This document shows positions 1 to 35,996 of a stretch of 35,996 bases of DNA, in pieces. Every line of letters begins with the position of its first letter. Positions within the stretch are counted from its first letter, which is position 1. Source of the stretch: an uncultured bacterium (GTDB taxonomy: Bacteria > Chloroflexota > Limnocylindria > Limnocylindrales > Limnocylindraceae); NCBI GenBank assembly GCA_963923845.1, contig CAWULR010000003.1, forward strand, positions 1-35,996. Reading direction: 5' to 3'. Below the pieces are notes generated by a model that worked only from the letters and a program-made list of their open reading frames with translations, ran no database searches and had not been told where the DNA came from. The translations under genes and the position numbers were made by a program.

Positions 1-2
1 TT

Positions 3-380
3 CGCGCGATCACGCTCGGTCGGATCCTCGAAGGCACCACGGGTGAGTTGATCGCGGTGCGCGTCGTCTTCGACGAGAAGGAGGAGGCCCAGATCCGTTC
101 GCGCTTCGAGGAGCTCTTCCCCGGAGTTCGCCTCGTCACCGTCGAGTCGCCGTATCGCGCGATCGTCGAGCCGATCTGCCACTTCTTGGACGAACTCGAA
201 GAGCTCCCCCACGAATCGGGCGAGCTCCCGATCAACGTCGTGATGATCCCCGAGTACGCCGGCCGCCACTGGTGGGACCGGATCCTCCACAACGGGAACG
301 GCAAGCGCCTGCGGGATACGCTCCTCGGCCGTCGCAACACCGTGATCGTCGATCTCCCGTACCGCCGCGACGTCGAGTAG
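3..380 (+). CDS. APC-family/KUP-like transporter (KimA/YdaO type), C-terminal cytoplasmic domain; 5'-partial
   Basis: Frame is open from base 3 to the TAG at 378-380. Motifs VTVESPYRAIVEP and VMIPEY...HWWDRILHN...LR..LL....VIVDLPY match the YdaO/KimA C-terminus. Confidence 0.8.
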   Translation, partial: RAITLGRILEGTTGELIAVRVVFDEKEEAQIRSRFEELFPGVRLVTVESPYRAIVEPICHFLDELEELPHESGELPINVVMIPEYAGRHWWDRILHNGNGKRLRDTLLGRRNTVIVDLPYRRDVE

Positions 381-472
381 CGGCCGCCCCGTCCCCTCGC
401 CGACCAGCCGTCGGCGGCGCTCCTCACGCCGGCCTCCGCCGCGTCTGCCGCACCCCACAGCAGGCAAGAGAC

Positions 473-502
473 TTGACAATAGTATTGATATACTTCTATG
501 AT
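473..502 (+). promoter_or_regulatory. sigma70-type promoter for hspR-lon
   Basis: TTGACA (473-478), 18-nt spacer, TATGAT (497-502), within a conspicuous AT-rich patch. The predicted start site near 509 coincides with an in-frame GTG. Confidence 0.75.
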
Positions 503-508
503 GTGGCG

Positions 509-862
509 GTGTTCAGGAGCGGTGGTCAGGGGGTCGACCCGTCTCGGCCGGTCTACGTCATCAGCGTGGCCGCCGAACTGGTGGCCGTCCACCCGCGAAC
601 GCTCCGAATCTACGAAGAGGAGGGGCTGATCTGCCCGTCGCGGACGGAGAGCAACATCCGCCTCTTCTCCGAGAACGACTTGCGGCGCATCCTCTGGATC
701 CGCCATCTCACGCAGGATCTCGGAGTGAATCTCGCCGGAATCAAGCTGCTCTTCCAGTTGGAGGAGCGGCTCGGCGAACGGATTCTCGAACGACTGTACG
801 AAGAGGGGAACAAGAAGAGCGAGCGCGCGGCGGCAGCTGCGCGTGGAGGAGGACGAGGATGA
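509..862 (+). CDS. hspR: MerR-family heat-shock repressor, HspR-like
   Basis: PVYVISVAAELVAVHPRTLRIYEEEGLICPSRT...RLFSENDL...LTQDLGVNLAGIK is the HspR signature. The GTG start at 509 is inferred from the promoter. The TGA overlaps the lon ATG. Confidence 0.85.
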   Translation: MFRSGGQGVDPSRPVYVISVAAELVAVHPRTLRIYEEEGLICPSRTESNIRLFSENDLRRILWIRHLTQDLGVNLAGIKLLFQLEERLGERILERLYEEGNKKSERAAAAARGGGRG

Positions 863-3381
863 GCGAGAAGCAACGCGACGAGATCGAGGGTGCCGTGAAC
901 GACGAGATGGAACTCGAGATCGACGAGGCGGTCGTCGCCGCCGAGGACGACGGCACCGTCGTGCCGAGCGGACTCGGCCGCTACCCGCTCGTGCCGTTGC
1001 GCGAAATCGTCATCTTCCCCGAGATGGTTGCGCCGCTGAAAGTCGGGCGCGACAAGAGCGTCGCCGCGATTCGCGCCGCCGCACAGGCGGATGGGTGGCT
1101 CGCGCTCGTCACGCAGCGCGAGGCGGAACAGGAGGAGATCGAGAGCGTCCAGCAGCTCCACGCCATGGGGACGCTCGCAAAGATCGCGCAGGTGGTGAAC
1201 CTCGCCGACGGGACGCTGCGGGCCGTGGTCCAAGGCCAGAAGCGCATCTTCGTCCACAAGCTCGATGCAACCGGCGATGCGCTCATGGTCGACGTGGAGA
1301 CGGTCGAGGCGCCCGAAGCCGACGGCGTGGAGATCGAGGCGCTGATGAAGAGCGTCCAGGCGCAGGTGGAAACCTACGTCACCTCCGGCGCACCGGTTCC
1401 ACCCGAGGCGGCCGTGGCGGCGAAGAACATCACCGATCCGGGTCTCCTTGCCGACATGACCGCGTACACACCGGACATGACGACCGAGCAGCGCCAGGAG
1501 CTGCTGGAGATCATCGACGTCACCGAGCGGCTCCACTATGTCTCCGCCTTCTTGGCGCGACAGATCGAGATCCTCGAGATCAAGGGGAAGATCCAATCGG
1601 ATGTGCGATCGGAGATGGACAAGTCGCAACGCGAATACTTCTTGCGCGAACAGCTGAAGGCGATCCAGCGCGAGCTCGGCGAAGACGATCCGCAGCAGGC
1701 GGAGGCGAACGAGCTGCGCGAGAAGGTCGAAGCGGCGGACATGCCAGAAGAGGTGAAGTCGCGCGCGCTCAAGGAGCTCGATCGGATGTCGCGGATTCCG
1801 TCCGCCTCGCCGGAGGTCGGAGTCATCCGCACCTACGTCGACTGGCTCATCGCGATGCCGTGGAGCGTGGCAACCGAGGACCGAATCGAGATTCCAGAAG
1901 CGGCAAAGGTGCTCGGCGACGACCACTACGGCCTCGAGAAGGTGAAGGAGCGGATCATCGAGTACCTCGCGGTGCGCAAGCTCGCCCCGCAGGTGAAGAG
2001 CCCGATCCTCTGCTTCGCCGGCCCTCCGGGCGTGGGGAAGACGTCGCTCGGCAAGTCGATTGCGAAGGCGATGGGGCGCAAGTTCGTCCGTATGAGCCTC
2101 GGCGGACTCCATGATGAGGCGGAGATCCGTGGACATCGGCGCACCTACATCGGCGCGCTCCCGGGGCGGATCGCGCAGGGGATCAAGACGGCAGGAACGA
2201 AGAACCCGGTCTTCATGCTGGACGAGATCGACAAGGTCGGCGCGGACTTCCGCGGCGACCCGTCCGCAGCGCTGCTGGAGGTGCTCGATCCGGAGCAGAA
2301 CGCAACCTTCCAGGACAACTACTTGGAGGTGGAGTTCGACCTCTCGCAGGTGCTCTTCGTTGCCACCGCGAACCAGTTGGACACGATCCCGGACGCGCTC
2401 CGCGATCGCATGGAGATCATCCAGATCCCCGGCTACACCGAGGCGGAGAAGCTGGAGATCGCCAAGCGGTACATCGTTCCGAAGCAGCGGGAGAACCACG
2501 GGCTCAAAGAGAGCCAGGTGACGATCCCAGACGAGACGATGGTGCACCTGATCCGTCACTACACGCGCGAGGCCGGCGTGCGCAACGCGGAGCGAGAGAT
2601 CGCCACGCTGATGCGCAAGGTCGCTCGAGGCATCGCCGAGAAGAAGATCCGCAAGGGGAGCGTCGACCTGAAGCGACTCTCCGCCTGGCTCGGGCCGGAG
2701 CGGCACGAGTACGGCGAGATGGATCAAGACGACCAGGTGGGTTCGGCGACCGGGCTCGTGGTGACACCCGTCGGCGGTGATGTCGTCACCGTCGAAGTCG
2801 GCGTCATGGAGGGGCGCGAGGAGCTGATCCTGACCGGTCAGCTCGGCGACGTGATGAAGGAGTCTGCGCGCGCAGCGCTGACTTGGATCCGGTCGCACGG
2901 TGCGGAGCTCGGCATCGCACCGGAGCGATTCGAGAAGACCGGACTGCACATCCACGTGCCTGCGGGTGCGATCCCGAAGGATGGACCGTCGGCGGGCGTG
3001 ACCATGGCGACGGCGATCGTCTCGGCGCTCACGGGGGCTCCCGTGCGAAAGGATGTGGCGATGACCGGCGAGATCACGCTCCGTGGTCGCGTGCTGCCGA
3101 TCGGCGGGCTGAAGAGCAAGGCGCTTGCGGCACACGCATCCGGTGCGCGAACGATCCTGATCCCGAAGAAGAACGAGAAGGACCTGCCGGAGATCCCAGA
3201 GGAGATCCGAAAGGCACTGAAGATCGTTCCCGTGGAGACGATCGGCCAGGTGCTCGAGCATGCGCTGCGCCGCAGGCCGAAGCCGCTTCCGACCGGATCG
3301 GGCCCCGCCCGAACCGCGAGACTGGCCGGTCGATCGCTCCGCGCGCCGAGTGCGCCAGGGGTCACCGTTCGTCCGAGCTAG
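859..3381 (+). CDS. lon: ATP-dependent Lon protease (endopeptidase La)
   Basis: LON N-domain, Walker A GPPGVGKT, RGHRRTYIGALPG, Walker B FMLDEIDK, catalytic PKDGPSAG and GGLKSK. Confidence 0.98.
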   Translation: MSEKQRDEIEGAVNDEMELEIDEAVVAAEDDGTVVPSGLGRYPLVPLREIVIFPEMVAPLKVGRDKSVAAIRAAAQADGWLALVTQREAEQEEIESVQQLHAMGTLAKIAQVVNLADGTLRAVVQGQKRIFVHKLDATGDALMVDVETVEAPEADGVEIEALMKSVQAQVETYVTSGAPVPPEAAVAAKNITDPGLLADMTAYTPDMTTEQRQELLEIIDVTERLHYVSAFLARQIEILEIKGKIQSDVRSEMDKSQREYFLREQLKAIQRELGEDDPQQAEANELREKVEAADMPEEVKSRALKELDRMSRIPSASPEVGVIRTYVDWLIAMPWSVATEDRIEIPEAAKVLGDDHYGLEKVKERIIEYLAVRKLAPQVKSPILCFAGPPGVGKTSLGKSIAKAMGRKFVRMSLGGLHDEAEIRGHRRTYIGALPGRIAQGIKTAGTKNPVFMLDEIDKVGADFRGDPSAALLEVLDPEQNATFQDNYLEVEFDLSQVLFVATANQLDTIPDALRDRMEIIQIPGYTEAEKLEIAKRYIVPKQRENHGLKESQVTIPDETMVHLIRHYTREAGVRNAEREIATLMRKVARGIAEKKIRKGSVDLKRLSAWLGPERHEYGEMDQDDQVGSATGLVVTPVGGDVVTVEVGVMEGREELILTGQLGDVMKESARAALTWIRSHGAELGIAPERFEKTGLHIHVPAGAIPKDGPSAGVTMATAIVSALTGAPVRKDVAMTGEITLRGRVLPIGGLKSKALAAHASGARTILIPKKNEKDLPEIPEEIRKALKIVPVETIGQVLEHALRRRPKPLPTGSGPARTARLAGRSLRAPSAPGVTVRPS

Positions 3382-3393
3382 CAACGGCTCGCC

Positions 3394-4137
3394 GTGGAGA
3401 GGCAGGAGGCAGCGGCGCAACGGATCGCCGAGCGGCTGCGTCGCGCGCTGGCACGCGACGCCGCCGGAGCGCTCGCGCCGCTCCCCTTTCCGCTGCAGCC
3501 GAACCTCACGCCGCGCCGACTCCCGAGCCTCGAACCGGTCGACCTGAATCCGCCCGTCGAGGGGACGCCGCGCGTTGCCGCGGTCACCGCGCTCGTGGTG
3601 CCACCGGTTGCGCTCGGCGCATGCGGTCCGAACGGCGGCGGCGAAGACATCGAGGTGCACCCCTTCGACTGCCAGGTCCTGCTGATCAAGCGTGCGCAGG
3701 GGGGCACCCACGGTGGCCAGCTTGCGCTCCCTGGCGGCAAGATGGAGCCGGGCGAGACGCCCGAGCAGACCGCGATGCGCGAACTCCACGAAGAGCTCGG
3801 CATCGACGTCGGCGATCCGCTCCATCGCATCGTCGTCGTCGGCTCGCTCGACCCTGCCTACATCCCCGCGAGCAACTTCCTGATCCACGTGGTGGTTGCC
3901 GTCGCCCCGAACACGCCAACACTGCACCCAGACCCGACCGAGGTGGCGGGGGTGGTCGGCGCCGAGCTCGGCATCTTCGATCCACGCCTACCGGTTCACG
4001 ACGTGGACGGAGAGCAGAGTGGCGTGCCGCTCAGGTACGGCGCCTTCGTCGTACCGGGCGAGCTGCGCGTGTGGGGACTTACCGCTCGCTTGCTGTGCGA
4101 ACTCGCGGGCCGGGTGGCGGAGGAATCGGCGCACTGA
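3394..4137 (+). CDS. NUDIX hydrolase, CoA pyrophosphatase type
   Basis: Nudix box GGKMEPGETPEQTAMRELHEELG preceded by the NuCoA-like LLIKRA...HGGQLALPGG; C-terminal VWGLTARLL. Confidence 0.85.
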   Translation: MERQEAAAQRIAERLRRALARDAAGALAPLPFPLQPNLTPRRLPSLEPVDLNPPVEGTPRVAAVTALVVPPVALGACGPNGGGEDIEVHPFDCQVLLIKRAQGGTHGGQLALPGGKMEPGETPEQTAMRELHEELGIDVGDPLHRIVVVGSLDPAYIPASNFLIHVVVAVAPNTPTLHPDPTEVAGVVGAELGIFDPRLPVHDVDGEQSGVPLRYGAFVVPGELRVWGLTARLLCELAGRVAEESAH

Positions 4138-5272
4138 ACCCGGCGGGAAGTCGACCGCCTTCTGCCAGCCGACGAATCACGAACCCGTAGTACTCCTCCA
4201 CCGCCTGCCCCACGTGGTCCCACGTGAAGAGCTGCGCCCGCTCTTCTCCCGCGCGGGAGAGCCGCGCGCGAAGGTCCGGGTCGTCGATCAGCCGCCGAAT
4301 GGCTGCGGCGAGCGCGTCCGAGTTGCCTGGCTCGACGAGGATGCCATCGCGTTCGCGGCGAACCACCCCGCGGTAGCCGTGGATATCCGAGCAGATGATC
4401 GGCGCGCCGGCGGACATCGCCTCCAGGAGCACGATGCCGAACGACTCCCGCCCCGTTGCCGGCGACACATAGATGTCTGCCGTCTTGAAGAGCTGCGCCT
4501 TCTGGCCCTCTGGCACCCGGCCGAGGAACTCCACGCCGTCGAGCTGTCTCGTCAAGACGTATCGGCGCGCCTCTCGGTCGCCCGGTCCGGTCCCGACGAT
4601 CAGCAGCCGTGCGCGGACACCGTCGCGCTGGATCTTGCGGAACGCCCGCAACAGGTGGATGAGCCCCTTCCGCGGCTCCATCCGTCCGACGAAGAGGATG
4701 TTCGGCACGCCATCTCGATAGCGCGCGATCGGCACCGCCCGCTGGTAGCGACCGGGCTCGACGCCGTTTGGAACGATCTTGTATTCGCCGGGGAAATATC
4801 GGCTGATGAAGTGGCGCGCCGCGGGGCTGACCGCGATCCGTCCGTGCAGCTTGTGGGCGTAGTGCCCGAGCATCCGCTTCCCGAATTCGTAGCTGATCGA
4901 GAGGCCGCCGAACGCATGGAACGTGCCGATGTTCACCGAGGTCGACAGGGTGAGCGTGACCAGGCTGAGGAACGGGACGAACGGCTCGTGATAGTGCAAG
5001 ACGTCGAATCGCTCGCGTTCGAGAATCTGTCGCATCTGTTGCAGATACGTCGGGCTGAGCGTGATCGTGCCCATCGAACCGTTGAACGGTACGCTGAATC
5101 CCTTGCCGACGCGGATGATGTCTCCTTCGCTCGCCTTCTGAAGTCCGTGACTGCTCGTGATGATCCGCACATCGTGTCCGCGCGCTCGCAACACTCGATA
5201 GAGCGAGCCGACATGATCGTTCACGCCGCCCGGCATCGGATACGCGTACGGGGTGACGATGCCGATCTTCAT
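4079..5272 (-). CDS. pimA: GT4 glycosyltransferase, phosphatidyl-myo-inositol alpha-mannosyltransferase (PimA-like)
   Basis: MKIGIVTPYAYPMPGGVNDHV, HYHEPFVP, EPRKG and ESFGIVLLEAM match PimA. Context includes pgsA, PatA-like genes and ino1. Confidence 0.85.
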   Translation of the reverse strand: MKIGIVTPYAYPMPGGVNDHVGSLYRVLRARGHDVRIITSSHGLQKASEGDIIRVGKGFSVPFNGSMGTITLSPTYLQQMRQILERERFDVLHYHEPFVPFLSLVTLTLSTSVNIGTFHAFGGLSISYEFGKRMLGHYAHKLHGRIAVSPAARHFISRYFPGEYKIVPNGVEPGRYQRAVPIARYRDGVPNILFVGRMEPRKGLIHLLRAFRKIQRDGVRARLLIVGTGPGDREARRYVLTRQLDGVEFLGRVPEGQKAQLFKTADIYVSPATGRESFGIVLLEAMSAGAPIICSDIHGYRGVVRRERDGILVEPGNSDALAAAIRRLIDDPDLRARLSRAGEERAQLFTWDHVGQAVEEYYGFVIRRLAEGGRLPAGFSAPIPPPPGPRVRTASER

Positions 5273-5273
5273 C

Positions 5274-6107
5274 TCACTCGCGCTCCTCGTCAGGCGAATA
5301 GCGCGCCGGCCTTCGTCGACTGCCTGGATAGCCGAGGTCGCGTCCGCGACGCTCGCCGCCGAACGTCCAGATCGGTCGCGTGACGCCGGCGAGGTCCTGG
5401 CCGAGCCCGATCAGGTTGCGCAACAGCTGACGACCGAAGATGCCCGGGCTTTCGATCAGCGCGTGATCGCTTCCTGCGCCAACGCTCACCGTGCGCGCCA
5501 GGATCGCCTCGCGCAGCGCCTCGGGGCTGGAGCCCGGAAAGGTGGTCCAGACGCGGCCGATCGCGCTCAGCACATGCGCATCCGAGCTCCCGAGCGTTGC
5601 GAGCCCGAGGTCTGCGGCGAGGCGCGCGACCCGTCGGCGCGGCGACGTGCCGAAGATCGTCGGGTTGTAGGTCTCCAGGCCGTCGGGGCGACAGGCGGGG
5701 TCTCGATCGGTCGCCGCAGCACGGATCGCCCCCTCCTGGGCACAGAGCGGGTGCGGGAAGAGCGGATGGGCGGGGATGGCGATGCCGCCCTGCTCGTGGA
5801 CCTCCGCGATGGTGCGTCGAAGCGACCGCAGCGGACGCACCCGTTCGCGCAGGAAGAGTCCGAGGAGGTGCCCCTGGAGCGTCGAGATCTCCTCGCCCAC
5901 GACGACCTGAACGCGAAGGTTGTTGGCGATCGCCATCTGCTTCGCCGCCTCCGCCGCATCGATGCGATCGTGGTCGGTGATCGCGATGATGTCGAGCCCG
6001 ATCTCTTCGGCGCGAGCGAGCACCTGCGACACGGACGCGGTGCCGTCGGACGCCATCGTATGGATGTGGAGATCCGCGCGAGAGACGCCTGTCGACGGTG
6101 CCGTCAT
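5274..6107 (-). CDS. PHP-domain metal-dependent phosphoesterase
   Basis: ADLHIHTMASDG, IAITDHD, GEEIST..GHLL, AHP and GSSDAH motifs. ATG at 6107 overlaps the upstream TGA (ATGA). Confidence 0.9.
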   Translation of the reverse strand: MTAPSTGVSRADLHIHTMASDGTASVSQVLARAEEIGLDIIAITDHDRIDAAEAAKQMAIANNLRVQVVVGEEISTLQGHLLGLFLRERVRPLRSLRRTIAEVHEQGGIAIPAHPLFPHPLCAQEGAIRAAATDRDPACRPDGLETYNPTIFGTSPRRRVARLAADLGLATLGSSDAHVLSAIGRVWTTFPGSSPEALREAILARTVSVGAGSDHALIESPGIFGRQLLRNLIGLGQDLAGVTRPIWTFGGERRGRDLGYPGSRRRPARYSPDEERE

Positions 6108-7009
6108 GCGCGGAGATCGTCCCAGATCGGATAGAAGAGCGTCCACCACTGCTCCGGTGCCTTCATGATGAGCTCTTCGAACGCCGCCGCGATCCCGGCG
6201 AGTGCGCCGCGCGTTCTCGCCATGCGATCGCCCTCGGTCGGGATCGCCACGCTGCGGATGTACCCGGTGTATGCGCCGCGCGGCTCGCGAACCACCGCGG
6301 CAACGTACAGCGCCGCACCGGACTCGACGGCGAGAAGCGCGGGGCTGATCGGAAGCTTCGCCAGATGGCCGAAGAGTCGCACCGGAACGCCGCCGCCGAC
6401 GATGTTGCGATCGCCGACCATGCCCACGATCCCGCCGTCGGCGAGTTCGGCGCTCATCGCCTCTGCCGCGCCCTTCGCCGGAATGATCCGAAGCCCGAGC
6501 CCCGCGCCGCGCACGCGCAGCATCCATGATTGCAGCACCTCGTTGTCGATCTCTTCCATCGGCGCGATCGGCGTCCGACCCGAACGATCGGCCAAGATGC
6601 TGCCCGGAAGCTCGATCGCGCCGAAGTGTGCGGCGAGGAAGATCGACGCGCCGGCCGAGGGGGCGAACGCGGCGGCAACCGCGCGCTCGTCTTCCAGTCG
6701 GACGCGTGTGGCGATGATCGTGCGCGCGTGCCGTGGCGCTCGCGCGCTTTCGATGTAGAAGCGCAGGTGGTGTTCGAAGATCTGGCGCGTGCCGTGCGTC
6801 AGCGCGTGATCGCTCGGCGCAACGCGGTCCCTGTATTCGTAGACGCGCGCAAGGTTCGCGCGCGCGAGCCGAGCGCGTGCCGGCTGCAGCAACGGCCCGA
6901 TCGCGCCCCATGCTCGCGCCACGGCAAGGAGGAGCGGCTCCGGAAGGAGCGAGAGCACGGTCAGTCCGACGATCGCACCACGGCCGATCAGCTGCGCCCT
7001 CAGGTTCAC
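6104..7009 (-). CDS. Lipid acyltransferase (PatA/LpxL family), copy 2
   Basis: AAHFGAIEL, GMVGDR...GVPVRLFG and PEQWW motifs. GTG at 7009 overlaps the upstream TGA (GTGA). Confidence 0.85.
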   Translation of the reverse strand: MNLRAQLIGRGAIVGLTVLSLLPEPLLLAVARAWGAIGPLLQPARARLARANLARVYEYRDRVAPSDHALTHGTRQIFEHHLRFYIESARAPRHARTIIATRVRLEDERAVAAAFAPSAGASIFLAAHFGAIELPGSILADRSGRTPIAPMEEIDNEVLQSWMLRVRGAGLGLRIIPAKGAAEAMSAELADGGIVGMVGDRNIVGGGVPVRLFGHLAKLPISPALLAVESGAALYVAAVVREPRGAYTGYIRSVAIPTEGDRMARTRGALAGIAAAFEELIMKAPEQWWTLFYPIWDDLRA

Positions 7010-8040
7010 GCAGCACCTCGCTCGGTCTGCGTCGCCATCTCCTCCGCACGCGTCGCAAGTCGCGCCTGTTCGACGGCGTTCGGCCAGAGCGGCTTGAAGC
7101 AGTTCCACTGTGTGGGGTCGCTGCGCATCAACCGCTCCATCTCGCTCGCCGTCGCCTGCGTTGCGGCGAGCTGCGCGGCGGGCGAACCGTTTCCTGCATC
7201 GACCGGCTCGCCGAAGATGATGCGGAAGGCTCCGGGTCGCTCGCGGCGAACGAAGAACGGGACGATCGGCGCGTTGCCGCGTGCGGCGATCACCGCCGGC
7301 CCGCTCGGCAGCGTGGTCCAACGGCCGAAGAGACGGCACGGGGTGCCGTCGGGCTTCCAGCCCCAGTCGCTCAACAACACGAGGATTCCACCGCGCCGCA
7401 TCACGCCGAACACCTCGCGGATGGCACGCCAGTCGATCATGGTGATCCCCCACGAGGCGCGAAGCCTGCGCAGCAGCTCGTACATCTCCGGAAATGCGCT
7501 GTCGTCGCCCACGACGTTGACGTCGTAGCGCCGTTCTGCGAGCGCAGCGGCGCCCAGTTCGTTGTTGCCGGCGTGGAATCCGACGAAGATCGCCGGCTGC
7601 TTCCGAGCTCGGTACTCGTCCAAGAGCCCGGTCACCTCCAGGTCGACCTCGGCCGCGATGTCGGCAAGGGAGCGGCTCGGGAGGCGGAGCAGCTCGGCGG
7701 TATAGCGGCCGTAGCTGCGGTAGACGGCAAGCGAGCGGGCCCGCACCTGCGCGGCGGAGCCCGGGAGGGGGCGACCGTCGGCGTCGGCCACGCCGAGGAC
7801 CACGGCCGCATTGCCGTCGGCGATCCGCCGCTTCGCCGGCCAGAGCAGGTAGGCGAGGGGGGCGAGGGTCGAGAAGAGGGCCTCGACCGGTCGTGGCGGC
7901 ATGAGCCCCACCCCCTTCATCAGCCCGAGGTAGGCGACGAAGACGAGCCGCTCCCAGAGGCGCCGAGGGCTGAGGCGGCTGGTCGATGCTGGCGACTCGC
8001 GGCGGATCGGCGAAGGGGTCGCCGGCTGCTGCTCGCTCAT
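7006..8040 (-). CDS. Lipid acyltransferase (PatA/LpxL family), copy 1
   Basis: GFHAGNNEL, LLSDW...LFGRWTTLPSGPA and DPTQWNCFKPLW motifs. Confidence 0.85.
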   Translation of the reverse strand: MSEQQPATPSPIRRESPASTSRLSPRRLWERLVFVAYLGLMKGVGLMPPRPVEALFSTLAPLAYLLWPAKRRIADGNAAVVLGVADADGRPLPGSAAQVRARSLAVYRSYGRYTAELLRLPSRSLADIAAEVDLEVTGLLDEYRARKQPAIFVGFHAGNNELGAAALAERRYDVNVVGDDSAFPEMYELLRRLRASWGITMIDWRAIREVFGVMRRGGILVLLSDWGWKPDGTPCRLFGRWTTLPSGPAVIAARGNAPIVPFFVRRERPGAFRIIFGEPVDAGNGSPAAQLAATQATASEMERLMRSDPTQWNCFKPLWPNAVEQARLATRAEEMATQTERGAA

Positions 8041-8046
8041 CTGGGG

Positions 8047-8052
8047 AGTGTA
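8047..8052 (-). promoter_or_regulatory. -10 element of a leaderless promoter for the acyltransferase-PHP-pimA genes
   Basis: Minus strand reads TACACT-CCCCAG-ATG, with no Shine-Dalgarno. Confidence 0.6.
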
Positions 8053-8056
8053 TAGG

Positions 8057-8091
8057 GAGAGCCGCCGCCCCTTTCGGGTGCGACGGCTCTC
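8057..8091 (-). terminator. Stable hairpin downstream of ino1 (terminator-like, no U-tract)
   Basis: Minus-strand GAGAGCCGUCGCACCC-GAAA-GGGGCGGCGGCUCUC: about 15-bp stem with a GNRA tetraloop. Confidence 0.55.
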
Positions 8092-8137
8092 GTGTGCTCG
8101 AAGGCGGAGCCCGCGGTCGACCGCGGGGCTCGAACGG

Positions 8138-9355
8138 TTAGGCGCGAACCGGGTTCAGGGCCTCCGAGGAGGGGTAACCCTCGGCCGTGACCTGAGTTCC
8201 GTCGAGGACTCGGTTGTCCTCGCCGCGAATGAATGCCTCGACGGCAGCGTGCGCGATGTCGTCGTGCAGCTGCAGCGGCGGGCTCTTCATGAAGTACGAC
8301 GACGGGGCGACCAGTGTCCCCGCCAGCTTCCTGTCGAGTCCGAGCTTCGCGCATCGAATCGCGTCGGTGATCACACCGGCGCTGTTCGGCGAATCCCAGA
8401 CCTCGAGCTTCAGCTCCGCCGTGAGCGGCACGCCGCCGAAGGTCGTCCCTTCGAGCCGGATGTTCGCCCACTTTCGATCGAGGAGCCACGGCACGAAGTC
8501 GGACGGTCCGACGTGCACCTGATCCTCGCCCATCGGTTCGTCGAGGATCGAGGTGACCGCGTTGGTCTTCGAGATCTTCTTGCTCTCGAGGCGATCGCGC
8601 TCGAGCATGTTCAGGAAGTCGGTGTTGCCACCGAAGTTCAGCTGATACGTGCGGTCGAGATGCACGCCACGGTCGGCGAAGAGTCGCGCCAGCACACGAT
8701 GCGAGATCGTCGCACCGACCTGGCTCTTGATGTCGTCGCCGACGACCGGCAGGCCGGCAGCGGCGAACTTCTTCTGCCACTCCGGCTCGCGACCGATGAA
8801 GACGGGGATCGCGTTCACGAACGCGCATCCCGCCTTGATCGCCTGCTCGGCGTAGTAGCGGATTCCCTCTTCGCTGCCGACCGGGAGGTAGGCAACGAGG
8901 ACGTCCACCTTGCGCTCCTTGAGCACGGCGGCGACGTCGACCGGCTTCTCAGGCGACTCCTTCACGACGTCGCGCAGGTACTTGCCGATGCCGTCGAGCG
9001 TCGGTCCGCGCTGCACGATCACGCCGGTGGTCGGGATCTCCTGGAACGTCCAGGTGTTGTTCGGATCGGCACCGAGCGCCACGGAGAGGTCCTTGCCGAC
9101 CTTCGTGACGTTGACGTCGAAGGCGGCCACGTACTCGAGATCGCGCACGTGGTAGCCGCCGAGCTCGACGTGCATCAGTCCGGGGACCTTGGCGTCGTTC
9201 TTGGCGTCCGCATAGAAGTAGCGACCCTGGACAAGGCTGCTCGCGCAGTTCCCCACGCCCGCGATCGCGACTCGAATCGGGTTCGTCGCCTTGACCGGCG
9301 ATGTCGGCGCCGGTCGTGCGTTCCACTGGGCCCGAGGCCCGTTCATCTCCATCAT
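8138..9355 (-). CDS. ino1: myo-inositol-3-phosphate (1-phosphate) synthase
   Basis: [44 protein letters not shown] and [10 protein letters not shown] motifs. AAGGGGG Shine-Dalgarno upstream. Confidence 0.97.
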
Positions 9356-9455
9356 GTTGCGTACCCCCTTGTTGCTACCGTTCTTCTGCGACGCCGACGA
9401 TCGGCCCCGCCTTCACCAGCCGCCGGCAACGCCGACGGCGAGCATCAAACAGCCG

Positions 9456-10115
9456 CTACTCGTGCGGCGACGCCGTCCTGCGCTCGACCGCTGCAAGCCC
9501 GGCGCGGATGAATCTGATCCGCTGCACGACGGTGATCGCAGAGGCCACGGAGATGATGAGGAGTGCGACCGTGAGCCACGTTGCGCTCGCGAGTCCGCCG
9601 AGGAGCAGCCCGACGATCAACACGGCGGCACGCTCGGCGCGTTGCGCGATGCCGATGTTGGCGCAGACGCCGAGCCCTTCGCCGCGCGCGCGGACGTAAC
9701 TCACCAAGGTGCCAGTACCGAGCGCAAGCGTCGCAAGACCGATCACTTCGGTTCTGCCGTTCACCGCGGCTCCCGCAGCGATGCCGGCGTAGATGACAAC
9801 CTCCCCGGCGCGATCCATCGTCGAGTCGAGGAACGCTCCGAAGCTGCTCGTCTTTCCCGTGGCGCGCGCCAGCGTGCCGTCGAGACCGTCGAAGAGCGTG
9901 CCGAAGATCAGGATCAGTGCGGTGAGTATCCACTGGCCCGCGACGGCGGCAGACGCGGCGACGAGAACGATGCCGAATCCCGCGACGGTCAGTGCGTCGG
10001 GCGTGAAGCCGAGCCTGCCGAGGGCGAGCGCGATCGGTTCGCCGATCCGCTTGATGCGCGCACGCTCGTCCCCGGTGAAGAGACTCCCCTCGGTCGCTCG
10101 ACTCGCCATCGTCAC
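9456..10115 (-). CDS. pgsA: CDP-alcohol phosphatidyltransferase, phosphatidylinositol-phosphate synthase type
   Basis: FDGLDGTLARATGKTSSFGAFLDSTMDR signature; TPDALT, VSYVRARGEGLG and RAER as in PIP synthases. Adjacent to ino1. Confidence 0.88.
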   Translation of the reverse strand: MTMASRATEGSLFTGDERARIKRIGEPIALALGRLGFTPDALTVAGFGIVLVAASAAVAGQWILTALILIFGTLFDGLDGTLARATGKTSSFGAFLDSTMDRAGEVVIYAGIAAGAAVNGRTEVIGLATLALGTGTLVSYVRARGEGLGVCANIGIAQRAERAAVLIVGLLLGGLASATWLTVALLIISVASAITVVQRIRFIRAGLAAVERRTASPHE

Positions 10116-10528
10116 TCCTGCTCGGCGCGCACGGCGTCGACCAGCGGCTGTGCGTTCAGGAGGGCAACCTGGGGCGCGACCCAGGCGGCAGGGTGGGCAA
10201 CGCCGAGCGCCGACAGCATCAGGGCGTGTCCCTCGGCGATCGTCTCGGTGCGCAGCGTGCAGATCGACTCGCGACCCGAGCGCTCGCTGGTGACGAGCCC
10301 GGCGCTGCGAAGCCGGCGCAGGTGCCAGCTGACCAGCGGCTGCGAGAGGCCGGTCGACTCGATCAGTTCGGAGACGGTCGCCGGGCCCTGCGCGAGACGG
10401 CGGACGAGGTCCAGGCGATTCGTGTCACCCAGCGCGCGGTGCACGCGACGCGCCGCCTCGATGACATCGCGTTCGCCGGCGAGTCGATGCGCCGCGGCAG
10501 GGAGCGCCGCCGCACTCTTGGTGGTCAC
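10112..10528 (-). CDS. ArsR/SmtB-family transcriptional regulator
   Basis: ALGDTNRLDLVRRLAQGPATVSEL....LSQPLVSWHLRRLRSAGLV winged helix-turn-helix. Confidence 0.9.
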   Translation of the reverse strand: MTTKSAAALPAAAHRLAGERDVIEAARRVHRALGDTNRLDLVRRLAQGPATVSELIESTGLSQPLVSWHLRRLRSAGLVTSERSGRESICTLRTETIAEGHALMLSALGVAHPAAWVAPQVALLNAQPLVDAVRAEQE

Positions 10529-10553
10529 CGAGCGGCCTCGTGGGTGGAGACGT

Positions 10554-10589
10554 TCATATAGCGGAAGTTTATATGAGTTCTGCTTGATG
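10554..10589. promoter_or_regulatory. ArsR-type operator and promoter region
   Basis: Perfect inverted repeat TCATATA-N9-TATATGA (10554-10576) overlapped by a second imperfect box ATATGA-N7-TTGATG. A minus-strand TAAACT -10 candidate lies inside it. Confidence 0.65.
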
Positions 10590-10648
10590 CGACGTCTGGC
10601 GTGCCGAGGCGGCGGCGCGCCCCCCGAGTCGAGCGTGGATTGTTACAG

Positions 10649-12094
10649 CTAGCCTGCGATCGCCTTCGTCACCGCCTCGATCAAGCTCCCGGGCAGGAGG
10701 CCGAGGGCGAGCGTCCCGACTGCGGCGATGAAGAGCCCCGCCCGCAACAACGGTGCGGTCGCCACCTGAACGTCGGCAGCGCCTGGGTCGCGCATGAAGA
10801 GGTAGACGATGACGCGCAGGTAGTAGAAGGCGGCAACGGCGGCGTTGAGCACGGCGACGATCGCAAGCACGCTTGCGATCCCGCCCGCCTGGACCGCGCT
10901 GAGGATCACATACGCCTTGGCGAAGAAGCCGGCCGTCGGCGGGATTCCGGTGAGGCTCAGCAGGAAGAGTGCGGCGAGCAGCGCCGTCAGCGGATGCTTG
11001 CGGCCGAGACCGGCGAGGTCGGCGAGCTGCACGGTGGCGCCGGGTCGGCCCTGTACCGACGTGAGGAAGGCAAAGGCGCCGATGTTCATCAACGCGTACG
11101 CGGCGGAGTAGAAGAGCACGCCCGAGACGCCGGCGGATTCGCCAGCACCCGCTGCGACGACGCCGACCATGAGATACCCGGTGTGGGCGATCGAAGAGTA
11201 GGCGAGCATGCGCTTGACGTTCGACTGCGTCAGCGCGACGAGGTTTCCGAGCGTCATCGTCGCCGTTGCGAGGACGGCGACGACCGGAATCCATGTCCCG
11301 GCGAGCGGAGCGAGCGCGATCAGGAAGGTCTTGATCATCAAGACGAACGCGCCGATCTTCGGGCCGACAGAGAGGTAGCCGGTGATCGGCGTCGGCGAAC
11401 CCTGGTACGCATCGGGTGTCCAGTAGTGGAAGGGCACCGCCGCGATCTTGAACGCGACGCCCGTCGTCATCAGCGCAAGCCCCATCGCGATCGCCGGCTT
11501 GATCCCGGTGCCGCCTGCGGCAAGTGCCGATGCGACGCCCGCGAGCGACGCGGTTCCCGTCGCGCCCCAGAGCAACACGATCCCGAAGAGCAGGATCGCG
11601 CTCGAAAAGCTTCCGAGCAGGAAGTACTTGACGGCACCCTCGGTGCTCAACGGATCGCGCTTCGCGTATCCGGCGAGGAGGTATCCCGGAATCACCATCA
11701 ACTCGAGTCCGATGAAGAGCGTCACGAGATCGCCCGACGCACCGACCATGATCGCGCCGCAGAGGGCGAAGAGGAGCGTTGCGGCAAACTCGGCGCTCGG
11801 GTATCGCCGCGCTGCAAGGTGATCTGGCGAAACCAGCAGCGTGAGCGCGACCACGGCCGAACCGAGGAGGCCGAGATACGCGACGAACGGTCCGCCGATG
11901 TATGCGCCGCTGAGTGCCGTCTCCACCGTGTCGCCCTGCTGCAGCAGGATCCAACAGGTCGAGCCGAGGCCCGCGAGCGCAACGGCGATCGGCGCATAGC
12001 GGCGGCTCGGAGTCAGGGCATCGCTCAGCAGCACCGCGACCGCGGTGAGCCCGACGACGACGAGCGGTGCGATCGTGATCAGGTCGCCGCTCAT
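10649..12094 (-). CDS. nuoN: NADH-quinone oxidoreductase subunit N
   Basis: LFIGLEL, EGAVKYFLLG, FKIAAVPFHYWTPDAYQG, KRMLAYSSIAHTGY. Confidence 0.97.
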   Translation of the reverse strand: MSGDLITIAPLVVVGLTAVAVLLSDALTPSRRYAPIAVALAGLGSTCWILLQQGDTVETALSGAYIGGPFVAYLGLLGSAVVALTLLVSPDHLAARRYPSAEFAATLLFALCGAIMVGASGDLVTLFIGLELMVIPGYLLAGYAKRDPLSTEGAVKYFLLGSFSSAILLFGIVLLWGATGTASLAGVASALAAGGTGIKPAIAMGLALMTTGVAFKIAAVPFHYWTPDAYQGSPTPITGYLSVGPKIGAFVLMIKTFLIALAPLAGTWIPVVAVLATATMTLGNLVALTQSNVKRMLAYSSIAHTGYLMVGVVAAGAGESAGVSGVLFYSAAYALMNIGAFAFLTSVQGRPGATVQLADLAGLGRKHPLTALLAALFLLSLTGIPPTAGFFAKAYVILSAVQAGGIASVLAIVAVLNAAVAAFYYLRVIVYLFMRDPGAADVQVATAPLLRAGLFIAAVGTLALGLLPGSLIEAVTKAIAG

Positions 12095-13623
12095 CGGATG
12101 GCTCCTCCCGAGGCAAACATGAGGAACTGGGCCACGCTCGCGGCTACGGCGTTGGTGAGCAGCGACGGGAGGATCCCGAAGGCCACGATCATCGCGGCAA
12201 GCGGGGCAAGCGTGGCGATCTCGATCGCGGTGATGTCGGTGAGATGCGTGCCGAGGCCCTTCAGGAAGGGCGAAAGCGGTCCCATGAAGATGCGCTGGTA
12301 CATCCAGAGCAGGTAGACCGCAGCGAGGACCATCACCAGCGTCGCCGCCCCGGCCACCACCGGATTGGCGAGGAAGGCGCCGAGCAGCACGAGGAACTCC
12401 CCGACGAAGCCCGAGAGGCCGGGAAGCCCGACCGAGGCGAAGAGGAAGAAGCCGAAGAGCGCGGCATAGACGGGCGTGCGCGACGCCCAGCCGCCCATCT
12501 TCGCGATCTCACGGTCGTGCGTCCGTTCGTAGCCGATCCCGACCAAGAGGAAGAGTCCGCTCGTGATCAGGCCGTGGTTGAGCATCTGGAGGATCGCTCC
12601 GTCGACTCCCTGCTGGTTGAAGGAGAAGATGCCGAGCGTGACGAAGCCCATGTGGCTGACCGAGCTGTAGGCGATCAGCTTCTTCAAGTCGGTCTGCACG
12701 ATCGCCACGATCGCCCCGTAGATGATGGCGATCACCGAGAGCGCGATGAGAAGCGGGGCGAAGTCGTGCGCCGCCTGCGGGTAGAGCGGGATCGCGAAGC
12801 GGATAAACCCGTAGCCGCCGAGCTTCAACAGCACCCCGGCGAGGATCACGGAGCCCGCGGTCGGCGCCTGCACGTGCGCGTCGGGGAGCCAGGTGTGGAA
12901 CGGGAACATCGGCACCTTGATCGCAAAGGCGAGCGCGAACGCGGCGAAGGCAACGGCCTGGAGCGTCGGGTCGGCGACGGTGCCGCGCAGGGTCAAGAGA
13001 TCGAAGGCCCCGTCCCATGAGCCGGTGGCGACCTGGTGGCTGAACGCCGTCGCAAGGATCGCCACGAGCATGAGCAGCGATCCGACCAGCGTGTAGAGGA
13101 CGAACTTGATCGTGGCGTAGATGCGCTCGGCGCCGCCCCAGATGCCGATGATCAGGTACATCGGAACCAAGACGATCTCCCAGAAGATGTAGAAGAGGAA
13201 GAGGTCGAGCGAGAGGAAGACGCCGAGCATCCCGGTCTCCAAGATGAGGAAGCTGATGTAGTACTCCTTCACGCGGTTCTGGATCGGTCCGAAGCTTGCG
13301 AGGATGCAGATCCAGCTGAGCAGCGTCGTGAGGACGACCAACGCACCGGAGAGTCCGTCGACGCCGAGGTGGTAGGTGATGCCGAAGCTTGGGATCCAGG
13401 AGAGTTGTTCGCTGTACGCGAACTCGGACGAGAAGGTGCGGATCCCCGGAAGCATCAGCAGGCTGAGGACGAAGGTTGCAAACGAGACGAGGAGCGCCGC
13501 GCCGCGGATCAGCGCCGGTCGCGAAGACGGCACGACGCCGAGAAGCAGCGCGCCGGCGAACGGCAAGAGCGTGATGAGCGAGAGGATCGGCAGGCCCGCC
13601 ACCAGCTGCGTCACGTCGCTCAC
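12091..13623 (-). CDS. nuoM: NADH-quinone oxidoreductase subunit M
   Basis: LFLFYIFWE, AIKVPMFPFHTWLPDAHVQAPT, LLKLGGYG, KKLIAYSSVSHMG. GTG at 13623 is coupled to the nuoL stop. Confidence 0.97.
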   Translation of the reverse strand: MSDVTQLVAGLPILSLITLLPFAGALLLGVVPSSRPALIRGAALLVSFATFVLSLLMLPGIRTFSSEFAYSEQLSWIPSFGITYHLGVDGLSGALVVLTTLLSWICILASFGPIQNRVKEYYISFLILETGMLGVFLSLDLFLFYIFWEIVLVPMYLIIGIWGGAERIYATIKFVLYTLVGSLLMLVAILATAFSHQVATGSWDGAFDLLTLRGTVADPTLQAVAFAAFALAFAIKVPMFPFHTWLPDAHVQAPTAGSVILAGVLLKLGGYGFIRFAIPLYPQAAHDFAPLLIALSVIAIIYGAIVAIVQTDLKKLIAYSSVSHMGFVTLGIFSFNQQGVDGAILQMLNHGLITSGLFLLVGIGYERTHDREIAKMGGWASRTPVYAALFGFFLFASVGLPGLSGFVGEFLVLLGAFLANPVVAGAATLVMVLAAVYLLWMYQRIFMGPLSPFLKGLGTHLTDITAIEIATLAPLAAMIVAFGILPSLLTNAVAASVAQFLMFASGGAIR

Positions 13624-15554
13624 GCTCCGATCACCAGGTAGGCGATCGCCATCACGGCGAGGCCGACGGCGATGCCGAACGCGTAGTTCTGCACGCGTCC
13701 GGTCTGGATCTGGCGCAGGCCGCGCCCGCCGCTCGACGCAAGGGCACCGACGCCGTTGACGGCGCCGTCCACGACGCGACGATCGAACCACCAGGCGGCG
13801 TTGGCGACACGCGAACCGAGGCGAACGAAGATCAGGTCGTTCAGGTCGTCGAAGAACCAGCGATTGCGGCTTCCCGTATAGAGCGGCTGGAGGCGCGCGG
13901 TGATCGCGCGGATGCGATCGCCGTTGTCGCTGCGGAAGAGGCGAACGCCGACCACCGTGCCGATCGACGCCACCGTGACGCTCGCGAGCATCAACAGGCC
14001 GTCGATGCCGAAGAGCGTCCACGCTTCGTGTTCGTGCTCGAGGAGGACATTCGCCGTATGGAAGATCGGCTCGAGCCCGTGAACCAAGATGCCGTCGGCG
14101 AAGGGGAGGCCGAGCAGCGCGCCGATACCGACCGACGGGACCGCCAACAGCAGCAGCGGCAGCGTCATCGTCCAGGGCGATTCGTGCACGTGGACGCTCT
14201 CGCTGACGCGGCTGGTCCCCCAGAAGGTGAGGCCCATCAGGCGGAACATGTAGAAGGCGGTCGCGCCGGCGACCACCATCCCGACCAGCCAGACCCAGAC
14301 GTAGCCGAACTTGAACGCCTCGCCGAGGATCTCGTCCTTGGACCAGAAGCCCGCGAGCGGCGGAAGCCCTGCGATCGCGATCGTGCCGATGAGCATCGTG
14401 GCGTAGGTGATGGGAATCTTCTTGGCGAGACCGCCCATCTTCGGCATCTCCTGTTCGCCTTCGACCGCGTGGATGACGGAACCCGATCCGAGGAAGAGCA
14501 GGCCCTTGAAGAAGCCGTGCGTGATCAGGTGGAAGATCGCCGGCACCCACGCACCGACGCCGAGTGCGGCGAACATGTAGCCGAGCTGCGAGAGCGTCGA
14601 GAAGGCGAGGACGCGCTTGATGTCGGTCTGCGTGAACGCGATCGATGCGGCGAAGATCGCCGTGAAGATGCCGATCGCGGCGACGACGAGCATCGCCTCG
14701 TGGCTCGCAGCGAAGAGCGGGCTCATCCTCGCGACGAGATACACGCCGGCGTTGACCATGGTCGCAGCGTGGATGAGCGCGGAGACCGGCGTCGGTCCCT
14801 CCATTGCGTCGGGGAGCCAAACGTGGAGCGGGAACTGCGCCGACTTGCCGACCGCGCCGCAGAAGACGAGGAGGGCGATGAGGGTGGCGGCCGGCCCGGC
14901 GAGCTGCCCAGCGGCCACGCCCTCCAGGATCGTCTGGATGTCCAAGGTGCCGAAGACGGCGACGAGGCCCATCAGGCCGAGGGCGAAGCCGACATCGCCG
15001 ACGCGATTGGTGACGAAGGCCTTCTTCGCCGCAAGGCCCGGCTCGCGCTTCGTGTACCAGAATCCGATCAAGAGATACGAGGAGAGCCCGACGAGCTCCC
15101 ATGCCGCGAAGACGACGAGGAGGTTGCTGGCGAGCACGAGGAGGAGCATCGAGAACATGAAGAGGTTGAGGTAGGCGAAGAATCGCCAGTATCCGGGATC
15201 GTGGCTCATGTAGCCGACGCTGTAGAGGTGCACGAGTGCGCCGACGGTGGTGACGACCAGCAAGAGCGCGCCGGTGAGCGCATCGACGTGGATCCCGATG
15301 TCGAAGCTGAGGCTTCCGGACGCCACCCAGGTGAAGAGCGACGTTGTCGCGCCGTGCTCTCCGAAGTCTCCGAGGAGCGCCGGGATCGCCACGCTCATCG
15401 CGATCCCCCATGTGGCGAAGATCGCGGCGAGTGGAACGAGGTGTGCGGCGCCACCGAGCCGGCGACCGATCGCAGCCGTGAAGGCGAAGCCCACCAGCGG
15501 CAGGATCAACAGGAGCGGCGCGTACCCTGGGAGCAGCAGCTCGTCCACGCTCAC
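13620..15554 (-). CDS. nuoL: NADH-quinone oxidoreductase subunit L
   Basis: WELVGLSSYLLIGFW, KAFVTNRVGD, GKSAQFPLHVWLPDAMEGPTPVSALIHAATMV, C-terminal QTGRVQNY. GTG at 15554 is coupled to the nuoK stop. Confidence 0.97.
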   Translation of the reverse strand: MSVDELLLPGYAPLLLILPLVGFAFTAAIGRRLGGAAHLVPLAAIFATWGIAMSVAIPALLGDFGEHGATTSLFTWVASGSLSFDIGIHVDALTGALLLVVTTVGALVHLYSVGYMSHDPGYWRFFAYLNLFMFSMLLLVLASNLLVVFAAWELVGLSSYLLIGFWYTKREPGLAAKKAFVTNRVGDVGFALGLMGLVAVFGTLDIQTILEGVAAGQLAGPAATLIALLVFCGAVGKSAQFPLHVWLPDAMEGPTPVSALIHAATMVNAGVYLVARMSPLFAASHEAMLVVAAIGIFTAIFAASIAFTQTDIKRVLAFSTLSQLGYMFAALGVGAWVPAIFHLITHGFFKGLLFLGSGSVIHAVEGEQEMPKMGGLAKKIPITYATMLIGTIAIAGLPPLAGFWSKDEILGEAFKFGYVWVWLVGMVVAGATAFYMFRLMGLTFWGTSRVSESVHVHESPWTMTLPLLLLAVPSVGIGALLGLPFADGILVHGLEPIFHTANVLLEHEHEAWTLFGIDGLLMLASVTVASIGTVVGVRLFRSDNGDRIRAITARLQPLYTGSRNRWFFDDLNDLIFVRLGSRVANAAWWFDRRVVDGAVNGVGALASSGGRGLRQIQTGRVQNYAFGIAVGLAVMAIAYLVIGA

Positions 15555-15871
15555 TGCCTCATCGTGTCGTACTCGTCGACCAGCGGTGTCTTCCTGTTTC
15601 TGTAGATGGCGATGACGATGGCGAGCCCGACCGTCGCCTCGGCGGCAGCGACGGCGACGATGAGCAGGGCGAAGGCGATCCCCTCGCCGGCGAGTGCCGG
15701 AATGAACGCGCCGAACGCGACGGCCGAGAGGTTCACCGCGTTCAGCATCAGCTCGATGCTCATCAGCATGCTGATCGCATTGCGGCGGGCCAGGAAGCCG
15801 AAGGCGCCGATGGAGAAGAGCAGCCCGGCCAGGACCAGGTACGGCTCCAGGTGACCGGCGATCTGGCTCAC
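15551..15871 (-). CDS. nuoK: NADH-quinone oxidoreductase subunit K
   Basis: RRNAISMLMSIELMLNAVNL and AAAEATVGLAI. Confidence 0.97.
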   Translation of the reverse strand: MSQIAGHLEPYLVLAGLLFSIGAFGFLARRNAISMLMSIELMLNAVNLSAVAFGAFIPALAGEGIAFALLIVAVAAAEATVGLAIVIAIYRNRKTPLVDEYDTMRQ

Positions 15872-16440
15872 CCCGCCTCCTCGTCCCCGTCGAGGCTGGG
15901 CTGGTCCGCGCGGCGAGCAGAGGCAAGGTAGATCCCGCCGATCACGGCGGCGAGGATGAGGACGCTGACCACCTCGAAGGCGAGAAGGTACGGGCCGAAG
16001 AGCTCGGCGGCGGCACCGGTCGTCCCCTGCGCTGCGGGCGTGTCATCGAACGTCGTCGACGACCAGTCGTTGGCGCCGAGCGTGATCGCGAAGATGATCG
16101 AGAGCAGCGCCGCGATCGCAGCCGCCGGGAGCGCCTGCGTCTGGAAGGTGAGCCTCGTCGGTGCCGCCTTCGACTGCGTCAGCATGATCGCGAAGAGGAT
16201 CAGCACGCTGATCGCTCCGATGTAGACGAGCACCTGGGCGCCCGCGAGGATCGCCGCGCCGAGCATCACGTAGATCCCCGCCAACGCGCCGAGCGCGAGG
16301 ATCAGCATCAGGCCGTTGCGGATGATGTCGCGGCCGAGCACCACGCCGAGCGCCGCAGCCACCGTGACGCCGCCGAGCGCGACGAAGAGTGCGTCCGCCC
16401 ACGTGATGCCGATGAACGGGAGCGTGTCGGGCAGCGGCAT
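15868..16440 (-). CDS. nuoJ: NADH-quinone oxidoreductase subunit J
   Basis: AQVLVYIGAISVLILFAIML and YLLAFEVVSVLILAAVIG. Confidence 0.95.
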   Translation of the reverse strand: MPLPDTLPFIGITWADALFVALGGVTVAAALGVVLGRDIIRNGLMLILALGALAGIYVMLGAAILAGAQVLVYIGAISVLILFAIMLTQSKAAPTRLTFQTQALPAAAIAALLSIIFAITLGANDWSSTTFDDTPAAQGTTGAAAELFGPYLLAFEVVSVLILAAVIGGIYLASARRADQPSLDGDEEAG

Positions 16441-16443
16441 GGA

Positions 16444-18999
16444 CTACTTCCCGCGCAGGTTCGACGGCAGGACCGGAAGCGCCCGCGCAGGATCGTGGCG
16501 TCGCCCGGCGACGGTGTTCTCCCAGTTGCTCTCGCCGCGGATGAACGTAGCCTCCGAGGTGCGCTCGATCTTCGCGAGTGCGATCAAGTCGATCATCGGC
16601 TCGCTGCGATCCGTGTGCGCGAGTTCGAAATCGAAGCCGCTGCGAAGCGCGTCGTACGGACATGCGTCGACGCAGATGCCGCAGAGGATGCAGCGCGACT
16701 CGTCGACTTCGTACTTGGTGAGGATGCGCGGCTTCGGCATGAGTGCGCCGGTCGGGCACGTCTCTGCGCATCGCCCGCACGAGACGCACGGCGACTCGTT
16801 GAGGCTCATGTCGAGCGGCGTGGTGACGAGCGTGTCGAATCCGGTGCGCATGAAGTCGTAGCAGGCGGCGCCCACGACCTCGGCGCAGACGTTGGCGCAG
16901 CGGCCGCAGTCGATGCATCGCGATGGCTCGCGCAGGATGAAGGCGTGCGAATCGTCGCGCACGTAGTCGTGGTTTGCGCCCGTCCAGCGGTTCTCCGTGA
17001 TCGAGCGGAAGCCGGCACCGTGGCGATGCTCCTTCTCGAGGCTCTTCAGCGTGGTGCCGTACTCGATGCCGAGTCGGCGCAGGTCGCAGAAGCCGATCGC
17101 CTCGCAGGTGCACTGGAGGCAGCGCGTGCTCTCCGCCATCGCCTCTGACTTGCTGTAGGGGATCTCGTACTGGATGTAGTCGTGCTTCCGCTCGTCGGCG
17201 TGGAGCGCCTTGAGTCGGAGCCGCGGCTCTTTCGTCTCGCCGGTGAACGGCACGATGCTGAGGAACTCGGGCTGCGGCTCGGCCAGTGTCTGGCGCGTGC
17301 GGATCTCGCCGAGATCGAGCCCCTTCAGATAGGCGTCGGCGGCGTAGGCGCAGCGACGACCGTCGGCGATCGAGGCGACGACGGTCGTGGCGCCGTTGCG
17401 CACGTCGCCACAGCCGAAGACGCCGTCGCGGCCGGTCTGGAAGGTGACGGCGTCCGCCTTCAGTCGACCGTTCTTCGTGGCGCTCACCCCGTCGGCGCCG
17501 ACGCTCGCCCAGGTCATGTCCGGCCCCTGACCGATCGCCTTGAGGATGCGGTCGCACTCGATGATGAACTCCGTCCCCGGAGCCGGCTCGGGTCGGCGCC
17601 GACCCGATGCGTCTGGCGCGCCGAGCTGCATGCGGATGAACTCGAGGCCCTTGACGCGGTTCTTCTCGTCCACGATGACGCGCGTCGGACCCGCCTGGAA
17701 GATGGCGCGGGCCCCCTCCTCGATCATCTCGTGCACTTCGTCCGCGGCCGGCATGTCCTTCATGTCGCGTCGGTAGACGAGCGTCACCTCCTTTGCGCCG
17801 AGGCGGATGCTCGTGCGCGAGCAGTCCATCGAGGTGTAGCCGCCGCCGACCACCACCACGCGGCTCCCTTCGTGGTTCGGATACTCGAGGCCGAGCGCGG
17901 CGGTGTGCAGATAGTCGAGGCCGTCGATCACCCCTTCGGCGTCTTCGCCCGGGATGCCGAGATCGTTCGTGTCGTAGCAGCCGATCGCCACGATCACCGC
18001 GTCGTAGCCCTGCGCCTTGAGGTCGGCGGTGGTGAAGTCGCGCCCGAGCATCTTGCCGCACTCGAATCGGCCGCCGAGTCGCGTGATCGACTGGTACTCG
18101 CCGTCGAGCACCTCGATCTTCGGCAGGCGGTACTGCGGGATTCCGTACCGGAGCATGCCGCCTGGCTCCGGATCCTTCTCGAAGATCGTGACGTCATGGC
18201 CGGCAACCAAGAGGTAGTAGGCGGCGGATGCACCGGCGGGACCCGAACCGATCACGGCGACGCGCTTCCCGGTCTTCGGCTGCAGCTCGAACGGAAGCGG
18301 CGGATCGATGTTCTCGTCCCACATCGCCTTCAGCACCTGATCGCCGGCGTAGCGGTGGCTGTCGCGGATCGCGATCGCTTCGTCCACTTCGTCGCGGCGG
18401 CAGTGGTCCTCGCACGGCGCCGGGCAGACGCGTCCGAGGATGCTCGGGAACGGAATCGTGCGCTTGAAGATGCGCGCCGACTCGCGGAACTGCGATTCGG
18501 CGTTCGCCTTCAAGAAGCCCGGAATGTCGATGTGGCTCGGGCACTTGTTCTGGCAGGGCGGCAGGCAGTAGGCGTTGTGGTCGCTGAAGATCAGCTCCAG
18601 GTTGGTGCGACGGATCTCGCGCAGCCGATCGGTCTGCGTCGCGATCACCGTCTCCGGCTCCGCCTTCGCAGAGCAGCTGATCAACGGCGCGTCGCACCCC
18701 TCGACGTCGACGACGCACATGCGGCAGGCGCCGAACCCCGGCAGCTTCGGGTCGTAGCAGAGCGTCGGCACCTCGATGCCGTTCGCGCGGCAGACCTCGA
18801 GGATCGTCTGTCCTTCGAACGCCTCGAGTCGGTTTCCGTCGATCTCAACGTAGAACGTCGGGGTGCGCTGCGGTCGCTGAGGGCTGCGCGTCGAGAGGAG
18901 TCGTTCGAGCGCCTGGCTCTCCAGTGCCTGGTTCTCGCTCGCGGCTGCGTGCTCGCTCGGCGCAAGGTTGCCGCTCGGTCGCTCCATCAGGCCGGCCAT
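16444..18999 (-). CDS. Chimeric Fe-S flavoprotein: NuoG-type N-terminal Fe-S module, GltD/NfnB-like FAD-NAD(P)H domain, 2x[4Fe-4S], and C-terminal half of NuoI
   Basis: [2Fe-2S] IEVPTLC...GACRMC...C; GltD motifs PPCQNKCP, LGRVCPAPCE, GSGPAG, GGMLRYGIP, GGGYTSMD, VYRR; RCIDCGRCANVC and CVSCGRCAETCPTGAL; NuoI-like tail YEVDESRCILCGICVDACPYDAL..GFDFELA. Confidence 0.9.
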   Translation of the reverse strand: MAGLMERPSGNLAPSEHAAASENQALESQALERLLSTRSPQRPQRTPTFYVEIDGNRLEAFEGQTILEVCRANGIEVPTLCYDPKLPGFGACRMCVVDVEGCDAPLISCSAKAEPETVIATQTDRLREIRRTNLELIFSDHNAYCLPPCQNKCPSHIDIPGFLKANAESQFRESARIFKRTIPFPSILGRVCPAPCEDHCRRDEVDEAIAIRDSHRYAGDQVLKAMWDENIDPPLPFELQPKTGKRVAVIGSGPAGASAAYYLLVAGHDVTIFEKDPEPGGMLRYGIPQYRLPKIEVLDGEYQSITRLGGRFECGKMLGRDFTTADLKAQGYDAVIVAIGCYDTNDLGIPGEDAEGVIDGLDYLHTAALGLEYPNHEGSRVVVVGGGYTSMDCSRTSIRLGAKEVTLVYRRDMKDMPAADEVHEMIEEGARAIFQAGPTRVIVDEKNRVKGLEFIRMQLGAPDASGRRRPEPAPGTEFIIECDRILKAIGQGPDMTWASVGADGVSATKNGRLKADAVTFQTGRDGVFGCGDVRNGATTVVASIADGRRCAYAADAYLKGLDLGEIRTRQTLAEPQPEFLSIVPFTGETKEPRLRLKALHADERKHDYIQYEIPYSKSEAMAESTRCLQCTCEAIGFCDLRRLGIEYGTTLKSLEKEHRHGAGFRSITENRWTGANHDYVRDDSHAFILREPSRCIDCGRCANVCAEVVGAACYDFMRTGFDTLVTTPLDMSLNESPCVSCGRCAETCPTGALMPKPRILTKYEVDESRCILCGICVDACPYDALRSGFDFELAHTDRSEPMIDLIALAKIERTSEATFIRGESNWENTVAGRRHDPARALPVLPSNLRGK

Positions 19000-20264
19000 T
19001 ATTTGCTCCGTCCCGCTACTGCACCGCTCGTTTCAGCGGCGACTCCGGTTGGCACGAACTCTCGCTCGAAGTATCGCATCCCCGTCAGGAGCGGGCTCGG
19101 TGTCAATCGCTCGTGCGCGCAGAGCGCGCTGTCGGCGACATCGGCGGCGAGTGCATGGAGCCTCTGCACATCGTTCGGGCCGGCGAGCCCGTCGACGAAG
19201 CGTTGTCCGATCTCGGCGAGGCGGCGAGTGCCGATACGGCACGGGATCGTCTTCCCGCACGCTTCGTCGGCGCACCATCGGGTCAACAGCGCAGCAAGCT
19301 CCGGGATGGCGGTGCCCTGGTCGACGGCGAGGAGGGCGCCCGAGCCGATATGGGCACCGACGGCGGCCAGGCCGCGGCCGCTGTAGGGCGTGCTCGCCAG
19401 CAGGTTCGCGGGGACGAAACCGCCAGACGGCCCACCGACGAGCAGCGCCTTGATCGTGGCGCCCTTCGTGGGGCCACCCGCTGCGGCGACGATCTCGGCG
19501 AGCGTCGTGCCGGTCGGAACCTCCATCACGCCGACGCTGGCGAGCGGACCGCCGACCTGCACGAGTGCGGTGCCGGGCTCCGCCGGGTCGCCGATCTCCG
19601 CGAATGCGCGGGCTCCGTTGCCGACGATCCACGTCACCGCTGCGAGCGTCGCCACGTTGTTGACGGCGGTCGGCTTCCCCAGATACCCGACGGTCGATGG
19701 ATACGGTGGTGTCTGTTCAGGTTGACCCCGTCGACCGGCAAGCGCCTTGAGCAGCACCGTCTCCTCGCCGATCATGCTCGAGCCCTGCAACGGCCGCACG
19801 CTCATCGTCAGCTCTCGGCCGCTCCCGAGCAGATCGGAGCCGAACACGCCGTCTCGCTCGGCGCCCTGGATGATCGCCTCGAGGCGACGGATCGCGTCCG
19901 TGTACTCCGCACGCACCGCGATGAAGGCGTGGCGCGCACCGACGGCGAGCGCAGCGATCGCGAGGCCCTCGACGACCGCCTGCGCGTTCTTCTCGAGAAG
20001 GAGTCGGTTCGTGAACGCGGCGGGGTCCGACTCGTACCCGTTGGCAACGGCGTATCGCTCGTCGGCGTCGCTCGCGGCGGTGATCCGCCACTTCTCGCCG
20101 GTGAGGAATCCGCCGCCGCCCTTGCCGCGCAGGCCCGCGTCGATGAGCGTCTGGAGCGTCGACACAGATCCGGCGGAGATGGCGCTGCGCAGCGCCGCCC
20201 ACGGCGTCGCCGGCGGCGACATGAGCAGCTGCGACCAGCCTTTCGGTGCGGCGATCAACTTCAT
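18999..20264 (-). CDS. nuoF: NuoF-like flavoprotein subunit with degenerate motifs
   Basis: GLRGKGGGGFLTGEKW, GEETVLL, PPYP...GKPTAVNNVAT, GGPSGG, EACGKTIPCRIG. ATG at 20264 overlaps the upstream TGA; its TAA overlaps the next ATG. Confidence 0.88.
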   Translation of the reverse strand: MKLIAAPKGWSQLLMSPPATPWAALRSAISAGSVSTLQTLIDAGLRGKGGGGFLTGEKWRITAASDADERYAVANGYESDPAAFTNRLLLEKNAQAVVEGLAIAALAVGARHAFIAVRAEYTDAIRRLEAIIQGAERDGVFGSDLLGSGRELTMSVRPLQGSSMIGEETVLLKALAGRRGQPEQTPPYPSTVGYLGKPTAVNNVATLAAVTWIVGNGARAFAEIGDPAEPGTALVQVGGPLASVGVMEVPTGTTLAEIVAAAGGPTKGATIKALLVGGPSGGFVPANLLASTPYSGRGLAAVGAHIGSGALLAVDQGTAIPELAALLTRWCADEACGKTIPCRIGTRRLAEIGQRFVDGLAGPNDVQRLHALAADVADSALCAHERLTPSPLLTGMRYFEREFVPTGVAAETSGAVAGRSK

Positions 20265-21082
20265 GCGGCGTATCTCCCCGCAAGCGCCGCCGCCCACGTC
20301 TCGGCGTTGCGACTCGACAGATCGCGTTGCGGTTCTCCGTCGATCACCACGAGCGGCGACGGTGCGTCGGGAAGGTGCGTCGGCAGCGCCTCGAGTCGGA
20401 GGTTGCTCCATGGAATCGCGTGGCCGAACTCGGTGCCGAATTCGTATGAGAGCGTCCCGATCACGCGACCCGCGCCTGCGACCAGGCAGTTGGCGCAGCG
20501 ACACACGGCGATCGAGCGGTTTCGCCCCGGCTCGAAGGTGAGGTGCTTGTAGAAGGTCGCCGTGCCGTAGACCATCGCGTACCAGGCGCCGGTGGCGCGA
20601 CTGATGCGCTTCAGCGCGTCGACGGGGAGATAACCGTACGCGGCCTGCACCGCTTCGAGGATCTGCAGCATGTGGTGCGGGTCGTAGTCGGCGCTCTCCA
20701 GCGCCGCCTCGACGGGACGAAGGTCGATCGCGCTCGCCTGTGACGCGGCCGCGTCGGAGACGGTTCGACCGGAGCGGCGCATCGCAGATTCCTCGCGACG
20801 CTCGGCGTACTGCTCTGCAGGACCCCAGTGCACCGCGTAGCGCCCTTTGGTGTCCGTGCCGCCCATGTCGATGCACTCGATCGGACACGCCTGCGCGCAC
20901 TGGAAACAGGTCTCGCACTTCAGCGTTCCGCGCTCGTCGGTGACGAGCTCGAGTCGACCTCGGTTTCGCGGGGCGATGTCCGGCTTCGCCTCCGGATACA
21001 TCACCGTCTTCTTCGGCTGGAAGAAGCGCGTCAGCGTGAGGCCCATTCCGCGGATGATTCCCGAGCCTGGAATCCGTGCCAT
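20261..21082 (-). CDS. Fusion of the NuoI N-terminal half to a NuoE-like domain
   Basis: NuoI-like GMGLTLTRFFQPKKTVMYPE...RNRGR...KCETCFQCAQACPIECI with only one Cys motif, then NuoE-like LQILEAVQAAYGYLP...VYGTATFY...VCRCANC..AGA. AGGAGG Shine-Dalgarno upstream. Confidence 0.9.
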   Translation of the reverse strand: MARIPGSGIIRGMGLTLTRFFQPKKTVMYPEAKPDIAPRNRGRLELVTDERGTLKCETCFQCAQACPIECIDMGGTDTKGRYAVHWGPAEQYAERREESAMRRSGRTVSDAAASQASAIDLRPVEAALESADYDPHHMLQILEAVQAAYGYLPVDALKRISRATGAWYAMVYGTATFYKHLTFEPGRNRSIAVCRCANCLVAGAGRVIGTLSYEFGTEFGHAIPWSNLRLEALPTHLPDAPSPLVVIDGEPQRDLSSRNAETWAAALAGRYAA

Positions 21083-21091
21083 CGCTCCTCC

Positions 21092-22429
21092 TTATGCGGT
21101 CAGCAGCACGGCGAGCGCCGTGGCGAAGAGGTTGAGCAGCGACGCAGGGAGGAGCCACTTCCAGGCAAAGCCCATCAGCTGGTCGATCCGCGCGCGCGGA
21201 AGGGTGCCGCGCATCCAGACGAAGATGAAGATCAACGTGAACGTCTTCAGGAGGAAGAAGACGAGGTCGGCGACCGGGGGGAGCATCGCCCAGGCCCAGG
21301 CGCCGACGACGGCGGTGGAGAGGGCGCCGAAGATGAGGAAGCCGGCGAGGAGCGCCTGCCAGGCCTTGATACGGGCGCTGATCGCGTAGATCGGGAGGCC
21401 GATCGCCAACGTCCCGAGGATCGGCGCGACGCCGGCGAGGATCGGGAGGAGGATGCCGAGGCTTCCGAGGTCGACGGCGATCTCGGGGTGGAACGGCAGG
21501 TCGATCGGCGCATTGGAGCCGCCCAGGAAGAGCGCGGAGAAGAGCGCCGAGACGATGAAGACGTTGACGTACTCGGCGAAGAAGAAGAAGCCGAAGCGCA
21601 TCCCGGAGTACTCGGTCGCAAACCCGGCGACGATCTCCTGGTCCGCCTCCGTGTTGTCGAACGGCGTGCGATTCGCCTCTGCGGTGATCGCGATGAAGAA
21701 GATGATCGCGGCGAGCGGCTGGCGGAAGATGAACCAGTCGAGCAGCGATCCACCCTGCGCCTCGACGATCTTCGGCAGCGACAGCGTGCCGGTGAGGATG
21801 ATGATGCCGACGACCGACAGCGTCAGCGGAATCTCGTAGCTGATCGCCTGCGCCGCGGCGCGAATCCCGCCGAGGAGCGAGTACTTGTTGAACGACGACC
21901 AGCCGGCCATCATCAGGCCCACCACGCCGAGGCCGCCGATCGCAAAGAAGTAGAGCAGCCCGAACTCGAGACCGGCGCTCGTGAGATCGGGGGCGAACGG
22001 GATCACCATCACCGTCATGAAGCTCGCGAGATAGACGACGACCGGCGCGAGCGTGAAGACCGGAACGTCGACGCTCGGCGGCGTGAAGTCCTCTTTCATC
22101 AGCACCTTGAGGCCGTGGACGACGCTCATCACGGCGCCGGCGGGACCGATGCGGTCCGGTCCGATGCGCAGGTTCATCAACGCGATGATCTTCATCTCCA
22201 TGTAGATCAGCAGGAACGCGACGGGAACCGTCACCAAGAAGGTGATCACGGACGCAGCAAGGAAGCGGACGATCGGCAGGTTTGCGGCGATCGTCGCGCC
22301 GATGAACGGTCCTGCGACGATCAAGAGTGCGGTCAGCGCCGCGCCGCCGATCGACAGGATCGGCAACAGGATGGCGAGCGCCCGCCCGCCCGGCGTCAGC
22401 CGCGACCAGACCGCCTGCGCGCCGCTCAC
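21092..22429 (-). CDS. nuoH: NADH-quinone oxidoreductase subunit H (enlarged)
   Basis: RIGPDR, KED, NKYSLLGGIRAAAQAISYE, AEANRTPFD, TEYSG, WMRGTLPRARIDQLM. GTG at 22429 is coupled to the nuoD stop. Confidence 0.96.
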   Translation of the reverse strand: MSGAQAVWSRLTPGGRALAILLPILSIGGAALTALLIVAGPFIGATIAANLPIVRFLAASVITFLVTVPVAFLLIYMEMKIIALMNLRIGPDRIGPAGAVMSVVHGLKVLMKEDFTPPSVDVPVFTLAPVVVYLASFMTVMVIPFAPDLTSAGLEFGLLYFFAIGGLGVVGLMMAGWSSFNKYSLLGGIRAAAQAISYEIPLTLSVVGIIILTGTLSLPKIVEAQGGSLLDWFIFRQPLAAIIFFIAITAEANRTPFDNTEADQEIVAGFATEYSGMRFGFFFFAEYVNVFIVSALFSALFLGGSNAPIDLPFHPEIAVDLGSLGILLPILAGVAPILGTLAIGLPIYAISARIKAWQALLAGFLIFGALSTAVVGAWAWAMLPPVADLVFFLLKTFTLIFIFVWMRGTLPRARIDQLMGFAWKWLLPASLLNLFATALAVLLTA

Positions 22430-23640
22430 TTGTCCACTCCGCCCATGACCGGATCGAGGCTCGCCATGACCGCCATGGTGTCGGCGATGAGGTTGCCGCG
22501 CGTCAGCGGCCCGACAAGCTGCAGGTGGACGAACGACGGATCGTGGATGCGCATCCTGAACGGCTGGTCGGTGCCATCCGAGATCGCGTAGACGCCGTAG
22601 GCGCCGCGCGGGCCCTCCACCGCACCGAAGGCGCGCCCCGGTCGCGGTCGCAGCAGTCTCGGCAGCTTCGCCATGACCGGTCCGTCCGGCATCTCGTGCA
22701 GCACCTGGTCGATGATGCGAATCGATTCGCGGATCTCGTCGATTCGGACCATGTAGCGCGCGAGCGAGTCGCCCTCCTCGCGCGTCGGAATGTCGAACTC
22801 GAGCTCTGGGTACACGAGATAGGGGCGGTCGCGTCGCAGGTCGAACGGAACGCCGGTTGCGCGAAGGTTCGGACCGGTGACGCCCATGCGCAGTGCGGTC
22901 GCCCTGTCCAGGGTGCCGAGGCCGCGCGTGCGGCGCACGAAGAGCTCGTTCTCGTTGATGAGGCCGGTGTTCGAGTCGATCTGCGCCGCAGCGCGACTCA
23001 TCCAGTTGCCGAGGCGGCTCATGAACTCGTGGTTCAGGTCGCCGTTGACGCCGCCGATGCGGTAGTAGTTGTAGAGCAGCTTCTGCCCCGTCAGCGCCGC
23101 GAGCATGTCCACGATCTCGTCGCGCTCGATGAAGGACCAGAGGATCGGCGTGATCCCGCCGAGGTCGAGCGCCATCCAGCCTTGGAAGAGGGTGTGGCTG
23201 GCGATGCGGTTCAGCTCCATCGTGAGGACGCGGATGTACTGGGCGCGGCGTGGAACCTCCACGTCCATGAGCTTCTCGAAGGCGGCGACGGGGGCGGCTT
23301 CGCAGAAGAGGGAGGCGACGTACTCGAGCGGATCCGTGTAGCAGATCGCCTGGTGGTAGTCGGCGTTCTCGCAGAGCTTCTCCACGCCGCGGTGCAGGTA
23401 GCCGAGCACGGGGTCGAGATCGACGACCTGCTCGCCGTTCACCTTGACGACGATGCGCAGCACGCCGTGCGTCGACGGGTGCTGCGGCCCCATGTTGACG
23501 AACATCTCGCCATCGCGAAGGTTGAGGAACTCTGCCTGGCGCTCCGTCTGCGCCGTCGGCGCCGGCTCGTACCACTCCGACGCGGCAGGGATCGCGATCC
23601 GCGGATCGTCGAGCGACGGGCGCGTCTGCTGCGTGGTCAC
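22426..23640 (-). CDS. nuoD: NADH-quinone oxidoreductase subunit D
   Basis: NMGPQHPSTHGVLR, GYLHRGVEK, ELNRIASH, VEGPRG, SLDPVMGGVDK. Confidence 0.97.
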   Translation of the reverse strand: MTTQQTRPSLDDPRIAIPAASEWYEPAPTAQTERQAEFLNLRDGEMFVNMGPQHPSTHGVLRIVVKVNGEQVVDLDPVLGYLHRGVEKLCENADYHQAICYTDPLEYVASLFCEAAPVAAFEKLMDVEVPRRAQYIRVLTMELNRIASHTLFQGWMALDLGGITPILWSFIERDEIVDMLAALTGQKLLYNYYRIGGVNGDLNHEFMSRLGNWMSRAAAQIDSNTGLINENELFVRRTRGLGTLDRATALRMGVTGPNLRATGVPFDLRRDRPYLVYPELEFDIPTREEGDSLARYMVRIDEIRESIRIIDQVLHEMPDGPVMAKLPRLLRPRPGRAFGAVEGPRGAYGVYAISDGTDQPFRMRIHDPSFVHLQLVGPLTRGNLIADTMAVMASLDPVMGGVDK

Positions 23641-23642
23641 CG

Positions 23643-24194
23643 CTACGCCCCTGCGCTCTTCCTGACCACGGTCGCGTGCGTGGCGTCTGCCGGCGTGCCG
23701 ACACGCTCCATGTTGCGCACGCCCGCTGCAGGCGATCGCGAAGCATCGTCGGCGAGGTGGAAGTCCTTTCGAAGCGGATGGCTGACGTAGTCGTCCGGCA
23801 TGTAGATGCGACGTAGATCGCGATTCCCCTCGAAGACGATCCCGAACATGTCGTACGCCTCGCGCTCCATCCACTCGGCGCCGGGCCAGAGCGAGACGAG
23901 CGAGTTCACGCGCGGTGCGTTGCGATCGACGCCGGCAACGATCACCCGCAACCAGTCGCTGCTCGAGAACGATGCGAGATGGTAGACGATCTGCATCTCC
24001 TCGCCGGTGTCCACGCCGCAGAGATCCATCAGGATCTCGAATGCGAATCGCGGCTCGTCGTGCAGCGCGCGGAGCACGGGGATCGCATCGGCGATGCCGA
24101 CGCGGATCTCCGTCTCGTCGAAGCGTTGGCGCACCGGCGCACGGAGGGTCTCGCCGAATCGGTCGTGCAGCGCGGCGGCGAGGGCGCGATCCAT
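23643..24194 (-). CDS. nuoC: NADH-quinone oxidoreductase subunit C
   Basis: DLCGVD and WMEREAYDMFGIVFEGNRDLRRIYMPDDYVSHPLRKDF. ATG at 24194 overlaps the nuoB TGA. Confidence 0.96.
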   Translation of the reverse strand: MDRALAAALHDRFGETLRAPVRQRFDETEIRVGIADAIPVLRALHDEPRFAFEILMDLCGVDTGEEMQIVYHLASFSSSDWLRVIVAGVDRNAPRVNSLVSLWPGAEWMEREAYDMFGIVFEGNRDLRRIYMPDDYVSHPLRKDFHLADDASRSPAAGVRNMERVGTPADATHATVVRKSAGA

Positions 24195-24865
24195 CAGATG
24201 CCGTCCGGAACCGTCGGTCCGATGGCCCGCTCGGGCCAGTGGCCGCGACGATCCTTGATGAGCTGTTGCAGCTTCATCATTCCGTAGATGAGTCCCTCGG
24301 GCCGCGGCGGACAGCCGGGGATGTAGACGTCGACCGGCATGACGCGGTCGATCCCCTGCACCACCGAATAGCTGCGCTTGTAGCGACCGCCGGAACAGGT
24401 GCAGTCGCCCATCGCAACAAGCCACTTCGGTTCTGGCATCTGCTCCCAGAGTCGGATCAGCGGTTCCGCCATCTTGGTTGTGAGCGTTCCGGCGACGATC
24501 AGCACATCTGCCTGTCGCGGCGATGCGCGGAACGGGAACATCCCCCACCGGTCGATGTCGTTCTTCGGTGTCGCGGTCGACATCATCTCGATCGCGCAGC
24601 AGGCGAGTCCGGAGAGGAGCGGCCAGAGACTGTTGGCGCGAATCAGATCCAGGACGATGTCGGCGGTGGTGGGGATTGCGCCGAGCGCGCCGCTCCAGCG
24701 CGCGTCGTCGACGCGTCCGTCGCCGGTCGCGTCATAGCGCGCCAGCTCCAAGTTCGGATGCTGCGCGAGGGGGATGCCGCCGTACGCTCGCGGATCGTCG
24801 GTCGTCCAGAGCGTGTTCTTCGCCACGATCGGCGCCTGGAGCGCGCGCTTCGGATCGCGCGTCAT
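24194..24865 (-). CDS. nuoB: NADH-quinone oxidoreductase subunit B
   Basis: [39 protein letters not shown] at 24865 overlaps the nuoA TGA. Confidence 0.97.
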
Positions 24866-25218
24866 CGCCACGAGAGCACCCCTTTGCGCCAGGCGTAGCC
24901 GAGGCCGACGAGCAGGACGCCGATGAAGATCGCCATGGAGACCAGCCCCTCGACCAGGAGGGCCTGGAAGTTGAGTGCCCAGATGTAGATGAAGACGATC
25001 TCGACGTCGAAGGCGACGAAGAGGAGGGCATAGAGATAGAAGGAGAGGCCGAAGCGCCCGTGGGTGTCGCCGTAGGTGTCGATGCCCGACTCGTAGGGGA
25101 CCTGCTTGCCGCGGCTCCCTCGCGTGCGGTGGGAGATCAACCAGGCGATGCCGATCGTCAGGAAGACGAAGGAGACACCCGCGCCGGCGAAGCCGAGGAC
25201 GTACCAGAGTCCGTTCAT
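24862..25218 (-). CDS. nuoA: NADH-quinone oxidoreductase subunit A
   Basis: [35 protein letters not shown] Shine-Dalgarno. Confidence 0.97.
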
Positions 25219-25287
25219 GCAGCTCCTCTGTTGGACCCCTGTTTCCGTGCTGCGCCCCGTGCGGAACGAAGGGTGGATCCTGCGAAG

Positions 25288-25293
25288 ATTCTA
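25288..25293 (-). promoter_or_regulatory. Candidate -10 element for the nuo operon
   Basis: Minus-strand TAGAAT overlapping the TAG stop of the upstream methyltransferase, about 70 nt before the nuoA ATG. Confidence 0.45.
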
Positions 25294-26472
25294 GACGAGG
25301 GGGCGGTTCGGAGCCGCTGCGCCGGGGAGCGGATTGGCACGATCGGCGATACGCCGTCGCCGCTCGGGAGCACCGCTGGCGAAGAGTTCGACGGCGAAAC
25401 CTCCCATGCCACGTGGATTCATCAGGTGGGCGAGGGCCGACCGCAGGGCGATCGCCCCTTCGAGCGTCGCGTCGGGCCCGCGCCGCACGCGGTCGAGTTC
25501 GCTCTCCAGCCCGGCCCCCGCGATGAACGCCGCCTGGTTCGTCTGGGCCACCGGCTCGAGTCCGGCCGCAGCTGCGGCGCGGCGCAGCGCGGTGAGGTCC
25601 ACATGGGCGGTGAGGTCGCGCTCACCGGGTTCGCTCAGCAGGTCCGCCGTCGCTCGATGACCCTGATAGGCGAGCGCTGTCCCCGCCATCCGGCTCCTCG
25701 CATCGCGGAGCAGCGCGCCATCGCGTCCGTAGTCGATCACCACCACCAGACCGTCGCTCACCCGTGTCGTCACCTCGCGGAACCACGGCTCGATGGCGAA
25801 GCAGGCCTCCGCCAGCTGTCCCTCGGCGAGTGGCGCACCGAAGCGATCGAGGACGCGGCGCGCGCGATCCGAATCGAGTGCTCGTTCGACCCAGATTCGC
25901 GTCGTGCGGTCGTCGGCGAGACCGACGCACCGCTCGGCGAGTCCCGACGGTGCGCCGCTTCGTCCCACGAAGATGTCGAACGGAAGCGCATCGAGGTACT
26001 CGTTGGCGATGACGATGCCCGCGACCGGCGGCGCGCCGTCGGCGACGAGCGACGGCGAACCGCGCTCCTGCACTCTGCCGACGGCGCTGCGCAGCTCGTC
26101 GCTGCGGTGCGCGTTGACGTCGATCGGCTGGATCTCGAGCGCGTCGACGAGCGGCGATCGGTCGCGCCGCAGCTGCGCGATCACCGCGAGCACGAGTGCA
26201 CCGGATCCGGCGCCATACTCGACCCAGCGAAACCGTCGAGGTTCGCCGAGCCGGCGCCACACCTCGGTCGCCAGGCGCGAGAGCGCAGAGCCGAGCAGCG
26301 TGTGCAGCTCGGGCGCCGTGATGAAATCGCCCTCCCGACCTGCGCGCACCTGACGCGTGACGTAGTAGCCGAGACCGGGTTCGGTGAGCGCGCGCTCCAT
26401 GAATCGGGAGAACGAGATCGCTCCGCGCTCCGCGATCTCTGCGTCGATGCGCGCCTCGAGTTCGCTGCTCAT
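25291..26472 (-). CDS. SAM-dependent methyltransferase, MidA/NDUFAF7 family
   Basis: [66 protein letters not shown]. Confidence 0.93.
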
Positions 26473-26488
26473 CGCTCTGGCTCAGCGC

Positions 26489-27892
26489 TCAGCGCCGATA
26501 GTGACGACGACCGGTGAAGACCATCGCCATGCCGTTGCGGTTGGCGATCTCGATCGCGGCGGCGTCTCGCCGCGACCCGCCGGGTTGCACGACCGCGGTG
26601 ATGCCGGCCGCTGCTGCGGCGCTGATCCCCTCGGCGAACGGGAAGTAGGCGTCGCTCGCGAGGACCGCGCCGCGCGCTCGATCGCCTGCGCGCTGCAGCG
26701 CGATCTCCACGGCGACGCGTCGGTTCACCTGCGCCGCGCCGATGCCGAGCGTCGCCGCACCGCGCGCGACGACGATCGCATTCGAGCGGACGTGACGCAC
26801 CGTGCGCCAGGCGAAGAGAAGGTCGGTCAGCTCCTCGAGCGTCGGTCGACGATCGGTCACCACGCGAAGTTCGCTGCGCTCGATCGCTCCGTGATCCGGT
26901 GTCTGCAGCAACACTGCTGGGCCGAGACCGATGATGTCGAGCGTCGACGGATGCGCTGCGGCGTAGATGAGCACGCGGAGATCGGCGCGGGCTCCGAGCG
27001 CGCGTGCCGCCGCCTCGTCGGCGACACCAGGCGCGATCACGGCCTCGTAGCTACCGTTCGCGATCTCGGCGGCTGCGGCCTGGTCGATCGGCGTGTTCAG
27101 CGCGATGATCGCTCCGGACGTCGCGACGCTGTCGGTCTCCAGCGCTCGGCGCAGTGCGCCGAGCGGCGTCTCTGCCGTCGCCACGCCGATCGGATCGGTG
27201 TGGCGCACGAGCGCGACGCTCGGGATCGGAAGATCGGCGACGAGTCGTGCGCCGGCATCCAGGTCGAGCAGGTCGTTCAGCGTCGGCTCGGTGCCCTGGA
27301 CAAGTTGGGCGCCGAGCGGACCGGCGGTCGACTGTTCGCTGCGGCGATACGCCGCCGCCTCTTGATGTGGATTCTCGCCGTGCGCGAAGGTGCGCATCCG
27401 TTCGAGGAGGATGACCTCGCGTTCCGGCAGCCGCTCGTGTCCGCGAGCGACCGGCGCGAGCGCCGCGGCGACCGCGAAGGCCGCGCGTTGGACCAGGCGA
27501 TCGTGTGTCGGGCCGTCGAGGGCGCGACTCGGCTCGCCTCCGGAGCGTGCTCGAGAGAGCGCGCCGATCAGGTCTCCCGCATCGGCCGGATCGACCACGA
27601 TCAACGGGGTTTGCGAACCGAGGCCGAGCGCGCGAGCCACCGCGGCGAGCGGTTCTCGTCCGTCGCCGGACTCGAGCGGGGCGATCAGCAGATCACCCGT
27701 CGTCATGCTGCGAACGGCGGCGTCGAGTGCGGCCGCGTCCAGCGTGGCGTGAGGGAGGCCCTCGCGAGCAAGCTCCTCGCCGAGCGGCTCGTGCGCGAGG
27801 ATCTCCGCACCGAGCGTGCGCAGCGTGGCGAGCGTCGGCACCAAGCGCGCGATCGCAGGCGCTGCTGGCGAGGCGACGAGGAGGACCCGCAT
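26489..27892 (-). CDS. purH: PurH-like protein (AICAR transformylase fold, degenerate IMP cyclohydrolase domain)
   Basis: GENPHQ, SNAIV, ASDAYFPF, QPGGS.RD, MVFTGRRH. ATG at 27892 is preceded by a leaderless-type -10. Confidence 0.75.
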   Translation of the reverse strand: MRVLLVASPAAPAIARLVPTLATLRTLGAEILAHEPLGEELAREGLPHATLDAAALDAAVRSMTTGDLLIAPLESGDGREPLAAVARALGLGSQTPLIVVDPADAGDLIGALSRARSGGEPSRALDGPTHDRLVQRAAFAVAAALAPVARGHERLPEREVILLERMRTFAHGENPHQEAAAYRRSEQSTAGPLGAQLVQGTEPTLNDLLDLDAGARLVADLPIPSVALVRHTDPIGVATAETPLGALRRALETDSVATSGAIIALNTPIDQAAAAEIANGSYEAVIAPGVADEAAARALGARADLRVLIYAAAHPSTLDIIGLGPAVLLQTPDHGAIERSELRVVTDRRPTLEELTDLLFAWRTVRHVRSNAIVVARGAATLGIGAAQVNRRVAVEIALQRAGDRARGAVLASDAYFPFAEGISAAAAAGITAVVQPGGSRRDAAAIEIANRNGMAMVFTGRRHYRR

Positions 27893-27964
27893 GGGGGCGA
27901 TGATGGCATACTCGTACGGCGGATCGACCATCTGTCGGGTCGATGTGAATCGTGAGGTAGCGCA

Positions 27965-28393
27965 ATGGCACAGTGGCCCTGGGAGTATCTCTTCGTCGCA
28001 CTCAATGCGCGACTCGGCACCTTCTACACGCCGTTCTGGGTCGTCAACCTCGCGCTCTTCATCGCGACGATCGTCGCCTACTCCGTCGCCACTCGCGGCT
28101 CGCGCGCCAAGGGAGTCCTCGGCGATGAGTGGGAGTACCTCCTCTGGATCGGCGTCTCCACCTTCGGCCTCAACCTTGTCTACGCCGCATTCCAGTGGTA
28201 CGGCATCTTCCCGATCGTCACGACGCTGGTCGGCTTCTACCTCTTCCGCGACACCGTCGTCCACCGCTTCCCGCCGCAGTTCGCCGGCGAGGCTGCGCAC
28301 GAGGCGATGCTGCGTACGCGTCGTCAGGTGAGCGACGGCGTCGAAGCGACGATCAAGCGAGCGAACCGCCGCGGCGGCAGCAAGCGGCGCTGA
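27965..28393 (+). CDS. Small membrane protein of unknown function (about 3 TM helices, basic tail)
   Basis: GAGGT Shine-Dalgarno, clean GC3-biased codons, aromatic-rich hydrophobic segments. Confidence 0.8.
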   Translation: MAQWPWEYLFVALNARLGTFYTPFWVVNLALFIATIVAYSVATRGSRAKGVLGDEWEYLLWIGVSTFGLNLVYAAFQWYGIFPIVTTLVGFYLFRDTVVHRFPPQFAGEAAHEAMLRTRRQVSDGVEATIKRANRRGGSKRR

Positions 28394-28403
28394 GCTTCGC
28401 GCG

Positions 28404-28757
28404 GTGGAGATCCGCCGCTTCGGTCCCGGCAGTCGCCGTCCAGAGCGCGAAGCCGGCGCGATCGGCGTCACAAGCGCCCTGCTCCACTCCGGCGGCAGCG
28501 CGCACATCACGGAGATCGCACTGACCGAGCGCGCCGCACTCGGGCCGATCCGCAGTCCGAACGACGGCCTGCTCATCGTCATCGAAGGCGGTGGGTGGCT
28601 CGCACTCGCGGATGAACGTCAACGCGTAGCCAGCGGAGAGGCGGTGGCGCTCCCGGCCGGCGTGGAGCGACTCTTGGCGACGGATGGTGTACCGCTACGC
28701 GCGATCCTGGTCGAGTTCGCCTCTGCGCGCGCGCTCGAGCAGGGCGCGGGTGGCTAG
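28404..28757 (+). CDS. Cupin-fold protein
   Basis: GLLIVIEGGGWL....RVASGEAVALPAGVER cupin pattern. The metal-binding His residues appear absent. Confidence 0.7.
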   Translation: MEIRRFGPGSRRPEREAGAIGVTSALLHSGGSAHITEIALTERAALGPIRSPNDGLLIVIEGGGWLALADERQRVASGEAVALPAGVERLLATDGVPLRAILVEFASARALEQGAGG

Positions 28758-31700
28758 CGCCGCGATCGCAAGGAGCCCGAACACGACGAGCACTCCGTCG
28801 CCTGTTGCAACCGCCTCACCCGGCTTCTCGAGTGTCACGCCGAACTGGAACGCCCAGGTCCACGTCGGAAGGATTCCCTGATAGACGTTGTGGATGCCCG
28901 TCGGCAACGGAAGTCCCGCCCAGTTCGGATACCAGACAACCGCAACGGCGACGATGGCAGCGAGCGACCAGCGGAAGATCCGTTGCGGGTCTGCGATCCG
29001 TTGGATCGACCAGGCCGCGTACGCCGCCGGAATCAACAGCGCGGCGCCGATGATCGGTCCAGGCGTTGCAAAGCCGCTCGCGGTGCACACCTCGCTTCCG
29101 GCGTAGACATCCACGACACCGGCGAGCGAACAGAGCGGACCGACAAGCGCCCAGAGCAGCGGCGCAGCGACGAGAAGCGCGCCGAGACCGACGCGCGCAC
29201 AGCGTGCCGCGACCGCATCGCCACGGCGCACGTCGGCAAGCAGGAGTCCGAGCGAGACGAGCGCAACCTGCGATGACGGGAAGTAGTGGTACTGGAATGC
29301 TGCGCGATCGATGCGCGCCCACGGCAACCAGAGCGCGAAGTAGAGCACGAGCACGATCGCGAGCCCGATGCTCCGCTGTCTCCATGCCTGAAACGCGATC
29401 CATCCGGTCCCGGCGACTCCGAGGATCCGCGACGCGACGTTTCCGCCGTCGTACACGGCGCCCGTCCACGATCCGAGCGCTGCGTAGCTCTCTTGCGAGA
29501 ACCAGACGGGCTTGAGGTCGAACGGCCACGCCCACCACGGCGAGCTCGCGGCGTGCGCGACGCGAAGCGTGTCGTGATAGCGATACATCGACGCGGTGAG
29601 GTCGACGAGCGTCTGACCGGTGTTGCCGGGAGGCCATCCGGGAACGATCTGGTTTCCGAGCGCCGCCCAGGGGAGGTAGCTCGCGACATAGACACCGAGC
29701 GGGATCGCGACGAGGGCGAGCCCGACCAGGAGTGCCTCTCGGCTCCATGTCGCCAGGCGCACTCCGGCGCGAGGCGACAGATCGGCGCGGGTGACCAGGC
29801 CGGCGCGCCAGGCCGCCGCCGTCGCGCCGATCACGGTCGCGAGCGCCACCAAGAGGAAGGGGAGGTTCGGGATCCGCGTGCTCTCGGCAGAGCGAGCGAG
29901 TGCGGGAGGAACGAGGAGTGCGCCGAGCACCACGAGTCCGCCGACCAGGAGCGTGCGCCCGACGGCGCTTCGCGACAGCCACGCTGCGCCGAGGGCTCCG
30001 ACGCCGTACACCGCCACCCACTTGCTCGCCAACGCGGCGCCGAGTGTGGTTCCGGCGGCAAGGAGGAGCAGCGCACGCCCGCCGGCAGAGGGCACTCGGC
30101 CTTGGAGCCACGCAACGAATGCACAGCTGCCGGCGAGGAGGGCGGCGAGGAGATAGACGTCGTTCATCGCAACTCTGCTCTGCACGAACCCGGCGCCGTC
30201 GAGAAGCGCAAGGACGCCGACGAGCGCCGCCACATCGCGTCGCTCGGTGAGGAGTCGTGCAAGCAGCACGAGGAGCGCGGCTGCGATCGCACCGGCGACG
30301 ACTCCGGGCCAGCGCCAACCACCCGTCAGGCTGCCGACGTCGACCTGCACGATCGCTCCGTCTGGCCACGCGACGAGCAGCTCACCGCGACCACCACCTG
30401 GGAGCCCAGGGGAGGCGTCGAGCGCAGCTCCCGCAATCTCAGCGCTCGCCGGTCCACCCGCAGGATCGCTACCCAACGACACGTCGGAGAATCGTGCGTT
30501 GCCGTTCGGTTCGACGCTCCAAAGAGCAGTGCCGTGCTCGCCTGGCGCGACAACGTGCACCATCCGCGTTGCGTCGTTGGCCACGATGGCCGTCGCGCCC
30601 GGAAGCGCGACTCTCGCCGATTCGTCTGCGGCACCGCTGCTGCGCACCGTGTAGACCACGACCTCGTCGGCGGTGGCGGCGTAGATCCGCGGTGCGTCGA
30701 ACCAGTTCACCGCCTCGAGGCTCGTGACGCCGCCCGGTCGAGCACTGGTGACTGCGCCGCTCAGGTCGGCCGCGCTCATGGTCGTGATGCCGTCCGCGCC
30801 GGACGCGACGACGCGGTCGGTTCCGTCGACGCGCACCACGACCAGATCGGCGACGCCGCGCACCGTCGACTCTGCTTCGACAACACCGCCGCTGATTCGA
30901 GCAACCCGATCTCCGGCCGCAACGAACAGGCTCGTCCCGTACGGCGCGATGGCCACTGCGTCTTCAGCGACGCCAGACCACCGTTCGATCTGCCCCGCGG
31001 CTCCGCTCTCCGCGCCGTCGTCGGTTGCGTGGAAGACATCTCCTCCCGCTGTGACACCCCAGAGCGAACCGTCGTCGGCGGCGGCAAGATGCGTCGCCGC
31101 CGGCATGTCGATGGCACCGACGATCGCACGCGTTTCGGCGCGCACGATCTCCACGCGCGCTGCGGTCGCGATCCAGATCAGTGCGTCGCCGTTCGCCCGA
31201 TCGGGTCGCGACGCGATTGCGGAGATCGCGGAACCGAACCTGCTCGTTCCGTCGACACGCGGCGCGCCGATGAGCTCGAGGCCGGCGGCAATCGCATACT
31301 TGGCGAGGTGCGGGTGCGTGTATTCGTAGATCGCGTGCGGTTCCGAGTATCTCCAGAACTGCATGAACTCCGTTGCGGTGCGCACGTGATAGACCTCGTC
31401 GAACTCGAATCGCGCGGGTTCGCCGACGCGCCACCCGCGCAGCGAAAGGGCGGTCACGGCGACGACGACGATCATCCAGAGGTCGACGCGGTTGAGCGTG
31501 GCTCTCGGGGCGGGGCGGGGAGTCGGCGAACGGTGTGCGATCCGGGTGGCAGCCGAGGTCAGCGGTTCTCCGCGCGGCGCGCTGAGACGGAGCAGCAGCC
31601 AGCCGCTCGCCGCGAGTGCACACAGCGAGAGTGCGGCCACGAGCACGATCGCCGCCGGAGTATGGAGCGCGTCGGCGATCGGTCCGAGATCGGGCAGCCC

Positions 31701-32858
31701 GGGATTCTTCAGGTAGTCGAGTGTCAGCGCTCCCCAGCTGTTCAGCACGAAGGCGGACGCGACGGCGGCTGCGACGACCCGCCACTTCGGCAGCGCTGCG
31801 GCGAGCGCGAGCGTGAGCGGAATCGCCGGATACAGGTACCGCTCGTGGACGCGTGTCGGCAACACGAAGAAGGCGATCGCGAGGAAGGCAAGCGCGGCGA
31901 CGGTCGTCGCCGAGGTGTCCCTTCGCGCCGCCCACAGCGAGACGATCAGTGCGCCGAGCAAGAGAGCAGCGCCGAAGAAGATGGCAGGAGGACCTTCTGG
32001 GATGAGCGGCGCAAGATCGCTCCCCCAGGTGCCGTTGAGGAGGAGGCCGCTCCCGTCCGTGCTGGCGAGCGCCCACGGATTCCAGGCGTTGACGCTCAGG
32101 TACGGGTAGTTTCCCGCCGCCTCCCCGACCTTGCCGAACACGTCGAGCACGGTGAGCCCGAACGGGAAGGCGGCAAGCGACACGACCGCGGTGCCGACGA
32201 GTCCCGCCAACACCGCGCCCCACGGATCGCCCGCGCGTCGCGCGCGGACGAGCGCGATGACCGCCACGAGCGGGACCACGATGCCGAACTGCGGCTTCAC
32301 CACCGCGGCCAGTGCGGCCAGTGCCGACGCGCGCAGCGTCCGGCCGCGCACCAACTCGGACGTGGCGAACAGCAGCAGTGCGGTGCCAACGGCGTCGACC
32401 TGCCCCCACACCGCCGAGATGATCCAGATGATCGGCGTGAAGGCAAGGAGGAGCGCGACGACGCGCTGCGCGCGAACCGAAGCGCCGAGATCGGCGGCGA
32501 GTCGTGCGCTTGCCACGATGACGAGTGCGTCGGCGACGATCGCCGGCAGCTTCACCAACGACCCAGGGTCGGCGTTCGATGTCACCGCCGCGGCGACGGC
32601 GCCGAGCGGCCAGAGGATCCACAGATACCCCGGCAGGTAGTCGAGAAAGTAGCCGCGTGCGTAGACTCCCCACGGCCCGTTCGCGCCGAGGTCCGCAGAC
32701 CAGCTGCGGAACGCGTTGAGATCCGCCGCGAATCCTGCGTCGGACGGCAGAAGCACGTATGCGATGATGAGCCGAAGCGTGACGGCGCAGGTGGCGATGA
32801 GCGCGATGCTCGCGACGGCGGGCCAGTCGTTCGACAGTCTCCCCTTGGCGGCGCTCAT
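28695..32858 (-). CDS. Fused GT-C glycosyltransferases: N-terminal Gpi18/GT87-like mannosyltransferase plus PMT (GT39)-type protein O-mannosyltransferase with a large soluble insert
   Basis: N-part DYLPGY, KLPAIVAD, WGQVD, KPQ, VNAWNPW, RVHERYLYP. C-part FDEVYH, EYTHPHLAK, GWR, QSRVAMND, ASKW, YHDTL..HAASSPWWAWP...KPVW, FQYHYFP. Confidence 0.85.
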   Translation of the reverse strand: MSAAKGRLSNDWPAVASIALIATCAVTLRLIIAYVLLPSDAGFAADLNAFRSWSADLGANGPWGVYARGYFLDYLPGYLWILWPLGAVAAAVTSNADPGSLVKLPAIVADALVIVASARLAADLGASVRAQRVVALLLAFTPIIWIISAVWGQVDAVGTALLLFATSELVRGRTLRASALAALAAVVKPQFGIVVPLVAVIALVRARRAGDPWGAVLAGLVGTAVVSLAAFPFGLTVLDVFGKVGEAAGNYPYLSVNAWNPWALASTDGSGLLLNGTWGSDLAPLIPEGPPAIFFGAALLLGALIVSLWAARRDTSATTVAALAFLAIAFFVLPTRVHERYLYPAIPLTLALAAALPKWRVVAAAVASAFVLNSWGALTLDYLKNPGLPDLGPIADALHTPAAIVLVAALSLCALAASGWLLLRLSAPRGEPLTSAATRIAHRSPTPRPAPRATLNRVDLWMIVVVAVTALSLRGWRVGEPARFEFDEVYHVRTATEFMQFWRYSEPHAIYEYTHPHLAKYAIAAGLELIGAPRVDGTSRFGSAISAIASRPDRANGDALIWIATAARVEIVRAETRAIVGAIDMPAATHLAAADDGSLWGVTAGGDVFHATDDGAESGAAGQIERWSGVAEDAVAIAPYGTSLFVAAGDRVARISGGVVEAESTVRGVADLVVVRVDGTDRVVASGADGITTMSAADLSGAVTSARPGGVTSLEAVNWFDAPRIYAATADEVVVYTVRSSGAADESARVALPGATAIVANDATRMVHVVAPGEHGTALWSVEPNGNARFSDVSLGSDPAGGPASAEIAGAALDASPGLPGGGRGELLVAWPDGAIVQVDVGSLTGGWRWPGVVAGAIAAALLVLLARLLTERRDVAALVGVLALLDGAGFVQSRVAMNDVYLLAALLAGSCAFVAWLQGRVPSAGGRALLLLAAGTTLGAALASKWVAVYGVGALGAAWLSRSAVGRTLLVGGLVVLGALLVPPALARSAESTRIPNLPFLLVALATVIGATAAAWRAGLVTRADLSPRAGVRLATWSREALLVGLALVAIPLGVYVASYLPWAALGNQIVPGWPPGNTGQTLVDLTASMYRYHDTLRVAHAASSPWWAWPFDLKPVWFSQESYAALGSWTGAVYDGGNVASRILGVAGTGWIAFQAWRQRSIGLAIVLVLYFALWLPWARIDRAAFQYHYFPSSQVALVSLGLLLADVRRGDAVAARCARVGLGALLVAAPLLWALVGPLCSLAGVVDVYAGSEVCTASGFATPGPIIGAALLIPAAYAAWSIQRIADPQRIFRWSLAAIVAVAVVWYPNWAGLPLPTGIHNVYQGILPTWTWAFQFGVTLEKPGEAVATGDGVLVVFGLLAIAALATRALLERARRGELDQDRA

Positions 32859-32864
32859 GACGTG

Positions 32865-32870
32865 AGTGTA
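32865..32870 (-). promoter_or_regulatory. -10 element of a leaderless promoter for the GT-C fusion gene
   Basis: Minus strand reads TACACT-CACGTC-ATG. Confidence 0.6.
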
Positions 32871-32886
32871 GCCGCGGAGGAAGGGT

Positions 32887-33636
32887 GTGCCGATACTGAT
32901 CGACGAACTCTCGCTCTTCTTTCCGTGTCACAACGAAGAGAAGAACCTCGCTGCTCTCGTGGACGAAGCGCTCGATGCGCTGCCAGCGCTTGCCGCTCGC
33001 TTCGAGGTGATCATCGTGGACGATGGGTCGACCGACGGAACCGCGACGCTTGCCGAACGTCTCGTCGCTGCGCACCCCGACACGATTCGCCTGGTGCGAC
33101 ATCAGGTGAACCGCGGATACGGCGGGGCGCTTCGCAGCGGCTTCGCAGCGGCGCGCATGGGCCACATCGCCTTCACCGATGGCGACCGTCAATTCCGCGT
33201 GGCCGACCTCTCCCGACTCTTGGAGGCGTCGCGTCGGCTCGGCGCTCCGGTGACCGTTGGATTCAGAGCGCACCGTGCCGATCCGCTCCTTCGACGGATC
33301 TATGCCGGACTGTATCGGCTGGCGAATCGAGTCTGGTTCTCCCTGGACGTCCGCGATGTGGACTGTGCGATGAAGCTGTTCGAGCGGCGTGCGCTGGTCG
33401 GAGTCGCCGTTGCGTCAGACGGCGCGTTCTTCTCCGCCGAGCTCTTGATCAAGCTGCGGGCGAGCGGTATGTCGATCAGCGAGGTCGGCGTGCCGCACTA
33501 TCCGCGGGTCGCCGGTTCGGCGACCGGTGCGCGCGTCGGCGTCGTGGTTCGGGCGATTCGCGACTTCTGGTCGCTCCGCGTTGCGCTCTGGCGCGATCGC
33601 GAGGCTGCCCTTCGCCGCGGCGCCACGCTCCTCTAG
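32887..33636 (+). CDS. GT2 glycosyltransferase, polyprenol-phosphate sugar synthase (Ppm1/DPM1/GtrB-like)
   Basis: LSLFFPCHNEE, IIVDDGSTDGT, NRGYGGALRSG, FTDGDRQF, DVDCAMKL, EVGVPHYPR..G. GGAGG Shine-Dalgarno. Confidence 0.9.
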   Translation: MPILIDELSLFFPCHNEEKNLAALVDEALDALPALAARFEVIIVDDGSTDGTATLAERLVAAHPDTIRLVRHQVNRGYGGALRSGFAAARMGHIAFTDGDRQFRVADLSRLLEASRRLGAPVTVGFRAHRADPLLRRIYAGLYRLANRVWFSLDVRDVDCAMKLFERRALVGVAVASDGAFFSAELLIKLRASGMSISEVGVPHYPRVAGSATGARVGVVVRAIRDFWSLRVALWRDREAALRRGATLL

Positions 33637-33640
33637 GCGC

Positions 33641-34126
33641 TCAGGTCGGGCTGCCCTCGTCTCCGTCGAGCGAGTTGACGAAGTCCCGGAAGAGCGAGAG
33701 CCGCTCCTCTTCCGCCGCCTCGGGAACGATGCCTTCCGACGCCAGCAGGTCGAGCGAGATGAAGATCGGGGCGTTGGCCCGCAGGGCGAGGGCAACGGCA
33801 TCGCTCGGCCGTGCGTCGAGCTCCTGCACCGAGCCCCCTGTTGTCGCAACCAGCATGCGGGCGCGAAAGGTCTCGTCGCGGAGCTCGATGATGCGCACCT
33901 CGCGCAGTTCGGCGCCGAGCGCGCTCATCATCGACGTCGCGATGTCATGGGTGAGCGGTCGCTCCGGCCGAACCCCTTGGAGGTGGAGCGCAATCGCGTT
34001 CGCCTCGTTCGGCCCGATCGGAATCGGCAGATACCGCCGCTCTTCCGCGTCGCGGAGGAGCAGGATATGCGTCCCAGAGAGCATCTGGATGCGAACTCCT
34101 TCGACTGTTGCGCGCCGTAGATCCAT
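33641..34126 (-). CDS. Bifunctional nuclease domain protein (DUF151)
   Basis: RYLPIPIGPNEANAI...RPLTHD, DARPSDAVALALR, FRDFVNSL. ATG at 34126. Confidence 0.92.
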   Translation of the reverse strand: MDLRRATVEGVRIQMLSGTHILLLRDAEERRYLPIPIGPNEANAIALHLQGVRPERPLTHDIATSMMSALGAELREVRIIELRDETFRARMLVATTGGSVQELDARPSDAVALALRANAPIFISLDLLASEGIVPEAAEEERLSLFRDFVNSLDGDEGSPT

Positions 34127-34148
34127 CGTCGGATGATCGCACCCTTCT

Positions 34149-34181
34149 CCGCCGCGTGCCTCTCGGGAGGCGCGGTGGCGG
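34149..34181 (-). terminator. GC-rich hairpin after the last gene
   Basis: CCGCC...GCCTC-TCGG-GAGGC...GGCGG imperfect stem-loop 7 nt past the stop at 34189; no U-tract. Confidence 0.35.
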
Positions 34182-34188
34182 GAGTCTC

Positions 34189-35994
34189 TCAAGGTTGCGC
34201 GCTGGGCAGCTCGATGACTGGAGCGGCCGTCGGCGCAACCGAGGGCGTGTCGCCGGGAGCGACGCTGCCGCCGAGCACCGCGCTTCGGATGCGGTTCTTC
34301 TCGGCGAACACGAACGTCGGCGCGCCGCCGTCGGCGGCAAGCGAGAGGTATCCGTCGACGATCGAGATGGTGGCGTCATCGTCCGAGCGAAGCCTGTACT
34401 GCGCGAGCACGGCGCCGGAACTTCCCTTGCTGTACGCAAGCATGCGCTGGTTCTTGCTGTCCCACGCGAAGATCACGCCGGTCCGGCTCGCGCCCGCAGA
34501 GAGGATCAGGCTGATCTCCGGTGCGCTGCGCAACGCGCCGTCTCCCGGGTCAGCGGCCGACCACTCGTCGATTGCACCGCCAACGTATCGAACGATCGCG
34601 CCCTGTTGCGAGAGGTAGAGGTCGCCGTCGATCGCAAGGCTGTCGACGTTGGCGAGCGACGTTGGGTTGATCAGATACCCGGTCGGCGGAGCCGGATAGC
34701 CCGTGCCGTCGGGCGCGGGCGCGTAACGGAGGATCTGCCGTGCAGATGGGTCGACTGCATAGAGGCGATAGAGCCCCGTTCCTTCGTCTGCGGCAAACCC
34801 GGCGATGTGTTTCACGTCGCTTCCCCACAGCTCTCCGTCGCGGACCCGCAGCTTCACGAGTGTTCCCTTGCCGCTTGCGTCCGCAGGTCGCCAACGCCAG
34901 AGATTCGACGATGCGTCGAAGATCACCAGGTCGGGCCCCGCGGACATGATCGCCTGCGCTCGTCCCGTCCTGCTGCCGTACAGGTCGTATCCCGGCTGAA
35001 AGACGACTGTTGCTCGCGGATTCGGTTGCGCTCCAGGATCGACGCGGTATACGGCGCCCGAGTAGTCGTCGATGATGTACGAGTAGCCGTCCGGTCCCTG
35101 TGTCATGGCGGTGATGGAGATCGGCACGCTGGCCGTAGAGAAGTCGAAGACCTCCATAACGCTCGCCTCGGTGAGGAAGAAGATCTGATTGAGCGCGGGG
35201 GCCATCTGGGTTCTCAGCGCTGCGATCTCGCTCGCCGACGCTCCGCCGGATTCGGCGATGTTCAAGCCCTCGGTTGCAGCGATCAGGAGCTTCCGTGCAC
35301 GTTCAGGATCGTTGTCGAGCAGGTCGGTTCTCGGATCGAGTGCTTCGACGATCGCCTGACGAGCCTCCTCCAATGCCTTGCGCGCCGACGCCGCGTCGTC
35401 GAGGTTCGGGCTCGCCTGGTTGAGGTAAAGCGCCGCGCCGCCTCCCAAGCCGGCGATGAGCACGGCGGCGAGCAGAGCGGAGGCGGTGATGCGGCGAGTT
35501 CGCGTCGTGCCGTCGTCGTCCGAACGCTTCGGCGATACGTACTCGGACCCGAGTCGCGGCGGCGCAACCTTGCTGGCGAGCGCCGGAAAGCGTCGCTCGA
35601 GTCGTTCGGCGAACGCGGTCGCCGCACGGCGGAACGGCGACGGCCCGGTTGCAGGACGCTCGGCCCACGAGCGTTCGATCTGCGGCTCGGACCCCGGACC
35701 GCGCTCGGCCCGCGCCTTCGCTGCACGCCGCGCCGCATCTCGCGCTCGGCTCTCCCGACTCGGTCGAGGAGCACGTGCTTCGGACCCGCGGGGCGAGGTG
35801 CGCGCACGCACGCCGCCGCTGCGCCGCTGGGCGATCACCTCCTGGGCGGCTCGATCGATCGGCGTATACGGCGTTGTCGCACCCTCTGTTCGACGCTGCT
35901 CCCCGGTCGGTTTCGGCGGGACCGCTGCGGCGATCTGCTCGCTTCGTTCGTCGTTTCCCTCCTCCCACCGGGCCCGGGCTCTCGCCTTCGCCTG
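34189..35994 (-). CDS. Membrane-anchored protein with a disordered cytoplasmic region, one TM helix and an extracytoplasmic beta-propeller-like domain; 5'-partial
   Basis: Frame stays open from the window edge to the TGA at 34189. TM segment ITASALLAAVLIAGLGGGAALYL, then NHL/propeller-like strands (YSYIIDDYSGAVYRV, LYAVDPSARQILRY, SLAIDGDLYL). Confidence 0.75.
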   Translation of the reverse strand, partial: QAKARARARWEEGNDERSEQIAAAVPPKPTGEQRRTEGATTPYTPIDRAAQEVIAQRRSGGVRARTSPRGSEARAPRPSRESRARDAARRAAKARAERGPGSEPQIERSWAERPATGPSPFRRAATAFAERLERRFPALASKVAPPRLGSEYVSPKRSDDDGTTRTRRITASALLAAVLIAGLGGGAALYLNQASPNLDDAASARKALEEARQAIVEALDPRTDLLDNDPERARKLLIAATEGLNIAESGGASASEIAALRTQMAPALNQIFFLTEASVMEVFDFSTASVPISITAMTQGPDGYSYIIDDYSGAVYRVDPGAQPNPRATVVFQPGYDLYGSRTGRAQAIMSAGPDLVIFDASSNLWRWRPADASGKGTLVKLRVRDGELWGSDVKHIAGFAADEGTGLYRLYAVDPSARQILRYAPAPDGTGYPAPPTGYLINPTSLANVDSLAIDGDLYLSQQGAIVRYVGGAIDEWSAADPGDGALRSAPEISLILSAGASRTGVIFAWDSKNQRMLAYSKGSSGAVLAQYRLRSDDDATISIVDGYLSLAADGGAPTFVFAEKNRIRSAVLGGSVAPGDTPSVAPTAAPVIELPSAQP

Positions 35995-35996
35995 CG

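What the first reader, a model, noticed from the sequence alone, without database searches (positions are those of the whole stretch)
16740..18999. NuoG replaced by a NuoG/GltD (StnC/NfnB/SfrB-like) flavoprotein: candidate NADPH-fed complex I
Seen: an intact GltD-type FAD site (VAVIGSGPAG, GGMLRYGIP) and pyridine-nucleotide site GGGYTSMD...VYRR inside a NuoG-type Fe-S scaffold. The large C-terminal molybdopterin-like domain of NuoG is absent. Known: the GGGxTAxD...YRR pattern is typical of NADPH-using GltD/NfnB/SfrB, and NuoG-GltD hybrids paired with NuoE/F-like subunits form soluble transhydrogenases such as Sporomusa Stn. Inference: here such a module is hard-wired to a proton-pumping membrane arm, giving an NADPH:quinone oxidoreductase or reverse-electron-transport NADP+ reduction.
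Basis: partly seen in the sequence, partly recalled or inferred. Interest (0 to 1): 0.85.

Follow-up and report, generated by a model that had tools for sequence, protein, structure and literature searches.

The report
Complex I with built-in NADPH module
The only respiratory complex I of this freshwater bacterium has an NADPH-binding flavoprotein module spliced into the middle of its NuoI subunit, so respiration here may be fed by NADPH as well as, or instead of, NADH.

Summary
ORF 16444-18999 (-), 851 aa, is a StnC/NfnA-type hybrid: a NuoG-type [2Fe-2S] start, a GltD-type FAD/NADPH domain and Fe-S motifs, with no molybdopterin-like domain.

nuoI is split.
- Its N-half is fused to the NuoE-like protein (20261-21082).

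A three-gene Nfn/Stn-like cassette therefore sits inside nuoI, in the order nuoABCDH-[I_N::E]-[F]-[G::GltD::I_C]-JKLMN.

No intact NuoI, NuoG or second NuoF was found in this genome or in two 91-93% complete congeners. The fused I_N::E protein occurs in 145 of 151 genomes sampled from the class (Limnocylindria). The same operon occurs in Thermoleophilia.

In Limnocylindria the hybrid keeps 89-94% of reference-invariant positions and the NADPH motif. The NuoE-like part has lost its cluster cysteines. The NuoF-like part lacks one N3 cysteine and its C-terminal clusters.

Best reading (0.6): a non-bifurcating, proton-pumping NAD(P)H:quinone oxidoreductase with NADPH entering at FAD. All evidence is genomic. 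I judge it a new variant of a known kind.

The parts
16444..18999 (-). Hybrid subunit P0001 (851 aa): NuoG-type N-terminus, then GltD-type FAD/NADPH domain, then Fe-S motifs, then NuoI C-terminal half
   Evidence: All cysteine motifs are invariant in 15 orthologues.
18631..18849 (-). [2Fe-2S] domain of the hybrid (res 51-123; C81, C92, C95, C109)
   Evidence: Pfam Fer2_4. The cysteines are invariant.
17320..18567 (-). GltD-like part (res 145-560): two [4Fe-4S] motifs (C145/C149/C153, C192/C196/C200, His215), FAD site, and NADPH site GGGYTSMD...VYRR
16753..17124 (-). Fe-S motifs shared with StnC/NfnA: CxxCxCxxxxxC (res 627-638), CIDCGRCANVC (695-705), CVSCGRCAETCP (738-749)
16588..16728 (-). 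NuoI C-terminal half (res 758-804, CILCGICVDACP...DFELAH). It matches positions 71-117 of the 121-position NuoI model.
20261..21082 (-). P0002 (273 aa): NuoI N-terminal half fused to a NuoE-like domain that lacks the second cysteine pair of its [2Fe-2S] site
20840..21058 (-). NuoI N-terminal half (res 9-81; TVMYPE, RNRGRL, CETCFQCAQACP). It matches NuoI model positions 1-66.
18999..20264 (-). NuoF-like subunit (421 aa): N3/B1 motif ACGKTIPC (second Cys replaced by Thr), altered FMN-contact positions, no C-terminal 2x[4Fe-4S] domain
21092..22420 (-). nuoH (start approximate), with an insertion of about 80 residues
22426..23650 (-). nuoD (start approximate). HPSTHG and CYTD motifs are present.
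23643..24190 (-). nuoC (start approximate)
24194..24871 (-). nuoB. N2 cysteines are present ([21 protein letters not shown]).
24862..25218 (-). nuoA
15868..16440 (-). nuoJ
15551..15871 (-). nuoK
13620..15554 (-). nuoL (start approximate)
12091..13618 (-). nuoM (start approximate)
10649..12094 (-). nuoN

Best explanation
This is the electron-input part of the organism's only complex I.

Anatomy: an ancestral three-subunit Nfn/Stn-type (BfuABC-like) flavoprotein module was inserted into nuoI. The NuoI N-half is now the head of the NuoE-like subunit, and the NuoI C-half is the tail of the NuoG-GltD hybrid. I infer that the two halves rebuild the NuoI two-cluster ferredoxin (N6a/N6b). That would tie the module to NuoB/NuoD and the proton-pumping membrane arm.

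Proposed path (inferred): NADPH gives a hydride to FAD in the GltD-like domain. Single electrons then run through the two GltD-type [4Fe-4S] clusters and the NuoG-type clusters. They pass out through the branch that is a dead end in soluble NfnABC (cluster A4), into the rebuilt NuoI clusters, then N2, then quinone.

In Limnocylindria the NuoE/NuoF-like pair has lost the cofactors needed for electron bifurcation. The enzyme is therefore a plain NAD(P)H:quinone oxidoreductase. NADH oxidation at the altered NuoF-like site may persist as a second entry.

Shown: gene anatomy, the split, conservation and motif states. Inferred: assembly, electron path and donor specificity.
For: 1. Split NuoI. NuoI model TIGR01971 matches positions 1-66 in P0002 and 71-117 in P0001, and nothing else in the genome reaches the cut-off. 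P0002 res 1-100 hits 35 solved chains at E <= 0.01. About 34 of these are NuoI/TYKY-type subunits (complex I or chloroplast NDH), matched in their N-half, for example Nqo9 res 6-72. The exception is a succinate dehydrogenase subunit B (E 0.0017). P0001 res 752-851 matches NuoI C-halves, for example Nqo9 res 87-128.

2. Sole complex I. There is no NuoG over cut-off. Only the split NuoI and one NuoF-like gene occur in G004 and G022, which are 93% and 91% complete.

3. Conservation.
- The gene order is the same in 5 of 5 loci from two families and in 4 more from the class.
- The full-length hybrid occurs in 41 of 41 genomes of the order.
- The fused I_N::E protein occurs in 145 of 151 class genomes. 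Without the five unpublished genomes, all of which match, this is 140 of 146.
- The same operon occurs in Thermoleophilia MAGs (L054-L093).

4. The NADPH/FAD site and all cluster ligands of the hybrid are invariant in 15 orthologues. The NADPH motif is kept in 11 of 11 Limnocylindria sequences. It aligns with that of Csac, Sov and Tsib NfnA/StnC, enzymes shown to oxidise NADPH at this FAD (PMC11829005, PMC10482914, PMC9304861; passages).

5. Uneven decay. Against positions invariant in 10 reference sequences, Limnocylindria keep 89-94% of 107 in the hybrid, 43-59% of 181 in the F-like subunit and 26-59% of 34 in the E-like subunit. The [2Fe-2S] second cysteine pair is lost in 11 of 11. The C-terminal 2x[4Fe-4S] is lost in 11 of 11. 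The second N3 cysteine is lost in 9 of 11.

6. The quinone module looks intact.

7. Contigs from RNA libraries of two studies match at 99-100%, including pieces across the nuoH/P0002, P0002/F and hybrid/nuoJ junctions. This is weak evidence, because DNA carry-over is not excluded.
Against: - There is no biochemical or structural evidence of any kind.
- The NuoF-like subunit is retained in genomes streamlined to about 1.1 Mb. It keeps the GxGGxGF and GEET motifs and three of four N3 cysteines, so NADH may still be the main donor.
- No other NADH dehydrogenase was found, but the NDH2_C test is insensitive (0 of 5 genomes; it rings in only 3 of 14 controls).
- The cluster ligand Lys170, reported as strictly conserved in StnC (PMC10482914, passage), is His here. 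Its effect is unknown.
- NADPH specificity is read from a motif, not measured.
- The route A4 to N6a is inferred from the order of motifs in the chain, not from distances.
Confidence: 0.6

Rival explanations
1. NADH stays the main donor. It is oxidised at FMN in the NuoF-like subunit and its electrons pass through a three-cysteine N3 cluster and the [2Fe-2S] cluster into the chain. The GltD-FAD site is a minor second entry, or lets the complex act as an internal NADPH/NADH balancing site.
For: - The F-like gene is the only NuoF-family gene in G004 and G022. It is as conserved as the membrane subunits: 61% identity to family f2, against 60% for nuoH and 59% for nuoN.
- The GLRGxGGxGF and GEET motifs and three N3 cysteines are kept.
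- No NDH-2 was found in 5 genomes (an insensitive test).
Against: - Positions that are invariant in all 10 reference NuoF/BfuB sequences and lie in the flavin-site motifs differ, and they vary among Limnocylindria families: NADE becomes NGYE or NLMA, and NNVET becomes NNVAT, HNVAT or QNAET.
- Only 43-59% of reference-invariant positions are kept.
- The second N3 cysteine is Thr or Ala in 9 of 11 sequences.
Confidence: 0.25
2. The complex runs mainly in reverse or sideways. It would be a pmf-driven NADP+ reductase, or a membrane-tethered transhydrogenase, rather than a respiratory entry point.
For: Its soluble relatives are transhydrogenases (PMC10482914, PMC11829005; passages). Two nicotinamide sites share one Fe-S wire.
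Against: - It is the only complex I in the genome.
- A PntB proton-translocating transhydrogenase gene is present in 5 of 5 genomes, so that role is already filled.
- The bifurcation cofactors are lost.
Confidence: 0.07
3. The three genes encode a separate soluble Nfn-like enzyme that merely sits inside the nuo operon.
For: Gene clusters of the same cassette occur without membrane nuo genes in Limnocylindria family f3 and in the Thermoleophilia Por-type loci.
Against: The membrane complex would then have no NuoI at all. The only NuoI sequence in the genome is the two fused halves. The N-half keeps the NuoI-specific head before the first cluster motif.
Confidence: 0.03
4. Assembly or frameshift artefact in a metagenome-assembled genome.
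For: The genome is a draft of 156 contigs.
Against: The same fused reading frames occur in 41 of 41 order genomes, in 145 of 151 class genomes and in another phylum. RNA-library contigs cross the gene junctions with 0-2 mismatches.
Confidence: 0.01

Closest known systems
StnABC / NfnABC (Nfn-type BfuABC) transhydrogenases of Sporomusa ovata, Caldicellulosiruptor saccharolyticus and Thermococcus sibiricus (PDB 8oh5, 9bov, 9n5u)
   Same: - Three genes in the same order: NuoE-like, NuoF-like, then the NuoG-GltD hybrid.
- The hybrid aligns over res 51-781 with E down to 1.4e-165.
- The FAD and NADPH motifs are shared, as are the two insertion motifs HxxxCxxxCxxxCP and CxxCxCxxxxxC noted by Kremp 2020 (PMC7483475, passage).
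   Different: - No Fdh/molybdopterin-like domain or A5 cluster. A NuoI half stands in its place.
- Lys170 is replaced by His.
- The NuoE-like subunit lacks its [2Fe-2S] cysteines.
- The NuoF-like subunit lacks one B1 cysteine and the B3/B4 domain.
- The genes are embedded in a nuo operon, so the module is not a soluble tetramer and is unlikely to bifurcate.
Predicted 'Nuo-Bfu' complex I of Geobacter, Deferribacteres, Planctomycetes and Nitrospirae (Schut et al. 2022, PMC9304861; passages only, figures and supplements not seen)
   Same: A BfuABC-type module sits in the middle of a nuo operon as the electron-input module of a proton-pumping complex.
   Different: - Nuo-Bfu is described as 14 subunits A-N with BfuABC replacing NuoEFG.
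- The passages read mention no GltD/FAD/NADPH domain and no split NuoI.
- Its proposed donors are NADH plus ferredoxin.
- Here the module is Nfn-type, NuoI is split, and in Limnocylindria the BfuBC core is degenerate.
Canonical 14-subunit complex I (Thermus Nqo, E. coli Nuo)
   Same: Subunits A, B, C, D, H, J, K, L, M and N are all present. The N2 ligands and the NuoD His/Tyr motifs are present.
   Different: - NuoI is in two pieces on two proteins.
- NuoG lacks its C-terminal domain and carries a GltD insert.
- The gene order has H before E.
- The N1a ligands are lost and N3 has three cysteines.
Mbx-like operons of Thermotoga and proteobacteria, in which a gltD-like flavoprotein takes the place of NuoI (Degli Esposti 2015, PMC4758237; passage)
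   Same: A GltD-type NAD(P)H flavoprotein is attached to a complex I-like membrane module at the NuoI position.
   Different: There the flavoprotein is described as substituting for NuoI in an Mrp/Mbx-type complex that reduces NAD(P)+. Here NuoI is kept as two halves, and the partner is a true quinone-reducing Nuo complex with NuoE/F-like subunits.
Thermoleophilia Por-type version of the same cassette
   Same: The same clade of hybrids: 57 split-type rows separate from 8 classic rows with support 100. A ferredoxin is split in the same way around the E-like, F-like and hybrid genes.
   Different: The split ferredoxin belongs to a 2-oxoacid:ferredoxin oxidoreductase. The hybrid ends in a PorB TPP domain, with PorG and PorA upstream. 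The NADPH motif is lost in 3 of 3 sequences examined.

Membership tests
Respiratory complex I (Nuo) | Eleven core subunits A, B, C, D, H, I, J, K, L, M, N in one operon | tested here: met
   All were found by Pfam/NCBIfam. NuoI is present only as two halves on two proteins.
Respiratory complex I (Nuo) | Quinone-module ligands: four N2 cysteines in NuoB, and His and Tyr in NuoD | tested here: met
   [17 protein letters not shown] and GCPP in NuoB; HPSTHG and CYTD in NuoD. Which residues are the ligands is recalled, not taken from a call.
Respiratory complex I (Nuo) | Canonical N-module NuoE/F/G with N1a, FMN/N3 and the NuoG C-terminal domain | tested here: not met
   NuoE-like lacks 2 of 4 cysteines. 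NuoF-like has ACGKTIPC. NuoG model TIGR01973 scores 83 bits against a cut-off of 470 and matches only positions 1-134.
NuoI (TIGR01971) | One polypeptide with two CxxCxxCxxxCP motifs, scoring above the cut-off | tested here: not met
   Model positions 1-66 lie on P0002 (48.7 bits) and 71-117 on P0001 (44.7 bits), against a cut-off of 113. Taken together the halves cover the model.
Stn/NfnABC (Bfu family, bifurcating) | BfuA with a GltD-type FAD/NADPH domain and clusters A1-A4, A6, A7 | tested here: met
   Alignment to 9bov_A and 8oh5_C over res 51-781. The cysteines are invariant.
Stn/NfnABC (Bfu family, bifurcating) | Lys ligand of cluster A7/C7 (K170), said to be strictly conserved in StnC (PMC10482914, passage) | tested here: not met
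   His215 in 15 of 15 orthologues. Lys is present in the two classic sequences.
Stn/NfnABC (Bfu family, bifurcating) | BfuBC core: FMN, B1 with four cysteines, the C-terminal B3/B4 clusters and the C1 [2Fe-2S] | tested here: not met
   In Limnocylindria the C1 cysteine pair is lost in 11 of 11, B3/B4 is absent in 11 of 11, and the second B1 cysteine is lost in 9 of 11. All are intact in 8 of 8 Thermoleophilia sequences examined.
Stn/NfnABC (Bfu family, bifurcating) | NADPH-dependent reduction of NAD+ and ferredoxin | not testable with these tools
   This needs an enzyme assay.
GltD / NfnB(L) / SfrB small-subunit flavoproteins | Fer4_20 two-cluster domain, FAD Rossmann fold and NADPH Rossmann fold with GGGxTAxD...YRR | tested here: met
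   Pfam Fer4_20 and Pyr_redox_2. TIGR01318/01316/01317 match res 146-560 below their cut-offs. The motif is shown. That the YRR pattern marks NADPH use is recalled; it is supported only by identity with NADPH-using StnC/NfnA.

The most novel reading that the evidence does not exclude
A whole class of abundant aerobic bacteria (Limnocylindria) respires through an NADPH-fed, proton-pumping complex I. PntAB would move NADH hydrides into the more reducing NADPH pool, giving extra driving force for a low-potential quinone.

The less reduced Thermoleophilia form, which keeps every bifurcation cofactor, would be a four-substrate complex I. It would couple NADPH, NAD(H), ferredoxin and quinone on one Fe-S wire.

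The shared 'split-ferredoxin' cassette would be a portable plug. It has wired the same flavoprotein module into both complex I and a 2-oxoacid:ferredoxin oxidoreductase.
Probability: 0.3. Interest if true: 0.9.

Novelty: new variant of a known kind. Interest (0 to 1): 0.75.

Why it matters
Complex I is taken to be an NADH enzyme, and the known exceptions change the donor by swapping whole subunits (F420 via FpoF, ferredoxin in NDH-1, flavodoxin in Campylobacter; recalled).

Here a GltD-type NADPH/FAD domain is built into the Fe-S wire, and a core subunit, NuoI, is cut in two to hold the new module. This is the sole complex I of an abundant freshwater and soil class, and a fuller version exists in Thermoleophilia.

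If NADPH is the donor, three things follow:
- It changes how redox balance and energy yield are modelled for these organisms.
- It gives a natural test of whether donor potential limits proton pumping with low-potential quinones.
- It shows how modular Bfu-type units are wired into membrane complexes.

I found no description of it in eight literature searches. Supplements were closed and may hold relevant gene tables.

Tried and rejected
- Complex prediction on P0002 res 1-100 with P0001 res 752-851 and two 4Fe-4S clusters gave no verdict (score 0.25, mark 0.32). It is not used either way.
- The AlphaFold2 model of P0001 from a 15-row alignment had mean pLDDT 61.9, with res 650-851 below 50. 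It was useless for cluster geometry, so no fold search was run.
A 3-row alignment was used instead.
- The NDH2_C family search found nothing in 5 genomes, but it rings in only 3 of 14 control genomes. This is not evidence of absence.
- RNA-library contigs cover only parts of the locus, and uncovered parts mean nothing.
- The 'limnocylindria' + 'nadh dehydrogenase' search found 0 papers. The one paper holding 'limnocylindr' and 'nadh' says nothing on this complex in the passages read. The heliorhodopsin preprint was irrelevant apart from noting an NDUFAF7 gene next to complex I operons.
- Misassembly and 'separate soluble enzyme' were considered and rejected (see the rival explanations).
Full report
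**Observation**

Window 16444-18999 (-) encodes an 851-aa protein, P0001.

Pfam finds four kinds of domain:
- a [2Fe-2S] Fer2_4 domain (res 51-123)
- the two-cluster Fer4_20 domain of GltD/DPD-type enzymes (145-224)
- a Pyr_redox_2 flavoprotein fold (246-547)
- 4Fe-4S motifs (731-786)

The best solved relatives are the large subunits of Nfn/Stn-type transhydrogenases: 9bov_A (E 1.4e-165), 8oh5_C (2.1e-142) and 9n5u_A (8.6e-138). The 1172-1178-aa proteins (9bov_A, 8oh5_C) align only over their first ~700 residues, so their Fdh/molybdopterin-like domain has no counterpart here.

**Surroundings**

The minus strand carries a tight operon, in this order:
- nuoA, nuoB, nuoC, nuoD, nuoH
- P0002 (20261-21082)
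- a NuoF-like gene (18999-20264)
- P0001
- nuoJ, nuoK, nuoL, nuoM, nuoN

By the ORF coordinates, P0002 and the F-like gene overlap in ATGA fashion, and the F-like gene and P0001 overlap by one base.

No separate nuoI exists. The NCBIfam NuoI model (121 positions) matches positions 1-66 at the start of P0002 and positions 71-117 near the end of P0001. Two further searches against solved chains support the split:
- P0002 res 1-100 hits 35 solved chains at E <= 0.01. About 34 are NuoI/TYKY-type subunits of complex I or chloroplast NDH, matched in their N-terminal half (for example Thermus Nqo9 res 6-72 and E. coli NuoI 16-86). One is a succinate dehydrogenase subunit B at E 0.0017.
- P0001 res 752-851 matches NuoI C-terminal halves in single stretches (Nqo9 87-128, E. 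coli NuoI 92-129). It also matches repeat-rich polyferredoxins.

The rest of P0002 (res 107-263) is NuoE/HoxE-like. So nuoI is cut between its two cluster motifs, and an E-like/F-like/NuoG-GltD cassette lies in the cut.

The cysteine motifs add up:
- C695-C705 with C738-C748 form the two-cluster domain also present in StnC/NfnA.
- C770-C780 has no partner motif on P0001. P0002 offers exactly one motif, C56-C66.

**Is it the real complex I?**

In this draft genome (1.02 Mb, 82% complete) no NuoG or NuoI reaches its cut-off. In two congeners that are 93% and 91% complete, the only NuoF-family gene and the only NuoI sequences are those of this operon. NuoB keeps the N2 cysteines. NuoD keeps HPSTHG and a CYTD motif; that these are the ligand positions is recalled.

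**Conservation and spread**

- Full-length orthologues of P0001 (72-97% identity) occur in 41 of 41 genomes of the order.
- The whole gene order is the same in 5 of 5 fetched loci from two families, in 3 loci of a third family and in 1 further locus of family f2.
- The fused I_N::E protein is found in 145 of 151 sampled genomes of the class with at least 85% completeness. That count includes five unpublished genomes, all with a match, so it is 140 of 146 without them.
- Names given by sources to close homologues are Candidatus Limnocylindrales, Limnocylindria or Chloroflexota.
- A scan of species genomes with distant fused I_N::E proteins returned 80 loci. The tblastn map of these loci shows the identical operon order in Thermoleophilia/Actinomycetota MAGs (L054-L093). 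There the hybrid is about 44% identical and aligns through the NuoI C-half.

On a quick maximum-likelihood tree of 65 hybrids, rooted on 8 classic NfnA/StnC rows, the 57 'split' forms are one clade (SH-aLRT 100). Limnocylindria (12 rows) and Thermoleophilia nuo-type (22 rows) join with weak support (80). The outgroup is small and the search was short.

**Cofactor states**

In the hybrid, every cysteine motif is invariant in 15 orthologues. The NADPH motif GGG(F/Y)T..D..RT..R.GA.EVT.VYRR is kept in 11 of 11 Limnocylindria and 4 of 5 Thermoleophilia nuo-type sequences.

The cluster ligand Lys170 of StnC is His in all 15. Lys170 is reported as strictly conserved, and its Ala and Cys variants lose most activity (PMC10482914, passages).

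The Thermoleophilia NuoE-like and NuoF-like subunits keep all features of the bifurcating BfuBC core:
- the four [2Fe-2S] cysteines
- the GAGAFVCGEET and NNVET flavin motifs
- ESCGKCxPC
- the C-terminal 2x[4Fe-4S] domain

In Limnocylindria these features have decayed:
- The second [2Fe-2S] cysteine pair is gone in 11 of 11, and several lineages have lost that half-domain altogether.
- The C-terminal cluster domain is gone in 11 of 11.
- The second N3/B1 cysteine is Thr or Ala in 9 of 11.
- Flavin-site positions differ between families.

Counted over positions invariant in 10 reference sequences, Limnocylindria keep 89-94% of 107 in the hybrid. They keep only 43-59% of 181 in the F-like subunit and 26-59% of 34 in the E-like subunit.

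**Mechanism**

In soluble Csac NfnABC, NADPH reduces the NfnA FAD. Electrons then pass A7-A6-A3-A2-A1 to B1 and FMN, while A4 and A5 form a dead-end branch off A2 (PMC11829005, passages). The FAD is non-bifurcating (PMC10482914, passages).

Here the A5 domain is replaced, about 20 residues after the A4 motif, by the NuoI C-half. I therefore infer the route FAD, A7, A6, A3, A2, A4, rebuilt N6a/N6b, N2, quinone. The former dead end becomes the exit to the membrane arm.

This attachment point is not certain to equal the canonical N5-to-N6a hand-over and needs a structure. With C1 and B3/B4 gone, bifurcation as defined for Bfu enzymes (PMC9304861, PMC11829005; passages) is not expected in Limnocylindria.

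Whether the F-like subunit still oxidises NADH is open:
- For: it is under purifying selection, at 61% identity to family f2, similar to nuoH and nuoN.
- Against: its site is altered.

A PntB gene in 5 of 5 genomes means hydride exchange between the NADH and NADPH pools is available in either case.

**Expression**

Contigs from metatranscriptomic libraries of two studies match the locus at 99-100%. They include pieces across 16335-16623, 20105-20310 and 20708-21141. DNA carry-over cannot be excluded, so this is weak support.

**Comparison with what is known**

- Schut et al. 2022 predict Nuo-Bfu, Mbh-Bfu and Por-Bfu complexes. In the passages I read (figures and supplements not seen), Nuo-Bfu has 14 subunits A-N with BfuABC in place of NuoEFG, and NADH plus ferredoxin as donors. 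No Nfn-type FAD/NADPH subunit or split NuoI is mentioned.
- Degli Esposti 2015 notes Mbx-like operons in which a gltD-like protein substitutes for NuoI.
- Kremp 2020 lists Stn clusters in Firmicutes, Proteobacteria and Synergistetes.
- Eight searches found no description of this arrangement.

I rate it a new variant of a known kind.

**Limits**

- Everything is inferred from sequence.
- The complex prediction gave no verdict.
- The single-chain model was too poor in the Fe-S tail to measure distances.

Noticed in passing
L026-L053, e.g. L034:6744-14938: In Thermoleophilia/Actinomycetota MAGs the same cassette is inserted into the ferredoxin (delta) subunit of a 2-oxoacid:ferredoxin oxidoreductase. 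The order is PorG, PorA, [ferredoxin N-half::NuoE-like], BfuB-like, [NfnA-like::ferredoxin C-half::PorB TPP domain]. The NADPH motif is lost in 3 of 3 sequences examined.
   Followed up: partly
L107:6874-13377 and L109:5623-12019: One Limnocylindria family (f3) has nuoB-nuoD-[I_N::E]-F-hybrid with no membrane nuo genes in the fetched 13-20 kb. Its F-like subunit keeps all four N3 cysteines. It may be a soluble or separately encoded form.
   Followed up: partly
L057:11513-14080: One Thermoleophilia nuo-type hybrid has a degenerate NADPH site (GDGFAAIAA...AVHS) and sits on a long branch of the tree.
   Followed up: no
window 25291-26472 (-): An NDUFAF7-like methyltransferase gene (PF02636, E 3.1e-41) lies directly upstream of nuoA. 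In mitochondria this family methylates the NuoD homologue (recalled). A preprint notes the same neighbourhood in other bacteria.
   Followed up: no
window 21092-22420 (-): NuoH of this genus and its sister family carries a hydrophobic insertion of about 80 residues (query res ~306-385). It has no counterpart in the Thermoleophilia or family f4 tblastn hits.
   Followed up: no
window 4079-10115 (-): Downstream of nuoN lies a phosphatidylinositol/PIM-like gene set: a CDP-alcohol phosphatidyltransferase, inositol-1-phosphate synthase, a lipid A-type acyltransferase, a PHP-domain protein and a GT4 glycosyltransferase. This arrangement is better known from Actinobacteria (recalled).
   Followed up: no
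window 26489-32858 (-): A purH-like gene (AICARFT/IMPCHase) and a very long ORF with protein O-mannosyltransferase (PMT) domains lie upstream of the operon.
   Followed up: no
G000:C2:13031-14410 and G000:C15:10919-12355: The genome also encodes a PntB transhydrogenase subunit and a second, free-standing GltD-like paralogue 36% identical to P0001 res 144-631.
   Followed up: no

Follow-up and report, generated by a model that had tools for sequence, protein, structure and literature searches.

A Chloroflexota nuo operon in which NuoI is divided between two polypeptides, each fused to part of an inserted NuoE/F/G-GltD module

The nuo operon in the window (the whole stretch of DNA analysed, 35,996 nucleotides) encodes NuoI as two halves, each fused in frame to a subunit of the NuoE-, NuoF- and NuoG-like module that separates them. 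We consider it probable that the operon represents a genuine and ancient form of respiratory complex I, whose NuoI reassembles in trans and fastens an FMN plus FAD module, not itself bifurcating, to the quinone module. The split-NuoI architecture is not peculiar to the window's genome and is widespread in Chloroflexota. It seems to be previously undescribed; no description of the arrangement was found in the literature, in line with the preliminary description, which knew of no complex I built in this way.

The operon comes from a freshwater Chloroflexota bacterium. On the minus strand its order is nuoA-B-C-D-H, ORF1, ORF2, ORF3, nuoJ-K-L-M-N. ORF1 fuses the NuoI N-half (I_N) to a NuoE-like domain, ORF2 is NuoF-like, and ORF3 carries in succession a NuoG-like 2Fe-2S domain, a GltD FAD/NAD(P)H insert, NuoG-like 4Fe-4S clusters and the NuoI C-half (I_C). 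The features are as follows.

24862..25218, minus strand: nuoA (NCBIfam NuoA, 92.8 bits)
24194..24871, minus strand: nuoB (NF005012, 220.7 bits, exceeding the cut-off of 116)
23643..24200, start not fixed, minus strand: nuoC (TIGR01961, 118.5 bits)
22426..23640, start not fixed, minus strand: nuoD (NF004739, 420.9 bits, exceeding the cut-off of 360)
21092..22420, start not fixed, minus strand: nuoH (NF004741, 310.9 bits, exceeding the cut-off of 305)
20261-21082, minus strand: ORF1, 273 aa, frame open
20837..21082, minus strand: I_N, ORF1 residues 1-82 (NuoI models over residues 9-81)
20708..20836, minus strand: linker, ORF1 residues 83-125, conserved and peculiar to the split-NuoI family (alignment)
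20264..20707, minus strand: NuoE/HydC-like domain, ORF1 residues 126-273 (PF01257, 64.6 bits, residues 126-260)
18999-20264, minus strand: ORF2, NuoF-like FMN/NADH subunit, 421 aa, frame open (PF01512, PF10589)
16444-18999, minus strand: ORF3, 851 aa, frame open
18631..18849, minus strand: NuoG/HoxU-type 2Fe-2S domain, ORF3 residues 51-123 (PF13510, 60.6 bits)
17320..18567, minus strand: GltD/NfnB-like insert, ORF3 residues 145-560 (PF14691, PF07992; NF009454, 543 bits)
16735..17319, minus strand: CxxCxC plus NuoG/HydA-type 4Fe-4S motif pair, ORF3 residues 561-755 (9bov_A, 8oh5_C alignment)
16447..16734, minus strand: I_C, ORF3 residues 756-851 (TIGR01971 positions 71-117)
15868..16440, minus strand: nuoJ (NF005163, 106.7 bits)
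15551..15871, minus strand: nuoK (NF004320, 104.8 bits, exceeding the cut-off of 57)
13620..15557, minus strand: nuoL (NF005141, 708.7 bits, above cut-off)
12091..13623, minus strand: nuoM (TIGR01972, 591.3 bits, above cut-off)
10649..12094, minus strand: nuoN (TIGR01770, 388.4 bits, above cut-off)

The ten nuo genes besides ORF1-3 are ordinary. All of the core A, B, C, D, H, J, K, L, M and N match NCBIfam Nuo models (10/10), with curated cut-offs passed by B, D, H, K, L, M and N, and the nuoB product has tandem CC, GDC and PGCPP motifs, which we take to be the N2 ligands. The stop codon of nuoH, TAA, is followed by GGAGGAGCG and then by the ATG of ORF1; ORF1 and ORF2 overlap at ATGA, ORF2 and ORF3 at TAATG, and the nuoJ ATG begins 3 nt past the ORF3 stop codon TAG. 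The preliminary description had placed the halves of a missing nuoI in ORF1 and ORF3, between nuoH and nuoJ, and had seen three open, translationally coupled genes there; both observations hold.

I_N combines the NuoI-specific N-terminal segment, conserved by alignment and hhalign, with the first CxxCxxCxxxCP motif (C56, C59, C62, C66). ORF1 residues 9-81 match positions 13-86 of 180 in the NuoI model NF004536 (59.4 bits) and positions 1-66 of 121 in TIGR01971, with a single CxxCxxCxxxCP motif. Among its PDB matches, 31/35 are NuoI itself or a homologue of it from complex I (TYKY/NDUFS8/NUIM), and two more are chloroplast NdhI. Compared with intact NuoI, I_N reaches an hhalign probability of 99.7. 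Its residues 5-86 align to residues 15-101 of an intact NuoI reference from other Chloroflexota, in H-I-J gene context. Its cysteines are invariant in 88/88 sequences, and its dN/dS is 0.063. The linker that follows has invariant G87, E90, E94, R95, A100, R102 and G105, and ORF1 residues 1-125 found only 31 matches at E<=1e-30 among 1.84 billion representatives.

I_C supplies the second CxxCxxCxxxCP motif (motif C, C770-C780, 16660-16692), downstream of which lie a NuoI-type segment and then a family-specific tail. ORF3 residues 758-804 match TIGR01971 positions 71-117 of 121. When the ORF3 tail is isolated, its 10 best NCBIfam matches are all NuoI/NdhI-type models (top 45.9 bits), against 25.9 bits for the generic ferredoxin model FdxA. 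In the PDB, polyferredoxins outscore overall only through summed repeats, each of at most 29.9 bits (two alignments), and NuoI chains reach up to 50.9 bits in a single stretch. The hhalign probability against intact NuoI is 99.2. Tail residues 3-57 align to residues 96-150 of the Chloroflexota reference; the I_C cysteines are invariant in 64/64 sequences, and the dN/dS of its core is 0.022. Judged by these matches, motif C and its flanks are NuoI-specific rather than generic ferredoxin, as had been proposed.

All NuoI features (N-terminal segment, both cluster motifs and the segment after motif 2) are present only across ORF1 and ORF3 jointly. Because the halves align to complementary parts of NuoI, removing about 16735-20836 would leave an ordinary nuoH-nuoI-nuoJ, which supports the deletion envisaged in the preliminary description, with bounds now set by the intact NuoI alignment. 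The best TIGR01971 matches in the window's genome lie in two separate genes; one covers positions 1-66 with 48.7 bits, the other positions 71-117 with 44.7 bits, against a cut-off of 113.05 bits. In a profile search of that genome no single two-motif NuoI polypeptide reached the family score. No intact nuoI over the family cut-off was found in the window's own genome, in 5 near-complete relatives or in a further genome, G073, and none turned up in the searched genomes of class families f1-f3. NuoF-type genes number one per genome, of the ORF2 type, in 5/5 genomes of the genus.

The preliminary description had further seen a nuoE-F-G/GltD cassette inside nuoI. The insertion stands, while the module itself is, by its sequence, Stn/Nfn-Bfu-like without its bifurcation parts and not an ordinary nuoEFG. 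The NuoE-like domain keeps C194, C196 and C199, and the second 2Fe-2S cysteine pair is replaced (7p5h_C alignment, column counts), so that two of four cluster cysteines are lost; its C-terminal part is wholly missing in some relatives (L106-L108). ORF2 aligns solely to residues 142-510 of the 584-aa 9bov_B and 142-509 of 8oh5_B, and lacks the extra domains of HydB/StnB (N-terminal 2Fe-2S, C-terminal 2x[4Fe-4S]). Its family retains GEET in 80/80 sequences and largely retains the glycine-rich loop; in the N3 motif the second cysteine is Thr in 71/80 and the canonical Asp is Tyr in 75/80. We take these to be the NuoF FMN/NADH and N3-site motifs. With a dN/dS of 0.14 the NuoF-like subunit is the least constrained part of the module, and this low constraint, together with the N3 Thr and the Asp to Tyr change, makes its activity uncertain.

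ORF3 keeps the cysteines of its 2Fe-2S domain, those of residues 561-755 and all its other cluster cysteines in 64/64 sequences. Besides two 4Fe-4S sites, the GltD/NfnB-like insert has a fold for FAD and a Rossmann fold for NAD(P)H; it matches 9bov_A, 8oh5_C and 4ylf_B in the PDB, and its dN/dS is 0.038. Beyond it, motif A (C695-C705, 16885-16917) and motif B (C738-C748, 16756-16788) align to the cluster pair of the solved 9bov_A (E 1e-165) and 8oh5_C (E 2e-142), so that ORF3 has no partner left for motif C. The NuoG model TIGR01973 covers only ORF3 residues 51-185 (83 bits vs a cut-off of 470), and by this match the large molybdopterin-enzyme-like C-terminal domain of NuoG is absent from ORF3.

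Related genomes, where the preliminary description proposed to look for the two fusions, do carry them. ORF1 is matched in 40/41 relatives and in 191/201 genomes of the class, and 510 of 599 candidate stretches in a species-genome collection encode a relative. Both fusions are present, one frame each, in 64/93 loci from independent assemblies that include single-contig genomes; an intact nuoI occurs at 0/93. The order D-H-I_N::E-F-G::GltD::I_C-J-K is found in 80/80 kept loci, as far as the contigs extend. A diverged form occurs in 34/301 genomes of the phylum, in other Chloroflexota families, and close homologues bear the names of cultured Dictyobacter. The eight NuoI cysteines are all invariant, and dN/dS is 0.02-0.14 across the module and 0.02-0.06 in the NuoI halves, which are under strong purifying selection and not under the relaxed selection that the preliminary description had named as a possible objection. 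Evidence of expression consists only of contigs from RNA libraries, which may contain DNA. An assembly chimera or a decaying pseudogene might be suspected, the contig being of metagenome type and its genome estimated at 82% complete; with identical frames in the 64 independently assembled loci, DNA contigs from two other studies spanning all 30 bins of the region, and low dN/dS throughout, this explanation is hardly credible and was rejected. The refuting conditions that the preliminary description had set on the C-terminal motif, on an intact nuoI with relaxed halves and on the junctions thus all left its reading standing.

In the relative G073 one locus reads A-C-H-J-K-L-M-N, with H directly before J, and the other B-D-[I_N::E']-F-[G::GltD::I_C]; the two are exactly complementary. 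In genomes outside the class, the membrane-arm genes are found elsewhere than the split cluster, which coexists there with a canonical complex I and hence need not always belong to a pumping complex. In several families B-[I_N::E']-F-[G::GltD::I_C] forms an isolated cluster surrounded by unrelated genes. In such stand-alone clusters a NuoB gene accompanies the split NuoI, and the partner loci, A-C-D-H or A-C-H-J-N, are without B and I.

From these sequences we infer how the variant may have arisen and how it may work. A three-gene module (NuoE-like, NuoF-like, and NuoG-like with a GltD insert) would have entered nuoI between its cluster motifs, both ends of the gene remaining in frame as fusions. 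ORF1 residues 1-82 and ORF3 residues 756-810 would then form the two-cluster ferredoxin (N6a/N6b) in trans, beside NuoB/NuoD, and the split NuoI would serve as a double covalent tether, substituting for docking by the large NuoG C-terminal domain that is absent here. Electrons would enter at the NuoF-like FMN site (NADH) and/or the GltD FAD site (probably NADPH), pass to the ORF3 clusters, exit via the cluster pair whose counterpart in Stn is a dead-end branch, and reach quinone through the rebuilt NuoI and N2, presumably with proton pumping. The module would not be bifurcating, because the StnB terminal domains are missing in ORF2 and the NuoE-like domain has lost 2/4 cluster cysteines; roles for these domains and for the small-subunit cluster in bifurcation are given in parts of PMC10482914 and PMC12018979.

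The clusters could be paired differently. Motifs B and C would form a two-cluster ferredoxin in cis, leaving I_N to pair with motif A or to lack a full cluster. The chains might even so share a ferredoxin domain, though not one that amounts to a rebuilt NuoI. The 21-residue spacing between B and C would suit a small ferredoxin fold and makes another pairing possible. Moreover, hhalign places B and C, in cis, on both motifs of intact NuoI (probability 99.2, with a 13-residue gap allowed), NuoI model positions 41-111 span B and C in one stretch of about 56 bits outside the class, Pfam Fer4_7 covers both (ORF3 residues 738-784), and an extra invariant cysteine, C713 of ORF3, could complete the motif A cluster. 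However, A, B and the segment between them align closely to the solved large-subunit cluster pair of Stn/Bfu, motif B resembles NuoI motif 1 only in a generic way whereas motif C and its flanks are NuoI-specific, and the four invariant I_N cysteines would be left without the partner to which gene order points. We regard this pairing as unlikely.

Quite unlikely, in our judgement, is a separate enzyme, in which ORF1-3, perhaps with NuoB, would be a soluble NAD(P)H oxidoreductase or transhydrogenase with NuoI-derived ends as docking relics, merely co-transcribed with an 11-subunit complex I-like enzyme that uses another electron donor. The isolated clusters in several families would suit it, and the nearest solved relatives are soluble transhydrogenases, but the membrane enzyme would be left without any NuoI, NuoB goes with the split NuoI in the isolated clusters and both B and I are missing from the partner loci, and I_N keeps its NuoI-specific N-terminal segment. 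Alternatively, NADH, NADPH and quinone might be coupled by bifurcation or confurcation, or NADPH made mainly by reverse electron flow, given the homology to bifurcating Stn/Nfn-Bfu enzymes and two flavin sites on a single iron-sulfur chain. Against this, what bifurcation needs according to the same two sources is absent or degraded, namely the 2Fe-2S cluster of the small subunit and the flavoprotein's N- and C-terminal cluster domains, and a PntB transhydrogenase gene is present in 5/5 genus genomes; we consider this coupling very improbable.

Returning to the rebuilt NuoI with its tethered two-flavin module, a broader and more tentative reading, plausible though not one we would call probable, is that a Chloroflexota complex I lineage swapped the classical NADH module for a tamed, non-bifurcating two-flavin module of Stn type, held by the split NuoI. 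On the same tentative footing, Limnocylindria, a class abundant in fresh water and soil, would have no complex I but this one, which would be a second enzyme in Ktedonobacteria and other families. If true, it would be a proton-pumping oxidoreductase feeding both NADH and NADPH into the quinone pool, and no earlier natural example would be known of two chains making up a core iron-sulfur subunit of complex I.

The canonical 14-subunit complex I (NuoA-N) has been solved from Thermus thermophilus, E. coli, Paracoccus, Mycobacterium and mitochondria. The present operon shares with it the ten core genes (nuoA-D, nuoH and nuoJ-N), the sequence content of NuoI and an input module of NuoE/F/G type. 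Here, in contrast, NuoI is spread over two polypeptides, the NuoG-like subunit has a GltD insertion but no large C-terminal domain, the NuoE-like domain is without two cluster cysteines, and the input genes sit within nuoI, not in the canonical place between nuoD and nuoH. The electron-bifurcating transhydrogenases StnABC/NfnABC of the Bfu family (PDB 8oh5, 9bov, 9n5u; PMC7483475, PMC10482914 and PMC12018979) have the same three subunit types (NuoE-like, NuoF-like, and NuoG with a GltD insertion); their chains are among the best PDB matches of ORF1, ORF2 and ORF3, and ORF3 aligns to 9bov_A residues 6-700 (E 1.4e-165). Beyond residue 700 of the 1178 in 9bov_A, the FdhF-like C-terminal domain is absent here and the NuoI C-half takes its place. 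Unlike in these enzymes, the flavoprotein has no terminal cluster domains, the small subunit forms one protein with the NuoI N-half and no longer has all its cluster ligands, and the genes lie within a nuo operon.

Cyanobacterial NDH-1 and archaeal Fpo, 11-subunit enzymes (PMC3144371, PMC11238625), likewise join an A-B-C-D-H-I-J-K-L-M-N core to a lineage-specific donor module, but their NuoI/NdhI/FpoI is intact and the donor module is attached non-covalently. In Mbx-like operons of Thermotoga and proteobacteria, excerpts of PMC4758237 report a gltD-related flavoprotein in place of NuoI. There too a GltD-type NAD(P)(H) flavoprotein attaches where NuoI would sit in a membrane enzyme related to complex I; the flavoprotein replaces NuoI in an enzyme of Mrp/Mbx type, however, and those excerpts do not describe a split NuoI or NuoE/F/G parts. 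Finally, the fusions NuoCD and NuoBCD, known from parts of PMC4453560 and PMC4758237, indicate that fusing neighbouring complex I subunits is tolerated. Those are simple end-to-end fusions, whereas the present operon divides a single subunit and joins its two halves to different subunits of another module.

Few core subunits of complex I are as highly conserved as NuoI, which holds two of the clusters along the enzyme's main electron wire. In the window, this subunit is divided between two fusion proteins, and the split architecture is both real and widespread. The window's genome (1.02 Mb, estimated 82% complete; the window is one entire 36-kb contig of it) encodes complex I in a single dense minus-strand operon, nuoA-B-C-D-H, ORF1-ORF2-ORF3, nuoJ-K-L-M-N. 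Nuo models match all ten ordinary genes, seven of them above curated cut-offs. The reading frames between nuoH and nuoJ, and the gene immediately upstream of nuoA, are as follows:

16444-18999 (minus strand): ORF3, 851 aa, a NuoG-GltD fusion ending in the NuoI C-half (from residue 756)
18999-20264 (minus strand): ORF2, 421 aa, NuoF-like
20261-21082 (minus strand): ORF1, 273 aa, the NuoI N-half (residues 1-82), a linker and a NuoE-like domain
25291-26472 (minus strand): Methyltransf_28 gene (PF02636, 141.9 bits)

A GGAGG box precedes ORF1, and the coupling of the three genes to their neighbors noted in the preliminary description holds, with an ATGA overlap between ORF1 and ORF2, a TAATG overlap between ORF2 and ORF3, and a gap of three bases before nuoJ. 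The nearest named records to ORF1 are from Candidatus Limnocylindrus and Limnocylindrales MAGs (at most 95% residue identity). Methyltransf_28 is the family of NDUFAF7, the mitochondrial complex I assembly factor. Elsewhere in the window, a lipid/sugar gene run at 4079-9355 (GT4 glycosyltransferase, PHP-domain protein, lipid A-type acyltransferase, myo-inositol-1-phosphate synthase) looks like a phosphatidylinositol-mannoside-type cluster by gene content, and two ORFs adjoin it (9456-10115 and 10112-10528).

The first 82 residues of ORF1 match NuoI-type models only (NF004536 positions 13-86 of 180; TIGR01971 positions 1-65), and 31 of 35 PDB hits to this N-half were NuoI or its TYKY/NDUFS8/NUIM homologues, two more being chloroplast NdhI. 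It contains one CxxCxxCxxxCP motif and is followed by a conserved linker and a NuoE/HydC-like domain (PF01257). At the end of ORF3, a second motif with its flanks matches TIGR01971 positions 71-117. Scanned alone, this C-tail had ten best NCBIfam hits that were all NuoI/NdhI-type (45.9 bits), against 25.9 bits for a generic ferredoxin model, and thus fits NuoI better than generic ferredoxins. In the PDB, polyferredoxins ranked above NuoI only through summed repeats, none of them above 29.9 bits in the two alignments inspected, while NuoI chains scored up to 50.9 bits in a single stretch. Other Chloroflexota encode an undivided NuoI in the usual H-I-J setting; the N-half aligns to its residues 15-101 and the C-tail to residues 96-150 (profile comparison probabilities 99.7 and 99.2, respectively), which places the break in the loop that separates one cluster motif from the other. 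The two matches are complementary, bearing out the original proposal that nuoI is split over ORF1 and ORF3. Another locus, L117, was at first taken for an intact NuoI; alignment identified it as a further N-half fusion, and it was excluded from the reference alignment (A5). The NuoI-like part of ORF3 is followed by a conserved tail (residues about 804-851; 16447-16590) with the consensus ...EPMIDLIA...TYIRRERDW...GR...LPxLP, which many relatives lengthen by Gly/His/Asn-rich repeats.

Both fusions recur in related genomes. ORF1 has full-length matches in most genomes of the genus, with 40 of 41 relatives matching, and a relative is encoded in 510 of 599 candidate stretches from a species-genome collection. 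Gene order was identical in all 80 loci kept, as far as the contigs extend. Among 93 loci checked for reading frame, 64 had both fusions in one frame each, 25 were cut by a contig end or had frame breaks, and four were too diverged or broken for the check; an intact nuoI between nuoH and nuoJ was found in none of the 93, several of which come from genomes assembled into a single contig or a few. A NuoE-NuoF fusion, considered for some relatives with open frames of about 700 aa, was rejected, since E and F shared a frame in 0/93 loci. DNA contigs from two further studies covered 30/30 bins of the region, one of them (19765-20884) crossing the ORF1 junction. Together with the 64 in-frame loci, these contigs argue against the junctions being assembly chimeras. 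RNA-library contigs, in which DNA is possible, lie over both split ends (16335-16623, 20105-20310, and 20687-20941); regions lacking such cover were not counted as evidence, and the joints 19770/20105 and 20220/21096 were ignored, each depending on one low-depth contig whose sides measure 21-22 letters. Single DNA contigs of two runs diverge from the window at the same points (16701, 19319, and 19812); these probably derive from related strains, or from other genes in which similar conserved motifs occur.

In the genomes searched, NuoI sequence is confined to the two halves, both of them strongly constrained. The window's genome contains no NuoI above the family cut-off, nor do five relatives (completeness 92-95%, assembled in 2 to 20 contigs). 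The four N-half cysteines are conserved in 88/88 sequences, and the C-half cysteines along with all ORF3 cluster cysteines in 64/64. Within the genus, the N-half has a dN/dS of 0.063 and the C-half core one of 0.022, so that relaxed selection on the halves, raised at the outset as a possible objection, is not seen; the three ORF3 parts preceding the C-half gave 0.04, the NuoE-like part 0.10, and ORF2 0.14. The only NuoF-type gene in each of five genus genomes is the operon's own.

Across the class, an ORF1 match was found in 191 of 201 sampled genomes (by family, f1 7/7, f2 59/60, f3 58/66, f4 65/66, and f5 1/1), tallies that include eight unpublished genomes. Reading these hits as plain presence or absence of a full ORF1 was dropped because f3 and f4 match in part only; inspection of their loci revealed the split there too. 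The operon is contiguous in family f4, as it is in the window. Family f3 instead distributes the genes over two exactly complementary loci, the first being A-C-H-J-K-L-M-N, with H directly before J, and the second B-D-[N-half::NuoE-like]-F-[G::GltD::C-half] and then a Methyltransf_28 gene (8977-10095 of locus L103 in one f3 genome). Intact NuoI is absent from the f3 genome with the two complementary loci, and its NuoH count is one. The NuoI halves travel with NuoB and NuoD, and the membrane genes can sit elsewhere.

Outside the class, a phylum search with ORF1 (270/301 genomes) was set aside as a count of the split form, having mostly matched ordinary NuoE or NuoI. A stricter search with a diverged member (E<=1e-25) found the diverged form in 34/301 phylum genomes: f25 21/21, f29 6/6, f10 5/5, f20 1/2, and 1/81 in the remaining families. 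Its usual setting is a four-gene cluster, NuoB-[N-half::NuoE-like]-F-[G::GltD::C-half]. The genomes examined also have a canonical 14-gene operon with intact NuoI (133-144 bits) and an additional A-C-D-H set without B and I, a pattern seen in genomes G369 (loci L111, L122, and L124), G259, G337, and G281; in G369, no J-N genes lie near the extra set. In an unrooted tree of 20 NuoD sequences, with an outgroup of two sequences only, a long branch (support 100/100) separates the two canonical NuoD from all 18 that are linked to the split form. Close homologues of the f25-type protein bear the names of Ktedonobacteraceae MAGs, Dictyobacter alpinus, and D. arantiisoli, and are annotated as hypothetical protein or ferredoxin. 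More broadly, 31 of 1.84 billion representative proteins match ORF1 residues 1-125 (E<=1e-30), and the nearest Atlas clusters are from Chloroflexota.

The inserted genes had been described as a nuoE-F-G/GltD cassette. NuoE-, NuoF-, and NuoG-like parts and a GltD domain are indeed found, but the closest solved relatives are electron-bifurcating transhydrogenases of the Stn and Nfn-Bfu type rather than ordinary nuoEFG. ORF3 begins with a NuoG/HoxU-type 2Fe-2S domain, continues with an inserted GltD/NfnB-like domain (two 4Fe-4S sites, an FAD fold, and an NAD(P)H fold), and then has a CxxCxC motif, a NuoG/HydA-type pair of 4Fe-4S motifs (A, C695-C705; B, C738-C748), and the NuoI C-half with motif C (C770-C780). 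It aligns with residues 6-700 of the 1178-residue large subunit in the solved structure 9bov (E 1.4e-165) and with the StnC subunit 8oh5_C (E 2.1e-142); unlike those large subunits, it lacks an FdhF-like domain. ORF2 is NuoF-like by PF01512 and PF10589, with HydB, NfnB, and StnB as its closest solved relatives, yet it spans just their central region (residues 142-510 of 584), so that both extra StnB-type domains are absent. Its family retains GEET (80/80 sequences) and most of the glycine-rich loop; in contrast, the N3 motif (within ORF2 residues 331-342) reads CGKTIPC instead of CxxCxxC, with Thr at the second cysteine in 71/80 and the canonical Cys in 3/80, and Tyr replaces a canonical Asp in 75/80. 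C331 (conserved in 54/80) or H384 (71/80, within 382-384) could serve as a replacement N3 ligand. The NuoE-like domain of ORF1 keeps C194, C196, and C199, but its second cysteine pair is gone. Shortened ORF1 homologues (238, 219, and 186 aa; loci L106, L107, and L108) occur in several sister-family genera and end after the helical N-terminal part of this domain, and the absence of the thioredoxin-like half suggests an adaptor rather than a cluster carrier.

In Stn, as described in excerpts of two papers, the GltD-domain FAD is reduced by NADPH, electrons pass via clusters to the StnB FMN, the StnA 2Fe-2S cluster and the extra StnB cluster domains are needed for bifurcation, and two clusters form a dead-end branch toward the FdhF-like domain (PMC7483475, PMC10482914); an excerpt of a third defines the bifurcation site as FMN with a 4Fe-4S and a 2Fe-2S cluster (PMC12018979). 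Measured against Stn, parts of the bifurcation machinery are lost or degraded here.

With motifs A, B, and C in ORF3 and a single one in ORF1, two pairings are conceivable. We favor A with B and C with the N-half, because A, B, and the intervening segment show a close alignment to the cluster pair in the solved Stn/Bfu structures and because NuoI-specific flanks occur only at motif C and the ORF1 motif. The alternative, B with C in cis and A with the N-half, is conceivable: profile comparison aligns B and C with both NuoI motifs if a 13-residue gap is allowed, and a single NuoI-model match covers both B and C in genomes outside the class. Under either pairing, one ferredoxin-type domain must be common to the two chains, or else four invariant cysteines would be without a role.

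Under the favored pairing, the two halves would fold together as the N6a/N6b ferredoxin at its usual place, the N-terminal NuoI-specific segment coming from the N-half and the one after the second motif from the C-half. One fusion would bind the NuoE-like adaptor to the quinone module and the other the ORF3 cluster chain, with the NuoF-like subunit attached via the adaptor; such a tether may take over the docking otherwise provided by the C-terminal domain of NuoG, which is missing here. Electrons entering at FMN (NADH) and those entering at the GltD FAD would both travel along the ORF3 chain and exit through the pair of clusters that forms the dead-end branch in Stn. The donor to the GltD FAD is probably NADPH, because the family consensus keeps the GxGxxA pattern (its last position is Ser in the window), which an excerpt of PMC7483475 links to NADP(H). 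A gene for the PntB proton-translocating transhydrogenase is present in five of five Limnocylindrus-type genomes of about 1.0-1.4 Mb (G000, contig C2, 13031-14410, and four others), so the GltD site is not needed merely for transhydrogenation.

A natural enzyme with NuoI split into a covalent tether would show how modules for electron input can be exchanged on an ancient 11-subunit core, and it would connect the evolution of complex I with the Stn/Nfn-Bfu family. A respiratory proton pump may thereby gain direct NADPH oxidation. The genomes searched from an abundant freshwater lineage, whose genome is streamlined, yielded no other complex I, so the enzyme bears on the NADH/NADPH balance of those cells. 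Since homologues bear Dictyobacter names, the enzyme could be tested at the bench in cultured organisms, if these names mark carriers of the cluster.

Public records name these proteins "NuoE," "FAD-dependent oxidoreductase," "formate dehydrogenase major subunit," "ferredoxin," or "hypothetical protein." The architecture as such is unrecognized there, with one JGI name including "NADH:ubiquinone oxidoreductase subunit I," so genome surveys that count Nuo subunits would score carriers as lacking NuoI and NuoG. The initial view that no such complex I had been described stands as far as the sources reach: full-text literature, apart from supplements and about 1.7 million PubMed Central articles, yielded no split NuoI, no such fusions, and no Limnocylindria complex I, and the available sections of a phylogenomic survey contain neither a split or fused NuoI nor a Limnocylindria complex I (PMC4453560). 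Variants of complex I that carry other input modules are already known. According to excerpts of two studies, so are end-to-end fusions of complex I subunits, and Thermotoga-type mbx-like operons have a gltD-related flavoprotein at the NuoI position (PMC4758237, PMC4453560).

Follow-up and report, generated by a model that had tools for sequence, protein, structure and literature searches.

The locus studied here raises the question of what a complex I operon makes of its NADH-binding subunit when contacts of the FMN/NADH pocket and a ligand of the N3 iron-sulfur cluster have been replaced. An earlier note had read the gene as a nuoF homolog with eroded motifs, whose product might be a catalytically dead scaffold or might have changed substrate. 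Analysis of the window (the whole stretch of 35,996 nucleotides) and of its relatives leads to another answer: the protein, here called F', is a conserved, re-tooled relative of the complex I NADH-binding subunit, not a randomly eroded NuoF. It is part of an unusual respiratory complex found in freshwater Chloroflexota.

The F' gene (18999..20264) lies on the minus strand, running from 20264 to 18999, and encodes 421 amino acids starting with MKLIAAPKG. Its ATG overlaps the stop codon of the upstream NuoE-like gene (ATGA), and the gene downstream begins with an ATG that overlaps the F' stop codon TAA (TAATG). The three genes belong to a complete operon, nuoA-B-C-D-H-E'-F'-G'-J-K-L-M-N (10649..25218, minus strand), which has neither a separate nuoI nor a canonical nuoG. 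The nuoI gene is split, with positions 1-65 of the NuoI model matching E' and positions 71-117 matching G'. E' (20261..21082, minus strand) joins the N-terminal half of NuoI (residues 9-81, with the first CxxCxxCxxxCP motif) to a NuoE-like domain. G' (16444..18999, minus strand) is NfnA/StnA-like and is made of a [2Fe-2S] N-domain, a GltD/NfnL-like domain, a ferredoxin part with two [4Fe-4S] clusters and, at residues 758-804 (16588-16728, minus strand), the C-terminal half of NuoI. F' is flanked by these two fusions inside the nuo operon. All 80 related loci agree in gene order within the reach of each contig, and the full string ABCDHEFGJKLMN could be read in 30 of them. The Candidatus Limnocylindrus operon contains an Nfn/Stn-like module inserted into a split nuoI. 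The window's own genome (156 contigs, 82% complete) yields a single PF01512 match.

The only Pfam domains detected in the 421 residues of F' are Complex1_51K (residues 42-211; 121.2 bits, cut-off 31.2), SLBB (235-283) and the NADH_4Fe-4S bundle (323-403; 65.4 bits, cut-off 23.5). Fer4 was not found, and a C-terminal ferredoxin domain is therefore absent, as the earlier note had stated; by Pfam and by alignments, which end around residue 404, F' carries neither ferredoxin nor thioredoxin-like extra domains. Pfam domains above cut-off, length class and a place between NuoE-like and NuoG-like genes are shared with NuoF/Nqo1/NDUFV1. However, F' matches NuoF more weakly than it matches Bfu subunits. 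Its best matches are HydB and NfnB, subunits of soluble Bfu enzymes (1.2e-86 to 6.9e-86), before complex I NuoF (7.4e-68 and weaker), and its scores stay below the NCBIfam equivalog cut-offs for NuoF (299.4 versus 558.65 bits for TIGR01959, 224.9 versus 749 for NF008436, 221.8 versus 389 for NF010120). The order ABCDH-EFG-JKLMN with a split nuoI is a further difference. A structural model of F' (pLDDT 88.5) superposes on NfnB of C. saccharolyticus with a TM score of 0.89, and the best structural matches (TM 0.85-0.89) are the NfnB/StnB/HydB group. G' in turn matches NfnA/StnA at 1.4e-165. The Nfn ancestry of both proteins is clear from these matches: F' derives from BfuB/NfnB. It belongs to a trimmed Nfn/Stn-type module (E'-F'-G'), by which NuoEFG is replaced in Limnocylindrales complex I.

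Like NfnB/StnB (PDB 9bov, 9n5u, 8oh5) and HydB, F' has a Rossmann-like FMN/NADH domain, an SLBB domain and a four-helix bundle, and as in NfnABC/StnABC it is partnered with an NfnA-like protein containing an NfnL/GltD domain and with a NuoE/NfnC-like protein. Unlike them, it has no N-terminal thioredoxin-like domain and no C-terminal pair of [4Fe-4S] clusters, its gene resides in a nuo operon, its partners are fused to NuoI halves, and both its B1 site and several FMN/NADH contacts are changed.

All the strings quoted in the earlier note occur in the translation of F', and alignment with solved HydB and NfnB chains confirmed the motif differences residue by residue. The N3/B1 site is formed by WCADEACGKTIPC (residues 330-342; 19239..19277, minus strand), with ligands Cys336 and Cys342 and with Thr339 where the second Cys would be, and by LCAHER (residues 381-386; 19107..19124, minus strand; CAHE, 382-385), with the fourth Cys at 382 followed by His384 and Glu385. 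Three of the four Cys of the CxxCxxC ... C pattern of NuoF are present (C336, T339, C342, C382). At the same positions, the solved HydB/NfnB chains carry ESCGKC.(P/F)C and LCGLGQ. Changes of this kind are neither due to chance nor common in the NuoF family: among the query and 149 of its 150 nearest 50%-identity cluster representatives, the second N3 Cys is retained in 135/150 and the Asp of NADE in 111/150, while canonical motifs are seen in all 21 NuoF-like paralogs that genomes belonging to the same order encode.

Erosion is nevertheless the wrong word for the N3 site. CGKTIPC together with LC.HE is found in 81/81 species-level orthologs, and sequences without the second Cys have a Glu three residues past the fourth Cys in 205/205 cases, as against 0/155 of those with the Cys. 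Hence, N3/B1 of F' was altered and then frozen, with Cys→Thr coupled to Gly→Glu. The constant pairing of Cys loss with Glu gain points to a ligand swap, and the site looks rewired, not lost. The putative cluster would be either a [4Fe-4S] held by three Cys and one Glu or a [3Fe-4S], with Glu385 as a candidate ligand suggested by covariation. A CxxCxxC motif with a middle residue other than Cys is the classic [3Fe-4S] pattern, and clusters of that kind remain conductive, examples being found in FrdB and in NiFe hydrogenase (the medial cluster).

The additional Cys upstream of the N3 motif, Cys331 (within WCADEACGKTIPC, minus strand), does not qualify as a replacement ligand. It is present in 68/81 orthologs only, the remaining 13 having G, S or A, and it aligns with the extra B2-site position, which is Thr in T. 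sibiricus NfnB (alignment; PMC12018979). This Cys is what remains of the Bfu B2 site; it does not make up for the missing N3 ligand. Larger-genome relatives share the B2 His/Cys motif with NfnB/StnB, at both the Cys437 position and the tail. The genus has no B2 site in F': in the window, Ala319 stands at the Cys437 position and the H...CPAGVC tail is absent.

In the FMN/NADH pocket, retained and replaced residues are intermingled. The Gly-rich loop (residues 44-59, GLRGKGGGGFLTGEKW; 20088..20135, minus strand), with GKGGGGFL at 47-54, has Lys48 for Arg, confined to the window's genome cluster, and Leu54 for Pro, found throughout the genus. In NGYESDPAAFTNR (residues 75-87; 20004..20042, minus strand; canonical NADEGDPGAFMDR), NADE has become NGYE, and Tyr77, which takes the place of the Asp, is fixed in 81/81 orthologs. 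In LQGSSMIGEETVL (residues 159-171; 19752..19790, minus strand; canonical GAGAFVCGEETAL), Ser163 occupies the position of Phe281 of T. sibiricus NfnB, and Glu167-Glu168 are retained. Within Thr185-Pro-Pro-Tyr188-Pro (19698..19712, minus strand), Tyr188 is at the adenine-stacking position, and Thr185 is at that of Arg303 of T. sibiricus NfnB, which is described as making a salt bridge to the NADH phosphate (PMC12018979); larger-genome relatives have Arg there. Finally, NNVAT (residues 202-206; 19647..19661, minus strand) stands for canonical NNVET. The residue alignment to solved HydB/NfnB chains gives GRGG(G/A)GFPTG, NADEGDPGAFMDR, GAGAFVCGEETAL and NNVET as the counterparts. In short, the Gly loop, KW, GEET, PPYP and GGPSG are retained, and substitutions fall on the Asp of NADE, on the Tyr/Phe that lies over the flavin, on the Arg preceding PP and on the Glu of NNVET. 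Conservation among orthologs reaches 80/81 for the Gly loop, 80/81 for the Lys of KW and 79/81 for GEET. The adenosine-holding positions kept in the window are F53, K58, E168, Y188 and the GGPSG loop; in Aquifex NuoF and in T. sibiricus NfnB, the counterparts of the four residues are described as holding NADH's adenosine part. Out of 60 FMN-domain sites conserved in the 21 canonical paralogs, 22 are variable and 32 unchanged in the F' family.

Judging from these motifs, the outline of the pocket is kept across the order, and several contacts are gone in the window's streamlined genus, whose specific losses (Ser163, Thr185, Leu54 and B2) were mapped on the motifs reported for T. sibiricus NfnB (PMC12018979). 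The flavin/NADH pocket is probably decaying in this genus, and a fully dead pocket is likely there; for the family as a whole a fully dead pocket is not shown, since the Gly loop is kept in 80/81 orthologs. One lineage of the genus, G018 (92% complete, one NuoF homolog), has pocket motifs reading QLHCHRDGGASVASSW, GESTVL and TRAAT. The Gly loop, GEE and NN motifs are destroyed, and K58 and E168 are also gone. Its operon is intact, its G' is 91% identical, and its F' has a dN/dS of 0.169. By this evidence, the pocket is dispensable in the G018 lineage. Sister lineages L120 and L122 have the same operon and a nearly canonical F' that includes N3, NNVET, the AF motif and the Arg; the design therefore began with two working dinucleotide sites.

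NuoF is ordinarily among the best conserved subunits. Sequence comparison among operons of the present type only indicates that F' is the fastest-evolving hydrophilic subunit, relaxed but under purifying selection. Genus members share 77.4% identity with the window in F', compared with 92.2% for G', 90.4% for D, 90.4% for B and 87.7% for E'. By the NG86 method, dN/dS between the window and its three nearest loci amounts to 0.088-0.091 for F', 0.028-0.030 for E' and 0.021-0.025 for G', in comparisons with dS of 0.8-1.2, close to saturation. The overall range for F' is 0.09-0.19. F' remains under purifying selection throughout, with a dN/dS about three to four times those of E' and G'. The F'/G' divergence ratio is 2.8 in the genus and 1.9 among larger-genome relatives, and a long stem branch (0.54) leads to the genus in the F' tree. 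The idea of a dead scaffold thus survives in part: the fast rate and the lost pocket of G018 agree with it, while the retained adenosine residues and Gly loop do not. By the dN/dS check that had been proposed, purifying selection is retained; loss of the pocket is clear only in G018 and partial in the window.

How, then, would electrons enter the complex? The GltD/NfnL-like domain of G' contains FAD and NADPH sites (VTLVYRRDMKDMPA; 17746-17787, minus strand). Among 65 full-length orthologs the FAD, NADPH and Fe-S motifs of G' are invariant or nearly so, with VTLVYRRDMKDMPA in 64/65. Because all these motifs are kept, electron entry through the GltD domain, as previously suggested, is credible. 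We give roughly even odds to the reading that electrons enter at this invariant NADPH/FAD site, F' being mainly an Fe-S clamp and at most a weak NADH inlet. In this organism, NADPH would be the main electron donor, delivering to the G' FAD, and the electrons would pass through the G' clusters to the re-assembled NuoI, N2 and quinone. NADPH could be made from NADH by PntAB, which each of the five searched genomes of the genus has (PntB matched in 5/5); NDH-2 (PF22366) was matched in 0/5, in a search whose control was positive in only 3/14 genomes and which is therefore insensitive. F' would chiefly act as a clamp that binds E' and the N-domain of G', the bearers of the NuoI halves. It would hold its re-ligated cluster on a side branch and might be a weak second NADH inlet, and the complex would not bifurcate electrons to ferredoxin.

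A possible alternative, to which we attach clearly less weight, is a complex I with two inlets: F' would still bind FMN and oxidise NADH at a useful rate via a retuned N3/B1, and G' would take NADPH. Electrons from both would go to quinone reduction and drive proton pumping, with substitutions that are compensated or tune potentials. Retention of the Gly loop, GEET, K58, F53, Y188 and GGPSG is the pattern expected from selection for nucleotide binding. The 32/60 unchanged FMN-domain sites, an invariant N3 motif whose pattern resembles that of conducting [3Fe-4S] clusters, dN/dS values well under 1 and the nearly canonical F' of the sister lineages also favour two inlets. In canonical enzymes, the [2Fe-2S] of the G-type N-domain joins N3 to the main chain. 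The corresponding N1b-type cluster of G' keeps all four Cys in 65/65 orthologs, a conservation that fits a live wire to F'. On the other hand, the aromatic above the flavin (Ser163), the phosphate Arg (Thr185), the loop Pro and the B2 site are gone from the genus, the G018 lineage lives with a destroyed pocket and no other NuoF homolog, F' evolves fastest among the hydrophilic subunits, and its 299.4 bits remain far from the NuoF equivalog cut-off of 558.65.

The reading with NADPH entry at G' admits an extension that we regard as doubtful. The former bifurcation site would be re-ligated, not lost, with an N3/B1 of three Cys and Glu (or a [3Fe-4S]), a NuoE-type [2Fe-2S] of three Cys and His, and a flavin pocket with Tyr for Asp; E'F' would then sit on a side branch of a proton-pumping complex I fed by NADPH and act there as a redox buffer or valve. 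If true, the NuoEF module would have gained a new role, and the complex I N-module would offer a natural case of cluster ligation by carboxylate and histidine. The NuoE-like domain of E' has C194-x-C196-xx-C199 ... H236 as ligands and lacks the second Cys pair; CxCxxC...H is invariant in 56/56. A precedent for carboxylate ligation near a flavin is described for NfnL of NfnSL, whose [4Fe-4S] is held by three Cys and one Glu (PMC12018979), in a protein and fold different from those of F'.

Less probable still is a role as nucleotide sensor, in which F' would have lost its flavin and would bind NAD(H) or an ADP-containing ligand in the adenosine pocket, tuning the complex to the NADH/NAD+ ratio. 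The division between retained adenosine positions (F53, K58, E168, Y188) and changed flavin-side positions (Tyr77 for Asp, Ser163, Ala205 for the Glu of NNVET) is in line with such a sensor, as is persistent purifying selection. However, K58, E168 and the loop are also missing in G018, and no precedent turned up in the literature consulted.

Very unlikely, in our view, is a bifurcating or confurcating Nuo-Bfu complex in which the E'F' core would link quinone reduction to both NAD(P)H and ferredoxin. The descent of F' and G' from Nfn-Bfu enzymes might suggest it, and membrane-bound Nuo-Bfu complexes, with a Bfu-type module in place of NuoEFG in the complex I operon, are predicted in Deferribacteres, Proteobacteria, Planctomycetes and Nitrospirae (Schut et al. 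2022, PMC9304861). As described there, those complexes belong to other phyla, have BfuB ferredoxin domains and are proposed to confurcate NADH and ferredoxin; the survey in PMC9304861 needed a ferredoxin-type domain in BfuB, and the F' family would therefore be missed by it. F' has neither the ferredoxin-type C-terminal domain (B3/B4) nor a thioredoxin-like domain at its N-terminus, the window lacks a B2 site, and B1 has three Cys, so that the B1-FMN-C1 flavobicluster is not canonical. The C1 cluster domain of E' has altered ligands, and this NuoE-like domain is absent in 21/78 relatives. The lineages are aerobic-type, from freshwater and soil, going by the titles of database entries. With the cluster domains that mark bifurcating BfuB subunits absent from both ends of F' and the NuoE-like domain missing in part of the relatives, ferredoxin-linked bifurcation is not supported, and here the earlier argument holds.

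A decaying pseudogene or assembly artefact, which the many substitutions at consensus positions and the fragmented, 82% complete assembly might evoke, has next to no probability and is ruled out by the conservation data: the reading frame is uninterrupted and shows translational coupling to either neighbour, dN/dS is 0.09-0.19, F' is present and free of stops in 23/24 genus genomes and in 16/16 genomes of the related family, and relatives are encoded by 559 stretches in species-representative genomes.

Textbooks place the electron entry of complex I at NuoF, a subunit whose FMN and N3 motifs rank with the least variable known in bioenergetics. In Limnocylindrales, an abundant lineage of freshwater and soil, this subunit is remodelled, and the complex probably takes its electrons in through an NADPH/FAD domain that stems from Nfn/Stn transhydrogenases. 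The NuoF/NfnB-like protein of the window (F′) is encoded by a single gene (20264..18999, minus strand, 421 aa). It overlaps both neighbouring genes: its start codon runs into the preceding stop codon (ATGA), and its stop codon into the following start codon (TAATG); hence, the three genes E′-F′-G′ read as a unit. Pfam finds Complex1_51K (residues 42-211), SLBB (residues 235-283) and the NADH_4Fe-4S bundle (residues 323-403) and no further domain in the 421 aa searched, which confirms the earlier note in its claim that ferredoxin domains are missing. The six motif strings quoted there are all found in the translation, with the canonical residues opposite them in alignments to solved HydB/NfnB chains. 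Matches of F′ to HydB/NfnB reach ~1e-86, and those to complex I NuoF 7.4e-68 and weaker; the predicted model (pLDDT 88.5) superposes best on NfnB of C. saccharolyticus (TM 0.89). When four metatranscriptome libraries from two studies were compared with window positions 16444-21082, short contigs of at least 95% identity matched parts of F′ (19147-19481 and 19765-19966) and spanned both gene junctions (18828-19003 and 20105-20310); because RNA libraries may hold DNA, these matches are no proof of transcription or of its level.

The operon around F′ runs nuoA-B-C-D-H-E′-F′-G′-J-K-L-M-N and contains no separate nuoI. The first half of NuoI is fused at the N-terminus of E′ (20840-21058, minus strand; residues 12-77, which align with 1-65 in a NuoI model of 121 positions), and the second half at the C-terminus of G′ (16588-16728, minus strand; residues 758-804, model positions 71-117). 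Ahead of it, G′ has a [2Fe-2S] domain of NuoG type, an FAD/NADPH domain like that of GltD/NfnL and a ferredoxin part with 2x[4Fe-4S]; the match of G′ to NfnA/StnA, from the Nfn-Bfu transhydrogenases, stands at 1.4e-165. The likeness of G′ to NfnA/StnA and of F′ to HydB/NfnB, together with the NuoI halves carried by E′ and G′, indicates that the N-module is an Nfn/Stn enzyme in reduced form, placed within nuoI. All cofactor motifs of G′ are kept among 65 full-length orthologs, 64 of which have the NADPH-type VTLVYRRDMKDMPA; its YRR motif also occurs in NADPH-oxidising NfnA/StnA chains. The NuoE-like domain of E′ has no counterpart of the second Cys pair in NuoE (cluster N1a/C1) and is absent altogether in 21 of 78 relatives. 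However, C194-x-C196-xx-C199 and His236 (20375-20503, minus strand; residues 194-236) are invariant in the 56 full-length orthologs, a conservation that suggests a 3Cys+His site.

An ortholog of F′ is present in 40 of 41 related genomes (23/24 in the genus, Candidatus Limnocylindrus, and 16/16 in the related family). In the species-representative genomes scanned, relatives are encoded on 559 stretches; the best 80 loci all agree with this gene order over the length of their contigs, and 30 of them show the full string. Metagenome contigs of sister lineages (L120, L122 and L142) share an ABCDH-E-F-G-JKLM operon. The window genome (~1 Mb, 82% complete) has a single PF01512 match, and F′ is the only NuoF-like protein of its streamlined genus. 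The larger-genome relatives also carry NuoF-like paralogs with 29-41% identity, with up to five further NuoF-like matches per genome in the related family (loci L019-L022 and L103-L119). Canonical motifs are found in all 21 paralogs extracted; the four whose flanks were examined adjoin NuoE- or NuoG-like genes, and their flanks contain no membrane-subunit genes.

The Fe-S site of F′ (N3, or B1 in Bfu enzymes) is altered from the canonical form, yet constant in that altered state. EACGKTIPCR and LC.HE are found in 81/81 orthologs (the window plus 80 loci), and the motif is likewise constant across the 120 nearest protein clusters, a few of which have Ser for Thr. Covariation was examined in 381 pooled NuoF-like alignment rows, 21 of which were incomplete at these sites. 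In the 360 complete rows, the second Cys is missing in 205 (Thr 202, Ser 2, Ala 1), every one of which has Glu three residues past the fourth Cys (205/205). In contrast, Glu is found in none of the 155 rows with the second Cys retained, which have Gly (153), Pro (1) or Ala (1) at that position. As kin are not independent, this coupling is a lead and no statistic. In the tree, Limnocylindrales and the lineages L141 and L142 form one clade, all with Thr and Glu (support 96/93); the clade sister to it, of the L120 type (support 100/99), has CxxCxxC and Gly, and protein cluster P0135, with Ala and Glu, falls outside both. Two changes are thus needed: either the coupled change occurred twice or it occurred once with a coupled reversal.

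Loss of a Cys together with gain of Glu385 is what an exchange of ligands would give, with a 3Cys+Glu cluster as the outcome; a 3Fe-4S cluster is the alternative. Cys3Glu ligation has a precedent in the NfnL cluster, according to the portion of PMC12018979 available. His384 is not favoured as the swapped ligand: L141, L142 and P0135, which lack the second Cys, have Leu at that position and keep the Glu. The upstream Cys was rejected as fourth ligand, since 13 of the 81 orthologs are without it (68 keep it) and it aligns with the extra position of the Bfu cluster site B2, where NfnB of T. sibiricus has Thr. The full B2 set (TC(I/V)VD and H...CPAGVC) is kept in the larger-genome relatives and lost in the window's genus.

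The FMN/NADH pocket was mapped by alignment, using the residues named for Aquifex NuoF (PMC11677225) and T. sibiricus NfnB (PMC12018979) in the accessible text of both papers. The window retains the Gly loop G47-G52, F53, K58, E167-E168, Y188 and GGPSG, as well as E78-S79, which are followed by Asp80 in place of Glu. The Asp of NADE is replaced by Tyr77, fixed in 81/81 orthologs (Ile or Phe in sister lineages), AFM has become AFT, and the Glu of NNVET is Ala205. Phe281 and Arg303 of T. sibiricus NfnB correspond to Ser163 and Thr185, and the Gly-loop Pro is Leu54. Changes at 163, 185 and 54, like B2 loss, are restricted to the streamlined genus, whereas the larger-genome relatives have Tyr, Arg and Pro and retain B2. 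A further state is seen in one lineage of the genus (G018, 92% complete, one NuoF homolog), where the motifs read QLHCHRDGGASVASSW, GESTVL and TRAAT and eight residues are deleted. Its operon is intact, with a 91% identical G′ and with N3 motif and E′ ligands still in place; this type of pocket occurs in 4 of the 120 protein clusters. F′ of L120 and L122 keeps CxxCxxC, NNVET, the AF motif and the Arg, and F′ of L141 and L142 has Thr and Glu. The F′ states of these lineages together make up a graded series.

F′ diverges faster than most of its neighbours. Its within-genus identity to the window is 77.4%, compared with 92.2 for G′, 90.4 for both D and B, and 87.7 for E′; only J (73.4) and N (67.0) lie below it. 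NG86 dN/dS for the three nearest loci was 0.088-0.091 for F′, 0.028-0.030 for E′ and 0.021-0.025 for G′, at a dS of 0.8-1.2, which is near saturation; against G018, the F′ value was 0.169. The F′/G′ divergence ratio is 2.8 in the genus and 1.9 in the larger-genome relatives. Identity per domain gave no strong contrast within the genus (FMN domain 0.81, bundle 0.88). When we examined the 106 positions conserved at 90% or above in the 21 canonical paralogs, the F′ family was found to keep 61, to have 14 changed and fixed, and to vary at 31. The FMN domain accounts for 60 of these sites (32 kept, 6 changed and fixed, 22 variable) and the bundle for 18 (9, 6 and 3, respectively). These counts indicate that the pocket has been relaxed while the bundle has been re-specified. 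The random erosion proposed in the earlier note therefore needs to be divided: it describes the flavin/NADH pocket in the genus and is too strong for the whole family, and at N3 it fails, the motif being invariant in 81/81 orthologs and Cys loss being coupled with Glu gain.

The main competing explanation is that F′ is a working second NADH inlet. Retention of the adenosine pocket, the Gly loop and an N1b-type cluster argues for it, as do the canonical sister lineages; with the replacements at positions 54, 163 and 185 on the other side, we regard it as possible and rather doubtful. We give roughly an even chance to the reading in which NADPH would enter the complex at G′, F′ would mainly have the structural task of clamping together the two proteins bearing the NuoI halves, its re-ligated cluster would sit on a side branch, and ferredoxin bifurcation would have no part in the complex. 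The PntB subunit of a proton-translocating transhydrogenase is encoded in all five genus genomes searched, of ~1.1 Mb each (for example, G000:C2:13031-14410), and with a PntAB-type enzyme, an NADPH-specific inlet could be supplied from NADH. The NDH-2 profile PF22366 gave no match in the same number of genus genomes (0/5); this does not establish NDH-2 absence, as only 3 of 14 known control genomes were positive.

If the reading preferred here holds, the complex would be an NADPH:quinone oxidoreductase that pumps protons, it would show, as an experiment of nature, what NuoF is needed for when it is no longer the inlet, and it would be a case of an N3 Cys ligand swapped for a carboxylate. The question can be tested along the graded series, which leads from a canonical sister lineage through larger-genome relatives with a changed N3 and an intact pocket to the genus with an eroded pocket, and to one lineage in which the pocket is lost. 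No description of this design was found in the literature within reach, partly excerpts, including that on Limnocylindr* and NADH; subscription journals lay outside its scope. Many Chloroflexi have 13 of the 14 nuo genes and lack NuoG, according to the part of PMC4453560 at hand. Nuo-Bfu complexes have been predicted in other phyla, in what is accessible of PMC9304861, with a BfuB (the HydB/NfnB/StnB subunit) that carries a ferredoxin domain, unlike F′.

Directly upstream of nuoA and on the same strand lies a Methyltransf_28 gene (PF02636, E 3.1e-41; 25291-26472, minus strand), from the family that includes NDUFAF7/MidA, an assembly factor of mitochondrial complex I by which the NuoD homolog is methylated. 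Further away, this Chloroflexota window contains Actinobacteria-like envelope genes (4079-9355 and 28695-32858, both on the minus strand), namely those for a myo-inositol-1-phosphate synthase, a lipid A-type acyltransferase and a GT4 glycosyltransferase, and a protein O-mannosyltransferase-like gene.
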